From: Antedon mediterranea
Lineage: Eukaryota > Animalia > Echinodermata
DNA length: 64,000 bases
Assembly: GCF_964355755.1 (NCBI RefSeq)
Contig: NC_092678.1
Coordinates: 19,237,365 to 19,301,364, forward strand
Direction: 5' to 3'
A program made the translations under genes and the position numbers. The notes beneath the pieces were generated by a model, which saw only the letters and a program-made list of their open reading frames with translations, ran no database searches and was not told the origin of the DNA. Shown piece by piece: positions 1-64,000 of this stretch (positions are counted from its first letter, which is position 1; the number at the start of each line of letters is the position of its first letter).

Positions 1-1534
1 GGGGGAGGAGGGGGCCGAGAGTGAAAGTTTTATTTGGAGGAAAAAATGTAATATAGTAATTTTAGTTAAGTTGCTCTTATAAATGTATGTATTGTTCAAT
101 GTTTAAGGAATTAATTTTATTCTTGTTTATTTCTTCCCATGATGCATTATATATTTTATTACAATGGTTTATTTTGGATATGAAATAGAAGAAAGATCGG
201 ATCAAACGTTTGATAAACTCTTAAAATATTATGACTATTAAGTTTAATTGAGTTTATCAAACTTGGAATTTTCACAAAGTACCGGCAGACGTGAAGAATA
301 AACCTTAATTCAAAATAATGTTTAAGAATTGAAAAAATATTAAGAACAATGCCCTTATTCTTCAAAATGAATTCAATTTAGTAACATGGTATTTCCAGAT
401 GACAGAATTTACAGGTACGTCATGACGTCATTACGTGTCATGTGCTAAAAATAAACTCCTAAATACTTTCTATTGAATCGTGTTTCCTTTTTTTTTTGTT
501 ATGAAAAAAATAAATCGTCATCCAAAAAATAGGTTAGTTTCTATCAATATTTTCTGTGCAACTATTTTATAATAGTTCCGACACTGACAATAGTATTTTG
601 GTATTTGTCATAGAGTACTTTTAAAAGTTCACCAATATTGAACAGTTTTATTGAATATTTTAACTTAAGGAATGGTCGTGGGGGCGATTCTTTTATATTT
701 TATTCTTTTATTATTTTATATTATTGCATAACAATTACTGTCTAAAATAACAGTATTTCTTTTCTTAAAAAAGAGCAAAGCAACTATTATTTGGATCATG
801 AAAATTATATACAATAACAAGTAGCAACGATCCATATACGAATCTGAAAATACCCTTTCACGTTTTTAATTTAAGAAGAAATTGTAATCTGAATCGTGCA
901 ATTAGATCTATTCCCTCTAATTATTAGGTAGTTAAAGTGATCGGTCTAATTGAGAAACGGACAATTGGATATTTTATTACTATTAACTTCACTAATAGCT
1001 AAACTACCTTGGTTAAATCGCCAGTTTCAGCAGAAGGATTAAAACAGTTTATGCTCGCGTACCAAAATGCTGAGCCGGCTACTGTACGTACAACCCTTCT
1101 CAGACCCTCCGGGCTGCCGCGGTGTGTTGTACCGGGGAAGATTCTCTCTTTTCTGGTTGTTCACGATTAATTTAATAGTAAACAAAACATCTCATTAGTA
1201 GATGAGCTACGAAACGTTTGGAAAAAGCATGATATGGGATATATTAAATGAAACACCCTGAGTTAAAGTTACGAATTATTAACCTAATAATTATGTTTTA
1301 TTGACTCTTTCTTGACTTTTATTACACTATTTAGTATGTCTACTCTATAAATTATTTCTTTCTACGTATTCAGACACTGCAGCCACTGCGAAATGATATA
1401 TTTAGAATGAGTGTACGTGTTTGCAATTAAAATGAGTAAATTTAGCATAACTCACAACACATAGTATAATGTCGTTATAAATTATCGTCTGACAGGTACG
1501 CGATGAATTTGACGGTTATGATGCTAAAGCGCAG

Positions 1535-2290
1535 TGATATATTCAAAAGCATTAATACAACTTAGTTAATGAGATAGCATTATTAATGTGTCTGCATACT
1601 TGAATTTAATCAGCAGGGGAACTTAAAGGTACTGCTGCACGTTTGTATAGCCTATGATAAATACATTAGTGTATAATTGTCGTTTGATTGGGTAATATCG
1701 TATCACGTTACGTGTGTTATTTTGTTATATTGCACGGTAAATTTGATATATTCAAAAGCATCAATGCGACTTAGTTAATGAGATAGCATTATTAATGTGT
1801 CTGCATACTTGAATTTAATAAGCAGGGGAACTTAAAGGTACTGCTGCACGTTCGTATAGCCTATGATAAATACATTAGTGTATCATTGTCGTTTGATTGG
1901 GTAATATCGTATCACGTTAGGTGTGTTATTTTGTTATATTGCACGGTAAATTTGATATATTCAAAAGCATCAATGCGACTTAGTTAATGAGATAGCATTA
2001 TTAATGTGTCTGCATACTTGAAATTAATCAGCAGGGGAACTTAAATTACTGCTGCACGTTCGTATAGCCTATGATAAATACATTAGTGTATCATTGTTGT
2101 TTGATTGGGTAATATCGTATCACGTTACGTGTGTTATTTTGTTATATTGCACGGTAAGTTTGATATATTCAAAAGCATCAATGCGACTTAGTTAATGAGA
2201 TAGCATTATTAATGTGTCTGCATACTTGAATTTAATCAGCAGGGGAACTTAAAGGTACTGCACTACACGTTTGTAAAGCCTATGATAATA
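1535..2290. repeat. Tandem repeat, about 209-bp unit x about 3.6
   Basis: The unit TGATATATTCAAAAGCAT...TATTGCACGGTAAATT recurs at about 1535, 1744, 1953 and 2161 with near identity. The fourth unit is interrupted by a MITE and resumes in degraded form after 2700. Confidence 0.93.
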
Positions 2291-2295
2291 CTATA

Positions 2296-2698
2296 CCGTA
2301 AATATTCTAATTGTACCTCTAGGTTATCATTCTTTGATTGTTTTTTAGGGTTGGTTACTATTAGAGTAGTGGGTTACTATTACTAATCTTAAATTAGGCA
2401 CCTGAAAATACCCCACACCCAACTTTTCCGGTCAGCAACTCATAGCAAAATGATAAAACAGTACGAATAAACACATTTTTATAAACTCAAAAACACTTAA
2501 TCCTCCCTCACTCCCGAGATCAACATGCATTATCTCCTTATTTTCCTCCTTCTTATCATAAGTTGTTGTGACTCTAATAGTAACCCCCATGGGTTACTAT
2601 TAGAGTAGTGGGTTATTATTATAGTTGACTTATAAGGTGGGTTACTATTAGAAGAGGGGTTACTATTAGAGTGTGGGTTACTATTAGAAGATTTACGG
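2296..2698. mobile_element. Non-autonomous Tc1/mariner (Tc2/pogo-like) MITE
   Basis: Imperfect TIRs CCGTAAATATTCTAATTGTA / TACTATTAGAAGATTTACGG, TA on both sides, internal GGGTTACTATTAGA repeats. CCGTA termini with a TA TSD are typical of Tc2/pogo-type elements. Confidence 0.75.
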
Positions 2699-5057
2699 TA
2701 ACACACCTGACTGTATATTTTTCGTTATTAGGTAAAGTTACATTATTATGTGTAAGTGTATTAATGTGTTATATTGCATGGTAAAGTTCTATTCAATGGT
2801 TCTATTACACGGATGTTTTTTTTTTCTGGAACCCGAGGCTGGTAAATGTTTTGCTTGTTTTTTTTTTTATTATATTAATAATAAAAATATTATTTAACGT
2901 CTCAAATAATGTGTAATTACAGCTAAATTCAATTAATTTTGTCCATATCTCAATTTGAATATTTGGATCAAACATTAATACTACAGTAATTACTATCGGA
3001 AGTGTGGGTAAATAATACGTAAGGGCAAACCCAATATACCGCACTATCCGCATGACTGCTTACATATAACCACATGTTGTAGATATAGACTATAGTTACT
3101 TTCTTTATTTATTTAATCTTTAGGCTCAATATTATAATGATACAGGATTTATCAATAATACATTGACCGCTGTTTGATATTATTGTGTTACCGTTTTAGG
3201 GATAATCAGTGACCTCTTTATAACCCTGTTCCTGTATAAATAAACAAATAATATTATTATTTACAGTAGGCCACCGATGTATGTAACATAAACACCGAGG
3301 AAGGAATAGTGTTTTCTGAAAGCTCTGCCATCTTCTCTTCCAGGCTGTTTTATGTTATCGTTTTGACTAAGCTTTTTGTTTATCGCATTTGTAGGCTTTA
3401 TTGAGATACAGTTACTGATACCTACAGCTCTTTCATGTTTTCAGTAATTTGATTTTTGAAATATAAAATCATATAATAATTACGTGAATGCCCTGATATT
3501 AAGACAACACTATATTCGCTTACCTCGCTAGTTTTTTAAAGGCATAATATGTAAAGGACACAGTCATGGCCAATTATAGTACATTAGATAAATTAATATG
3601 TATCAACATGCAAATCACAACATAATAATGTCCTTGCCTCTTAAGTCAAGTCGCAACTTAATAGCTTAGGGTGTGGCAATTTTAAAAATAATTCCAATAT
3701 TTAACCGAAGCGAGAATTTAAACCATGGTCATTGATGTTTACGTAAACATGTTATTGCGTATCGTACTATGCTATATCTTTGTTTACATAACACTCGAAA
3801 TTCTCGAGGCTTTTGATGTGAACTTCGAAGACTAGATTTTCTAGTATACACTTTATCTACGTTCTGATATATTATTCTGACCGCACCCCACACCAAAATT
3901 ACTTTCCTCGAAAAATAATGATAATAAAATAAATATAAGATGTATAGTTATTAATTATTATCGATTTGTTTTAAAGAATTTTACATGATTAATTTGACTA
4001 TGATTTTAATTTGACATCACATGCGTCACATAAGGGGCGCCACTAAATACGATTTTATCTGTACCGCAGGCCTACTGCAGAAACGCTGAAATAATACAGT
4101 ACAAGTTTATGGTAAACGTATTAATTAAGTAAATATTTATTGATATTTAATTAGCAAAACATATAAATAGCGTTGGTTGGTCAGACAGTCTATACGATCT
4201 TCTTATCACTAAGCCCGGTATTCTTGATGCATTAAGGATACTTAGCCCTAAGTCGTGATAAACATATAGATGGTCATCTATAAGACACATCCTCAGCTTC
4301 CCGGAGACATGCGAATTATAGGCCTATAGCAGTTCTACATTATTATCTCTTCACAGCAGCCTAAACGGAACTATGTAAATTCATAATTATTATGTAATCC
4401 TAATAGTTATGCTTATTTTGTTTTGTTTTGTAATTTTTATAGTTCTAACATTAATTCCATACCCGTACACAAAACGAGAGGAATTAGAGTTCATGAAACA
4501 ATTTCTTTCTATAAATTGAAACCAATAGTATCAATAAAACTCATCCTGGTTAGCGACAGGTCGCATGTTCGAATCTTTTTTTCAACATGCTTTTATAGGT
4601 CTAGTACGTGTTAGGTAGTAGCTTTTTTTTTTAAATTAGAAATTAAAAGTATATTTGAGACTTAAGGCCAATTCATTTGCACAGATGTACGAACGGTAAG
4701 CGGAAAACAAAAATATAGAATCTATGTTATTTCTTTTGACCAGTTTACACAAAACAACGCGGATAGCGGGTGCTTGAGTGGAAAGCCGCTCAGGATAGAT
4801 ACATATTCTACGTGGGACAAGCACGCATTCTCCCGCTTACCGTTACCGCTCACCTGTGTATATCAGCTTACGCATAGTCCGACACGCGTGCAGTGCAACC
4901 CCGTCACCTCCTCATCGGATGGGGTCACACCCGTCCCTGGATCTCCTTGAAGAAGTTGGCAACATTCCAGAATCATGTTTCATTAAGCCTATTACTCCTA
5001 TTTATACATGAATTATTTCCTAGCTATCCGATGCGGTAAAAATAAAATATTACTTAC

Positions 5058-5133
5058 CTATGCTTGGTGCCATTTCAACTGTACCAAAAGTAACAATTAA
5101 CATGATCACTTTTATATAATTTACGATATCCAT
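5058..5133 (-). CDS. Candidate first coding exon (signal peptide) of an unidentified secreted or membrane protein gene
   Basis: AAAAATGG start context; encodes MDIVNYIKVIMLIVTFGTVEMAPSI-G followed by a consensus AG|GTAAGT phase-1 donor. No downstream exon identified in the window. Confidence 0.35.
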
Positions 5134-5723
5134 TTTTAGACGATGGAAAATTGTAAATGAGACGTTTGATCCAAATAGCTGTTGCTACTGTCTGCTTTCC
5201 AGAATGTGAATGAGCGAAGTTCAAACAGACTATAACTATCCATGCAGAACCGGTGACCGTGTCGATAATGAACCTCATCGTCATGATAGTCTACTACAAA
5301 TAATACGCTAAAAACACCAATTAGGACACAGTTTGGAGCTCTCGTCCTTTGAATGAGTGGCTAAGATGCCGGTGTGACGAATGTCCACTATTTTAAATTA
5401 AAACTTGCTGCAATAGATGTTGTTTACTTGAGGAGCAATCAATGTAACAATTTACAGACGGAATATTTTTCAAAAAATAGAAAGAGTTTGATGAAACGTT
5501 GTTAAATTAAAGAAAACATAGACATTCACATAACTCTTTGGCCATCTCTAGATTTAGGCCCACTGTCGACAAGGATAGGTTCAATGGTTACTATACCGTT
5601 TACAAGTGGTCACTCTAGACAAAATATTCCATAATTGCGTTTATAAAAAATAAATAAATTGATATAAATGAACTTGTATACATATTGATAGACAATTTTA
5701 AACGGTAGTTTTTATTCAATTAT

Positions 5724-6501
5724 TATTCGCGTGGAAGCGACTCTATTGTTCACTATGTCGGTCGGTCGGTCTGTCTGTCTGTCTGTCTGTCGGTCCGGTA
5801 TCACTATGCGTTTTATCGCTTTATGACCTTATCTTGATATCAGTTTAATCTAGCTAAATCAATTTTTCACAGAATATTCCTTATGGCCAGGAATCGATGT
5901 GGTTATGATTTCACAATGGGCAATAAAAAATTACGCGGTCTACGCACGATTTAACGAAATCACGTTTGTAATCATATCTTAACAACCATGAATCACAATT
6001 AAATAACATTTGGTACTCATAAATTTCAGGGCATAAATCATCATATGGCAATACAATTACGTGCGTAGCGCATGTAACGCATGCGTACGCGCGCCTAAAA
6101 TTTTCAAAATTTATTTTCGATGAAATAAGAGTACGTTTCAAGCAATTTTAAGCGTTTACAAAATTGCCATGAGTGCGCAGATTTTTGCGCGCGCACTGCG
6201 CGTTAAATGTTATTGCGCACTCTTTTTGCCCGATTTCTGTTTTCTTGACTTACTTTTCAACTCGAAATTACGTTATACGAGCACGTCAAAAGTGACAGGC
6301 TACGCACGTGTAAATTAAAAAAATATAAATGTTTTTAAACATTTCAACATTATTAAACATGTTCAGTAATTTCGGTCAGTATAGTTCACTATGTCGGTCG
6401 GTCCGTCTGTCTGTCGGTCTGTCTGTCTGTCGGTCTGTTTGTCTGTCGGTCCGGTATCACTATGCATTGTAGCACGCGACTTAATGGCTGTTGGCCTTGT
6501 T
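5724..6501 (-). mobile_element. Helentron/HINE-like non-autonomous element, copy 1 (inverted relative to copies 2 and 3)
   Basis: About 780-bp reverse complement of 8630-9405 and 22014-22770. AACAAG terminus, two (GACA/GACC)n microsatellite blocks, subterminal inverted AGTCGCGTG/CACGCGACT and a terminal hairpin (DINE-1/HINE architecture). Confidence 0.75.
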
Positions 6502-7179
6502 TTTAAAATAAAGTCCAAAATTGAGAAAAACTTGATATCATAGAGGGTGCTATACATAATGATAATGTGACAGTTATAAGACATCTAGGTATCCCTGGTG
6601 CGTAATCAGGCGTAGAATATAAAGTGAATTACGCGTTTGTTTTATGCGCACAGTTTTAAGTGACAAATATTTATTATCGCATAAATTATAATCCTACAAA
6701 ATACAAATTCGAAGGGGATATTAAACTTGGAACCAATTGTTACGGAATTAGTATAACATTTAATGTACAAGACGATATACTAAAATCAACAATACTAACT
6801 AGAAGTATGCCTAACTATACCATCAGATAATGAATGTTTTATGTTTGTACAATGGTACAAGTAATTGCATTTGGTGAAAGTTTCTATTTCACTTGGACTC
6901 GCTCCAGGAAAATTTAACCTTTTATCGTTCCTCTCAAATTATTTTTACCATTGCATTGATGAAAAAAGGCAAGTAGAAAAATATGGAATGTTTTGTATTA
7001 GTGCAATGGTACAAACATTTGCATTCAATGAATGGTTCTATTTTCATTAGGATTCGCCTCGTGAAAATATAACCTTTAATTTTTCACTTCATGAAATTAT
7101 TTTTACTATTGCACTCATAACCATTCATTATTTGTACTATCTAACATTAGCCTATTGGGTTGAACACAGCCATTTATAC

Positions 7180-7297
7180 AAATGCTAAAATAGCTAATAT
7201 AAAGATCCCTTTGGAACTTTGGATCTATTTGAACTTGGAGAACTAGAACAATTGTCTTCTTCAAAATTTCATTCTGGATATCAATCAAATTGTCCAA
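7180..7297 (-). pseudogene. Degenerate relic of a MOXD1-like terminal exon
   Basis: TTGGACAATTTGATTGATATCCAGAATGAAATT (LDNLIDIQNEI) plus CAAAGGGATCTTT and TTAGCTATTTTA match the last exon of the paralogs at 26797-26948, 40652-40804 and 56920-57072, with indels. Confidence 0.8.
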
Positions 7298-7298
7298 T

Positions 7299-7957
7299 TA
7301 GCACCCCTTCCGTATTGTACCGGTGCAGGCTGAAAACAAAAAGAGTAAAACGGTAAAGAAAAAGAAATAAAAGACGTAGTACAACAACAGCAGTAAAGAA
7401 AATAAAACGATAGTTACCTCAATAACCGAAGACTCCATTGAATTACTATTCTTGACATTTTCCCTCATTCTTAAACATTTGGTGTGAGCACCAACGCCGT
7501 ACTACAAAAAAAAAATAGAAAAATAAATAAATAAATTAGAAAGAAACACATAGAAGCCGTAAACGCAGAAAAACTCTGTAAATGCTCGATTACACAAACT
7601 ACTTTATACACGGTAAAATAAATATTACGTAAAAAAATTAATTAAACAAACACTTACTTCTACGTGACCAATACGTAAACTATCCGTCAGATCCTGCACT
7701 ATCTCTATAGCATTAGTACAAATATCCATAAGAGAGAGGCTATCGGCTTCAGAAACACTTTGGCTAACTGTCAAATCAAGGTCCTGGTCATTAAAAACAA
7801 AATCCTCCAGTAACCCAACATCGGGGATAATACCGTCAGATACAATATTTTCTACATTAGCCCGCGATAGGTTAACTATAGCTTCAACTGCTCTTTGGCA
7901 TTCGTTAAACAAACTATCGTTAGAATCGGATCATGATGATGATGCGTAATGAGCCAT
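7299..7957 (-). pseudogene. Three-exon remnant of an unidentified acidic protein gene (possibly Polinton/Maverick-derived)
   Basis: TATATAAA at about 8024-8031, ATG at 7957. Exons 7957-7658, 7501-7418 and 7329-about 7299 have GT/AG ends and are all phase 0. One early TGA in a Ser run. Ends PAPVQYGRGAN where it abuts the MOXD1 relic. Confidence 0.5.
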
Positions 7958-8629
7958 TGTAAAAATCAATAATCAGTCTTGGAAAATCAGTAACCGAATA
8001 AAGAATTAAAACAACTTACGCTGTTTATATACCACCCCATGACACTAATTAAATTAACAACTTAAGATTGGTCAAACAACCCTTAAATAATTAACTATAC
8101 CTATACGGGAAGCACTGCAACAATTAAAAGAAAATAACTGGAAACAAATCAATTTCTCAAAAATGTAATGACAAATTATATTAAAATACAAAATAAATGA
8201 TAACCATTTGAAACCAGATGAAATTTTGAGAATAATAGCCTGGATTAATAAAAAAAAAACCCGCATCCACAGTAAGTGGGGATACATCTTTGTCGATAAG
8301 GATTATGACTGTGGATACGGATGGTCTATCGCAATCTCCCAGTTATATTCTTCCATTTCTTCAAAGGCTACCTTAACAGATACCACAGCGTAGAATCAGG
8401 CACAGCCATCTATATATCTTCTACACGCGACGTAATCGAGGAGCTTGACTACCTCTTCTAGCATAGTTGTAGGAATGTATGAAATATCCATCTATACAAC
8501 AATAAAATAACAATACATTAATTGAAAAAAAAATAAAAAAAGTTGAGAGCTACTCTAAAATAACGAAATAAAAAATAAACAGAAAAAGAAACTCACATTA
8601 GAGTATAAATAAACACCCTAACAAATTGG

Positions 8630-9405
8630 AACAAGGCCAACAGCCATTAAGTCGCGTGCTACAATGCATAGTGATACCGGACCGACAGACAGACCGACAG
8701 ACCGACCGACAGACAGACAGACCGACCGACCGACCGACATACTGAACTATACTGACCGAAATTACTGAACATGTTTAAAAATGTTGAAATGTTTAAAAAC
8801 ATTTATATTTTTTTAATTTACACGTGCGTAGCCTGTCACTTTCGACGTGCTCGTATAACGTAATTTCGAGTTGAAAAGTAAGTCAAGAAAACAGAAATCG
8901 GGCAAAAAGAGTGCGCAATAACATTTAACGCGCAAAGCGCGCAAAAATATGCGCACTCATGGCAATTTTGTAAACGCTTAAAATTGCATGAAATGTACTC
9001 TTATTTCATCGAAAATAAATTTTGAAAATTTTAAGCGCGCGTACGCATGCGTTACATGCGCTACGCACGTAATTGTATTGCCATATGATGATTTATGCCC
9101 TGAAATTGATGAGTACCAAATTTTATTTAATTGCGATTCATGGTTGTGAAGATATGATTACAAACGTGATTTCGTTAAATCGTGCATAGACCGCGTAATT
9201 TTTTATTGCGCACCGTGAAAACATAACCACATTGATTCCTGGCCATAAGGAATATACTGTGAAAAATTGACCTAGCTAGATTAAACTGATATCAAGATAA
9301 GGTCAGAAAGCGATAAAACGCATAGTGATACCGGACCGACAGACAGACAGACAGACCGAACGACCGACATAGTGAACTATAGAGTCGCTTCCACGCGACT
9401 AAAAA
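8630..9405 (+). mobile_element. Helentron/HINE-like non-autonomous element, copy 2
   Basis: AACAAGGCCAACAGCC...AGTCGCTTCCACGCGACTAAAAA with (GACA)n blocks; near-identical to 22014-22770. Confidence 0.78.
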
Positions 9406-9470
9406 CCCTCCTGAACAATAAACGCTTTATAATAAAAGTCTCAGAGCATTTATTGTTCAGGAGGGTTTTT
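9401..9470. repeat. Short near-perfect inverted repeat (hairpin)
   Basis: AAAAACCCTCCTGAACAATAAA ... TTTATTGTTCAGGAGGGTTTTT, stem of 22 bp or more. Confidence 0.85.
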
Positions 9471-9670
9471 TTAAATTAAATGTTTTCAAATATATATGGT
9501 ATCTAGGTTACAATTCAATGGGTGATAAGATATTTTTTTTTTCTATCTGCCTTCAAACTCTGACCTCAAATCATTGTTTTGCTTTGTACGATATTATCTA
9601 TTATGTCATAAATGTTCTGAAATAAGAATTATAACTTTTTATATAGTAAGCGGTACCTTCAAATTGATTA

Positions 9671-10531
9671 CCGTATATTTCGGTGTATAAGTCGCACCTG
9701 AGTATAAGACGCACCCCCAACTGAGAGTAAAATATCGGTATTTTTTATATCGTCGATGTATAAGACGCACCTTATATTTCATCAAAACAATTTTTTTAAA
9801 TTGTAATCAATATTATTGTGATAATATATTTTGTTATATCTACAACGGCGTCCTTTATTCAGGTTTTTTCTTACCTAGGCTCGGCCGCGCCCAGCCTCAA
9901 CAAGTTCTTTCTAACTTGTTATTCATGAGTTTCGCCGCAACATCGAGTGCATGACCGTGTGTGTAACACGCACGTGTGTGGGCTAGCCTCGCTCGATCAT
10001 TTCGAGAGGGCGCACGTTTTCACGGACAATCGTATTCGATTAGTATCTATGTATCCGAGAAGTGTGTACGCTAGGTCCATGCTATAATCACCTGGAGAAT
10101 ATACTACTCGAATACCGTACACCATGTGCCACCAAAAGAAGGGCTTGCGCTTGTGGTACGGCGATCGTGCGTATAACTACTGTATAAATAAATACTATTC
10201 CAATCGTACGACGTAAACGTTTACAAATGAAATTTTATCGGAGCGCCATAATGAACAAATCTTTTCATCATATTTAGTATAATTAACATCATGCTAAAAT
10301 GACTTGAAAACTAGGCCTAGGCTAGGCAGAAGCAGGTTGCCGTTACGTTAGTTAGTTACTGTAGCTAGGCCTAGCCTACTCAGGCCTAGCAAACGAGGTG
10401 ACGATAGCCTAGGCCTAGGCCTATGTACAATCTGTGTGGTGAGGCATTTATGTTCGGTGTATAAGACGCACCCTTAATTTGGAGGTCAAATTTGCGTGTC
10501 AAAAGTGCGACTTATACACCGAAATATACGG
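9671..10531. mobile_element. Tc2/pogo-like MITE, 861 bp
   Basis: Perfect 27-bp TIR CCGTATATTTCGGTGTATAAGTCGCAC, TA TSD at 9669-9670 and 10532-10533, internal TATAAGACGCACC subterminal repeats. Confidence 0.9.
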
Positions 10532-10538
10532 TAGTTAC

Positions 10539-13500
10539 AGTTTCCAGCTGTGTTGTAAGAGAACTGATTTGATTGGTTAGTTGAATACGTCCTTGTTCAA
10601 GCCTCTATAGAACAAACAAATTATAAACAATTTATGCAATATAGGTTTCAGAAGAAAGGTATTTCAAATTAGTTTTTACATAGAAAAAGACAAATTACTT
10701 TCTTCTCTCACCTGGTTAAGTTGCTCTGTTTGTGAAACCGTTTGTTTCAAGTTGAAGCATTCTGTGTCTGTTTTTTCAAGTAGTTGTAATAATTCATTGT
10801 TTTTAATCTGAAAGAAAATTGCAACTCTTTTACATCAACCATTTATTATTAATATTAACTGAATGCATTACATAAGTAACAAAAGAATGTATAATATATA
10901 GATATAATATATGTATGTATAATAATAAGTTTTCTATAGGCATGGTTGATTGCATGTAAAGCAGTGATTTGTATCAGAACAGATGTGACAATATTCAATA
11001 TTTTGTGTGGTGGCTATCGGTGCATGCATGAAATTCCTATACCTAATGTTAACAGTGTTTGAATCGACAAGGTTGACTGTGCAATCCTGTTGTCTTAAGC
11101 ACAGAGAAGTTGGAGCATGATCTCACATTAGAGGCATGTGCCGATAGAAAAAATAAGTTACGCATGGTTGAGTTTGCCGATAGTCACTTCCAACTAATTT
11201 ACCTGTAATTTCTTAACTTCATCCGTCAATGCCTCATTGATCAACACCTCATCGGACATTTTCTCGTCCACTATTCCTTCTTCATTTATAAACAATTGCA
11301 TACCAAGTGTGTTCGCTCTACCTTTTTTGGGTGTAGTGATCGTCTGAAAAATAGTTAAAATTGCATCTTAGGGGGAGCTTCATAATGTCCTCTACTACTA
11401 GGAGAATCATAGCCAGGTTTTTTTTTATGGTTCTGACAACCCCCCCCCCCCCCTAATTTACAGTGAACGCCCACCTGACAATCCACATAGTTAAAGTTCT
11501 TATAATCCGATGTATATGGCGTATAGTATAACTTTAGTAATCATTAATAATTGACAATTGGTTCAACAGTCCGATACACTCAGTGAGGCTCAAGGACTAA
11601 ATGTGTCATTTTTACTGTATTGTACTCCAAAGCCCATTGGAAAGCATCATTATCTATCATATTATGGTCACATACATTTAATGTTATGACACCAGTAATA
11701 GAGAGGTTTCGCAATCTTACGAATACGATAACAAAAACGGATACGTCACGCACACGTATTCGTTTTCGTAAACCATAAAAAAATCTGTTTCGAATGGCAA
11801 CGAAATATTGAGGCAAAATATGACTGCGGTAAATTTGAGCGAAGCGCAGGTACGTGTTGCTTGGTGCTTGGCTGCCTAGGCCTAGTGTAACATCAAAGTG
11901 AGTGAGGACTTTAAAAACTGCTATTATCAAAATTGACTTGGCATTTTAGTAAATTACTTTAGTAAATTACTTTTTTTCAATAAATCTTTAATTATATTAT
12001 TATAATCATGAATCATTCCCGATTCAAATGCAAAATGTGCAAAATAGATCAAAAACTATACTCGTTTTGTAGTTATGAATATGACTGGTGATATTCGTCA
12101 ACACGAATACGCTTTACGAATATGAAATGGGGATCAGCTCAAAAGTTTCACAAATGTATGACGTATCCGTTTTCGTTATAGTATTCGTAAGGTTGCGAAA
12201 CCTTGTTGAACCCACAAATGTGAAAACGCCCACAAATGTGAAAACAACCACAAATGTGAAAACGCATCACCCACAAATGTGAAAACAACCACAAATGTGA
12301 AAACGCATCACCCACAAATGTGAAAACAACCACAAATGTGAAAACGCATCAACCACAAATGTGAAAACGCATCAACCACAAATGTGAAAACGATCATCGC
12401 CCACAAATGTGATAACGCCCACAAATGTAAAAACAAGAGAGACTTTTTCGCCCACAAATGTAAAAAAATCAGATCAAATTTAATGCTAGATTCAGACAAA
12501 CATTATATCATGATTGTATTGAGTTGTTTGTTCACGATACGTCTGTTAGGGTCGTCGTTAACACGTTGGATTATATCATTTGCTGCTCGTGCGCGCGATA
12601 TTTGCACGTTAACTCGTTTGTTTAATCATGGAGGTATAAATATATACCTCCATGGTTTAATGAACGTAATAGTTCAAGACGATATTTGTTATTTGCTGCG
12701 CGCGTGCATGATACTTCAAGGTCAAGGCCATGTTATATCATTGTTGCTTCTACTGTGTGGTTGTTGGCTTACTATTATGTACGTATAGTTATAAGTCGAT
12801 GTTCGATATTTTTTTTTTGCGCGCACACGATACAACAAGGTCAAGGTTAAATTGCTACTTGTATGTAGTGTGTGGTTATTAACTCGTTGGCTTACTGTTA
12901 TGTACGTATAGTTCCAAGTCGATGCTCGATTCGATGTTTTTGGGCGCGTACACGATACCACAAGGTCATATATACTATTGCTACTTGTGGTTGATACTAC
13001 AAGGTCATATATCATTGCTGCTTGAAGTGCAGTTGGGCTTACTATATTAGTATTATGTACGTATTATAGCTCCAAGTCGATGCTCGGTGTACACGATACT
13101 ACAAGATCAATGCTATACTCGTCGTTCAGTTATTGCAGTGGTTCCTAAAGTTCAATTTTTTTACAAAACTATAACCACAAGATAATAATACAAGAGCTAG
13201 AGCAAGAACAACTAATAAAAGAATATTTCTTTATTTTAGAGCGATAAACAAATTGTAACATAGAATAATACCGTAACACCAATATCCAACCAAACATAAT
13301 ACACGATACGATAGTATCAAACTTGTCACGAACATGTATTCTATAAAACATACTATGAAATCTATAACAATTATACTAATGGACAAAACTTCCTACTATA
13401 GGCCTACTACTATTTACATTCGTGGTTTAATCTGATGCTTATTGTTTAATTTGTATATCTATTTTTAGCGGATAATTATAAAGATATACGGAGAATAATA

Positions 13501-16500
13501 TTACCTATTGAATGCATTACAATTTAACTGATTTACTATCAAACGTATATTCGACAATTTTTATGTATAATATAATTATAAGTAAATAAGTCAACGTACA
13601 AGGTATAACGGTATTGTTAATGAGGAACAAACTGGCTTCATGAATTACCTAACAAAATATTTAAGGAGGAGTTGCAATGCGATTAAATAATGTTATCTAC
13701 TAATAGTAGGCTTACACTTGATTGGAGATGCCTATAACACTAATTGTATGATGAGCATTAGAAGTCATAACAGTAAGCCAACGAGTTAATAACCACACAC
13801 TACATACAAGTAGCAATTTAACCTTGACCTTGTTGTATCGTGTGCGCGCAAAAAAACATCGAATCGAGCATCGACTTGGAACTATACGTACATAACAGTA
13901 AGCCAACGAGTTAATAACCACACACTACATACAAGTAGCAATTTAACCTTGACCTTGTTGTATCGTGTGCGCGCAAAAAAAAAAATATCGAACATCGACT
14001 TATAACTATACGTACATAATAGTAAGCCAACAACCACACAGTAGAAGCAACAATGATATAACATGGCATTGACCTTGAAGTATCATGCACGCGCGCAGCA
14101 AATAACAAATATCGTCTTGAACTATTACGTTCATTAAACAAACGAGTTAACGTGCAAATATCGCGCGCATGAGCAGCAAATTATAATAATCCAACGCGTT
14201 AACCACGACCCTAACAGACGTATCGTGAACAAACAATTATTGAAACAACTCAATACAATCATGATATAATGTAGTACCTCGATCAAAATTGTTTGAGTCT
14301 AGCATTAAATTTCATCTGATTTTTTTTTTTTACATTTGTGGCCGAAAAATTCTCATTTTTTTTTACATTTGTGGGCGTTATCACATTTGTGGGCGATGAT
14401 CGTTTTCACATTTGTGGGCGCTGTTTATTACATTTGTGGTTGATGCGTTTTCACATTTGTGGTTGTTTTCACATTTGTGGGTGATGCGTTTTCACATTTG
14501 TGGTTGTTTTCACATTTGTGGGTGATGCGTTTTCACATTTGTGGTTGTTTTCACATTTGTGGGCGTTTTTACATTTGTGGGTTCAACAAACCTCCCTATT
14601 ATGATGATGATTCACCTTAATTGTTTGCAAGTGTAGATCATTAATTTCATCTCTTTCCATCTTGCTGGTCAACTTGATAGCGATGAGAGCGTGCTGCAGT
14701 TCTTTGTTGGTTTTGCGCTCTGCTGCAACCTGTTCTTCTAACTGAACCTGCTTGTGTTTATGCAGCTCTACTTGTTCTGAAAGTTCTTGTTTAGCCTAAA
14801 AGTAATGTAAGTACATTTTCAATTGATCAACTAATGATGAGCATACTATTATTATTATTTTATTCTAGATTACCTCATCATATTATACTTTACTTTAACT
14901 ATGTAAACCATCCATTTAACACCCGATTTAATGACCCGTTTAATCTCTCGATCCCCTTTTGCTGTACGACTCTATCTCAAACCAATATAACATACCAAGG
15001 TCCCAAACTCTGGAATAAACTCCCAGTAAATATTAAGTCAATTTCATTTAGAACACAATTTGCCATCAAAGTCAAAGAACATTTAATAACCTTATATGAT
15101 GCTTAGTTTTTTTCTAGTTTTTTCTATTTAAAAAACAATAAACCAAAAATGTGTATAATACTCTTCTATTACTTATTTCATATTCATATTTATAATGCCA
15201 GTGAGTTATTAATTTTCATTTATGTAATTAATTTTCTTCAGATTTTTCTTTCTCAGAAATGATATACGTTCTAGTTTAAGTTTTATTTATTTTAAAAGGC
15301 CAAAACTCGATAAGCGAAAGCTTTTTTTTGGTCTTTTGTCTTTAGTTTTGATTTTATGTATGTGAAAAAGAACAAACAAGAAAGAAAGACAATACAGATT
15401 ATTAATTAGCGCTAATACAATTTGACAAACTTTCTGTTGAGTAAGTTTTCCACTAGACGAATTTATTGCGCATGCGTGTTAATATGTTCATCTAATTTTT
15501 GTAATGTGGAACAATGTGCAACCAATTATAATTTGAGATTTGCTAATGGAAAAGAGGCTTTAGTGGTTAGATTTCAGTGGTTGGGTGATTTCAAAACATT
15601 TCAAAACAGCTGCAGAATGTCAAAATTAAAATGGCACCTAACCTAACTGTTTTGGATTCAGCACCTCAGATATGACAAACTTGAAGAAATATGTTACTAA
15701 ATAAAAACAAGCAAACAAAATAAATAACAGTCTAAACTTACTGCAATTAACTGTGTGGTAAGTTTGTCTATCTGCGAACGAAACCGCTCAACAGTAGCCA
15801 CCGCTGTGTTGCCTTCTCGTCCCTGAGTAGCACTTGAGGGTGTGTTACCGGTCTTCTTTAATTCTTAAAAAAACAAACAAAAAGCATGACAGCAAAATAA
15901 GACAGCATAACATTGTTGCGAATTTATTTATGGAATGGTTGGAAAATGAGGCAATAACTACAGCTCACACCGACATAAAACCGAGGATGTGGAAAAGGTA
16001 TGTAGATGACATTATAACAATAATTCCCAAGGATGCGACACAACCATTATTACAACACTTAAACAAAATCGATGATGACATTAATTTCACTTGCGAAGAA
16101 ATGTCCTTAACAGACAACTCTATCTATACGCTAATTTTAGTTGATGGGGAAGGCAACATCAACACTAAAGTTTTTAGGAAAGCCACCCACACAAATCAAT
16201 ACTTGGACTTTAACTCACATCATCCTCTACAACACAAGTTATCCGTTATCCGCACACTTCTACACAGATGTAACACGATAATCACAAATAATGCAGACAA
16301 ACAGAACGAAACTGAGATGATACATACTTCACTTAAACAATGCAACTACCCTACATGGACGATTAGAAAGGTACAACGTAACCTAGATAAACAAAAAACG
16401 GACAAACAACCCGAAACAGAAGATATAAGAGGGTCGATATCCATCCCATATATTCAAGGCCTGTCAGAGAAAATCAAGAGAACATTTAAAAAATATAACA

Positions 16501-19500
16501 TACGAACATACTTTAAACCATCTAACAAAATTAAAAACTTAATCGTCCGACCGAAAGATAAAGCATGCAAAGAGGATTCCTGTGGTGTCGTCTACAAAGT
16601 GGGGTGCACCAACTGTGAGATGGTGTACATTGGGGAAACGGGTAGGGCACTCAAAACCAGAATTAAAGAGCACAAGAAAGATGTTGAGGAAAACACACAG
16701 AACATGCAGACGCGTGCATCACGGAAAGTTTCGTCCTCCATTTTACATAAATCAGCAATCACGGACCATATGACCACACACAACCACATACCTAACTGGG
16801 ATAAGATAGAAGTACTACACAAAGAACAAGTTTGGCTTAAACGTAAAATTAAAGAAAGCATCAGCATAAGAAAGCAAAATAAAAATACAAAGATGAATAG
16901 AGACGAAGGCGCGCACCAACTATCTCACATTTACGATCAGCTTCTGACGACGACTGGTCCCCTAGGCTACACAACAAAATCATCTAGTGGCTGGAAAGGA
17001 GACCAATCGGCGCCATAACGCATCATAGCAACTGAAGAAGTCAAGCTGACAGCTAGACGAAACTGTCTTGCCAACGTAAGTTTTATTGGTTTACTATCAA
17101 AGAACTACTTATATTAGCATAACATGTTGTTGTTAACATTTTCCGTCTTCCGACATTACGCTTTCCACAATTTGTTTCCATTTTTTTCTGTTTATGGCAG
17201 GATGGTTTGTTATTGTGTTAGTGTCTACTAGTCCTTGTAAGTCTTTCTTTATTTGATTCATCCAGTTATTTCTTGGTCTTCCTACGGGTTGTTTTACTTT
17301 CCTGTTAGTTTCTTTCATTGTTTGTTTCATTGGGGTATCATCCGGTAATCTAATTATGTGTCCATACCATTTTAGTCTCCTTCGTTTAATTCTTTTACTC
17401 CATTCTTCTTGTTTTGTTATCTCGTATATTTTCGTGTAACACACTCTATCTGTTAATTTAATATCTATCATCTTTCGCAACATTTTCCTGTGATATATCT
17501 ATACTCTCTTGTAATTTTTTGTTTAGTACCCAGAGTTCACTGTTATATAAGAAAATACTTGCTATGTATGCGTCAAACAAACGGGATTTCACGTCTATAG
17601 ACATCGTTTTGTGTTCTAGCGACAACTTCAGCTTGTTATATGCCATAGCTGCTAGTGATTTTCTTCTTTTAATGTCTTTTTCTGTGTCCAAGTTACTACC
17701 GAGGTATTTGCATTCTTCCCATTTACTATCTTCTGTTTTACTTTCGTTTATCTTTAGATTGAATTCTAATTTCTCGGTTACATTTTTCTTTATTTTAGTT
17801 ATGTGTTCTTTTGAGTCGCTAATAAATGAAATGTCATCCGCATACTGCATCTGGATATTAAGCTGTTGTATGGGTAGTGGTGTTGTGTTTGCTGATTCGA
17901 GTGCCTTTGCTACAGTAGGTAAAGTGTGAACAGTATCGGAGACATACAGTCACCTTGTGGTACTCCTAGTGTAGTAGTAAACAATTTTCCTGTCTGTTTT
18001 CCAATTACATTGTTGATGAACATGTGTAGTTCATCATCTTGTAATATATGTGTCAGATGTCGAATAGAGTATTCCTCCGCACAGTGTCAAATGCACTGGT
18101 CATGTCAAGTAGTAGTAATATTATTTCGTAGTTCGATGACGCCTTTTCTGCTAACAAGGCCGCGTATCGCAGAGGACGAAGCACTACCGAACATGTACAC
18201 CCATGCAAATGTTAGCATAACATGCAATAAAAAAACTATAACCTGGTTAATATACTATATATCCTGGTTAAAATACTATACCCTGTTTAAAAAACTATAG
18301 CCCGTTTAAAAAACTATAACCTGGTTAAAAAACCATAACCTGGTTTAAAAACTATAAACTGGTTAACTACATACCATCAATCTCACTAGTAAGCTCTTGG
18401 AACTGCTTTTGTAGTCGTTCTTTATGCTTCAATGTTTCTTCTTTTATATTTAAAAAAGTATCCGATGCCTGTAGGGCCTTCAATTCTGATCGTAAGTGCG
18501 AGTTCTCCATTGCAAACTTTGCAACGGTTGGGTTATGCTCTGATTGGTGTTTTAGATGCCCAATCTCTTTCTGTAGATCCTCCTATTTTGTGATAAGATT
18601 TATAAAACATCTTTAAGGCCAATTTACGCAGACGAGAGGTAAAGGTAGCTTGTAGTCTAAAAATTATTATGCGCATAATCAGAAACGTCATGTGTGTGCA
18701 TGTGCAACTGTATAAAAAACTACTGAAATTTTATATGTACCACAATTTTTTATGACTATTGAAATTAATCGGACTCTGTAGTGATATGCTTAAATATGGT
18801 AGTGATATAACATCATCATATCCATATATGGGCACATCACATTTTTTGTCACATAAAGTTTGATAATGTAGACAGAGCTTAACACTCAGCTTGCCAACAA
18901 CAATTTCATTCAAACTGCAGAGGAACTCTGAGGAACAATGTTCATTAACTGAAGAATGTCTGCAACCAGACATGATACCAGAAGAAGCCTTACAATCCTG
19001 TTGTCTCTGTCGTCTAATGTCAATTTCTCCTTCTGCGCTTCTTGAAATCTACTGAGGGCACTCTCTCGCAACTTAATCACCATCTTGTTTGACATCAGAA
19101 AGTTATCCTTTTTTATACACAAGTTCTGAAGCTGTGAAATTTTTCTTGTCAGTGTCTAAATAGAAAAAAATGTGTATCATGAAAAAGAAATGATTCAGAT
19201 AGGCAGTGTGGCACTGTAGCTTGGCAGGAAATGTCATTCCTTTTAATCACAAGGTGTTAGTTCAATACTTTCCTAATCCTTTTCTGTAACTTACAATTGT
19301 GAGGAGTTTAGAAAGGATGGGTATTCTTGTAATTGGTGGGTAAATGTTGGATGAGGGCTAAAGTAAATACAAACTGAGAAGCCTTACTTTGTTAGCCATG
19401 TCACTTTTCTCCCACAAAAGCATAGCCCCAAAGAAACATGTCTGCCATTTATTGGTATCACAACCCTTAGTAGAAACTGGTGCAATCTCTGCATTTAAAA

Positions 19501-21088
19501 AAAATAAAATAATTTTTTTATTAATTCATTTAAAATACAACAAAAGTAGTAAGTAACACAAAAATGGATAAATGTTTTTTTTTGTATGGTTTGGTGTTGG
19601 CCTGACCTGTGTTATCGACTAGATTAGTGGGGATTACACCAGATGAATATTGACTAAGCTGATCCTTGAGCCTCTTAATCTCAGCATGTAGCTGTACCAC
19701 ACTACCTTGGGTATCTTGATTTATCACAGCCTATAGGATAAAAAAAACTAATAGATTAAACAACAGAATGAATAAACGCATTTTTGTATTATTTAAGACT
19801 GCCTGCATAAAATGGAAAGTGGTGTACAGAAAATTTACTTTATGTACTTACCCGGTTTTTAATCATTTTAGCTCTTCTTGCAAAATTCAAAGTTGATATT
19901 GTATCACCAATTTGACTAAAAAAACACACCAGAAGACATTGTGTCCGGTAATTTTACTCTTTGTAATAATATTTGTTAAGCACACATATTCACCAAAGTG
20001 CTCAAGCTTAGTTATTTACCTTGGTAAGGACCTTGGTAAGTTTTTTCCTACCCATCATAACTGTACCCATGAAACCAACTTACTGGGTAAATAACTATGT
20101 CTAAATGGGCCCTAAAAATGTATTGAAAATAAATATAGCAATGGAAAATAATATTAATTATTATTAAATAAAATTAGAGATAAATTACCGAGAACCAGGA
20201 TGAACATTTGCAATTATAAACGTCTTTGTGTTGCCACCTAATGCATCCTGAAAATGATAACAAAAACAATAATTACATAGTTTTTTTGATTTTGGTCTCG
20301 ACTATTTTTTTCGGTCTTCATTCTAACTAAGTTCATTATTAAAAGTTCAACATACCCTCAGAAGAAAGCTAAGTTTTGACTCCCTGTATGGCACATATCG
20401 ATTTTTTCCTTGCCCGATATCAACAAGTGCTGTGATCACGCGGCCTAACACCGACAATGATGAGTTAATACTGCCTGCCTCTTTTATTCTTGAACCAACT
20501 GCCTGCGTATCCTTCTGACGTTCACTGCCGGCTAAATCCACCATGTGTAGATGAGATACTCGAAGGTTGCTCACGTTTCCTTGTTTTTCCTTAAATAATA
20601 AATTTTTTTTAAATAATCAAATAAATTAATAATACATAAAAAAGCTTAAAGACAATACTCTTTAGTAGTATTAATTGATACATCAATATCCTATGATAAT
20701 ATTATTTATTTGTCAAGCTCAGTATATCAAAACTCAATGTGATGTTCCCATGTCATATCACTACCATATTTAAGCATAAAATTAAGCCCTGTCAACACAA
20801 TCAATTCAAACTTTATATGACAAAAAAAAGGTGACATGCCCATATATGGACATGATGATCTCATATCACTACCATATGTTGGCAAATCTTCTCTTTACAT
20901 CCGTACTCCACTCAATCTCTCCTGTTTTTTTTATACAAATCTTAATGGAATAAACTACATTCATTGCGTAAATATGAATACTATACCTTTTTTTCAATAG
21001 ATACAGTGAAGATGGCGTGACTCCTAGAACTTTCACGGTTCATTGATGTGGCAGCAACTCGACGGTTCAACCATCCTCTACACAAAAC
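10539..21088 (-). CDS. KIF15: Kinesin-12 / KIF15-like protein, partial (13 exons, about 549 aa: second half of motor, neck and proximal coiled coil)
   Basis: Exons 21088-20987, 20589-20356, 20247-20189, 19915-19852, 19730-19607, 19488-19388, 19155-18994, 18582-18387, 15863-15742, 14795-14616, 11343-11203, 10807-10712, 10604-10539; all GT/AG, phase-consistent and stop-free. Contains switch I (MNRESSRSH), switch II ([12 protein letters not shown]), [20 protein letters not shown], and KIF15-typical [32 protein letters not shown] and ITTPKK. No P-loop exon and no C-terminal exons found. Confidence 0.9.
11697..14600. mobile_element. MITE with about 60-bp TIRs, interrupted in its right TIR by a foldback element
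   Basis: AATAGAGAGGTTTCGCAATCTTACGAATAC...GGATACGTCA (11697 onward) is inverted at 12158-12203 plus 14594-14600 (…GGTTGCGAAACCT|CCCTATT). Superfamily not determined. Confidence 0.75.
12204..14588. mobile_element. Foldback-type non-autonomous DNA transposon (TGT...ACA ends, 5-bp TSD; Ginger2/TDD-like)
   Basis: Ends TGTTGAACCCACAAATGT / ACATTTGTGGGTTCAACA; TSD AACCT at 12199-12203 and 14589-14593. Inverted arms of about 700-800 bp whose outer parts are CCACAAATGTGAAAAC tandem arrays. No transposase ORF. Confidence 0.85.
14870..15385 (+). mobile_element. 3' fragment of an L2/CR1-group LINE
   Basis: ORF 14834-15106 contains H.FNTR...[22 protein letters not shown], the typical ORF2 C-terminus of this group, followed by an AT-rich 3' UTR. 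Confidence 0.7.
15905..17115 (+). mobile_element. 5'-truncated Penelope-like retroelement (RT C-terminus plus GIY-YIG endonuclease) in a KIF15 intron
   Basis: ORF to 17018 has [54 protein letters not shown]...RIKEH, SAITDH and MNRDEG. AGCATAACAT occurs at both ends (15904 and 17117). Confidence 0.93.
17028..17071 (+). ncRNA. Minimal type I hammerhead ribozyme motif at the Penelope 3' end
   Basis: GCAA-CTGAAGA-AGTC(AAGCTGACAGCTA)GAC-GAAA-CT-GTC-TTGC: CUGANGA and GAAA core boxes, stem I GCAA/TTGC, stem II GTC/GAC, GUC cleavage triplet. Minimal hammerheads are known in Penelope-like elements. Confidence 0.7.
17125..18125 (-). mobile_element. Decayed RTE-like LINE 3' portion, tail-to-tail with the Penelope element
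   Basis: Frameshifted RT pieces [45 protein letters not shown] and GRPRNNW; (AAC)n tail near 17125. Confidence 0.85.
18230..18366. repeat. Minisatellite, about 20-bp unit (AAAAACTATAACCTGGTT) x about 7
   Basis: Directly visible tandem copies. Confidence 0.85.
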
Positions 21089-21439
21089 CTACAACAAATA
21101 ATATAAAGTGTTGACATAGCTAGTTTCTAAAGTTATGAATAAAAGTCGTATTCATTTCTAAAATAAATTTATTAGTAAAAATATGATGAAATTAATTTAA
21201 AAAGCTTAAAATGGCTACAATTATACCAAAAATAAAGACTTAACTAAGCTAACATTTAAAAAAAATGCAAACCAACAAAGGTCAGTAGCATTTTCAAATA
21301 TTTCTTATGGTATAAATTTGGTAAGTTTCTAAGATTAAAACTAATAATGTATTTATTTATATAGCACAAATTATGTGTATATATATATATATATATACAC
21401 ATAATATATAAATCCAAAGGCAAATTACTGAAAAAAATG

Positions 21440-22010
21440 ACAATGCTGTGTACTCTAGTAGCTAGATCAACTTTCGTATGAACTTTGAGGTCCAGAGAAT
21501 TTGACTTCAGAAATTGGTTTAGGGTGGTCAAACAATCATTTTTGGCTTGGTTACACATTTTGAAAATGTGGCGAAAGGTCAAAAGGTCAGGGTCAAAGGT
21601 CATAAGACCAAACACCAATATGTCTTAAATCTCAACAACCACTGGTCACAGCGAAGTAATTTTGGTCTCAAATTGATCAGAAGGTATACATTTATACTCA
21701 GTTTAATGGGACATTTTAGTTAAAAATGACCGGAAATGACATTTCTGACCTTTGACCCACAACCCAGGGCATGTATTTATCTCCGTAACTACTGGTCGTA
21801 GACACTTGAATTTGGTTTTAAATATATATTTTGTTATTTGTGACACATTTTGAAAAACGTTACAAAAGGTCAAAGGGTCAGGGTCAAGGGTTATATGAAC
21901 AAATAAATAAAGGTACTTGTATCTCGGCAACCACTGGTCGCAGCAAGTCAATTTTGGTCTCAAAATGCTCAGAAGGCATGCATTTATATTCCGTCTAATG
22001 GGGCATTTTA
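21440..22010. repeat. Diverged tandem repeat with GGTCAAAGGTCA motifs (about 290-bp period)
   Basis: ACACATTTTGAAAA...GGTCAAA.GGTCAGGGTCAA...CAACCACTGGTC...TTTTGGTCTCAAA...TAATGGG.CATTTTAGT occurs at about 21553-21720 and 21843-22012. Confidence 0.7.
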
Positions 22011-22013
22011 GTA

Positions 22014-22770
22014 AACAAGGCCAACAGCCATTAAGTCGCGTGCTACAATGCATAGTGATACCGGACCGACATACAGACCGATAGACAGACCAACCGACAT
22101 AGTGAACTATACTGACCGAAATTACTGAACATGTTTAAAAATGTTGAAATGTTTAAAAACATTTATATTTTTTTAATTTACACGTGCGTAGCCTGTCACT
22201 TTCGACGTGCTCGTATAACGTAATTTCGAGTTGAAAAGTAAGTCAAGAAAACAGAAATCGGGCAAAGAGAGTGCGTAATAACATTTAACGCGCAGTGCGC
22301 ACGCAAAAATATGCGCACTCATGGCAATTTTGTAAACGCTTAAAATTGCCTGAAATGTACTCTTATTTCATCGAAAATAAATTTTGAAAATGTTAAGCGC
22401 GCGTACGCATGCGTTACATGCGCTACGCACGTAATTGTATTGCCATATGATGATTTATGCCCTGAAATTTATGAGTACCAAATTTTATTTAATTGTGATT
22501 CATGGTTGTGAAGATATGATTACAAACGTGATTTCGTTAAATCGTGCGTAGACCGCGTAATTTTTTATTGCGCACCGTGAAAACATAACCACATTGATTC
22601 CTGGCCATAAGGAATATACTGTGAAAAATTGACCTAGCTAGATTAAACTGATATCAAGATAAGGTCAGAAAGCGATAAAACGCATAGTGATACCGGACCG
22701 ACAGACAGACAGACAGACAGACAGACCGACCGACATAGTGAACTATAGAGTCGCTTCCACGCGACTAAAA
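22014..22770 (+). mobile_element. Helentron/HINE-like non-autonomous element, copy 3
   Basis: Same orientation as, and near-identical to, 8630-9405. Confidence 0.78.
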
Positions 22771-24149
22771 ATATAAGGTGGAGGAGCCTAAAAGAAAGCA
22801 AAGCTTGTGGTGAATAGGCTCCTCAAAACAAAAATAATATAACACAATTAGAAACTCCAAAAAAAACAATTTAACTAATATCTTTTCTCTAGCACATAAG
22901 TTTAACATGTTGACATAATTACATGTTTATTTGTTTTACTGATTACCTGATACATTTAATGTTAAATGTAAATAAATGAAACGGTATTGTAGACACAGAA
23001 ACAAAATGGTAACCAGATTCATTGTCATAATGTTTATTTGTTTTACTGATTACCCGATAAATTTACATTTAATGTTAAATTTAACTAAATGAAACGGTTG
23101 TAGATACAGTAACAAAATGTAACGGATTCATTGACGTATAATTATATACAGGCCTCGAATTTTACCGCGGCCACTACTTTTCGGTGCCCTCCCTGTTGGC
23201 CTCAATGCCCTCGAAAATGAACAGCACCCACGGCCATTACTGGCCTGGCCCTTTTTTTTTTTGCTTTGGCCGTGAGTGCCCTTCCTGTACACGCACGCTC
23301 TGGTGTAGTCCATTATACGTGTAAAATTAGGACTGTCCACTTTTAGTTATACACGCACCTCAACCCGAAGATCGTTGGCAGTATATTATATTTTATCACA
23401 CCCACCTCAATAATCCAGCCGACAGATCATCAAAAAATCTTTTTTAACAACGTCGTACACTAGATTAGCGAACGCGTTTTTTACCCAACTCAATATTATA
23501 TTTTTTATTTGTAACTGGAATAAAAACTCATTTCTTTATATACTTTCTGTATCTATAAACCTGTTAAATCTATACATTATTCAATATCCACCCTAGGGAA
23601 TCCACCTAATATCCATATTAGGGAAGGATACCTAAAAAAGTATATAGTCTAGAAATAAAGAGCCATAATATACTGTTAACTTTAAAACTGCAATTATTTC
23701 TGCAGCGTGCGCAGGGCGTAGTTGTTTTTCCTTCCTCTGAAACATAATGCACTCAACAAAATAACAAAAGCAGCATTATTTTAACACATTAGCACACTCA
23801 AATAATAAATGGGACAATCTTTGTTCTGTATTGTTCTTTGTAGTTTGTACTGTATGTTGCATAACAGAACAATTGTATTCAATAATAGACACCCTACTCT
23901 ACATAAAACTTAATACACCACACCCCAGTCCATATAAGTCAAGGCATAGAGATATTATAATATCTCTATTGGTTTTATACTTTTATACAAATTTTAATAT
24001 TGAGAAAAGGTAAATATCTTTGTAATTCAGCTAAGGCTGCGATAATGATATTGAAATAAATGAAATTAAAAAAAAAAAAAAAAAAAAAAAGTTGTTGGTC
24101 TTAATGTTGAAAATGCAAAGGATTATAGCATTGGTATAATAATGCTTAC

Positions 24150-24434
24150 CGAAATGAATGATGTACCATCAACAACCCAAGCCATCATAATGTCGGCTCC
24201 TTTCATTCCTCCATTGCTGTTAAGACCAATCCCAACGTAGCCTGTTGTATTCGCACGAACCTCGAATATAATTGTATCATCTTCAACTTTGCAAAATAAT
24301 TGAACGTTTTCCTCGCTATCAAGAAACACATTGTGATTGAATTTCATCTCACCAAACACACCAAGAGTGCAGAAAAAGAAAACCAGAATACGCGACATTA
24401 TCAACGAAAAAAAAATCGATGAACTTCGTTTCAT
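24150..24434 (-). CDS. Orphan exon 1 of a MOXD1-like paralog (copy A): signal peptide plus N-terminal half of the DOMON domain
   Basis: Open 95-codon exon MKRSSS...GYVGIGLNSNGGMKGADIMMAWVVDGTSFIS|GTAAGC, nearly identical to exon 1 of copy B. Has a W>C change (LFCKV vs LFWKV). No MOXD1 exons 2-12 follow downstream. Confidence 0.8.
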
Positions 24435-25309
24435 GAACAGTTCAGTAAGATCAGCCAGTAAGAAGTACAGTAAACAACGTATAAGATTTAACTAACCTTG
24501 ACAAGCCTTCGGTCTTGATGTTAGTGAGCTTTTGCATCGTGGCGGACGTAGAAGAAAGGAGATCGAAAAAATGCGCATGCGTATTAGCCAAGTATACGTA
24601 CCAAGTCGAGTAACACGATACAAACAAACGGACAACAGCGGTTTATTTAAATTTAACAATGCTTCACGCGGTTCCAAAGACGATACAATAGTAACGTATG
24701 ATTACTTATGGTCTAATGGCTATAGGTATATTAATATAGGCACTTGATAAATTAACAAGTAAGAAAATCTTACTTTTTATATATATCTTATTTTTCCGGA
24801 GACGCTTGACCTATTAAAACATATTACAAATGTTTTTATATTACCTTACTTTTTGTGATAACCGTATTTGTTGAAACGATTCCGTTATGACACAAGGTAA
24901 ATCATCAACGGTGAACAGTTTAACACCCCCAATTACAAATGCTGTTTCAATTACTTTTTTTCCAAAAAATTAAAACAACACCTAATGTCAAACTATTAAA
25001 AAGACAACGATCGAATGTCGCAATTTGATTTATGCTGCTGAACATTGATCTACTGTGGTTTTTGAGTTTTATTTACTGATACTAAAAATTGATTGATCTA
25101 TTTTTTTTCCCTGTGTGTGAGTTTTTTTTATCATGCTTGTTTCTCTTAATTTCCACTCTTATTCACATATCCATTATAATTGCATAGACATACCCAGCAC
25201 AAGATTCCGTCATCTTCTCGGGATTATGCCTTCCTCCATAGCCAATTTTTTTAAAATTCTCTTTTCTTTTGTCCATCCAACAATCATCATTATCATTATT
25301 ATTTTACTT

Positions 25310-26452
25310 AATTAATCTCTTAAATATCTTGGAATCACTTTCGATTTTTCAGGAAATTGGGAAAAGGCCAAAGAACAAAATAATACACAGGCTAATAAAG
25401 CACTTTTCTCACTAAAATATATAGTATATCAAAAATATGAACATCTACCAGTGAATATTTGGAACTACCGTACTTATTTGATGTTAAAATAAACCCAATT
25501 ATACTGTAGGGTAGTGAAATATGGGGACAACTAAACAACAAAAAAATTGATGATATTCAAAATAATTTCTGTAGATATGTTTTAGGGGTCGGGAAATAAG
25601 CCACAAATGTTTCAATTAGAGGAGAATGTGGACGATTCTCTTTATCAATCGAAAGTGTACTCAATGTTATCCGTTATTGGGTAAGACTAGTAAATATGAA
25701 CGAGGACAAATATGCGAAGAAATGTTATAAATCTCAACTTCATAAAGCACAAAATAATAGTAATTGTTGGGTAAGCGATGTAAAACATATGTTATGCTCT
25801 ATTGGTCATGGAAGCATATGGTTTTCACAAAATAATGTCCTTGATAAATTTTATATAATTAATAAAATAAAAGAAAGGCTAACCGATATGGAACGCCAAT
25901 CCTTTCATGAAAGCATAAATATTTCTTCAAAATTAAGATATTATAAAATGTTCAAAAACAATTTCGGAGTAGATGGATACTTACTACAGACCCTTGATAC
26001 TAGATATAAGCGAGCTTTAAGTCAACTAAGACTGGGCAAACTTCAACTAGAGGTAGAAAAGGGAAGATGGAAAAGAATAAAGCGCAGCAATAGGTTATGT
26101 AAAATATGTAATATATGAAGTTGAAGATGAATATCATTTTGTTACGGTTTGCTCTCGTTACAAGGAAATCAGAAAAAAATTATACCTTCTTTATTTTTTG
26201 AAAATCCTAATACTTTTAAATTCTGCCGTTTAATGTCATCACAGGATCCAAAAATTATTGATAATCTATCTAAATATATTTATCATGCTTATAAGTTAAG
26301 ATATATGTTTTGCTTAGAGAACGAAATTAATTAATTAATTTATCTTGTGACCATAAATTGCTTTATTTTTCAATGTAATTATTATTTTGTTAATAACTAG
26401 GGGCCAAAGGCCTAAAGTAAATAAAGTCAGGCGATAAGCCTGAATGAATGAA
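25310..26452 (+). mobile_element. 3' fragment of an RTE-X-like LINE, decayed
   Basis: PII.*GSEIWG, RGECGR, KLRYYKMFK, LEVEKGRW, CKIC...EDEYHF...C (CCHC motif) across stops and frameshifts; AATAAA and a (TGAA)n tail. Absent from the paralogous intergenic blocks. Confidence 0.78.
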
Positions 26453-26796
26453 TTATTCTTTTACCTCATATCATTTCTGTATTTTATTTTGTATTGTATT
26501 GCTATGGAAGAAAATAAATGTTGTTTGAAATGAAATGAAATAGTGAAGGCTCTAAATATATCGTTTATACAAAATATATATTCAAGTGACGTGAAATGAA
26601 TGATGGTCCAAAATATCTTTTTTTTTCCGATATGCAACGCGCAAGCTCCGCTTTTTTTTTTTTAAACAAGTTGATCTGCATATGCGTGAGTAGGCCTACA
26701 ATCGCCAAACGAAAACATTACCGAATGCCGAATGGTATCGAAACACGGAAGAATAGATAAATGTGCGCAGAATAATTATGAAGACTAAAGGTAAGA

Positions 26797-27408
26797 TTAT
26801 ATTAACGGTAAAATAGCTAAGATAAACACTGTAAACAAAGATCCCTTTGAACTTGACGAACGGGAGCACTTGTTTTCTTCAACAATTTCATTCTGAATGT
26901 CAATCAAATTGTCCAAACTTTTGTCTCAACATAACCATATCTTCGCCCCTTTAAGAAAAATAGTATAATACTTTCTAACAAAATTGTGCCCAATAAGTTT
27001 TTAGATAGTAATGTTTTATTTTCTACGGGGTGGAGACATTTATTTTACCAACACAAATGCAAAGTGTTGACTGCATATATTAATAGTAACAATTGATCAA
27101 ATTAGGCCTAGCGCCTACTTTCCATATTCATAATTTTAGAAAAGCTGAAAAGTGTTATGAAATCAGAAGGGAAATGTCGTCGATAATTGCAGTCCTAGAA
27201 TTTCATTTTAAGTATATCCCTCAGGCAAACTGTATATAAACATTATAACCATACCTCCTCTACAAATTAATCCTCGTGAAATGCATTGTGACCAGAATGG
27301 TTTGAACAATAAGACATACGGGGCGCTTCTTTCCACCACTTTCTTAACATATCCACTCTTTCCTTTGTCCAATCTAACTCTTGTAAAGCTACACGGAAGC
27401 TTTTGTTC
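26797..27408 (-). pseudogene. Decayed extra pair of MOXD1 terminal exons (C/D-type exons 12 and 13)
   Basis: Exon 27408-27255 matches C/D exon 12 but has GAA>TAA at 27267-27269. Exon 26948-26797 is 152 nt versus 153 nt in C and D (1-nt deletion). Splice sites are retained. Confidence 0.88.
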
Positions 27409-27983
27409 CTAACATCAAGGAAACGGGAAGGAAAATGCTATTATGATAACTTATTAACATAAGCGCTAATTTTTTTTCTCTTTTGTGGGGGCAACCCACT
27501 TTTATTGCAATGATAAACAATATGGTGATGGTTACAGTATATATGTCTATCTATCTATTTATCAATGAATATTTAAGTGATATTACACAGACAGAGGTTA
27601 AAAGATTATATAAAATATTTTGATATTGTGTTGAAATCTAGATAAAACAAACATGTATACAGAGAAAATTTATATTACAGAGCTAAAACGATATAAAGAT
27701 TGATATTCAGTATTAAAAAGAGATTCGATATAATATAAATATATATGATAAAATGGTATTGCATTATAAGATTATATAGTCAGACTTCAATACAATTTCT
27801 GTTCACCTCCTGAAGTATTTACATCCTTTTTTAGTCTTTAAAATAATGTAAAACGTTTTATAATATTTTATATTTGTGCAATGGTCCAATTAATTTTATT
27901 TGGTAAAAGACGAATTATTCTCATGACATTATTTTGGACATTCAGTATTTTGTGTGCTATTGGATATTTTAAGTTGAACACTA

Positions 27984-30900
27984 TCAATATGTTACGAAAG
28001 TGCTATAAATAGATAACATAACGACGATAACTAACGATCCCTTCAAACCGGTGGACTGAGAACATTTATCTTCAAAAACAATTTCATTCTGAATGTCAAT
28101 TAAACTTTCCAAACTGCCTGTCTTTATGTAACCATCATCATCAGCCTAAAAAAAACAATTTTTAATCGAAAGGTCCATTTTGTGTTAAAGTTAAGAATGT
28201 TGGTCATGACATTTCACTTGAAATTGAACATTGAACATATTATGTTAAAGATATATTGTCCTCCTGAATGGTTATTTTTTAAATTTTTTAAAAAATATGC
28301 CATTTTGATGGTGCATAATATTTATTCACTTTGACCAAAAAAATATTTACATGAAAAACTGTAATTTAAGCACAAAATAGTAAAATTGGTTGCCATGCCA
28401 GCAAATGAGTTTTGTTTAAATTTAACTGTTTGTTTTATTTTTTTCTTTCTTTTATTTACCCATAAATATAAAGTAAACATTGTAAGATAAATAAAACATT
28501 TTCGTAAGTGAAACATTAGTTTTTTTCTGCGAAAATGAATAACTTTATTAAAACGAAAAAATAGCCCATTCAAAGTCTGATTTATTAATCTTTGTTTTTC
28601 ATATTTTTGGGAGACAATACATCTTTAAAGTATTGTTTAAATTGACAGCGGATGCACATGCGTAATTAGCATGTTCTCGTACCTCTTTAGGGAATGCAAT
28701 GTGACCAGAATAGTTCGTACAATACGAAATACGAGGCGCTTCTTTCCACCATGCCTTCACAACATCTACTCTTTCCTTTGTCCAGTCAAAATCTTGGAGT
28801 GTTTCGCGCAGTGTTTTGTTTCTTTTTTAAAAAAGTAGAGAAAGGAAAAAATACAATCAAGCTTTAAACTCTAATAAATGCCTAAAATTATCGCCATGTT
28901 ACCTAACACATGGAGGAAATATATCCTAATATAAAGCAGTTATTTTAGTTTAAATGTGATAAGCTGCAAATAATTTTATATAAAATTATATTCTCTCTAA
29001 GTAAATTGATTTTTTTTACTGTAGTTTGTTTTTCTCACGAGCGCCAATAGCGGGCTTTCTGTTGATTTGACTCGAGTAAAGGTATGGCACTCCATATGTT
29101 CCACAATAACTAGAATCTTGCGTGTACGATAGCTAGCTCTTAACGTAATTTAAAACATATGAAAAGATGGCAATGAAGATAGGGCCGTGAAAATAAAAGA
29201 CATTTACAGTAACAATATTTTAAACGAAACGTTAAACCTACCGCTCTTATTTGAAACTAACAACTCGATTCAAGATGTAACCGGTACAACGGATGTTTTC
29301 ACTGAAGACTGTTCAATATTTCAAAGACATGGTCTAAGTATTTTAAGTCTTAACATTGTTTCACTTATAGGTAATTTTGACAATTTTAAACACATTATAG
29401 AAAATAATGAAATTGATGTTATATCTTTAAATGAAACTCGCCTTGATTATACTATTAGTAATAATGATGTACGTATAAATGGCTATGATCTCTATCGTAA
29501 AGATCGTAACAGGGAAGGTGGAGGAGTTGCTGTGTACTTAAATCGCAACGGGAAGACTACTCATAAGTTAAGACCAGATCTTATGAATGAACATTTGGAA
29601 ATGTCTATTATTGAAATTAAACAACTAAATTCAAAACCATTCCTCCTTTTATCATGGTATAGACCCCCAAATTCTGATATGCAGATCTTTGAGAGAATAG
29701 AAAAAGTACTAGAGAATGTTGAAAGTACAAATTTAGAATATATGATAATTGGGGATGTAAATTGTGACACTCATTCTAAAAACCTATCTTGTTATACTAA
29801 AAAATTAATTGATATTGCTAAAAATTTTCATCTAACTCAATTAATAACTGAGCCAACGAGAATCACAGAAAATAGTAGTACTTTAATAGACCATATTTAC
29901 ACAACAGTTCCTAATAGTATCTCCAAATCAGGTGTTTTACATACAGGTATCAGTGACCATTCTGCTATCTATGTAATTGTTGGTAAACAAGAAAAGTGTA
30001 AAGCTCATAAGCATAAATATAAAACAAGTAGAAACTACAAACATTTTAATGAAAATGAATTTAAAAGGGATATTGAAAAAATAAACTGGCAAGAAATTCA
30101 ACATTATAATGATATTGATGACGCTACATATTTTTTCGAATCTAATTTTCTTAAAATTGCTAATGATTATGCCCCGCTAAAAAAGAAGAGGGTGCGAAAC
30201 AAAACTAGTCCTTGGCTAACAGATGATCTAGTTAGGTCTATGCGTGAGCGTGATGTACTAAAAAAGAAAGCATCTAAAACTAATACACCTGAAATGTGGG
30301 CTCAATACAAACTAAGTAAAAATAAGGTAAATGCTGAAATAAAGAAATGTAAAAAAGAATATTTTTCTAAACAATTAGATACAAAAGATTCAAAGAAAAT
30401 ATGGGAAACTTTAAGATATATTGTCCCAGCAAAGAGTATAAACACTGAAATATCAAACTTAAAAACAAATGATAACAAACTAACAGCAGACTCTTCTAAA
30501 ATAGCCAACAATTTAAACAAATATTTTTCTAAAATAGGACCTGACCTTGCAAAAAACATCCCACCAGAAATTCCTAGATTACTTATTGTAAATAATACTA
30601 ATCAAAGTAGGGACCTACTTAAATTTAGTTTTGTTAATCAGGAATATATTTATAAACAATTAAACGCACTCGATGTTAGTAAAGCGACAGGCTTAGATGA
30701 GCTTCCAGCTAAAATGCTTAAGTTGGTTATTGATCAAATCGTTGGACCTCTCACTTATTTGGTAAATCTCTCACTCTCAACCAGTACTTTTCCAAAAAGA
30801 TGGAAATGTGCCAAAATATGCCCAGTGTTTAAGGGGGGAGATAGGACTGAAGCTAGCAACTACAGACCCATATCAATTTTACCGATTCTTTCTAAAATTA

Positions 30901-33900
30901 TCGAGAGGGTTGTATTTGATCAGGTCTATCAATTTATTAACTCAAAAAATATGATTTATGCTTACCAATCAGGATTTCGTCCTAATTTCTCTACTGTATC
31001 TTCATTATTAAACATTACAGAAGATTGGATAAATGATATTGATTGTGGGAAGTATATAGGTTTAGTCATGCTTGATCTGAAAAAAGCTTTCGACACGGTA
31101 GACCATACCATACTTATAGACAAGCTTAAATCATTTAACTTAGATGTCTCTATTATAAATTGGTTTAAAGACTATCTTTGTGATCGTACGCACTTAACAC
31201 AAGTAAATGGTGTCCGATCAGATAAATGCTATAGTAATTGTGGAATCCCCCAAGGATCAATTTTGGGACCACTCTTATTTATACTTTATGTAAATGATCT
31301 ACCAAAGCATGTAAATAGTGTACAGATTAGTATGTATGCAGATGATACAGCTCTTTACTTTGCATCTTCTGATATAAATGAAGTACTTGCAAAAATTAAT
31401 GAAGATTTAAAAAAAATCAAATCATGGCTAGCAAGTAACAAGCTTAGTCTAAATGTAAATAAAACTCAGTGTATGTTTATAGGAACACAACAAAGGCTTG
31501 CAAAATTAGCAAACATTGATCTAAATTTAAACATAGACAATGTTCGGCTACAAAGAGTAAAAAGCTGTAAACATCTAGGTGTTGTTATTGATGAATATTT
31601 ACTGTGGGATAAACAAATAGATAATGTTAAAAGTAAAGTATTGCCAGGCTTGTACTACTTAAAAAAATCTTCAAATCTCGTCCCAAAACATGTATCTTGC
31701 TTAATGTATAATAGTATTATCTCTCCACAGTTTAACTATTGTAATATTGTGTGGGGCAGATCAAATAAAAAAAATACTAATAAACTACAAATGCTACAAA
31801 ACAGAGCAGCCAAAATTATTACAAAAACAAGGAAATACGACTCAAGTACACAAGCCCTGCAAAACTTAAACTGGATAAATCTTAATACTCAACTACATAA
31901 TAATGAAGCCAAAATGTTATATAAAATATTCCATAATCAAGCACCACCATATCTAAACGAACTATTTACACCCAAACTAGACACATACAATACAAGATCA
32001 AAGGATGTATTAAAATTGGATAAACCCAAAACAGAATATAAAAAAAAAAGTTTTTCATATCATGGTGCTAGTTTATGGAATACTCTAAAAAAACCAATGC
32101 AAAATGCCACAAATTTGAATACTTTCAAAAAATTATTGGTGTGATTTATTATTTATTTTGTACTCTTATCACAAATGTAATTAAGGTTTCTGTTCATATA
32201 TTTTTGTTCTCTAATTTGTTATTTTTAAAATTTGTTATTTTTAAAATTTGTTATTTTTAAAATTTGTTATTTTTAAATGTGTAATGTACTACTGTTAGTT
32301 GATCACGGCCTTGTAGAAGAACACCTTTATGGTGACACAAGCTTTTCCGTGTTAAAATAAAGTATTTATTATTATTATTATTATTATTACTCACTTTAGG
32401 TCACCTAAGTTAAGATTTTCCTCTAAGGAATCTGGTTGTGGAGCATTGTAACAACTTTCGGCATTAGCTTTCGGATAGTAAAATAGGAAAGCCAGACACA
32501 TTTCCTCCGTTGCCGCCAATCCTCCCTAAAACATTCATTTTAAATTACATAATAATTATTTTGAACTCCAGTTTTTGAAGTAAAGTTGTGAAGTGTGGTT
32601 ATGATGCTCCAAGGGTCCTGGGTTCAAGCCCCGTCACATGTCAGAATCTTTTCTAAGATTAAATTACAACTTCCCAAAGACTTGTAATAAGACTTTGTTA
32701 TTTATAACATCTTGTGTGTATGTTTTTCTTGTGAACCTCTGAGGGTCCCTAATGATCAGCAATTGCTGGATTGATCACGCTCATTAGATATGGTAAAAAA
32801 GGAAGCTAAAACACGCTAAGCATGCTTTCCACTATTGTACTAAAATACTCACAGAAATAACCTTTGTTCTGTCCATTGTATTATATGTACATTCTACTAA
32901 TAGATCATCTTCCTGTAAAAAATAAGACAAAACATTTAGATTCTTCTTCTTCTTCAAGATTTAACAGTCAACTGCACGACATATCCCCTCCTCCAAAGCC
33001 TCCATTTACATATCCTTAACCAGTTCTTTACATTCGGTGCATCCAAACACACGTATTTTACTTTATGTATTCAAAAGTAAAAACATTACCGGCTTTACTA
33101 TCAAATGATCTTTTAGGTAACGAAATTCTTGGAGATCGAAGTCGTAGGCAGAATCTTTGGCAATTTCTCCAATGTATTTTCCATTTCTATAATGTGTTGC
33201 TCGCATTCCAACTCCTGTAAAACAAATTAATCAAACACATTATCTTGAAAGTGGAACTGAACACCACGTAACGGTTGAAAATGGCTGAACCTCAACTCGT
33301 GTATTGGGTTTGTGTAATATAATTGAGTTATAAAGTAAAGCTGTGTGCAGCCATTATAGTATAGCCAATATATCACAAGTTACATTATTATTTTTCTTTT
33401 GATTTTGGTTGTATCATTGTAAAACATTAAAGCAGACTCTTCAATAAAAAAAATTTGCTAAATAATTACATTTATACACGTTAAAAATGCAGTTACTGCA
33501 GTAGAATACTTTTGACATGATACATTAACGTGGTATTCGTAGGCTTGTAAAGGTTTATCGCAAATAGCGTGAGCGATGCATGATGGGAAGTGTTTGGGAG
33601 CAATAGCGCCACTAACAATATATAAAGTTTTTATTAGACGGTGACGCTATTGCTCCCAAACCCAATTCCTATCATGCATTGTGCACTGACGTTCCTTGCG
33701 AAATCAAGCTATTTGCGATAAACCTTATTATTGTTCACAACTGTTTGTATGGTATTGGATTTGGATATTATCAGTTGTTCGTTTATAAAATGAAATGTTA
33801 AAAACCTGCTAAATGCGCATGTAAAAAGACTGCAAAAACCTTCAATTCGCCTTCTTGGAGAAACTACAAAATAAAACAAAATATATTTTGAGCATGAATT

Positions 33901-36900
33901 ATTACAACTAAATGGCATTTCAATAACAATATCAACATGCATTTAATAAAGAAAAATAATCCATCTAGATCTAAAATCTAAAAATAATAGTAGGCCTATT
34001 ATTATAATACTACGTAAATGTATAATGTTATATGCGAAATAAAGGAAAAGAATGAATAAATATCTACCTCGGTTAGGCACTTAGAATCGCAGGATCCGTG
34101 GACTAGAAACGCCTCCTCTTTTGGCGGGATTGGACCGAATGCAAAAACTGCAGCACCTACCGTCAGTAAACTCGAATCATATTCACGTATGATTGGAGTG
34201 TAATGAATTCGTACACCAGAGTTATCTTTAACCCCTAAAATAAAAGGATACCACCATTAGTGGCGAATTTGAGTAGGCCCCTATTGTGGAAAGTGCGAAA
34301 GGCACCGACTGCTCGACTTTGTGTTACTTTACTTCGCTTATTTATGAAAGCCTAGGCGTAAACTTAATATAATAATTAGTTTTTATTCAGATTTCATTCT
34401 TTCAATCGTATTGCCATTCACTAATTTGATCAATACTATTACAAGAGAAATGTTCTTGTCTACTAAAAGATTAGTTAAATGAAAAATTCTAATTGTTAGG
34501 TAGGTATGCTATTGATGTTGCTTTTGCTTATGATTTTTATGTTTATTTAGAGATCTTTGGGGATGTTGCCCATTTCTTAACAAAAGAGCAATACCTGTAA
34601 GTAGCTGTGCATTGTCATAGTGCACGGTAAGTTGCAAATACTTGACTGAATCTTCTCCAGCTATTCTGTAACCAACGTTTTCTGGAAACTCTAAAGACTG
34701 AATATTTTTTTAAGAAAATGCTTAAATAATTTTGTTATTTGCATTTACTATTTAAATAACTTTATAGAAAACATTCTTATTTATTGACATAAATAAATAT
34801 GTATTTTAACGGTACTCTATAATGATACCTTTGGGCGGCCATTAAAATACTTTTGCGAGAACTTTGAAATGCATATAAATCTTCACTTACCCCTCCCCCG
34901 ATGGCCCATGCATAAATAATTTTCGAACACGAGCTGAATTGGTACATAGCATCAACGTAGTGCAAACTCCTATTGCCAGTGATGTTTGTAAGCCCATAGC
35001 ATTCCTTTAGAACTAAGTGATGAACGATTCCTTCATTACCAGGTTGAACGACAGGCTCAATCTACAATTGATTTGTAAGCACATATACCGTTGGAAAATC
35101 TCATTAAAGAGTAGGCCTATTGACAACGGTAGACAAAGGAGACTGGATTACAAACATTCTAGGCCTACAAATTTTAGATCTAAGATCAAAAAGGGTTTTT
35201 TCCATTTTCTGAAAACAGGAAATGGCGGCTATTTTAGGGGATTTACGAGCACTTTTAGTATCATTAGACATTCTTTTTGGACCAAAAAAAATAGCTTGTT
35301 ACCAGAAATGTCCAGGTTCAATCATGTTTAATCTATCTTTAATGTTATATTCTTACCCGAATTACATGTTGCGGAGTTGCCAGCTCAGGTATTTCATCGT
35401 GGTAGGTCCAATATGTAGTGACTTGGTTGTCGGGAACTATTAACTGAAAACATATGATTAAATAACGTGTCATTTCAGATAATTGTTCAACATTATGTTT
35501 TGTGATAAATAGAGTGAGTTACTATAGAGAGGAAAATTGTGAGAAGCAATATAGTTGTTATAATAACATATGAGAGAAACTACAGCTATCTTGTAAAACT
35601 ACATATTCATAATTATTTCAATACAGAAAACAAGAAAGTATATAAGGAGGGCTAAACTTATCTGGCACACAATTAAATATTCCTTATAAAGTTGTGTTCA
35701 ATACAGACAATCGGTACATTGTTTATTTATTTATTTATTTATTTGTTGACCCATTCACCTTTGGATCGGTGGCACTCACAGCATGCGGTGCTGTCCAAAA
35801 ACAAAACATAATTTGAAAAGGAAACCAAAAGAAGGAAAACATAATGAGAAAAAAATATAAAACAATTAAACTATATACAAGTACAATAACAATACAACAA
35901 AAACAGTCATTGGAAATATTTCAACGAAGACCGTTTCTCCCATGTTTGCATTTTATTGCTATTTATGGTAAAACTCGAAATATCAAAATGGAGGTACTGT
36001 ACAGGTAATGTATTTCAGTATCCGTACTCACATTGTCAACCAATATATCAAAACTCTTCGTCCCTTCCGGCAATTCGGTTAATTTTGACGAAATGACATC
36101 GAGAAAAACGACAGATTTAACACCCCGTCGTTGAGGGCCATGATATACTGCAGTCTGTCCACCATCGGGATCATCTGGGTGGTACGACCAGATTACTCTA
36201 ACTGTATCAGACTGTGAAATAAAAACTGTTCGTTATGCATGGCTTAATCACTACACTATCAAACTAGTGATGTTTCCAAATATGGTAGTGATATGCCCAA
36301 ATATGGTAGTGATATAACATCATCATGTCCATTATATGGGAACATCACCTTTTTTGACACAAAGTTTGATGTAGATAAGCTTCTCCTGAAAAGGAGCGTA
36401 CCAAAAAGGTTCTGCTGTATTATGGTTAATTAATTAGGCATTATTTCATAATACTATTAAATATTGTATTATGTATATATATATATATATATAATTACTC
36501 ATTCACTATCTAGGAGTGGTTGCAATGTTTGGTGGGGTTGATTGATTGATCCAATATCGAGTTTTCTTTTTGGACATCGGTTTAGGTAAGTAAAATAAAT
36601 TATTTGAGATTTCATGGCAAAATTAAAATAATAATCAATATAATAAAAAAAAAATGTTCTTTTTAATAACATATACCGGTATGCTACTTTTAGGTAAAAT
36701 ATACTGATATGCTACTGTACAATATAATAAACTGACAATTATAAACAATCATTGGGTGTTAAGGATCATTTATTTTACACAATACTTACAGTTATATCGT
36801 AATCATTGACGTCACAGGTAACCAATTTTCGCTGGTAGCCTATTGTTGTTAGACCATCTGATTCACTTCCGTACAATATCTCGTAATCCTCTAGTGCATC

Positions 36901-37991
36901 AACTTTAGGTTCTTCGTTACCAATGCCGTGTCGATCCTTAAATATAAAATTTTTGATTATAAGCCTAGGTCAACGTATATAGTTTAAGCGATTTGAAAAG
37001 GTATTTATTGGATTAGTTTTTATCATAAAGGAAATGAGAGGACACAAGTCATGGTCAATTGTGTTTTTTTTATTTCCCTGAGTTTTTTTATTTGTATAGT
37101 TCTGCAAATTATACATTATATTGGAAATACTATTATGACTTCTATATCCATGGAATTTACCAGTAAAAAATATAATTAAAAAATGTAACAATAATGAGAA
37201 AAGCGTGGAAATCAACACAGACTTAACCCGGTTGTCCAGAAGAATGAACTTTACCTTTTTTTAGTTAAACAAATATTTGTACAGAAATCTACTGACTTAC
37301 TTACAATACATAAATTCGACTCTTAGGAAGCTCTATTCTACGAAATATTCAAATAGGGACATTACTTACAAAAATTATGGGAAACACTTCTCACTCATTA
37401 TTACACAATGAATTTATTGTAAATAGATCAGGAAGAGTTAGACCACCACGATCAACTAATTCACGTTTTAGACTATCTTTTGTTCCAAATGCTATTCATA
37501 TTTTTAATTCACGATTTAAGATAAGTTTGTAATACCGATGCCTACTTTATAAGGAAACCAGATTGAAAATATACTTAATCTGAAGCCAAATCTTTGTTTG
37601 TCTTAATGTTGAAAATGATATGACTGACTATATCGTTGCATGTATAAACGTATAGGCCTTTATTCATGTTTAAAAAAAAACTAGAAATAATTCTTACTGA
37701 AATGAATGGTGTACCATCAACAACCCAAGCCATCATGATGTCGGCTCCTTTCATTCCTCCATTGCTGTTAAGACCAATCCCAACGTAGCCCGTTGTATTC
37801 GCACGAACCTCAAATATAATTGTATCATCTCCAACTTTCCAAAATAATTGAACGTTTTCCTCGCTATCAAGAAACACATTGTGATTGAATTTCATCTCAC
37901 CAAACACACCAAGAGTGCAAAGCAAGAAAACCAGAGAACGCGACATTATCGTCATTATTAACGAAAATAAAATCGATGAACTTCGTTTCAT
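27984..37991 (-). CDS. MOXD1: DBH-like monooxygenase 1 (MOXD1-like), copy B; intact, 13 exons, about 607 aa
   Basis: Exons 37991-37698, 36936-36790, 36211-36032, 35443-35357, 35061-34891, 34697-34595, 34234-34068, 33863-33806, 33214-33090, 32912-32853, 32525-32395, 28821-28683, 28145-27984 total 1824 nt and are open. Signal peptide, DOMON, CuH ligands (VHHLVL, VHYDN), CuM ligands (LHAHL, EEMC) and a hydrophobic C-terminal tail. Confidence 0.93.
28249..28624. mobile_element. Kolobok-like MITE (TTAA TSD)
   Basis: TTAA|AGATATATTGTCC ... GGAGACAATACATCT|TTAA; same TIR type as 42908-43435. Confidence 0.75.
29030..32389 (+). mobile_element. Young non-LTR retrotransposon (single ORF, 3' UTR, (ATT)n tail)
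   Basis: The ORF above, a 3' UTR with an ATTTGTTATTTTTAAA x4 repeat, AATAAA, and an (ATT)n tail ending beside the exon 11 donor. 5' boundary approximate. Absent from intron 11 of copies C and D. Confidence 0.88.
29187..32144 (+). CDS. Intact LINE ORF2 (APE endonuclease plus reverse transcriptase), L2/Crack/CR1 group, antisense in intron 11 of MOXD1-B
   Basis: 985-codon ORF with LNETRL, YRPP, IGDVN, TLIDHIY, ISDH (endonuclease) and NYRPISILP, QSGFR, LDLKKAFDTVDH, GIPQGSILGPLLF, MYADDT, KHLGV (RT). Confidence 0.96.
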   Translation: MKIKDIYSNNILNETLNLPLLFETNNSIQDVTGTTDVFTEDCSIFQRHGLSILSLNIVSLIGNFDNFKHIIENNEIDVISLNETRLDYTISNNDVRINGYDLYRKDRNREGGGVAVYLNRNGKTTHKLRPDLMNEHLEMSIIEIKQLNSKPFLLLSWYRPPNSDMQIFERIEKVLENVESTNLEYMIIGDVNCDTHSKNLSCYTKKLIDIAKNFHLTQLITEPTRITENSSTLIDHIYTTVPNSISKSGVLHTGISDHSAIYVIVGKQEKCKAHKHKYKTSRNYKHFNENEFKRDIEKINWQEIQHYNDIDDATYFFESNFLKIANDYAPLKKKRVRNKTSPWLTDDLVRSMRERDVLKKKASKTNTPEMWAQYKLSKNKVNAEIKKCKKEYFSKQLDTKDSKKIWETLRYIVPAKSINTEISNLKTNDNKLTADSSKIANNLNKYFSKIGPDLAKNIPPEIPRLLIVNNTNQSRDLLKFSFVNQEYIYKQLNALDVSKATGLDELPAKMLKLVIDQIVGPLTYLVNLSLSTSTFPKRWKCAKICPVFKGGDRTEASNYRPISILPILSKIIERVVFDQVYQFINSKNMIYAYQSGFRPNFSTVSSLLNITEDWINDIDCGKYIGLVMLDLKKAFDTVDHTILIDKLKSFNLDVSIINWFKDYLCDRTHLTQVNGVRSDKCYSNCGIPQGSILGPLLFILYVNDLPKHVNSVQISMYADDTALYFASSDINEVLAKINEDLKKIKSWLASNKLSLNVNKTQCMFIGTQQRLAKLANIDLNLNIDNVRLQRVKSCKHLGVVIDEYLLWDKQIDNVKSKVLPGLYYLKKSSNLVPKHVSCLMYNSIISPQFNYCNIVWGRSNKKNTNKLQMLQNRAAKIITKTRKYDSSTQALQNLNWINLNTQLHNNEAKMLYKIFHNQAPPYLNELFTPKLDTYNTRSKDVLKLDKPKTEYKKKSFSYHGASLWNTLKKPMQNATNLNTFKKLLV
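32585..32790 (+). mobile_element. Probable tRNA-derived SINE
   Basis: Degenerate A box (AGTGTGGTTA) and B box (GGTTCAAGCCC); no complete cloverleaf. Confidence 0.45.
33550..33726. mobile_element. Palindromic MITE
   Basis: TIR AAGGTTTATCGCAAATAGC / GCTATTTGCGATAAACCTT plus inner inverted TTTGGGAGCAATAGCG / CGCTATTGCTCCCAAA. Confidence 0.75.
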
Positions 37992-38904
37992 GAACTCTTC
38001 AGTAAGATCTGCCAGTGAGAAGTACAGTAAACAACGTAAAAGATTTACCGAACCTTGAAAAGCCTTCGGTCTTCTGATGTTAGTGAGCTTCTGCATCGTG
38101 ACGGACGTAGAAGAAAGGAGATCGAAAGATAGCAAAGATGCGCATGCGTATTAGGCCAGGATATACTGTTCCGGGCCACTTTAAAAAGGCTAGGTCTTGA
38201 TTGATTGTGAATGCATTGTGCCGATGCGGGGGAGTTGGGACACAGGTTTAGTTGTTTCTGTGTCAAGGCTACAATAGAAGAAACTCCAAGACCACTGACA
38301 AATCGAAAGCTCCATAAAAATCATTAGCTCTTCAGATAATTCAGATAATATTTATTTAGATAATAATGAATGAATATATACAAAATAGAAAAAAGATATT
38401 AAAGTGAACATAGATAAAGCAGTAATTGGTAGTCATTATTATCATGGATCCCTTCTAGAAGTTAAAAACTTGTCTCGTAGGGACCCATAACAAAACACAT
38501 TACTAAAAAAATAAAAATAACCTAGAATATATAATTATATAATTTAGGATAAAAAATTACAGTATAATAACATAACTAACATCTTCTTTATACAAATTAT
38601 TTAAATTATATTTCAATAGTTTCATGATAATTATAAATGAAATAACTACCGATATTGGTAAATGAAAAAAAAAATATGTATACATAAATTATAATTCCAG
38701 TATATATATAGTATATACTATATATACATTATATATAGTATAGATTAAAGATTGCAATAATAAACAACAAATAATATTTTGTGTAAGACATAAATAGTAT
38801 ATGAGTATAAATAATGATAATAAGCATATTAACTAAGCAGTATAATATTTAGATATATAATGATTCTTTAACTTTTTTCGGAAAGTAAATAATGATATTG
38901 ACGA

Positions 38905-39781
38905 GATTACCACTTTAACATGACCAATGAGCAATGATCTTACAGAAATAACAGATCAGCATTACCGCATAGAAGAACTACATGCATCATACCAATCTAC
39001 CCCTCACTCTATGTCTGCATATTATTAAGTCGAGTAACTTGATACAAATAAACGGACAATAACAGCGGTTGGTTTAAATTTAACAATGCTTCACGTGGTG
39101 CCAAAGACCATACAATAGTAATGAATGATTACGTAATATGGTCCAATAGGTATAGGTATATTAATATAGGCAATTGATAAATTAACAAGTAAGAAAATCT
39201 TACTTATATATCTTATTTTTCGGAAACGCTTGGCCAATTACAAAATAATTATTACAAATGTTGCTATATTACCTCATTTGTGATAGCCGTATTTTTTTTT
39301 AACGATAGCGATATGATACAAGGTAAATAAATAGTGAAGGCTCTAACCATGTCGTTTATACAAAATATATATTCAAGTGACGTGAAATAATTGATGGGCC
39401 AAAATATCTTTTTTTTATTGACCGATATGTAACGTGCAAGCTCCGCCCTTTAAAAAAAAGTTGATCTGCGCATGCGTAAGTAGATCTACAATCGTCAAAC
39501 AAAAACATTAACCGAATGGTATAGAAACATAGAAAAATAAATAAATGTGTGCAGAATAATTATGAAGACAACATGGTAAATTTAAAGTTATATTTTTATT
39601 TTCGAAAATAATTCTCGGATCACCAAATTATATCGACTAATGTTAGGCATAGGTCTTTTATAATCATGGTTTCATGCAACGTATGTTGAATAGTTGTAAT
39701 ATTTTTGTTGCTTGTGTTTGTAAACATATGCTCCATAACTCAAAAATGTATTGTAGATTGAGAAGTATCCTATATATTTAA
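38905..39781. repeat. Duplicated intergenic block of the MOXD1 tandem unit
   Basis: Near-identical to 55851-56720 and homologous to 24600-24900 plus 26540-26790. In each case it lies between one paralog's 3' end and the next paralog's exon 1. Confidence 0.9.
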
Positions 39782-40410
39782 AGCCCCATTCCCTACGTTT
39801 TTTAGATCTAATTTAAGATCACAAACTATATTTAATGTAAAAATAATACTATATGGTCCTATTGCGATAACTTTTTTCGTCTTTAAACGGTTAAAAATGT
39901 GAAAAATAAGTCGATTCTAATAATTATAGCGGCCCGCTATAAATCCCAAAATGCATTGCACGCGGATTGATATTTTTGTTTTTCACCTGTAATTCGTCCA
40001 CTTTTCGATCGATCGTGAGGCCAAAACAAATGGAAGACTCCTAACTTTTCAGCGAAAATACCGGGTTTTCCCCAATTTGTATCAACGGAGTTTGGCAAAA
40101 ATAGAAAGACAATTAATGCAGCAACTATACAACGTCAGGCTAGGTATATAGCTCGCGTACGATGTTCGTACGTTACCGATGTTTACCAGCTAGGCCTACA
40201 AAACTAAGCCTAGCTAGGCTAGGCCTAAGACCGTCCACGAGAGGTCGATCGCCGCGAGCTACTTAGGTAGTGCATTGTTTCTCACTTTTTTTTATCATAA
40301 TTTACCATAAAACGTACATTTAAGACAAGAAATGACATGGTTTAATGTTTTTAAAGTGATATATATGTATTATTTTCCAAAAAACGTCCAAAATTGCAGG
40401 GAAGGGGTCT
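39782..40410. mobile_element. Kolobok-like MITE (TTAA TSD)
   Basis: TTAA|AGCCCCATTCCCTAC ... GCAGGGAAGGGGTCT|TTAA; the empty site TATATTTAAGCTTATAG is seen in the paralogous block at about 56715. Confidence 0.85.
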
Positions 40411-40651
40411 TTAAGCTTATAGTTTAACGAATTTCTTTTTTCATTTTCTGTTTGTTGTACGTTTGTGGATATGGATGAAATTTCTGAAAAAGAAATCGAA
40501 TTGAATTGATAAGTGTGTGTGACCAACCAATGACGACCTTATGTCCTCAATGATGAAGAAGCTTAACAAAAAAGTATAAGTAAAAAGTGTCATGCATTGG
40601 ACCTACTTTTAAAGAGTAATAGACAGCATGTTATTGAACTCTATAACAAGA

Positions 40652-43600
40652 TTATATAAACGGTAAAATAGCTAAGATAAAAACAGTAAACAAAGATCCC
40701 TTTGAACTTGTCGAACGGGAACACTGGTTTTCTTCAACAATTCCATTCTGAATGTCAATCAAATTGTCCAAACTTTTCGTCTCAACATAACCATATCGTC
40801 GCACCTATAAGAAACATAGTATAATGCCTTCTAACAATTGTACCCAATTCGTTTTTAGATAGCGAGGTGGCGACCTTTATTTTACCAACGCAAACTGTTG
40901 ACTGGTAAATATTCTGTATACAAAGATAAATATTAATAGTAACAATCTATATATAAATTTACGTAAGGGCAAAATTCGGTAAATCGCGCGTTATTTCTAG
41001 AATGTTTACTCGATGGTATATAAAGTTGGTTCGTACTTTCGATACTGATTTTAACCACCTGATTTAACCCTGTTTACTTATTAAATTAAGTTAGATAATT
41101 AGTTATTGACGATTAAAACAAATTTAGGTTCAACGATTTGCCCCAAAGAGGGGTGTTTTCCGATCGTGGTATACACTGTCTAATGGATGTCCATCTTGAA
41201 AAATACCCGCCACAAAAATGCGAGGAGGCTTCGCATTTTCCTATCTCCTCCTACGATAATTGTTTTTAATAGCTGAAAACTGGTTGAACAGCTAAAGTAC
41301 AGCATCATAATGTTGAAGACAGGCCAATTTTCTTTAAAAAGTATTATTTTGATAGATTTAATATACGTTTATACAAATGTATTGATTTGCGATGAATGGA
41401 ACATTCCAATCTCTGTTCCACAAGTGTCTATTCCCTCAGGCGTCGTAAAGGCAAGTACTGTATACTCATAACAGAAATTCGATCCATTTTTTTTTTCAAT
41501 CTGTGCTGCAGAGGTTGGATATAGATTTTTTTAAACGGATAATGAGCTAGCGTTTTCAGTCGCCGTATATTACATACAAATCTTTATTATTGTAGTTTGT
41601 CCAGCGGTACGTACATTTGAAATCGCCAGTTTTTTAACGCTGAAATTATTATGTATTCGAGAACCATCTGTGGGCACGACCTAGATGGTACGCGAGCGAA
41701 GCGATAATAAAACCTCCTTGGTTTAACACAAGGAGGTAAATTTATGAGCCCTTGGTTTAACACATACGGTAGGTAAATATATGGGCCCTTTGAGAATAAA
41801 CTTGCAATACTTTGACAATACTGTAAATACCTATTATAAATAAATAACTATTTTTGGTCCTCATTTGAATCGAACATTTCTTACTGTGAATGTTCGTACT
41901 GTTAGATGTAATATAAAAATATATACAAATAAACTGTATTACCGAGATTGGCGTTAGGCTCTACTGTTAGATATATAAACACATTATTATATACAAATAA
42001 ACTTTATACTGACAGTTCCTTCTCAACGTTTGTATTAATTAATAATTACCAATAATATAAACGTCGTAGTGGTGTATCGTGACATGTACTTTAATATTTC
42101 AATCGATTATGACAGTGACAGTTTTAACAAAGTATTAAATCGCAAATGTTTTACTGTATTTAGAGGTATATTATTTAAACATGAACAAAATATTTCGTTA
42201 CTGAGTGGATAAAGAATATATTTAAAAATTGTTCCTCTTTGTACCTATCCGCTTTCCCATCCCTCAACTCTAATGTTACATACAAAACACAAATTGGGTT
42301 TCTTGAAATGAGTCCAAATCAAAAATGTGGACTCATTTTGTGATAAGTTTCTCCTTCGGAAGTAATTCCCAGGGTGCTAATTTTAGTTGACTACATAAAT
42401 CATCGTGTCTATTTATTCGTTTCTGTAAACGACAATGTATTATAGTCCTGCGGTACGTACATTTGAAATCGCCAGTTTTGTTACGCTGAAATTACTGTGT
42501 ATTTGCGAACCATCTGTGGGCACAAACTAGTATTCATAATTTTACAAAAGTTTTAAACCGATTATAAACGAAAATCAGATTTTTATGAGATTAGAAGTGA
42601 AATTTCGTCGGTAATCACAGTCATAGAATTTCATTTAAAGTAGGCCTATATCCCGCATGCAAGCTGTATATAAACATTATAACCCTACCTCCTCTACAAA
42701 TTCATCCTCGTGAAATGCATTGTGACCAGCATGGTCTGTACAGGAAGACATACGGGGTGCTTCTTTCCACCACTTTCTTAAAATATTCACTCTTTCCTTT
42801 GTCCAATATAACTCTTGTAAAGTTTCACGGAAGCTTTTGTTCCTAACATCAAGAAACGGGAAGGAAAATGCTATTATGATAACTTATTACCATAAGCGCT
42901 AATTTAAAGATGTATTGTCCCTTGAAACACAAAAATTGAAGGTCAAAATATTCTAAATTTAAATTGGCCATATCAAAGTAATATTAAAGTTATTCACTTT
43001 AAGACAAAAAGTTTACGTTTACATGTAAATTAATTTGATTACATTTCGTCTGGAAAATCGTCGCCAGCGAAAGTAAACAAAGATGTCACACCACGAGTAT
43101 GCATTATGCTTGATGCTAATTAGGATTGTTTACAACTCGTCACGGTTGAGAAGGTGTTCTCACACAGATCGCGAGGAAGTTTTATGATTATGCATACAGA
43201 GTAGCCAAACAATCGCGTTGCATTATGAGATATGTTTTGATCAAAAACTTTGACTGGAATTCAAAAGTTATTTTTTGAACAAAAAACACGTCTGTATTTC
43301 AGTTAAATGATTTTTTTTTTCGACAAATTTTTGGTGAAAGTTAATAAATATTATGATACTTCAAAATGATCCACTTCTTTTTTAAATCTTTTATTTTTTA
43401 TTTTTTTTGGAATTAGTCAAAGGAATAATACATCTTTAATGTATTCAATTGTTTTTGTTTATTTGTATATAGAAATGCAGCTTACAATAATTCTCCTAAT
43501 AAGTATAGGTTCTACATATTATCCGTAAAACGATAATCATGCACTTATGGCGCGTCATATTAGTTTCTGGCAAAAATATATCAAAAAGTGATGATTCGCT

Positions 43601-46600
43601 GTGTGATGCTCGCAAAGAAATATAAAAAAAGCTAAAAAAGACAATAACTAAATAGTTGTTGGGTTAACTCTGTTTTACCTCCTAATGTAAGAGTTAGGCC
43701 TACATTGGTATTACTTATCTAACTTATTATAGCTCGGTAGAGTGTTCAATTATTATTTACTAACATTCTATAATCGATAAAACTATAACACAGTAATCTG
43801 CTTCGAAAGGCATTGTGGGATAGAGTCGGGGTGTTTTAAGTCATGAAGTAGCATGCCCTCAACATGTTTGAAAGGTAAAACCATCTCTGTAATGTAGAGA
43901 ACATCCGGGAAGTTTAAGCCCAGGAGCGCATGCTTTCATATTATGAGTTAATTTTGTATTCCTGTACATGAGATCTGTAGTGACGGTTTAACGCCCAGTG
44001 TAACCTTACGGCCCAGTAGGCCTACTCCCGATACAATATTTCAAATGCAAACAGATAAGAGATTCTTGTGTTATAGATTCTTTCACAATATGTACGTACG
44101 ACAAATTTTAAAACATTCATTTGCACTGACGGTAGATTATTGTAAAATCTCGTGGTTCTTACTTACCAACAAATTCCTTGCTAATAATAATATGATACCA
44201 TACTTTACATTTTAAAAACAGTGCTCAAATATTACTCACTTTGTGACACCTAAATTAAGATTTTCTTCTAATGTACTTGGCTGTGGACTACTGTAACATT
44301 TTCCAGCATTAGATTTTGGATAGTAAAATAAAAAAGCAAGGCACATTTCTTCCGTTGTCGCCAATCCTCCCTGAAATTTCAATTAGTATTTGTTTTAATT
44401 TTATTATCTAGCAAACGTTGTTTACTAGATTGCAGCCAGCCATTATTGCTCATGGTATTCGTCAACAGAATAACATTTTGGCACAGATGGCGTTTTATAC
44501 ATACTAGTTTCGCGAGTTACTAAAAATTACTAAAAAAGATTAAAACTTCTTTATGTTTTTGTCATACTCACAAAAGTAACATTTGTTCTGCCCATTGTAT
44601 TGTATGTACACTCTACTAATCGATCATCTTTCTGTACAGTTATATGGAATGAGATCAGTAAAGTAAGATAATTAGGATTTACTTGCCAAAGTAAATTAAT
44701 ATTTATATTCATAAAACATGTTATTATATATTCTATTATTTTATTAATAGTGTAGGCTGGTATGTCGTTTATATGAATGTCGTGTATATTTTTTTGTTAA
44801 AAGCAAACTTTGACTTTATTTCATATCTTGATAATATAAGGAATGAAAAAAAATATGTTGCCATTTTTTCAAAAGACATTTAAAGGACCAAATTCAAGAT
44901 GGCCCCCAACATTCAAATAATCCTATTAAAAATCAGAATATCACCAATAATACAAATTATGAATGTGGAACAAGTCCGCTTTGATGGTATTACTGTACCC
45001 ATTATACAATCCTAACTATGTAAAGCGATAATCTGTCGGCCATCTTGGATTTCAAAATGGCCGCCACTAAAAATTAAATTCTTTAAATAATTTTTTTTTA
45101 AATATGTGTGCATAAATTGTTGTTTGTACACAATGTTCTAAAATTGTCACTTCTCACAGGATTGTAAATTGTAAATATAAGGTTAAAGTTGTCAATGTCC
45201 TCTATATAAGATATATAATACCCCACTATGACTATTAAATTAAATAATTGTTCAAAGTTGGAGTTGCAAAAGTATGGAACAAATTAACAATTTATATCAA
45301 ATATTCAACAACAATTACGTCTAACTAGAGGGTTAGACCTCTAGTTCGCTCGCTCCCCTCTAGGAAGTGTAAACGAAGGTTCTCGGAAGGATAATGACTC
45401 GGGTAAAAAGGTTTTAGAAGGACGTTCTCCTTGTACGATTTCTGTCGGTTACCATTATTGAAAATGCTTGAAATTCGAAAAACTAAACCTACTCTGTTTT
45501 ACAGTGTCTTAGATGATTAATAACATTTTAAAGTATAGTGTTTATTGTTTTATAGGGCGGCGGTGAGGAGGCAGAGTTCATTTGAGGGAGATGCTTATTC
45601 GATGGAATTTTTTAGTTTTAATAATATCGTAACATTTATAATCAAATAAAATCCTCTAATAGATATGAAAAGTGGTAAAAAATTATAACAAATGCTTCGT
45701 AAATTATAGTTAACAGTGTAATGAATTCTATTATAAATAGTATATACAATATTGTGTGTATAATTAATGTGGATGGGCGTTTATTAGATAGTTGGGTAGG
45801 TGTGGGAGGGGGGGGGGGGGGGTGTAGGCGATTATTATTCAAAGTGATGTTTTATTGGGGAGGCGTTTATTCAAATAAATACCATCATAATACATTATTT
45901 AATTTAAACATCTTTTGAAACTAACTTCCGCGACAGTGTAGGCCGTTTCGGCCCAAGAAGGAAGATGTTTTAGACGGCTTGCAATATGGGCCCTAATGGG
46001 ACACAGATAGCCTACAGTTAATCCTGCCAGCTTACTCAATAAAACTCGGCTATCGGGATTTTATTTTTTAACTACTGTACCTTCACATGCGCGGTCCGAT
46101 CCGAAAATAAACAAAAAACTAAAATAGCTATAGCCACTAACGACCAACTTAACTGAAACCAGGTAGTTGCAAGGTGAACCTGTGAACTCATCTTGAACCC
46201 GGAAATTACTTTGACCGCGTACAATTGAAATTGAGTTGAAAATCTACCGATGAATCAGAAATTTTGTTTTAAAACTCTTTGTAATAATATTCCTAAGATA
46301 GAAATATGGAACTATATCGTAATAGTGAAAACTGTTTTACATTTCGCGGTACACCTGAGATAGTTCAGGTAGGTATCCAAGGCAGAAATTTGTTCCAAAG
46401 TTTTTCCATTGTGCTCGCCTATGTCAGAATTAACCATAATTTATATATAGATTCTATTCTTTTCATGAAACTGAAACTTGAAAGGAGACAGGACCACAAT
46501 ATAAAACAAGTGCATTTATACCTTATTGTGAAATCCTGTATAAATATGTTAAATAATAAATGCGTTATTGCTATGTAATTCAATGTCTGAACCTTCAGGG

Positions 46601-49600
46601 CCATAGTCACCAGTATGGTTGGTAAGTTTTCAACCTGTCAACTTTTGGCAGAAGCTTGAAGGAAATACAGATACAGCTCTGCCTATAAATAACCTTGTAA
46701 ATGAATGAACTCCTACAGTACTTCTCATCTTCTACAATCTCAACCAATTTCATTAGATATGTAGGCCTACCCCCTACAGACAGACCAGCATTATACACTG
46801 GTTTGATGAGTGCACAAAGGTGTTTGTTGGCCATGGCATGATGAAATTGGACAGAAAATGTTTGAGGCATTGGTAAAAGTCTTGTAGAAGGCAAACTGTC
46901 TATATGGGATCGTAAGAAAAAGACGAATATTGGCAAAAAATATATATGACGGTGAATACAGGTGACAAACTTATCAAAGTAAAAGAAGACTGCTATAGAG
47001 ATTATTTGCCGGTGAAATGAGGTATTTCAGTTATTTTGCCAATTTGTTTCTGAACAACGTTGTTGGGAACGCAGATCAGTCTGTGGAAGTTTGATGGATA
47101 CAGTAGTAGAGAACGAAGGAAGGTCAACTTACTGTATCGCATTCAAGATTAGAAATATTTCATTGAAGGACTTTGGCAGAGTTAGTTGTCATTTAACTGA
47201 AGAAGTTTATGAGATGTTTTAATATGAAGAAGTGTACTGTCAGTACTGTAGACCTCCTGATGGTCAACATTTTGTGTTAATCACCATGTTGTTGTCATAA
47301 GCATATCATTTTGTATATTTCAATCTAATTTTATTTAACTTATACAAGTTTTAATAAGAAATTTAACCAATTTTTTTAAAAATGGCCGCCATTTTGTGTC
47401 AATCACCAATGTTGTTGTCATAGGCGTATCATTTTATGTGATTTCCATCAACGTCATAACTTGCACATGTTTTAATAAGAAATTTAATCCATTTTTAAAA
47501 AATGGCGGCCATTTTGAAATTCAAAATGAACTTAAAATATTATTCATAATGGGTGTTACTTTGTCCAATATGGTACATTTATTGGATATTTTACGTATTG
47601 GCGGCCATCTTGGATTTGACACCCTTAAGCTTTTTTAAAAAAATGGCAACATATTTATTTAATCACATTACATCCTAAAGACACTAAATCAGCTGGAATT
47701 TTGCTTTTAACAAAAAAATGACACGAAATTACATAGTGGCCTACACTATAAGCTCTCTCTACACTACCAAACTCTATGCGACAAAAAATGTGATATGCCC
47801 ATATATGGACACGATGTTGTCGTATCACTACCATATTAGGCACATCACACCTTTTTTGTAAACTAGTTTGAAAGTGTAGACAGAGCTTTACTATACAGCA
47901 ATAATTAAAGTGACCAAAAAGCCTAAGATAATGTCGTCTAGTTCCTAGGCTGTTTTCTAAAACTTAGTTATTGGTATAAATATACATATTATGGCATTTA
48001 ATATAAAAAAATAAGACTACCTAAATAAAATTCAACATAATTTTCTTACTTTTTTTAAAAAAAGAAAATAATGTTAACATTACCGGTTTTACTATCCAGG
48101 GCTCTTTAATGTAACGGACTTCTTGAAGATCAAAGTCATAGGCGGGATCTTTTGAAATTTCCCCAAGGTATTTTCCGTTTGTATAATGTGTGACTCGCAT
48201 TCCAACTCCTGTAAAACGATTAATAAAATAGTGATATTTAATCAAATGAAAAATTCATGACAATTTCAAACACTGAGGTAAACAAGAGTTGTTTTTTTTA
48301 ATTGCTCATTGGGAGTTGTTATGGCACACAACTCGACAGTACAAAAGAAGATGAGAAGATACAAGAAGGAGAAGAAAGAAGGAATAAGAAAAGAGAAGGG
48401 ATGAGAACGGAGGAATGAACAAAGAGGAGAGGTATAAATAGAGGGTATGAGACGGCTGGGATGAGAAGAGATGAGAGTTAAGAAGAAAGTAGAGGTTTAA
48501 CGAGATGAGGGCCGAGGAGAGAAGAAGGGTGAGAAAAAGGGAAGGGATGAGAATAGAGAATGAATGAGAATAGAAAACAGATGAAAAGAGAGAGAAGTGA
48601 TGAGAAGAGAAGAGATGCAAAGCAAAAAGTGAAAAAAATATATATAAAAAAAACGTCAAACCTGCTAAATGTGCATGGAGAACAACAGCAAATATCTTCA
48701 TGTTGCCTTCTGTAAGTAGCTTCAATATAAAAGTAGGATTTTGAGATTAAAATATCTAAAATTAAACTAAAATGATTAGAAAAAAATAGAAAGCATGGAA
48801 CTAAATGTTAAAGGGAAATACAAATTTGGTATGCAATATCTACCTTTTTAAACACTTTGTAGTACAAGATCCGTAAACTGGAAAAGCATCTTGTTTTGGT
48901 GGGATTGGAAAGAATTTTGAAGTTTTCACACCTACCATCAGCATACTTGAATCATACTGCTGAATGATAGACGTGTAATAAATTCGAACACCAGAGTTAT
49001 CGTAAACTCCTAAAAAAACAAAGATTAAACATATCTCAGAAAGATGGTTCATGGAATTATGGTTCCGATCAATAATCCTCTGACGACAAGTACAAACAAA
49101 AACAAAATTCATTCGTACTTTATTAAAACACTGGCTTGCTACAATAGTATAGCGTACACTTGTCTCTCGTACTTGCAATCAACTCCGAGTACTAATCTTT
49201 CTTTTATGCTATTTATGCATTACGTTATTCTAAAAAGTAATCTCGCATTATAAATGAATGTAACTGCCGCCATCACAGGATACTGCATAACCGATTATAA
49301 CTAGCGCCATCACAGAATACTGCATAACAGATTATAACAAGCGCCATCACAGAATACAGCATAACAGATTTTAACTACCGTCACAGAAGACATATTAACA
49401 ATTCAGCAGCGGATCTGCATTTATAGAAGGTCCATAGGTTCTTTGCTGTCCGTCAGACATATAAACAATTTATTCAAACTCAATGAAAAACGATGTATTA
49501 CCTTTAAGTAACTGTGCATTATTGTAGTGAATTGTAAGCTGCAAAAACTTGACTGGATCCTCTCCAGCTATTTTATAACCAACGTTATCTGGAAACTCTA

Positions 49601-52600
49601 AATGCTGGAATGAACACAATTGGTATTAAGCATAATAAGCAGTCCATTGACAAAGCAATAAAATTAGGTACAGTTCCCGTTCAATAACTTACACCGAGGC
49701 AATACGTACAGTTTATTCGAGTGAAGTCAGTCATTGGAAAACAACAAGATTTTAGTACGAAAGCAAGGACTTACCCCTCCCCCGACAGCCCATGCATAAA
49801 TCATTTTAGAACACGCACTGTACTTATACATAGCATCAAAGTAGTGCAAACTCCTATTGCCAGTGATGTTTGTAAGTCCGTAGCATTCTTTTAGAACTAA
49901 ATGATGAACGATTCCTTCATTACCAGGCTGAACGATAGGCTCAATCTACAAGAAATGTCGGTCAAATATTATGTAAGTGTATTTAAACGAAACATTTCTC
50001 ATTAGAATAATCAGTAAAATGATTAGTCTTTTGAAACACGCTCTAAAAAATAGAATTGAACTTTGATATCTTCTTCAGTGTTGTTATTCCCCTGAACCAT
50101 GTAATGATAATTATTATTCTTACCCGAATTACATGATGCGGTGTTGCAAGTTCGGGTATTTCACGGTGATTAGCCCAATATGTAGTGGCGGTATCTTCTG
50201 GTACAAGGACCTGAAAACATATACAGTACTCAAATAAGTTTCCATAAGTGAGATGAAAGGGCAGTTATGGTTTGTGAAAAACGTGGATAAAATGTAGGCC
50301 TACTCTATGTCTCTTCTAGGAAATTTTATAAATATTACTGCACACTATATGATATGTAACGTGAATATAAATTTGGTACTAGACTGAATTAAAAAAAACC
50401 AGTTAGATTATCTTGTACAGATCTTGTAAAACATGTTTCGTCTCTTAGCTGAACTGACTCGGTCTAGAGCAATGACTTTCACGTGTTGACATCATAGAAG
50501 GTTCCAAATCATGAATTGTTTTGAGAACATGAACACTGCCAATGTTTTTGTAAATGTTGTTAAAATGTGAAAGGGAATCGGACTGGAACAACATTTCAAA
50601 GTGATGCCATGATGTCAAACATAACACTACAGTACTACTTATTTTCATTATCAGTTAATAATAACAGAAAATGACTCGTTAAAGCTCAAACGCACAATAA
50701 AGAAACAGTTAAACAACCGATAATGGGAGATATGAATTAAATGAATGAGGGATATACCTACGAGACCGTAGACCTACTGGCAAGAGTATAACCTATAGGG
50801 AAAGAACATTTGTCTTTATCATATTTCTAGAAGTCAAATAATACAACCGGTCAAATCCGAAGAATATTACATCTGCATGTATGTATACTTACATTGTCCA
50901 TTAAAATATCGAAACTGTTAGTGCCTTCCGGTAACTCGTTTACTTTTGACGAACCAACGTTAATAAATACCACAGACTTAACACCCCGCCATTGAGGGCC
51001 ATGGTATACTGCAGTCTGTCCATCATCAGGATCATCCGGATGGTACGACCACATTACCCTGACTGTATCAGACTTCGAAATAAAAAAAAATATTAAGTCG
51101 TGAGGTGATCACGTGTTCCTAGTAATTTGCATAAAGGTGATCCTGGTTCATTATGGTTTACAGGGTGATTGTGTGTTCCTAGTAAGTTACATAAAGGTGA
51201 TCGTGTATTCCTAATAATTTGCATAAAGGTGATCCTGGTTCATTATGATTTACATACAGGTGATCGTGTGCTTCTATTAAGTTACATAAAGGTGATCGTG
51301 TATTCCTAGTAATTTGCATAAAGGTGATCCTGGTTCATTATGATTAACATAAAGGTGATCGTGAGTTCCTAGTAATTTACATGTGATCAGGTGCTCTTAT
51401 GAGTTCGTAACCTTTTGTTAAAATAATAAATGTGTTGGTCAAAATGCAATAATGTATAAGAGTTGTTGTTTTATTGGCCATGGATGGTAACGGGAACTCT
51501 TCAACAAAGCAAAAGTATAAGAATTCACGTGATGAGATTAACAGTAGATCCATAAGTCTTGTGACCAGAACTTGGAATAAATAGGTTAAAGTCCATGCCT
51601 TTAATACAAATACATATAATTTTCATGATACTAAGCTATATACTATACGATTTTAAATAAAAAGACCCTTTAAGTAAAAAGTGAATACCACATACTTACA
51701 GTTATATCGTAATCATTGACGTCACAGGTAACCAATTTTCGCTGGTAGCCTATTGTTGTTAGACCATCTGCTTCACTTCCGTATAACATCTCGTAATCAT
51801 CTAGTGTATCAACTTTAGGTTCTTCATTTCCAATGCCATGTCGATCCTTAAATTAAAATAATTATGTAAAGATGATATAAAAAGCTCTGTCTACACTATC
51901 AAACTTTATGTGATAAAAAAAAGTGTGATGTGCCCATAATGGACATGATGATGTCATATCATTTCTACATTTGGGAAAATCACACTTTTTTTGTCAAACT
52001 AGTTTGATAAGTGTAAGCATTATTTGGAAAGCAATAAAGACATACATTGCATAATAGAAGGAATACTCTTTATTTAATATACTAGATGGTACGCTCGCTT
52101 CGCTCGCGTACCATCTAGGTCGTGCCCACAGATGGTTCTCAAATACATAATAATTTCAGCGTTAAAAAACTGGCGATTTCAAATGTACGTACCGCAGGAC
52201 AATAATATATGTCGTTTACAGGAACGAATAAATAGACACTGTGATTTATGTACTCAACTAAAATTAGCACCCTGGGAATTACTTCCGAAAGAGAAACTTG
52301 TCACAAAATGAGACCAATTGTTTAAGTTAAATTTAAACAAACTTAATTTGTGTTTTGTATGTAACATTAGGGTTGAGGGATGGGGAAGAGGATGGGTGCA
52401 AAAACAAAAATTTTTTAAATATATTCTTTTTCCATTTAGTAACGAAATATTAATTGAACTTATTCAACCTTATGTTCCTAAGCGGTCTCTGAGATCTAGA
52501 TGTGAGTCTCTTCTTGCCCATATATGCCTATTTCATCCTTCCACGTTTTATGGAAATCATTCATTTTCTTCGGCATCCGTTTCTCTATGGAATGCGTTGC

Positions 52601-55478
52601 CTATTGAAATCCGTCAGGCTTCTTCAAATCTCTCCTCAAAACCCACCTTTTTCATTTGTAATTTTCTAAATTGTTCTGTCTTTGTAAAGCGCATTGAGGC
52701 TTTCAGCATAATGCGCTATATCAAGTACCAGTTATTATTATTATTATTGTTTTCATGTTTTACAAATAATATACCACTAAACACAGTAAAACATTGCGAT
52801 GTACTACTTTGTTGAAACTATCACCGTCCTAGTCGATTGAAATAGTACAGTAGGCCTACATGTAACGATACATCCTACCACGTGTAGGCCTATATGTTTG
52901 TATAATCTATATATAAATTTACGTAAGGGCAAAAATCGGTAAATCGTGCGTTATTTCTAGAATGTTTACTCGATGGTATATAAAGTTGGTTCGTACTTTC
53001 GGTACTAATTTTAACCACCTGATGTAACCCTGTTTACTAATTAAATTGAGTTAGATAATTAGTTATTGACGATTAAAACGAATTTAGGTTCAACGATTTG
53101 TCCCAAATAGGGGTGTTTTCCGATCGTGGTATACACTGTCTAATGGATGTCAATTTGAAAAATACCCGCACACAATAATACGAGGACACTTCGGATTTTC
53201 CTATCTCCTCCTACGATAATTGTTTTTAATAGCTGAAAACCGGTTGAACAGTTCGAGTACAGCATCATAATGTTGAAGACAGGCCGATTTTCTTTAAAAA
53301 ATGCTATTTTGATACATTTAATATACGTTTTACAAATGTATTGATTTGTGATGAATGGAACATTCCAAATTATTTGGTTTAACCATAGAGGTATAGATTT
53401 AGATTTATGGGCCCCCTTGGAAAATAAACATAAATAGTATTGCAATGCTGTACAATACTGTTTAAGGTATTAACCACTTTTGATCGCAATTTGAATCGCA
53501 AATTTCTTACTGTGAGTGTTGGTACTGTTAGATATAATATAAACAAATATACAAATAAACTTTATTACTGTGATTGTGGGTAGGCCCTACTGTTAGATTA
53601 TAAACATATAATATACAAATAAATAAACGTTATTACTGACAGTTGCTTCTCAACGTTTGTATTAATTAATAATTTAAAAATATATAAACGTACGTAGTGG
53701 TGTATCGTTACATGTACTTTACTATTTCAATCGACTATGACAGTGAGAGTTTTAACAAAGTATTAAATCGTAAATGATGTTTTACTGTATTTAGTGGTAT
53801 ATTATTTATAGGCCTATAAAACATTAAAAACAATATTTCGTTACTGAGTGGATAAGAATATATTTTAAAATGTTTCCTCTTTGTACCTATCTTCTTCCCC
53901 CATCCCTCGACCCTTAATGTTACATACAAAACACAAATTGGGTTTATTTAAATGAGTCCAAATAAAAAAAATTGGACTCATTTTGTTTCTCTCTCGGAAG
54001 TAATTCCCAGGGACTAATTTTAGCTGACTACATAAATCATCGTGTATATTTATTCGTTTCTGTAAACGACAATGTATTATAGTCCTGCAGTACGTACATT
54101 TGAAATCTCCATTTTTTTCTCGCTGGAAAATACTGTGTATTCGAGAACCATCTGTGGTCCATCTAGTGTAAAACAATTTGTGAAAACCACCTCTATTCGG
54201 GGAAAATCATAAATTCGATTTAATCGTCAATAAATATTAAATTATCTTTATTATAACTCAACTTAATTAGTAGGCCTATATGGTTTTCAATTGTTTCTTA
54301 GAGCCAATTCATACTTAAGTTGGTTCCTACCCTACCCACCAAAGTTGTTCTACGTTTAAGGCATGTGATGTACCGTAGGCCTATCCTCTACTGGTTTTAC
54401 AACGCTACTAGTGCCAGTGAGGGAAGGGTGATGATGTGGGTGGTTTAACTGCAATAATAAAGATTTGTACATAATATACGGCGAGTGAAAACGCTAGCTC
54501 ATTATCCGTTTAAAAAAAAATTATATCCAACCTCTGCAGCACAGATTGAAAAAAAAAATTAATCAAATTTCTGTTATGAGTAGGCCTATACAGTACTTGC
54601 CTTTACGACGCCTGAGGGAATAGACACTTGTGGAACAGAGATTGGAATGTTCCATTCATCGCAAATCAATACATTTGTATAAACATATATTAAATCTATA
54701 AAAATAGTATTTTTTAAAGAAAATCGGCCTGTCTTCAACATTATGATGCTGTACTCTAGCTGTTCAACCGGTTTTCAGCTATTAAAAACAATTATTGTAG
54801 GAGGAGATAGGAAAATGCGAAGCCTCCTCTCATTTTTATGGCGGGTATTTTTCAAGATGGACATCCATTAGACAGTGTATACCATGATCGGAAAACACCC
54901 CTATTTGGGGTAAATCGTTGAACCTAAATTCGTTTTAATCGTCGATAACTAATTATCTAACTTAATTTAATTAGTAAACAGGGTTACATCAGGCGGTTAA
55001 AATCAGTACCGAAAGTACGAACCAACTTTATATACCATCGAGAAAAAATTCTAGAAGTAAGGCGCGATTTACAGCATTTTGCCCTTACGTAAATTTATAT
55101 ATAGATACTTACAGAACATGCCTATTGATTTGCAAGAAAATGTTAACTTTGTAAAATGTTATACCATAAGTAACCTTCTCGGAAATACCGGGCACAACCA
55201 GTGGAAAGAAAACGTTCCCTTACCGAAATGAATGGTGTACCATCAACAACCCAAGCCATCATGATGTCGGCTCCTTTCATTCCTCCATTGCTGTTAAGAC
55301 CAATCCCAACGTAGCCTGTTGTATTCGCACGAACCTCGAATATAATTGAATCATCTTCAACTTTCCAAAATAATTGAACGTTTTCCTCGCTATCAAGAAA
55401 AACGTTATGATTGAACGTTTTGTCACCGAAAACGCGTAGAGCGCAGAGCAAAAAAAGTAGAATACACGTACGCGCCAT
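40652..55478 (-). CDS. MOXD1: MOXD1-like copy C; 13 exons with an apparent -1 frameshift at the end of exon 7 (young pseudogene or assembly error)
   Basis: Exons 55478-55224, 51846-51700, 51072-50893, 50210-50124, 49945-49775, 49604-49502, 49009-48844 (166 nt versus 167 in B and D), 48719-48662, 48208-48084, 44631-44572, 44370-44240, 42842-42689, 40804-40652. All copper ligand motifs are present. Confidence 0.88.
40946..42530 (+). mobile_element. Non-autonomous Helitron
   Basis: A|TCTATATATAAATT ... CTAG|T termini, no TSD, internal duplicated 3' end near 41600-41700. Family members at 52082-55105. Confidence 0.8.
42908..43435. mobile_element. Kolobok-like MITE (TTAA TSD)
   Basis: TTAA|AGATGTATTGTCCC ... 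AATAATACATCT|TTAA; empty site CTAATTTAATGTATTC in copy D at about 58021. Confidence 0.85.
44745..47750. mobile_element. About 3-kb composite insertion in intron 9 of copy C (AAAATGGCGGCC/GCCATCTTGGA-motif repeats plus a highly decayed LINE fragment at about 46500-47200)
   Basis: The flanks TTCTATTATTTTATTAA and GCTCTCTCTACAC are contiguous in copy D at about 59220-59245. The minus-strand peptide AMANKHLCAL...AGLS resembles a decayed LINE RT thumb region. Confidence 0.6.
47751..47890. mobile_element. About 130-bp Harbinger-like MITE family member (others at about 18775-18880, 20715-20885, 36250-36380, 51881-52020, 59232-59372)
   Basis: Inverted ends AAGCTCT(C/G)TCTACACT / AGTGTAGACAGAGCTT and a shared core GCCCATATATGGACATGATG..TATCACTACCATATT. 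Confidence 0.75.
48345..48625. repeat. Polypurine/polypyrimidine low-complexity tract in intron 8 (paralogous tract at 59860-60150)
   Basis: GA-rich plus strand over about 280 bp at the same intronic position in copies C and D. Confidence 0.8.
51100..51385. repeat. Minisatellite, about 32-bp unit (CATAAAGGTGATC...)
   Basis: About 9 diverged tandem copies with two alternating variants. Confidence 0.85.
52082..55105. mobile_element. Cluster of Helitron-family pieces in both orientations plus an L2 3' end in intron 1 of copy C
   Basis: Minus-strand 3' end with hairpin CTAGATGGTACGC...GCGTACCATCTAG (52082); L2 tail PYVPKRSLRS...LWNALP plus (TTA)n (52455-52750); plus copy A|TC 52906 to CTAG|T 54166; minus 5' copy 55105 to about 54470. 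Confidence 0.78.
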
Positions 55479-56919
55479 TATCGGTAATACGAAAACTGCA
55501 GGATTGGACAATTATGTACAAGTGCGTGATTTCTTACAGTGTGCAATGTTATACGCTTGGATTAATCATGATAATCTAGATAAGATACTTCCGATACTGT
55601 TTTTTACATTACACTTTTTTAAGAAAATAGGCCTGCATTGTTGCCTATGGGTGATCCTAAACCGGAAACGTTACATTCATGTAATTGGTCTTGGAGTTCC
55701 GATTTAGCCCATAATGTTCAAAGGCTGTATTCTTGAACACATTGGTAACTTCCCTGTTATGTTTAGTTGTTTCTGAGTCAAGGATACAATAGAAAAACTC
55801 CAAGACCGTTGGCAAATCGAAAGCTTCATAAAAATCATTAGCTCTTAACAAGATTACCACTTTAACATGACCAATGAGCAATGATCTTACAGAAATAACA
55901 GATCAGCATTACCGAATAGAAGAACTACATGCATCATATCAATCTACCCCTCACTCTATGTCTGCATATTACTAAGTCGAGCAACTTGATACAAATAAAC
56001 GGACAACAGCGGTTGATTTAAATTTAACAATGCTTCACGTGGTGCCAAAGACCATACAATAGTAATGTATGATTACGTAATATGGTCCAATAGGTATAGG
56101 TATATTAATATAGGCACTTGATAAATTAACAAGTAAGAAAATCTTACTTATATATCTTATTTTTCGGAAACGCTTGACCAATTAACACATAATTATTACA
56201 AATGTTGCTATATTACCTCATTTGTGATAGCCGTATTTTTTTAAACGATAGCAATATGATACAAGGTAAATAAATAGTGAAGGCTCTAACCATGTCGTTT
56301 ATACAAAATAACATTTCAAGTGACGTGAAATGATTTATGGGCCAAAATATCTTTTTTTTATTGACCGACATGTAACGTGCAAGCTCCGCCCTTTAAAAAA
56401 AGGTTGATCGCATGCGTAAGTAGATCAACAATCGTCAAACAAAAACATTAACCGAATGGTATAGAAACATAGAAGAATAAATAAATGTGTGCAGAATAAT
56501 TATGAAGACAACATGGTAAATTTAAAGTTATATTTTTATTTTCGAAAATAATTCTTGGATCACCAAATTATATCGACTAATGTTAGGCATAGGTCTTCTA
56601 TAATCATGGTTTCATGCAACGTATGTTGAATAGTTGTAATATTTTTGTTGCTTGTGTTTGTAAACATATGCTCCATAACTCAAAAATGTATTGTAGATTG
56701 AGAAGTATCTTATATATTTAAGCTTATAGTTTAACGAATTTCTTTTTTCATTTTCTGTTTGTTGTACGTTTGTGGATATGGATGAAATTTCCGAAATAAA
56801 ATAAATCGAATTGAATTGATAAGTGTGTGTGTGTGACCAACAAATATGAGGAAGTAAAAAGTGTCATGCATTGTACCTACTTAGTAATAGACAACATGTT
56901 TTTGAACACTATAACAAGA

Positions 56920-59900
56920 TTATATAAACGGTAAAATAGCTAAGATAAAAACAGTAAACAAAGATCCCTTTGAACTTGTCGAACGGGAACACTGGTTTTC
57001 TTCAACAATTCCATTCTGAATGTCAATCAAATTGTCCAAACTTTTCGTCTCAACATAACCATATAGTCGCACCTTTAAGAAACAGTATAATGCATGCTAA
57101 GGCCCATTTACACTATGGCGATAACGATCGACGATAAATAGAAAAACATTCAATTGTTGTTAACGTAAAACAAAAGAAAATAGAAAGGGTTTCTTTCTAG
57201 AACTATAGGATAATCATTTATGCTGTCTTTGATTAAAAAATAAAATAAATTTAAAATTTCAATCAAATGATAAATAAAACAAAATCGTTGTATTGTCACA
57301 ATATTATTGCTTTTACTAATCATGACGTCATGTGAAAATATCATGGTTATCAAAGGAAGCATAGATGGCTATCCTATAGTTCTAGAATAAAAAACTGCGT
57401 AGATTTCTTTAGTTTTATGTATGAAAATTGTATATTTGTCTATTTGTCGTCGATCGTCATCGTCCTTGTGTAAATGGGCCTTAACAAAAGTTGTGCCCAA
57501 TAAGTTTTTAGATTTAAGAATGTTGGAATAGGGACATTTTGTATAGACCAACGAAAACGCAAAAGTGTTGACAATATTTTGTATACGGATAAATAGATAA
57601 CAAGTTATGTATGTCTAATCTAATTATGCCTCGCGTCTACTTTCATCTTTATTCATAACTTTAGAAAAGTTTAAAAGCCACTATACACGAAATTCAGATT
57701 TTAGTTTCATGAGATCAGAAGTAAAATATCGTGGTCGCTAATTGCAGTCATAGAATTTCATTTTAAGTATATCCTTCATGTAAACTGTATATAAACATTA
57801 TAAGCATACCTCCTCTACAAGTTCATCCTCGTGAAATGCATTGTGACCAGAATGGTTTGAACAGTAAGACATACGGGGCGCTTCTTTCCACCACTTTTTT
57901 AAAACATCCACTCTTTCCTTTGTCCAATCTAACTGTTGTAAAGCTTCACGGAAACTTTTGTTCCTAACATCAAGGAAACGGGGAAGAAAACGTTATTATG
58001 ATAACTTATTACCATAAGAGCTAATTTAATGTATTCAATTGTTTTTGTTTATTTTTATTTTTATACAGAAATACAGCTTACAATAATTCTCCTTAAGTAT
58101 AGGTTCTACATATTATCCGTAAAACGATAATCATGCACATATGGCGCGTCATATTATTAGTTTCTGGCAAAAATATATCAAAAAGGGATGATTTGCTGTG
58201 TGGTGCTTGCAAAAAATTAAAAAAAAACCTAAAAAAGACAATAACTTAATACTTGGGCCAACTCTGTTTTACCTCCTAATGGAAGAGTTCGGCCTACTTT
58301 GGTATTACTTATCTAACTTATAGCTCGGTAGAGTGTTCAATTATTATTTACTAACATTCTATAATCGATAAAACTATAACACAGGAATATGCTTCGAAAG
58401 GCATTGTGGGATATAGTCGTGGTGTTTTAAGTCATGAAGTAGCACGCCCTCAACATATTAGAAAGGTAAAACCATAATGTAATGTAGAGGATTATATATT
58501 ATTTTCAATGCAAAATTGACAGACTGGAGATTTTTGTGTATAGGTTTTCTGGCCACGCCTAAAGTACATACAAATTCATACATACAAAAACATTCATTTG
58601 CACTGACTGGTAGATAATTGTAACATTCAATTCCAATCGTAGTTCTTCTTTATAAAAAGTACCAACAAATTCTTTGTTAATAATATACCGTAACTTGCAT
58701 TTTAAAAACAGTGCTCAAATATTACTCACTTTGTGACACCTAAATTAAGATTTTCTTCTAAAGTACTTGGCTGTGGACTACTGTAACATTTTCCAGCATT
58801 AGACTTTGGATAGTAAAATAAAAAAGCAAGGCACATTTCTTCCGTTGTCGCCAATCCTCCCTGAAATTTCAATTAGTATTTGTTTTAATTTTATTATCTA
58901 GCAAACGTTGTTTACTAGATGGCAGCCAGCCATTATTGCTCATGGTATTCGTCAACAGAATAACATTTTGGCACAGATGGCGTTTTATACATAATAATTT
59001 CGCGAGCTCACTGCTACTAAAAATAGATTAAACCTTATTTATGTTTTTGTCATACTCACATAAGTAACATTTGTTCTGTCCATTGTATTATATGTACACT
59101 CTACTAATAGATCATCTTCCTGTAGTTATATGAAATGAAATCAGTAAAGTAAGATAATTAAGATTTACTTGCCAAAGTAAATTAATATTTATATCCATAA
59201 AACATGTTATTATATATTCTATTATTTTATTAAGCTCTCTCTACACTACCAAACTCTATGCGACAAAAAAATGTAATATGCCCATATATGGACATGATGT
59301 TGTCGTATCACTACCATATTAGGCACATCATACCTTTTTTGTAAACTAGTTTGAAAATGTAGACAGAGATTTACTACAGCAATAATTAAATTGACCAAAA
59401 ATCATGTGGTAATGTTCTCTAGGTTCTAGGCTGTTTTCTAAAACTTTATTATTGGTATATATACATACATATTAGTATGGCACATATGTCTAAAAATCGT
59501 CATACTATATCTAAAAAAACAAAACTACCTAAATAAAACTCAACATATTTTTATTACCTTTTTTGAAAAAGAAAAAATGGTTAACATTACCGGTTTTACT
59601 ATCCAAGGCTCTTTTAGGTAACGGACTTCTTGAAGATCAAAGTCGTAGGCGGAATCTTTTGAAATTTCTCCGAGGTATTTTCCGTTTCTATAATGCGTTG
59701 CTCGAATTCCTACTCCTGTAAAAAAAGTAATAGAATCGTGGTATGTTATAATACTGTTTCATTGACAGTGACAGTTTGATTAAAATTTTAAACATTGAGT
59801 TAAACAAGATTTTTTTTTAATAGCTCATTGGAGTTGTTAGGGCACATAACTGGACAGTACAAAAGAGGATGAACAGACACGAGAAGAAGTGAGAAAACAG

Positions 59901-62900
59901 GAGGAATGAGAAAATAGAAGGCATGAAAATGGAGGAGTGAACAAACAGGAGAGGTGTAAAGAGAGGTTATGAGACGGAGGGGATGAGAAGAGATTAGAGT
60001 TAAGAAGAAAGTACAAGTAGCGGTTAGAAGAGAGAAGGGCCGAGGAGAGAAGAAGGATGAGAATAGGGGAATTAGTATAGAGAATGAATGAGAATAGAGA
60101 AGAGAGGAGGAGATGGAAAGAGAGAAGTGGTGAAAAGGGAGGAGAAAGTGTTGTTTGATGCAGTTTTCGTACAAAAAACAACAAACCTGCTAAATGTGCA
60201 TGGAGAAAAACAGCAAATATCTTCATGTCGCCTTCTGTAAGTAGCTACAATATAAAAGTACGATTTGGGGATTACATGTATTTAAAAAAATCATTAATAA
60301 AAATAGAACACAAAGAACTAAAATCATTCAAAAAGAGAAAACATGAAACTAATGTTAAGGGAAATAAAAATGTGTTAATGCAATAAATACCTCTTTTAAA
60401 CACCTTGTAGTACAGGATCCGTAGACAGGAAAAGCATCTTGTTTTGGTGGGATTGGAAAGAATTTTGAAGTTTTCACACCTACCATCAGCATACTCGAAT
60501 CATACTGCTGAATGTTAGACGTGTAATAAATTCGTACACCCGAGTTATCGTAAACTCCTAAAAAAAAACAAAGATTAAACATATCTCAGAAAGGTGGTTC
60601 ATAGAATTATGGTTCTGATCAATAATCCTCTGACGACAAATACAAACAAAAACAAAATGTATTCGTAGTTTATTAAAACGCTGGCTTCCTACAATAGCAT
60701 AACGTTTACAGGTATCCCATACTTGCAATGAACTTTCTTTTATGCTGTTTATTCATTACGTCATTCTAAAACGTAATCATGTGCATGCATAACGGAATGT
60801 AACTAGCACTATCACAGGATACTGCATAACCGATTGTAACTAGCGCCATCACAGGATACTGCATAACAGATTGTAACTAGTGCCATCATAGAATACAGCA
60901 TAACAGATTGTAACTAGCGCCATCACAGAATACTGCATAACAGATTGTAATTAACGCCATCAAAGAATACAGCATAACAGATTGTAACTAGCGCCATCAT
61001 AGAATACAGCATAACAGATTGTAACTAGTGCCATCATAGAATACAGCATAACAGATTGCAACTAGTGCCATCATAGAATACAGCATAACATATTGTAACT
61101 AGCGCCATCATAGAATACAGCATAACATATTTGTAACTAGCGCCATCGCAGAATACTGCATAACAGATTGTAACTAGTGCCATCATAGAGTACAGCATAA
61201 CAGATTGTAACTAGCGTCACAGAATACATATTAACAATATTCAGTGGCAGATCTGCATTTATAGAAGGTCCATAGGTTCTTTGCTATCCGTAAGACATAA
61301 GCATATATTCAACAATTTATTCAAACTCAATTAAAAACGATGTATTACCTTTAAGTAACTGTGCATTATCGTAGTGAATTGTAAGTTGCAAAAACTTGAC
61401 TGGATCCTCTCCAGCTATTTTATAACCAACGTTCTCTGGAAACTCTAAAGGCTTGAATGAATACAATTGGTATTATTATTAGGCATATAAGCAATACATT
61501 GACAAAGCAAGAGCATTAGGTACAGTTCCCGTTCAATAACTTACACCGAGGCAATACCTATACAGTTTTTTTTAACCATATGTTAACAGAATATTGAAGT
61601 GAAGTCAGTCATTGGAAAACAACAAGATTTTAGTACGAAAGCAATGACTCACCCCTCCACCGACAGCCCATGCATAAATCATTTTAGAACACGCATTGTA
61701 TTGATACATAGCATCAACGTAGTGCAAACTCCTATTGCCAGTGATGTTTGTAAGTCCATAGCATTCTTTTAGAACTAAATGATGAACGATTCCTTCATTA
61801 CCAGGTTGAACGATAGGCTCAATCTACAAGGAATGTCGGTTAAATATATGTAAGTAAATATAAGTGTGGTTAAACATTTCTCATTAGAAAATATCATAAA
61901 AATAACTATTCATTTGAAACACACTAGCCTTACAAACAAAATAGAATCAGTGTTGTTATTACCCTTGACACATGTAATAGTCATTTTATATTCTCACCCG
62001 AATTACATGATGCGGTGTTGCAAGTTCGGGTATTTCACGGTGATTAGCCCAATATGTAGTGACGGTATCTTCTGGTACAAGGACCTGAAAACGTATACAG
62101 TAATCAAATAAGTGTCCATGAGTGGGATGAAAGAGAAGTTATGGTTTGTGAGAAACGTGGAGAGAATGTACGCTATGTCTTTGCTAGGAAACTATGATGT
62201 TAGGATACATACTTCACACAATGTGAAAAGTAACGAAATATTTATTTGGTTCCAGAGGTATTTCGTATTTGTTTGTGAAATACTGAATTAAAAACTCCAG
62301 TTAGATTATCTTGTACAGTAAAACATGTTTCGTCTCTTAGCTGAACTGACTCGGTCTAGAGCAAAGACGTTCTCGTGGTGACATCATAGAAGGTTAAAAA
62401 TCATAAGGTTTTTCGAGAACGTGAACACTGCCAATGTTTTTGTGAATGTTGTTAGAATGGGAAAGGAAATCGGACTTGGCAATCTTGATGTGTCTGGGTG
62501 ATGCTATGATATCAAAAATAATACTACAGTACTACTTATTTTCGTTATCAGTAAAGCGTGGTTCCCACTAGAACGCAACGCAGCGACGTATCGCAGTGTT
62601 GTATAGCGTAATCACACGCAGGCGGGGGCAAACACAATTATTAGAAGGGTATTTGCCTACGTTGCGTAGATTGCGTTAGTGGGAACCAAGCTTTAATAAT
62701 AACCGGAAGGAAGGAACATATATGGAATATGGAAGGAACAATTGCCTTCATCATATTTCCAGAAGTCAATAACAAAACCAGTCAAATCTGAAGAATTATT
62801 ACATCTGCATGTATGTATACTTACATTGTCCATTAAAATATCGAAACTTGTTGTGCCTTCCGGTAATTCGCTTACTTTTGACGAACCAACGTCAATAAAT

Positions 62901-63004
62901 ACCACAGACTTAACACCCCGGCGTTGAGGGCCATGGTATACTGCAGTCTGTCTGCTATCAGGATCATCTGGATGATAGGACCAGATTACCCTGACTGTAT
63001 CAGA
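56920..63004 (-). CDS. MOXD1: MOXD1-like copy D, exons 3-13 (exons 1-2 expected beyond the window end)
   Basis: Exons 63004-62825, 62084-61998, 61823-61653, 61451-61349, 60557-60391, 60244-60187, 59715-59591, 59119-59060, 58860-58730, 57963-57810, 57072-56920. Exon lengths and phases match the paralogs; HH, H, HxH and EMC copper ligands are present. Confidence 0.92.
57100..57481. mobile_element. MITE (Harbinger-like TIR) in intron 12 of copy D
   Basis: AGGCCCATTTACAC / GTGTAAATGGGCCT with extended inverted similarity; empty site CTAACAA in copy C (40831) and the relic (26974). Confidence 0.82.
60800..61225. repeat. 37-bp minisatellite x about 11 (about 3.5 copies at 49265-49385 in copy C)
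   Basis: Unit GCCATCATAGAATACAGCATAACAGATTGTAACTAGC/T. Confidence 0.92.
62555..62692. mobile_element. PIF/Harbinger-like MITE
   Basis: TAA|AGCGTGGTTCCCACTA ... TAGTGGGAACCAAGCT|TTA (TWA target); empty site TATCAGTTAATAATAAC at about 50650 in copy C. Confidence 0.82.
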
Positions 63005-63200
63005 CTTTGAAATTAAAAAAAAATCATTAAGTCGTCTGCAAAATATTTAAAATGTAAAGCTAGTAATTTAAATAAATGTGATTGCGTGTTCCTAGTAATT
63101 CGCATAAATGCAAAAAAAAACAAGCACGAATGTGCAATACTCGGGGTACAGCGAAAGAAGCTGTATACAGACGTATACAGTTAGAAAGTAAAGAAAAATA

Positions 63201-63271
63201 GGTTTCGCCAGGGCTCGAACCGGGACCTTCTGCGTCTTAAGCAGACTTGACAACCACTACACTACAAAACC
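63201..63271 (-). pseudogene. tRNA-Val-derived pseudogene
   Basis: GGTTTTGTAGTGTAGTGGTTGTCAAGTCTGCTTAAGACGCAGAAGGTCCCGGTTCGAGCCCTGGCGAAACC: tRNA-Val body with A and B boxes, anticodon AAC>AAG and stem mismatches. Confidence 0.75.
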
Positions 63272-63483
63272 TCTTACATTAAAAATGTGGGTTACAGAAA
63301 GTGTTTTAATCCATTTAAATTACAAATAAATGGTAATAAGCACAAAGCAAAATAAACATGTGTAAAAGTGATAATTACCGATTACACAAAATAAGTATTT
63401 TAAAAAATAATAAAAATAAGATATACTCTGTATAATTATCATATTGCGTATACAGTACTTTTCACCATAAAGTTAAAAAAAAA

Positions 63484-63555
63484 GGTTTCGTCCGGGCTCG
63501 AACCAGGTACCTTCTGCGTGTTAAGCAAACGTGATAACCACTACGCCAAGAATCC
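63484..63555 (-). pseudogene. tRNA-Val(AAC)-derived pseudogene
   Basis: GGATTCTTGGCGTAGTGGTTATCACGTTTGCTTAACACGCAGAAGGTACCTGGTTCGAGCCCGGACGAAACC: AAC anticodon kept, acceptor and T stems mismatched. Confidence 0.75.
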
Positions 63556-64000
63556 GCATATAACCATATAACTACATAACGCTGTGGTGTGTGTCACACA
63601 TTGTGGCTTCTTAATTAAACAAATTAATTAACAAAAAATTAAAAATCCGGCTCTATAGCTTTGAGGACATGTCCCTGTAGTATTTTCATGCCAAATCCCA
63701 GCTCAATACTATAACGAATAAGGGAGGAGTAGTACTTTAAAAATCGCACTTTTTACTCAATAGTGTCCATATGGAGGAAGAGGAGAAAATGAGTAAGTCC
63801 TAGACTCGGGTACCCCGAGTAAAAACACGAATGTGCGATACTCGGGGTGCAGCAAAAGAAGCTGTAATGACGTCATAAGGCGGGATGTGACGTCACATAC
63901 ACATCAATAACCTACCAAATACGGCTATATGGTACCATCTTCGAGACGTCATATGGCTGCATCCGGATTGAAATCTAAAAATCCGGCTCTATAGATTTGA

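What the first reader, a model, noticed from the sequence alone, without database searches (positions are those of the whole stretch)
10539..24434. Candidate chimeric gene: MOXD1 promoter and signal-peptide exon spliced in frame to a headless KIF15 kinesin
Seen: the orphan MOXD1 exon 1 (24434-24150) is open, keeps its upstream region and ends at a phase-0 GTAAGC donor. The next exon I can recognise on that strand is the KIF15 exon at 21088, which has a phase-0 acceptor (TTGTAG|GTT TTG TGT). Joining them gives one ORF of about 95+549 aa: signal peptide, half a DOMON domain, then kinesin switch I/II, neck and coiled coil. All 13 kinesin exons are stop-free. Known: KIF15 needs about 210 upstream residues including the GQTGSGKT P-loop, and I find no such exon in the window. 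Inference: either a young fusion gene that would route a motor-dead kinesin stalk into the secretory pathway, or an unexpressed rearrangement, or the real KIF15 5' exons lie beyond 64 kb with the MOXD1 array nested on the same strand inside a KIF15 intron, which would also be unusual.
Basis: partly seen in the sequence, partly recalled or inferred. Interest (0 to 1): 0.78.

Follow-up and report, generated by a model that had tools for sequence, protein, structure and literature searches.

The report
Stray KIF15 fragment behind MOXD1 exon
In a feather star genome, the middle of the cell-division motor gene KIF15, cut off at both ends, sits in frame behind a leftover first exon of an unrelated secreted-enzyme gene; the intact KIF15 lies on another contig and splices normally, so this is likely a decaying duplicate rather than a working fusion gene.

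Summary
The arrangement is real. An orphan MOXD1 exon 1 (24434-24150) lies 3.06 kb upstream of 13 KIF15 exons. All joins are GT-AG and give 95+553 residues without a stop.

The kinesin part is not the animal's KIF15. It covers residues 200-774 of a 1378-residue RefSeq KIF15 (Antedon mediterranea). That protein lies on a 28.6-Mb contig, while the window's MOXD1 genes lie on a 26.1-Mb contig. A spliced public contig joins the 21088 exon to KIF15's own upstream exon, not to MOXD1, and carries parent letters at 12 of 12 listed sites.

The copy is decaying. Another exon has lost a conserved motif, and invariant residues have changed. It shows about half the parent's contig depth, a hint that it is on one homolog only.

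So: a partial, inter-chromosomal, intron-retaining duplicate that landed in a MOXD1 array. This is a potential chimeric duplicate of a well-known kind. The nested-gene idea is refuted. Transcription of the fusion is untested. The surviving reading frame leaves a modest chance (about 0.15) of a translated, secretory-routed chimera.

The parts
56923..64000 (-). MOXD1 copy A (5' end outside the window)
   Evidence: Encodes residues 87-517 of P0264 (XP_071959951.1) letter for letter
40655..55478 (-). MOXD1 copy B
   Evidence: Encodes all 370 residues of P0265 (XP_071959950.1) exactly; further 3' exons follow
27987..37991 (-). MOXD1 copy C, with a LINE-like reverse-transcriptase ORF on the other strand (29163-32141) in a late intron
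   Evidence: tblastn of P0267; Pfam RVT_1 and Exo_endo_phos
26533..27472 (-). Extra, broken copy of the last two MOXD1 exons and their 3' flank: start of the partial array unit that ends in the orphan exon
   Evidence: Self-blast; in-frame stop and frame break in tblastn
24435..24902 (-). Upstream (promoter-side) region of the orphan exon, conserved with copies B and C; activity untested
   Evidence: 84-90% identity to the upstream regions of B and C; alignment
24150..24434 (-). Orphan MOXD1 exon 1 (copy D): predicted signal peptide plus first half of DOMON; phase-0 donor; W48C and P92S unique to D among the window's copies
   Evidence: similarity to copy C ends at 24138, 12 nt into the intron
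21282..24137 (.). Repeat-filled stretch that holds the MOXD1/KIF15 breakpoint; includes a high-copy 770-bp element at 22005-22772
   Evidence: the parent-type intron matches the window only up to 21281
21089..21281 (-). KIF15-derived intron remnant with phase-0 acceptor
   Evidence: Two parallel versions in DNA-type contigs
14616..21088 (-). Ten KIF15 exons, parent residues 200-651: 21088-20987, 20589-20356, 20247-20189, 19915-19852, 19730-19607, 19488-19388, 19155-18994, 18582-18375, 15863-15742, 14795-14616 (switch I, switch II, neck, first coiled coil)
11203..11343 (-). Strongly diverged KIF15 exon: 16 of 47 residues differ and 16 parent residues are missing, all in frame; conserved YxLRxR motif lost
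10712..10807 (-). KIF15 exon, parent residues 715-746
10532..10604 (-). 5' part of the last KIF15 exon of the fragment
9669..10533 (.). 863-bp DNA-transposon-like element, 29-nt perfect terminal inverted repeats, TA duplication, inserted inside the last KIF15 exon; supplies an in-frame stop
9657..9668 (-). 3' remnant of the split exon (to parent residue 774) and its true donor
7122..7297 (-). Degenerate MOXD1 last-exon remnant: MOXD1 sequence lies on both sides of the KIF15 fragment
   Evidence: 68-76% identity to last exons of copies A-C

Best explanation
This is a partial, intron-retaining copy of KIF15 (residues 200-774 of 1378) that likely moved by a DNA-level duplication from another chromosome into a tandem MOXD1 array, landed behind an orphan MOXD1 first exon, and is likely decaying without a function.

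Shown:
- The copy is truncated at both ends; the full-length parent is annotated on a different contig.
- The parent splices to its own upstream exon.
- A transposon sits in the copy's last exon, and conserved residues are lost.

Inferred:
- The insertion replaced or displaced the body of MOXD1 copy D.
- The in-frame join is luck, since both introns are phase 0.
- The block is present on one homolog only.
- If the MOXD1 promoter fires, the product would be about 656 residues: signal peptide, half a DOMON fold, half a motor fold and coiled coil, ending in the transposon. It would enter the ER, probably misfold and be degraded, and could not hydrolyse ATP.
For: Parent elsewhere:
- P0003 (XP_071959413.1) is 1378 aa with GQTGSGKT, on a 28,587,047-bp contig.
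- The window's MOXD1 A and B encode P0264 and P0265, on a 26,055,566-bp contig.
- No parent residues 1-199 or beyond 774 are in the window.

Splicing:
- X1 record 3 runs from 21061-21090 into 30 shown letters that read LVSSPHDAYQ|VLCRGW, as in P0003. They are not in the window (best match 19 of 30).
- 0 of 3 X1 records laid on 20900-21360 join MOXD1.
- X1 record 1 is spliced (19155-18993 joined to 18581-18420).
- X1 shows only the non-window letter at 12 of 12 listed KIF15 sites. All 8 amino-acid changes implied by the listed letters, 7 of them seen in X1, give the P0003 residue.

Two DNA versions: mean contig depth window-exact / other / unrelated is 155/314/289 in X2 and 19/51/53 in X3 (from rows shown).

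Decay:
- Exon split by a transposon.
- Outside exon 11343-11203, 20 of 506 residues differ; the parent matches more of the 11 outgroups at 12, the window at 2, 6 tie. V225I and E335D hit columns invariant in 11 of 11.
- About 11 replacement to 12 silent differences in 610 nt fits a neutral copy (P 0.14) better than two constrained copies (P 0.006).

Annotation: no protein matches either part.
Against: - The frame survives through 12 exons and part of the 13th with all 25 splice dinucleotides kept. A rough neutral estimate gives 0.02-0.15 at 1-1.5% divergence and 0.05-0.1 indels per substitution, and lower at higher rates.
- The indels in exon 11343-11203 are all multiples of three.
- The upstream region, ATG and donor of exon D are intact.
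- The one RNA-like run is from another sample and is shallow (depth 5-9), so it may not carry or express this allele.
- Contig depth is not a formal copy number, and the ratio varies from 2.0 to 4.0 between runs.
- At residues 686-691 the window resembles outgroups more than the parent does, which simple decay does not explain.
Confidence: 0.72

Rival explanations
1. A young, translated chimeric gene: the MOXD1 promoter and signal-peptide exon splice to the KIF15 fragment, and selection keeps the frame open while the sequence diverges, giving an ER-routed or secreted coiled-coil protein that ends in the transposon.
For: In-frame phase-0 join, 648 codons without a stop, all GT-AG. Neutral survival of the frame is unlikely-ish, about 0.02-0.15. 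Only in-frame indels. Intact upstream region. Four N-glycosylation sequons and no second hydrophobic segment. Pairwise dN/dS about 0.32.
Against: 0 of 3 X1 records at the acceptor join MOXD1, and no window-type letter at 12 of 12 listed sites. No annotated product. Both folds are cut in half. Transposon in an exon. W48C and P92S in exon D. Half depth suggests the block is not fixed. The finding was picked because the frame is intact, which inflates the frame argument.
Confidence: 0.15
2. The KIF15 copy is real but its placement next to MOXD1 exon D is an assembly join error across the repeats at 21.4-24.1 kb.
For: No listed contig bridges 21365-24140; the stretch is filled with high-copy repeats.
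Against: Window-exact contigs on both sides have the same low depth (21067-21364: 119/18/3.6; 24342-24750: 152/21/3.9 in X2/X3/X4). A MOXD1 remnant also lies beyond the other end of the fragment at 7297-7122. The sequence lies on a 26-Mb contig.
Confidence: 0.06
3. The fragment is the remains of a longer KIF15 paralogue, or a mosaic with an older copy, that was constrained for a while and was cut down later; the MOXD1 adjacency is incidental.
For: Exon 11343-11203 is far more diverged than the rest yet keeps outgroup-like residues at 686-691; open frame; the depth ratio of 2.7-4 in X3 and X4 could mean further copies.
Against: Introns and other exons are only about 2-7% from the parent; no second long KIF15 from this species among 895 hits, next best 50% identity (best 120 listed).
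Confidence: 0.05
4. This is the functional KIF15 locus, with its 5' exons beyond the window and the MOXD1 array nested in one intron on the same strand.
For: No 5' exons in the window, and DNA beyond 64 kb could not be read (no genome held).
Against: Full-length KIF15 is annotated on a contig of different length. It differs from the window at 36 of 553 aligned residues plus 16 missing. Spliced contigs carry parent letters. The window copy also lacks its 3' exons over the remaining 9.6 kb and has a transposon in an exon.
Confidence: 0.02

Closest known systems
Chimeric gene duplicates formed by fusing partially duplicated fragments (definition in PMC3449122; 78 and 38 segregating cases in Drosophila yakuba and D. 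simulans in PMC4069613; passages read)
   Same: Two genic donors, DNA-mediated, breakpoints in introns, 5' gene gives promoter and targeting signal; probably polymorphic, as most such duplications in PMC4069613 occur in single strains.
   Different: The donors are on different chromosomes rather than adjacent; it joins a secretory leader to a cytoplasmic mitotic motor; no transcript is shown here.
KIF15 / kinesin-12 (P0003; sea urchin KRP180, PMC2175202, passages read)
   Same: Switch I, switch II, neck and first coiled coil; about 96% identical to the parent outside one exon; best PDB matches are human KIF15.
   Different: No P-loop, no residues 1-199, no C-terminal 600 residues including HMMR_C (1254-1355). 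In PMC2175202 the C-terminal coil acted as the dominant negative, while the homologue of the N-terminal coil is described as a negative control; the fragment keeps only the latter region.
MOXD1 / DBH-like monooxygenase (P0264, P0265, P0267)
   Same: Exon 1 with predicted signal peptide and first half of DOMON, upstream region and donor.
   Different: Second half of DOMON and both copper monooxygenase domains are absent from copy D.
Partial duplicates that gained function: SRGAP2C, Hun, notothenioid AFGP (table in PMC3449122)
   Same: Truncated copy of a conserved gene in a new context.
   Different: Those have shown expression and function; here neither is shown and the copy carries signs of decay.

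Membership tests
Functional kinesin-12 (KIF15) motor | P-loop GxxxxGK[T/S] and N-terminal half of the motor | tested here: not met
   Six-frame motif scan and tblastn of parent residues 1-205 find none
Functional kinesin-12 (KIF15) motor | Switch I (SSRSH) and switch II (DLAGSE) | tested here: met
Functional kinesin-12 (KIF15) motor | Long stalk with C-terminal HMMR_C region | tested here: not met
   Fragment ends at parent residue 774; HMMR_C is 1254-1355
MOXD1 monooxygenase | N-terminal signal peptide | tested here: inconclusive
   Hydropathy peak 2.75 over residues 16-26; no dedicated predictor available
MOXD1 monooxygenase | Complete DOMON plus two copper monooxygenase domains | tested here: not met
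   DOMON profile 3-58 of 124 only; no further MOXD1 exon between 24138 and 7297
Chimeric gene duplicate | Built from duplicated parts of two or more donors, at least one genic, with both parents retained | tested here: met
   MOXD1 copies A-C in the window; KIF15 parent on another contig
Chimeric gene duplicate | One reading frame across compatible splice sites | tested here: met
   648 codons, phase 0 to phase 0
Chimeric gene duplicate | Transcript spanning the junction | tested here: inconclusive
   0 of 3 records in one shallow RNA-like run from another sample
Chimeric gene duplicate | Purifying selection on the chimera | tested here: inconclusive
   dN/dS about 0.32 on 23 differences; invariant residues changed; frame kept
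Same-strand nested gene | Host's upstream exons lie on the same chromosome and splice across the nested genes | tested here: not met
   Full-length KIF15 is on a 28.6-Mb contig, the array on a 26.1-Mb contig; spliced contigs carry parent letters
Processed retrocopy | Loss of introns | tested here: not met
   12 introns within the fragment; intron sequence shared with the parent version

The most novel reading that the evidence does not exclude
A still-segregating, translated chimeric gene in a feather star that uses a MOXD1 promoter and signal peptide to send a motor-dead KIF15 coiled-coil fragment into the secretory pathway, with its stop codon supplied by a transposon and one exon being rapidly remodelled in frame: a new secreted protein caught at birth from a mitotic motor.
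Probability: 0.15. Interest if true: 0.6.

Novelty: new member of a known kind. Interest (0 to 1): 0.27.

Why it matters
As a decaying partial duplicate it is ordinary. Partial and chimeric duplicates make up a large share of young duplicates in animals (PMC3449122, passages). It does warn that unannotated, nearly intact KIF15 exons here will capture reads and mislead gene prediction. If it is transcribed and translated, it would be a rare case of a cytoplasmic motor fragment rerouted to the ER by a borrowed first exon, apparently still polymorphic. One could then compare carriers and non-carriers and watch a chimeric gene before fixation or loss. A search for papers holding both KIF15 and MOXD1 gave 4 papers with one mention of each and unrelated titles (listing only).

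Tried and rejected
- Whole-genome search: no genome is held, so the parent's exons, further copies and DNA beyond the window could not be read.
- RNA holders: no RNA holder on record is listed; X1 is only guessed to be RNA, though it holds exon-joined contigs.
- Holes in cover: X1 has no cover at 24480-24793 and X5 none on the window-type intron 21284-21360. These holes prove nothing.
- The wide lay was swamped by repeats: 15 of 214 joints and 40 of 172 variant rows were shown, so it cannot exclude a 24150|21088 joint. Only the narrow lay bears on the acceptor.
- X1's contig on MOXD1 exon 1 runs through GTAAG into unlike sequence with 9 differences in 194 nt. It is an unspliced paralogue (B and C each differ from D at 7 places there), not a transcript of D.
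- First exon coordinates were off and gave false stops; corrected.
- The D-versus-C comparisons used a wrong coordinate and were discarded; redone.
- A true dN/dS could not be computed without the parent's DNA. The 11:12 split is inferred from difference counts per contig and from protein differences.
- The open frame at 7930-7628 has no Pfam match and only Atlas leads under 0.9.
- No fold or complex prediction was run: the spliced product is not a contiguous window protein, and a model would not decide expression.
- Earlier findings of this scan: none near, none by words, one unrelated.
- Paper searches were seen as listings; three papers were read as passages; no supplements were opened.
Full report
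What is in the window. The minus strand carries a tandem array of MOXD1 (DBH-like monooxygenase) genes, then KIF15 exons. Copy A encodes residues 87-517 of RefSeq P0264 and copy B all 370 residues of P0265 letter for letter. Both are Antedon mediterranea proteins on a 26,055,566-bp contig. Copy C is complete in exon content. Behind it lies a partial unit: broken last two exons, spacer, upstream region and exon 1 (copy D). Its similarity to copy C stops at 24138, 12 nt into the intron.

Checking the observation. Exon D (24434-24150) and 13 kinesin pieces join at GT-AG sites into 648 codons without a stop; both sides of the fusion intron are phase 0. Exon D gives a hydrophobic leader and DOMON profile positions 3-58 of 124. 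The kinesin exon 20589-20356 best matches human KIF15 among solved structures. No P-loop exon is present. One claim fails. The 'donor' after 10539 is coding sequence: an 863-bp element with perfect 29-nt terminal inverted repeats and a TA duplication is inserted in the exon, which resumes at 9668 and follows the parent to residue 774. As the DNA stands, the frame ends 8 codons after 10539.

The parent. A search with one exon found P0003 at 99% identity. It is a 1378-residue KIF15 with GQTGSGKT, on a 28,587,047-bp contig, hence not on the window's contig. The window holds only residues 200-774; nothing of 769-900 is found by tblastn in 1-10600 apart from the short remnant above. Of 553 aligned residues 36 differ and 16 parent residues are missing. 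Twenty differences fall in the 506 residues outside exon 11343-11203; against 11 deuterostome KIF15 proteins the parent's residue is the commoner at 12, the window's at 2, and 6 tie. V225I, E335D and P695S change columns invariant in 11 of 11, and the YxLRxR motif is deleted. No protein of 30-756 residues resembling the fragment closely is in the collection (best 120 of 1843 hits, top identity 70%). No protein of 168 or more residues starts with exon D (3 hits among 34 candidates, best 88%).

Reads. Five runs hold part of the region; none is on record as RNA. X1 nevertheless has exon-joined contigs (record 1). In the narrow lay, 3 X1 records fall on 20900-21360. One is a chance repeat match and one covers the exon. 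The third leaves the window at 21090 into letters that read LVSSPHDAYQ then VLCRGW, exactly P0003's junction, and that are not in the window. At 12 of 12 listed KIF15 sites X1 shows only the non-window letter, and the implied residues are those of P0003. So the spliced KIF15 is the parent. X1 is another sample and shallow, so this does not test the fusion in carriers.

Copy number hint. In runs X2-X4 (one sample) two versions of exons and introns run in parallel. From the rows shown, mean contig depth is 155 (6 values), 314 (7) and 289 (4) for window-exact, parent-type and unrelated contigs in X2; 19 (5), 51 (5) and 53 (3) in X3; and 3.9 (4) and 15 (2) in X4. Contig depth is no formal copy number, but it suggests a parent at ordinary depth and an extra copy on one homolog. 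The parent-type intron matches the window only to 21281, so the 5' breakpoint lies in the repeats between 21282 and 24137; no listed contig bridges them.

How it likely arose and works. Shown: an intron-retaining KIF15 segment, cut at both ends, sits between MOXD1 exon D and a degenerate MOXD1 last exon at 7297-7122. Inferred: a DNA-level copy from another chromosome was inserted into the array and replaced or displaced the body of copy D. Same-orientation copies of a 770-bp high-copy element flank it at 22005-22772 and 8630-9405, 94% alike, a possible but unproven handle. If the MOXD1 upstream region still drives transcription, splicing from 24150 to 21088 would give about 656 residues entering the ER with two half-folds and no ATP site; degradation is the likeliest fate (inference). 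In sea urchin the dominant-negative part of the orthologue KRP180 was the C-terminal coil, which this fragment lacks (PMC2175202, passages). Little selection against the copy is therefore expected.

Against my reading. The frame and 25 splice dinucleotides survive; a rough neutral estimate is 0.02-0.15 at 1-1.5% divergence and 0.05-0.1 indels per substitution, and smaller at higher rates. The finding was, however, selected for being intact, and one exon is in fact disrupted. About 11 replacement and 12 silent differences in 610 nt give dN/dS near 0.32. This is compatible with a neutral copy beside a constrained parent (P 0.14), not with two fully constrained (0.006) or two neutral (0.006) copies. 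Exon 11343-11203 is unexplained: much more diverged than the rest, only in-frame indels, and outgroup-like at 686-691 where the parent is not.

Comparison and verdict. It meets the structural definition of a chimeric duplicate (PMC3449122, passages), a class that segregates by the dozen in Drosophila (PMC4069613, passages). It is not a functional kinesin-12, not a MOXD1, not a retrocopy and not a nested arrangement. A search for papers holding both gene names gave 4 with single mentions and unrelated titles (listing only). Verdict: new member of a known kind; decaying duplicate 0.72, translated chimera 0.15, misjoined assembly 0.06, older paralogue remnant 0.05, nested gene 0.02; interest 0.27.

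Noticed in passing
window 11343-11203 (-): Exon far more diverged than its neighbours, with only in-frame indels; outgroup-like at parent residues 686-691 where the annotated parent differs. Possibly a mosaic with an older KIF15 copy.
   Followed up: partly
window 7957-7285 (-): Exon-like pieces of an unknown gene (ATG at 7957 with a stop at codon 9, donor at 7658; exon 7501-7418; acceptor near 7330) leading into the MOXD1 last-exon remnant. No Pfam match, Atlas leads under 0.9.
   Followed up: partly
window 49007-48843 (-): The RefSeq model of MOXD1 copy B stops at 370 residues although its later exons are present down to 40655; copy B may be broken here.
   Followed up: no
window 22005-22772, 8630-9405, 5719-6509: High-copy 770-bp element with internal GTCT/CAGA microsatellites; two copies flank the KIF15 fragment in the same orientation. 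Resembles Helentron-associated DINE/HINE elements (recalled, not tested).
   Followed up: no
window 12203-14589: Foldback-like element with 800-bp inverted arms (88% alike) and short tandem repeats, inside a KIF15 intron.
   Followed up: no
window 15831-17015 (+) and 17136-18200 (-): Tail-to-tail retroelement fragments in one KIF15 intron: a 395-codon frame with a weak GIY-YIG match (Penelope-like, label recalled) and a broken RVT_1 frame.
   Followed up: partly
window 29163-32141 (+): 993-codon open frame with endonuclease and reverse-transcriptase domains in an intron of MOXD1 copy C; looks recently inserted.
   Followed up: partly
window 58729-58860 and 44239-44370 (-): This exon is identical at protein level in copies A and B, within a 90% alike segment; suggests recent duplication or conversion in the array.
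   Followed up: no
P0264 versus window: The first exon of copy A lies outside the window; a further MOXD1 paralogue (P0267, 596 aa) on the same contig is not encoded in the window, so the array is larger.
   Followed up: partly
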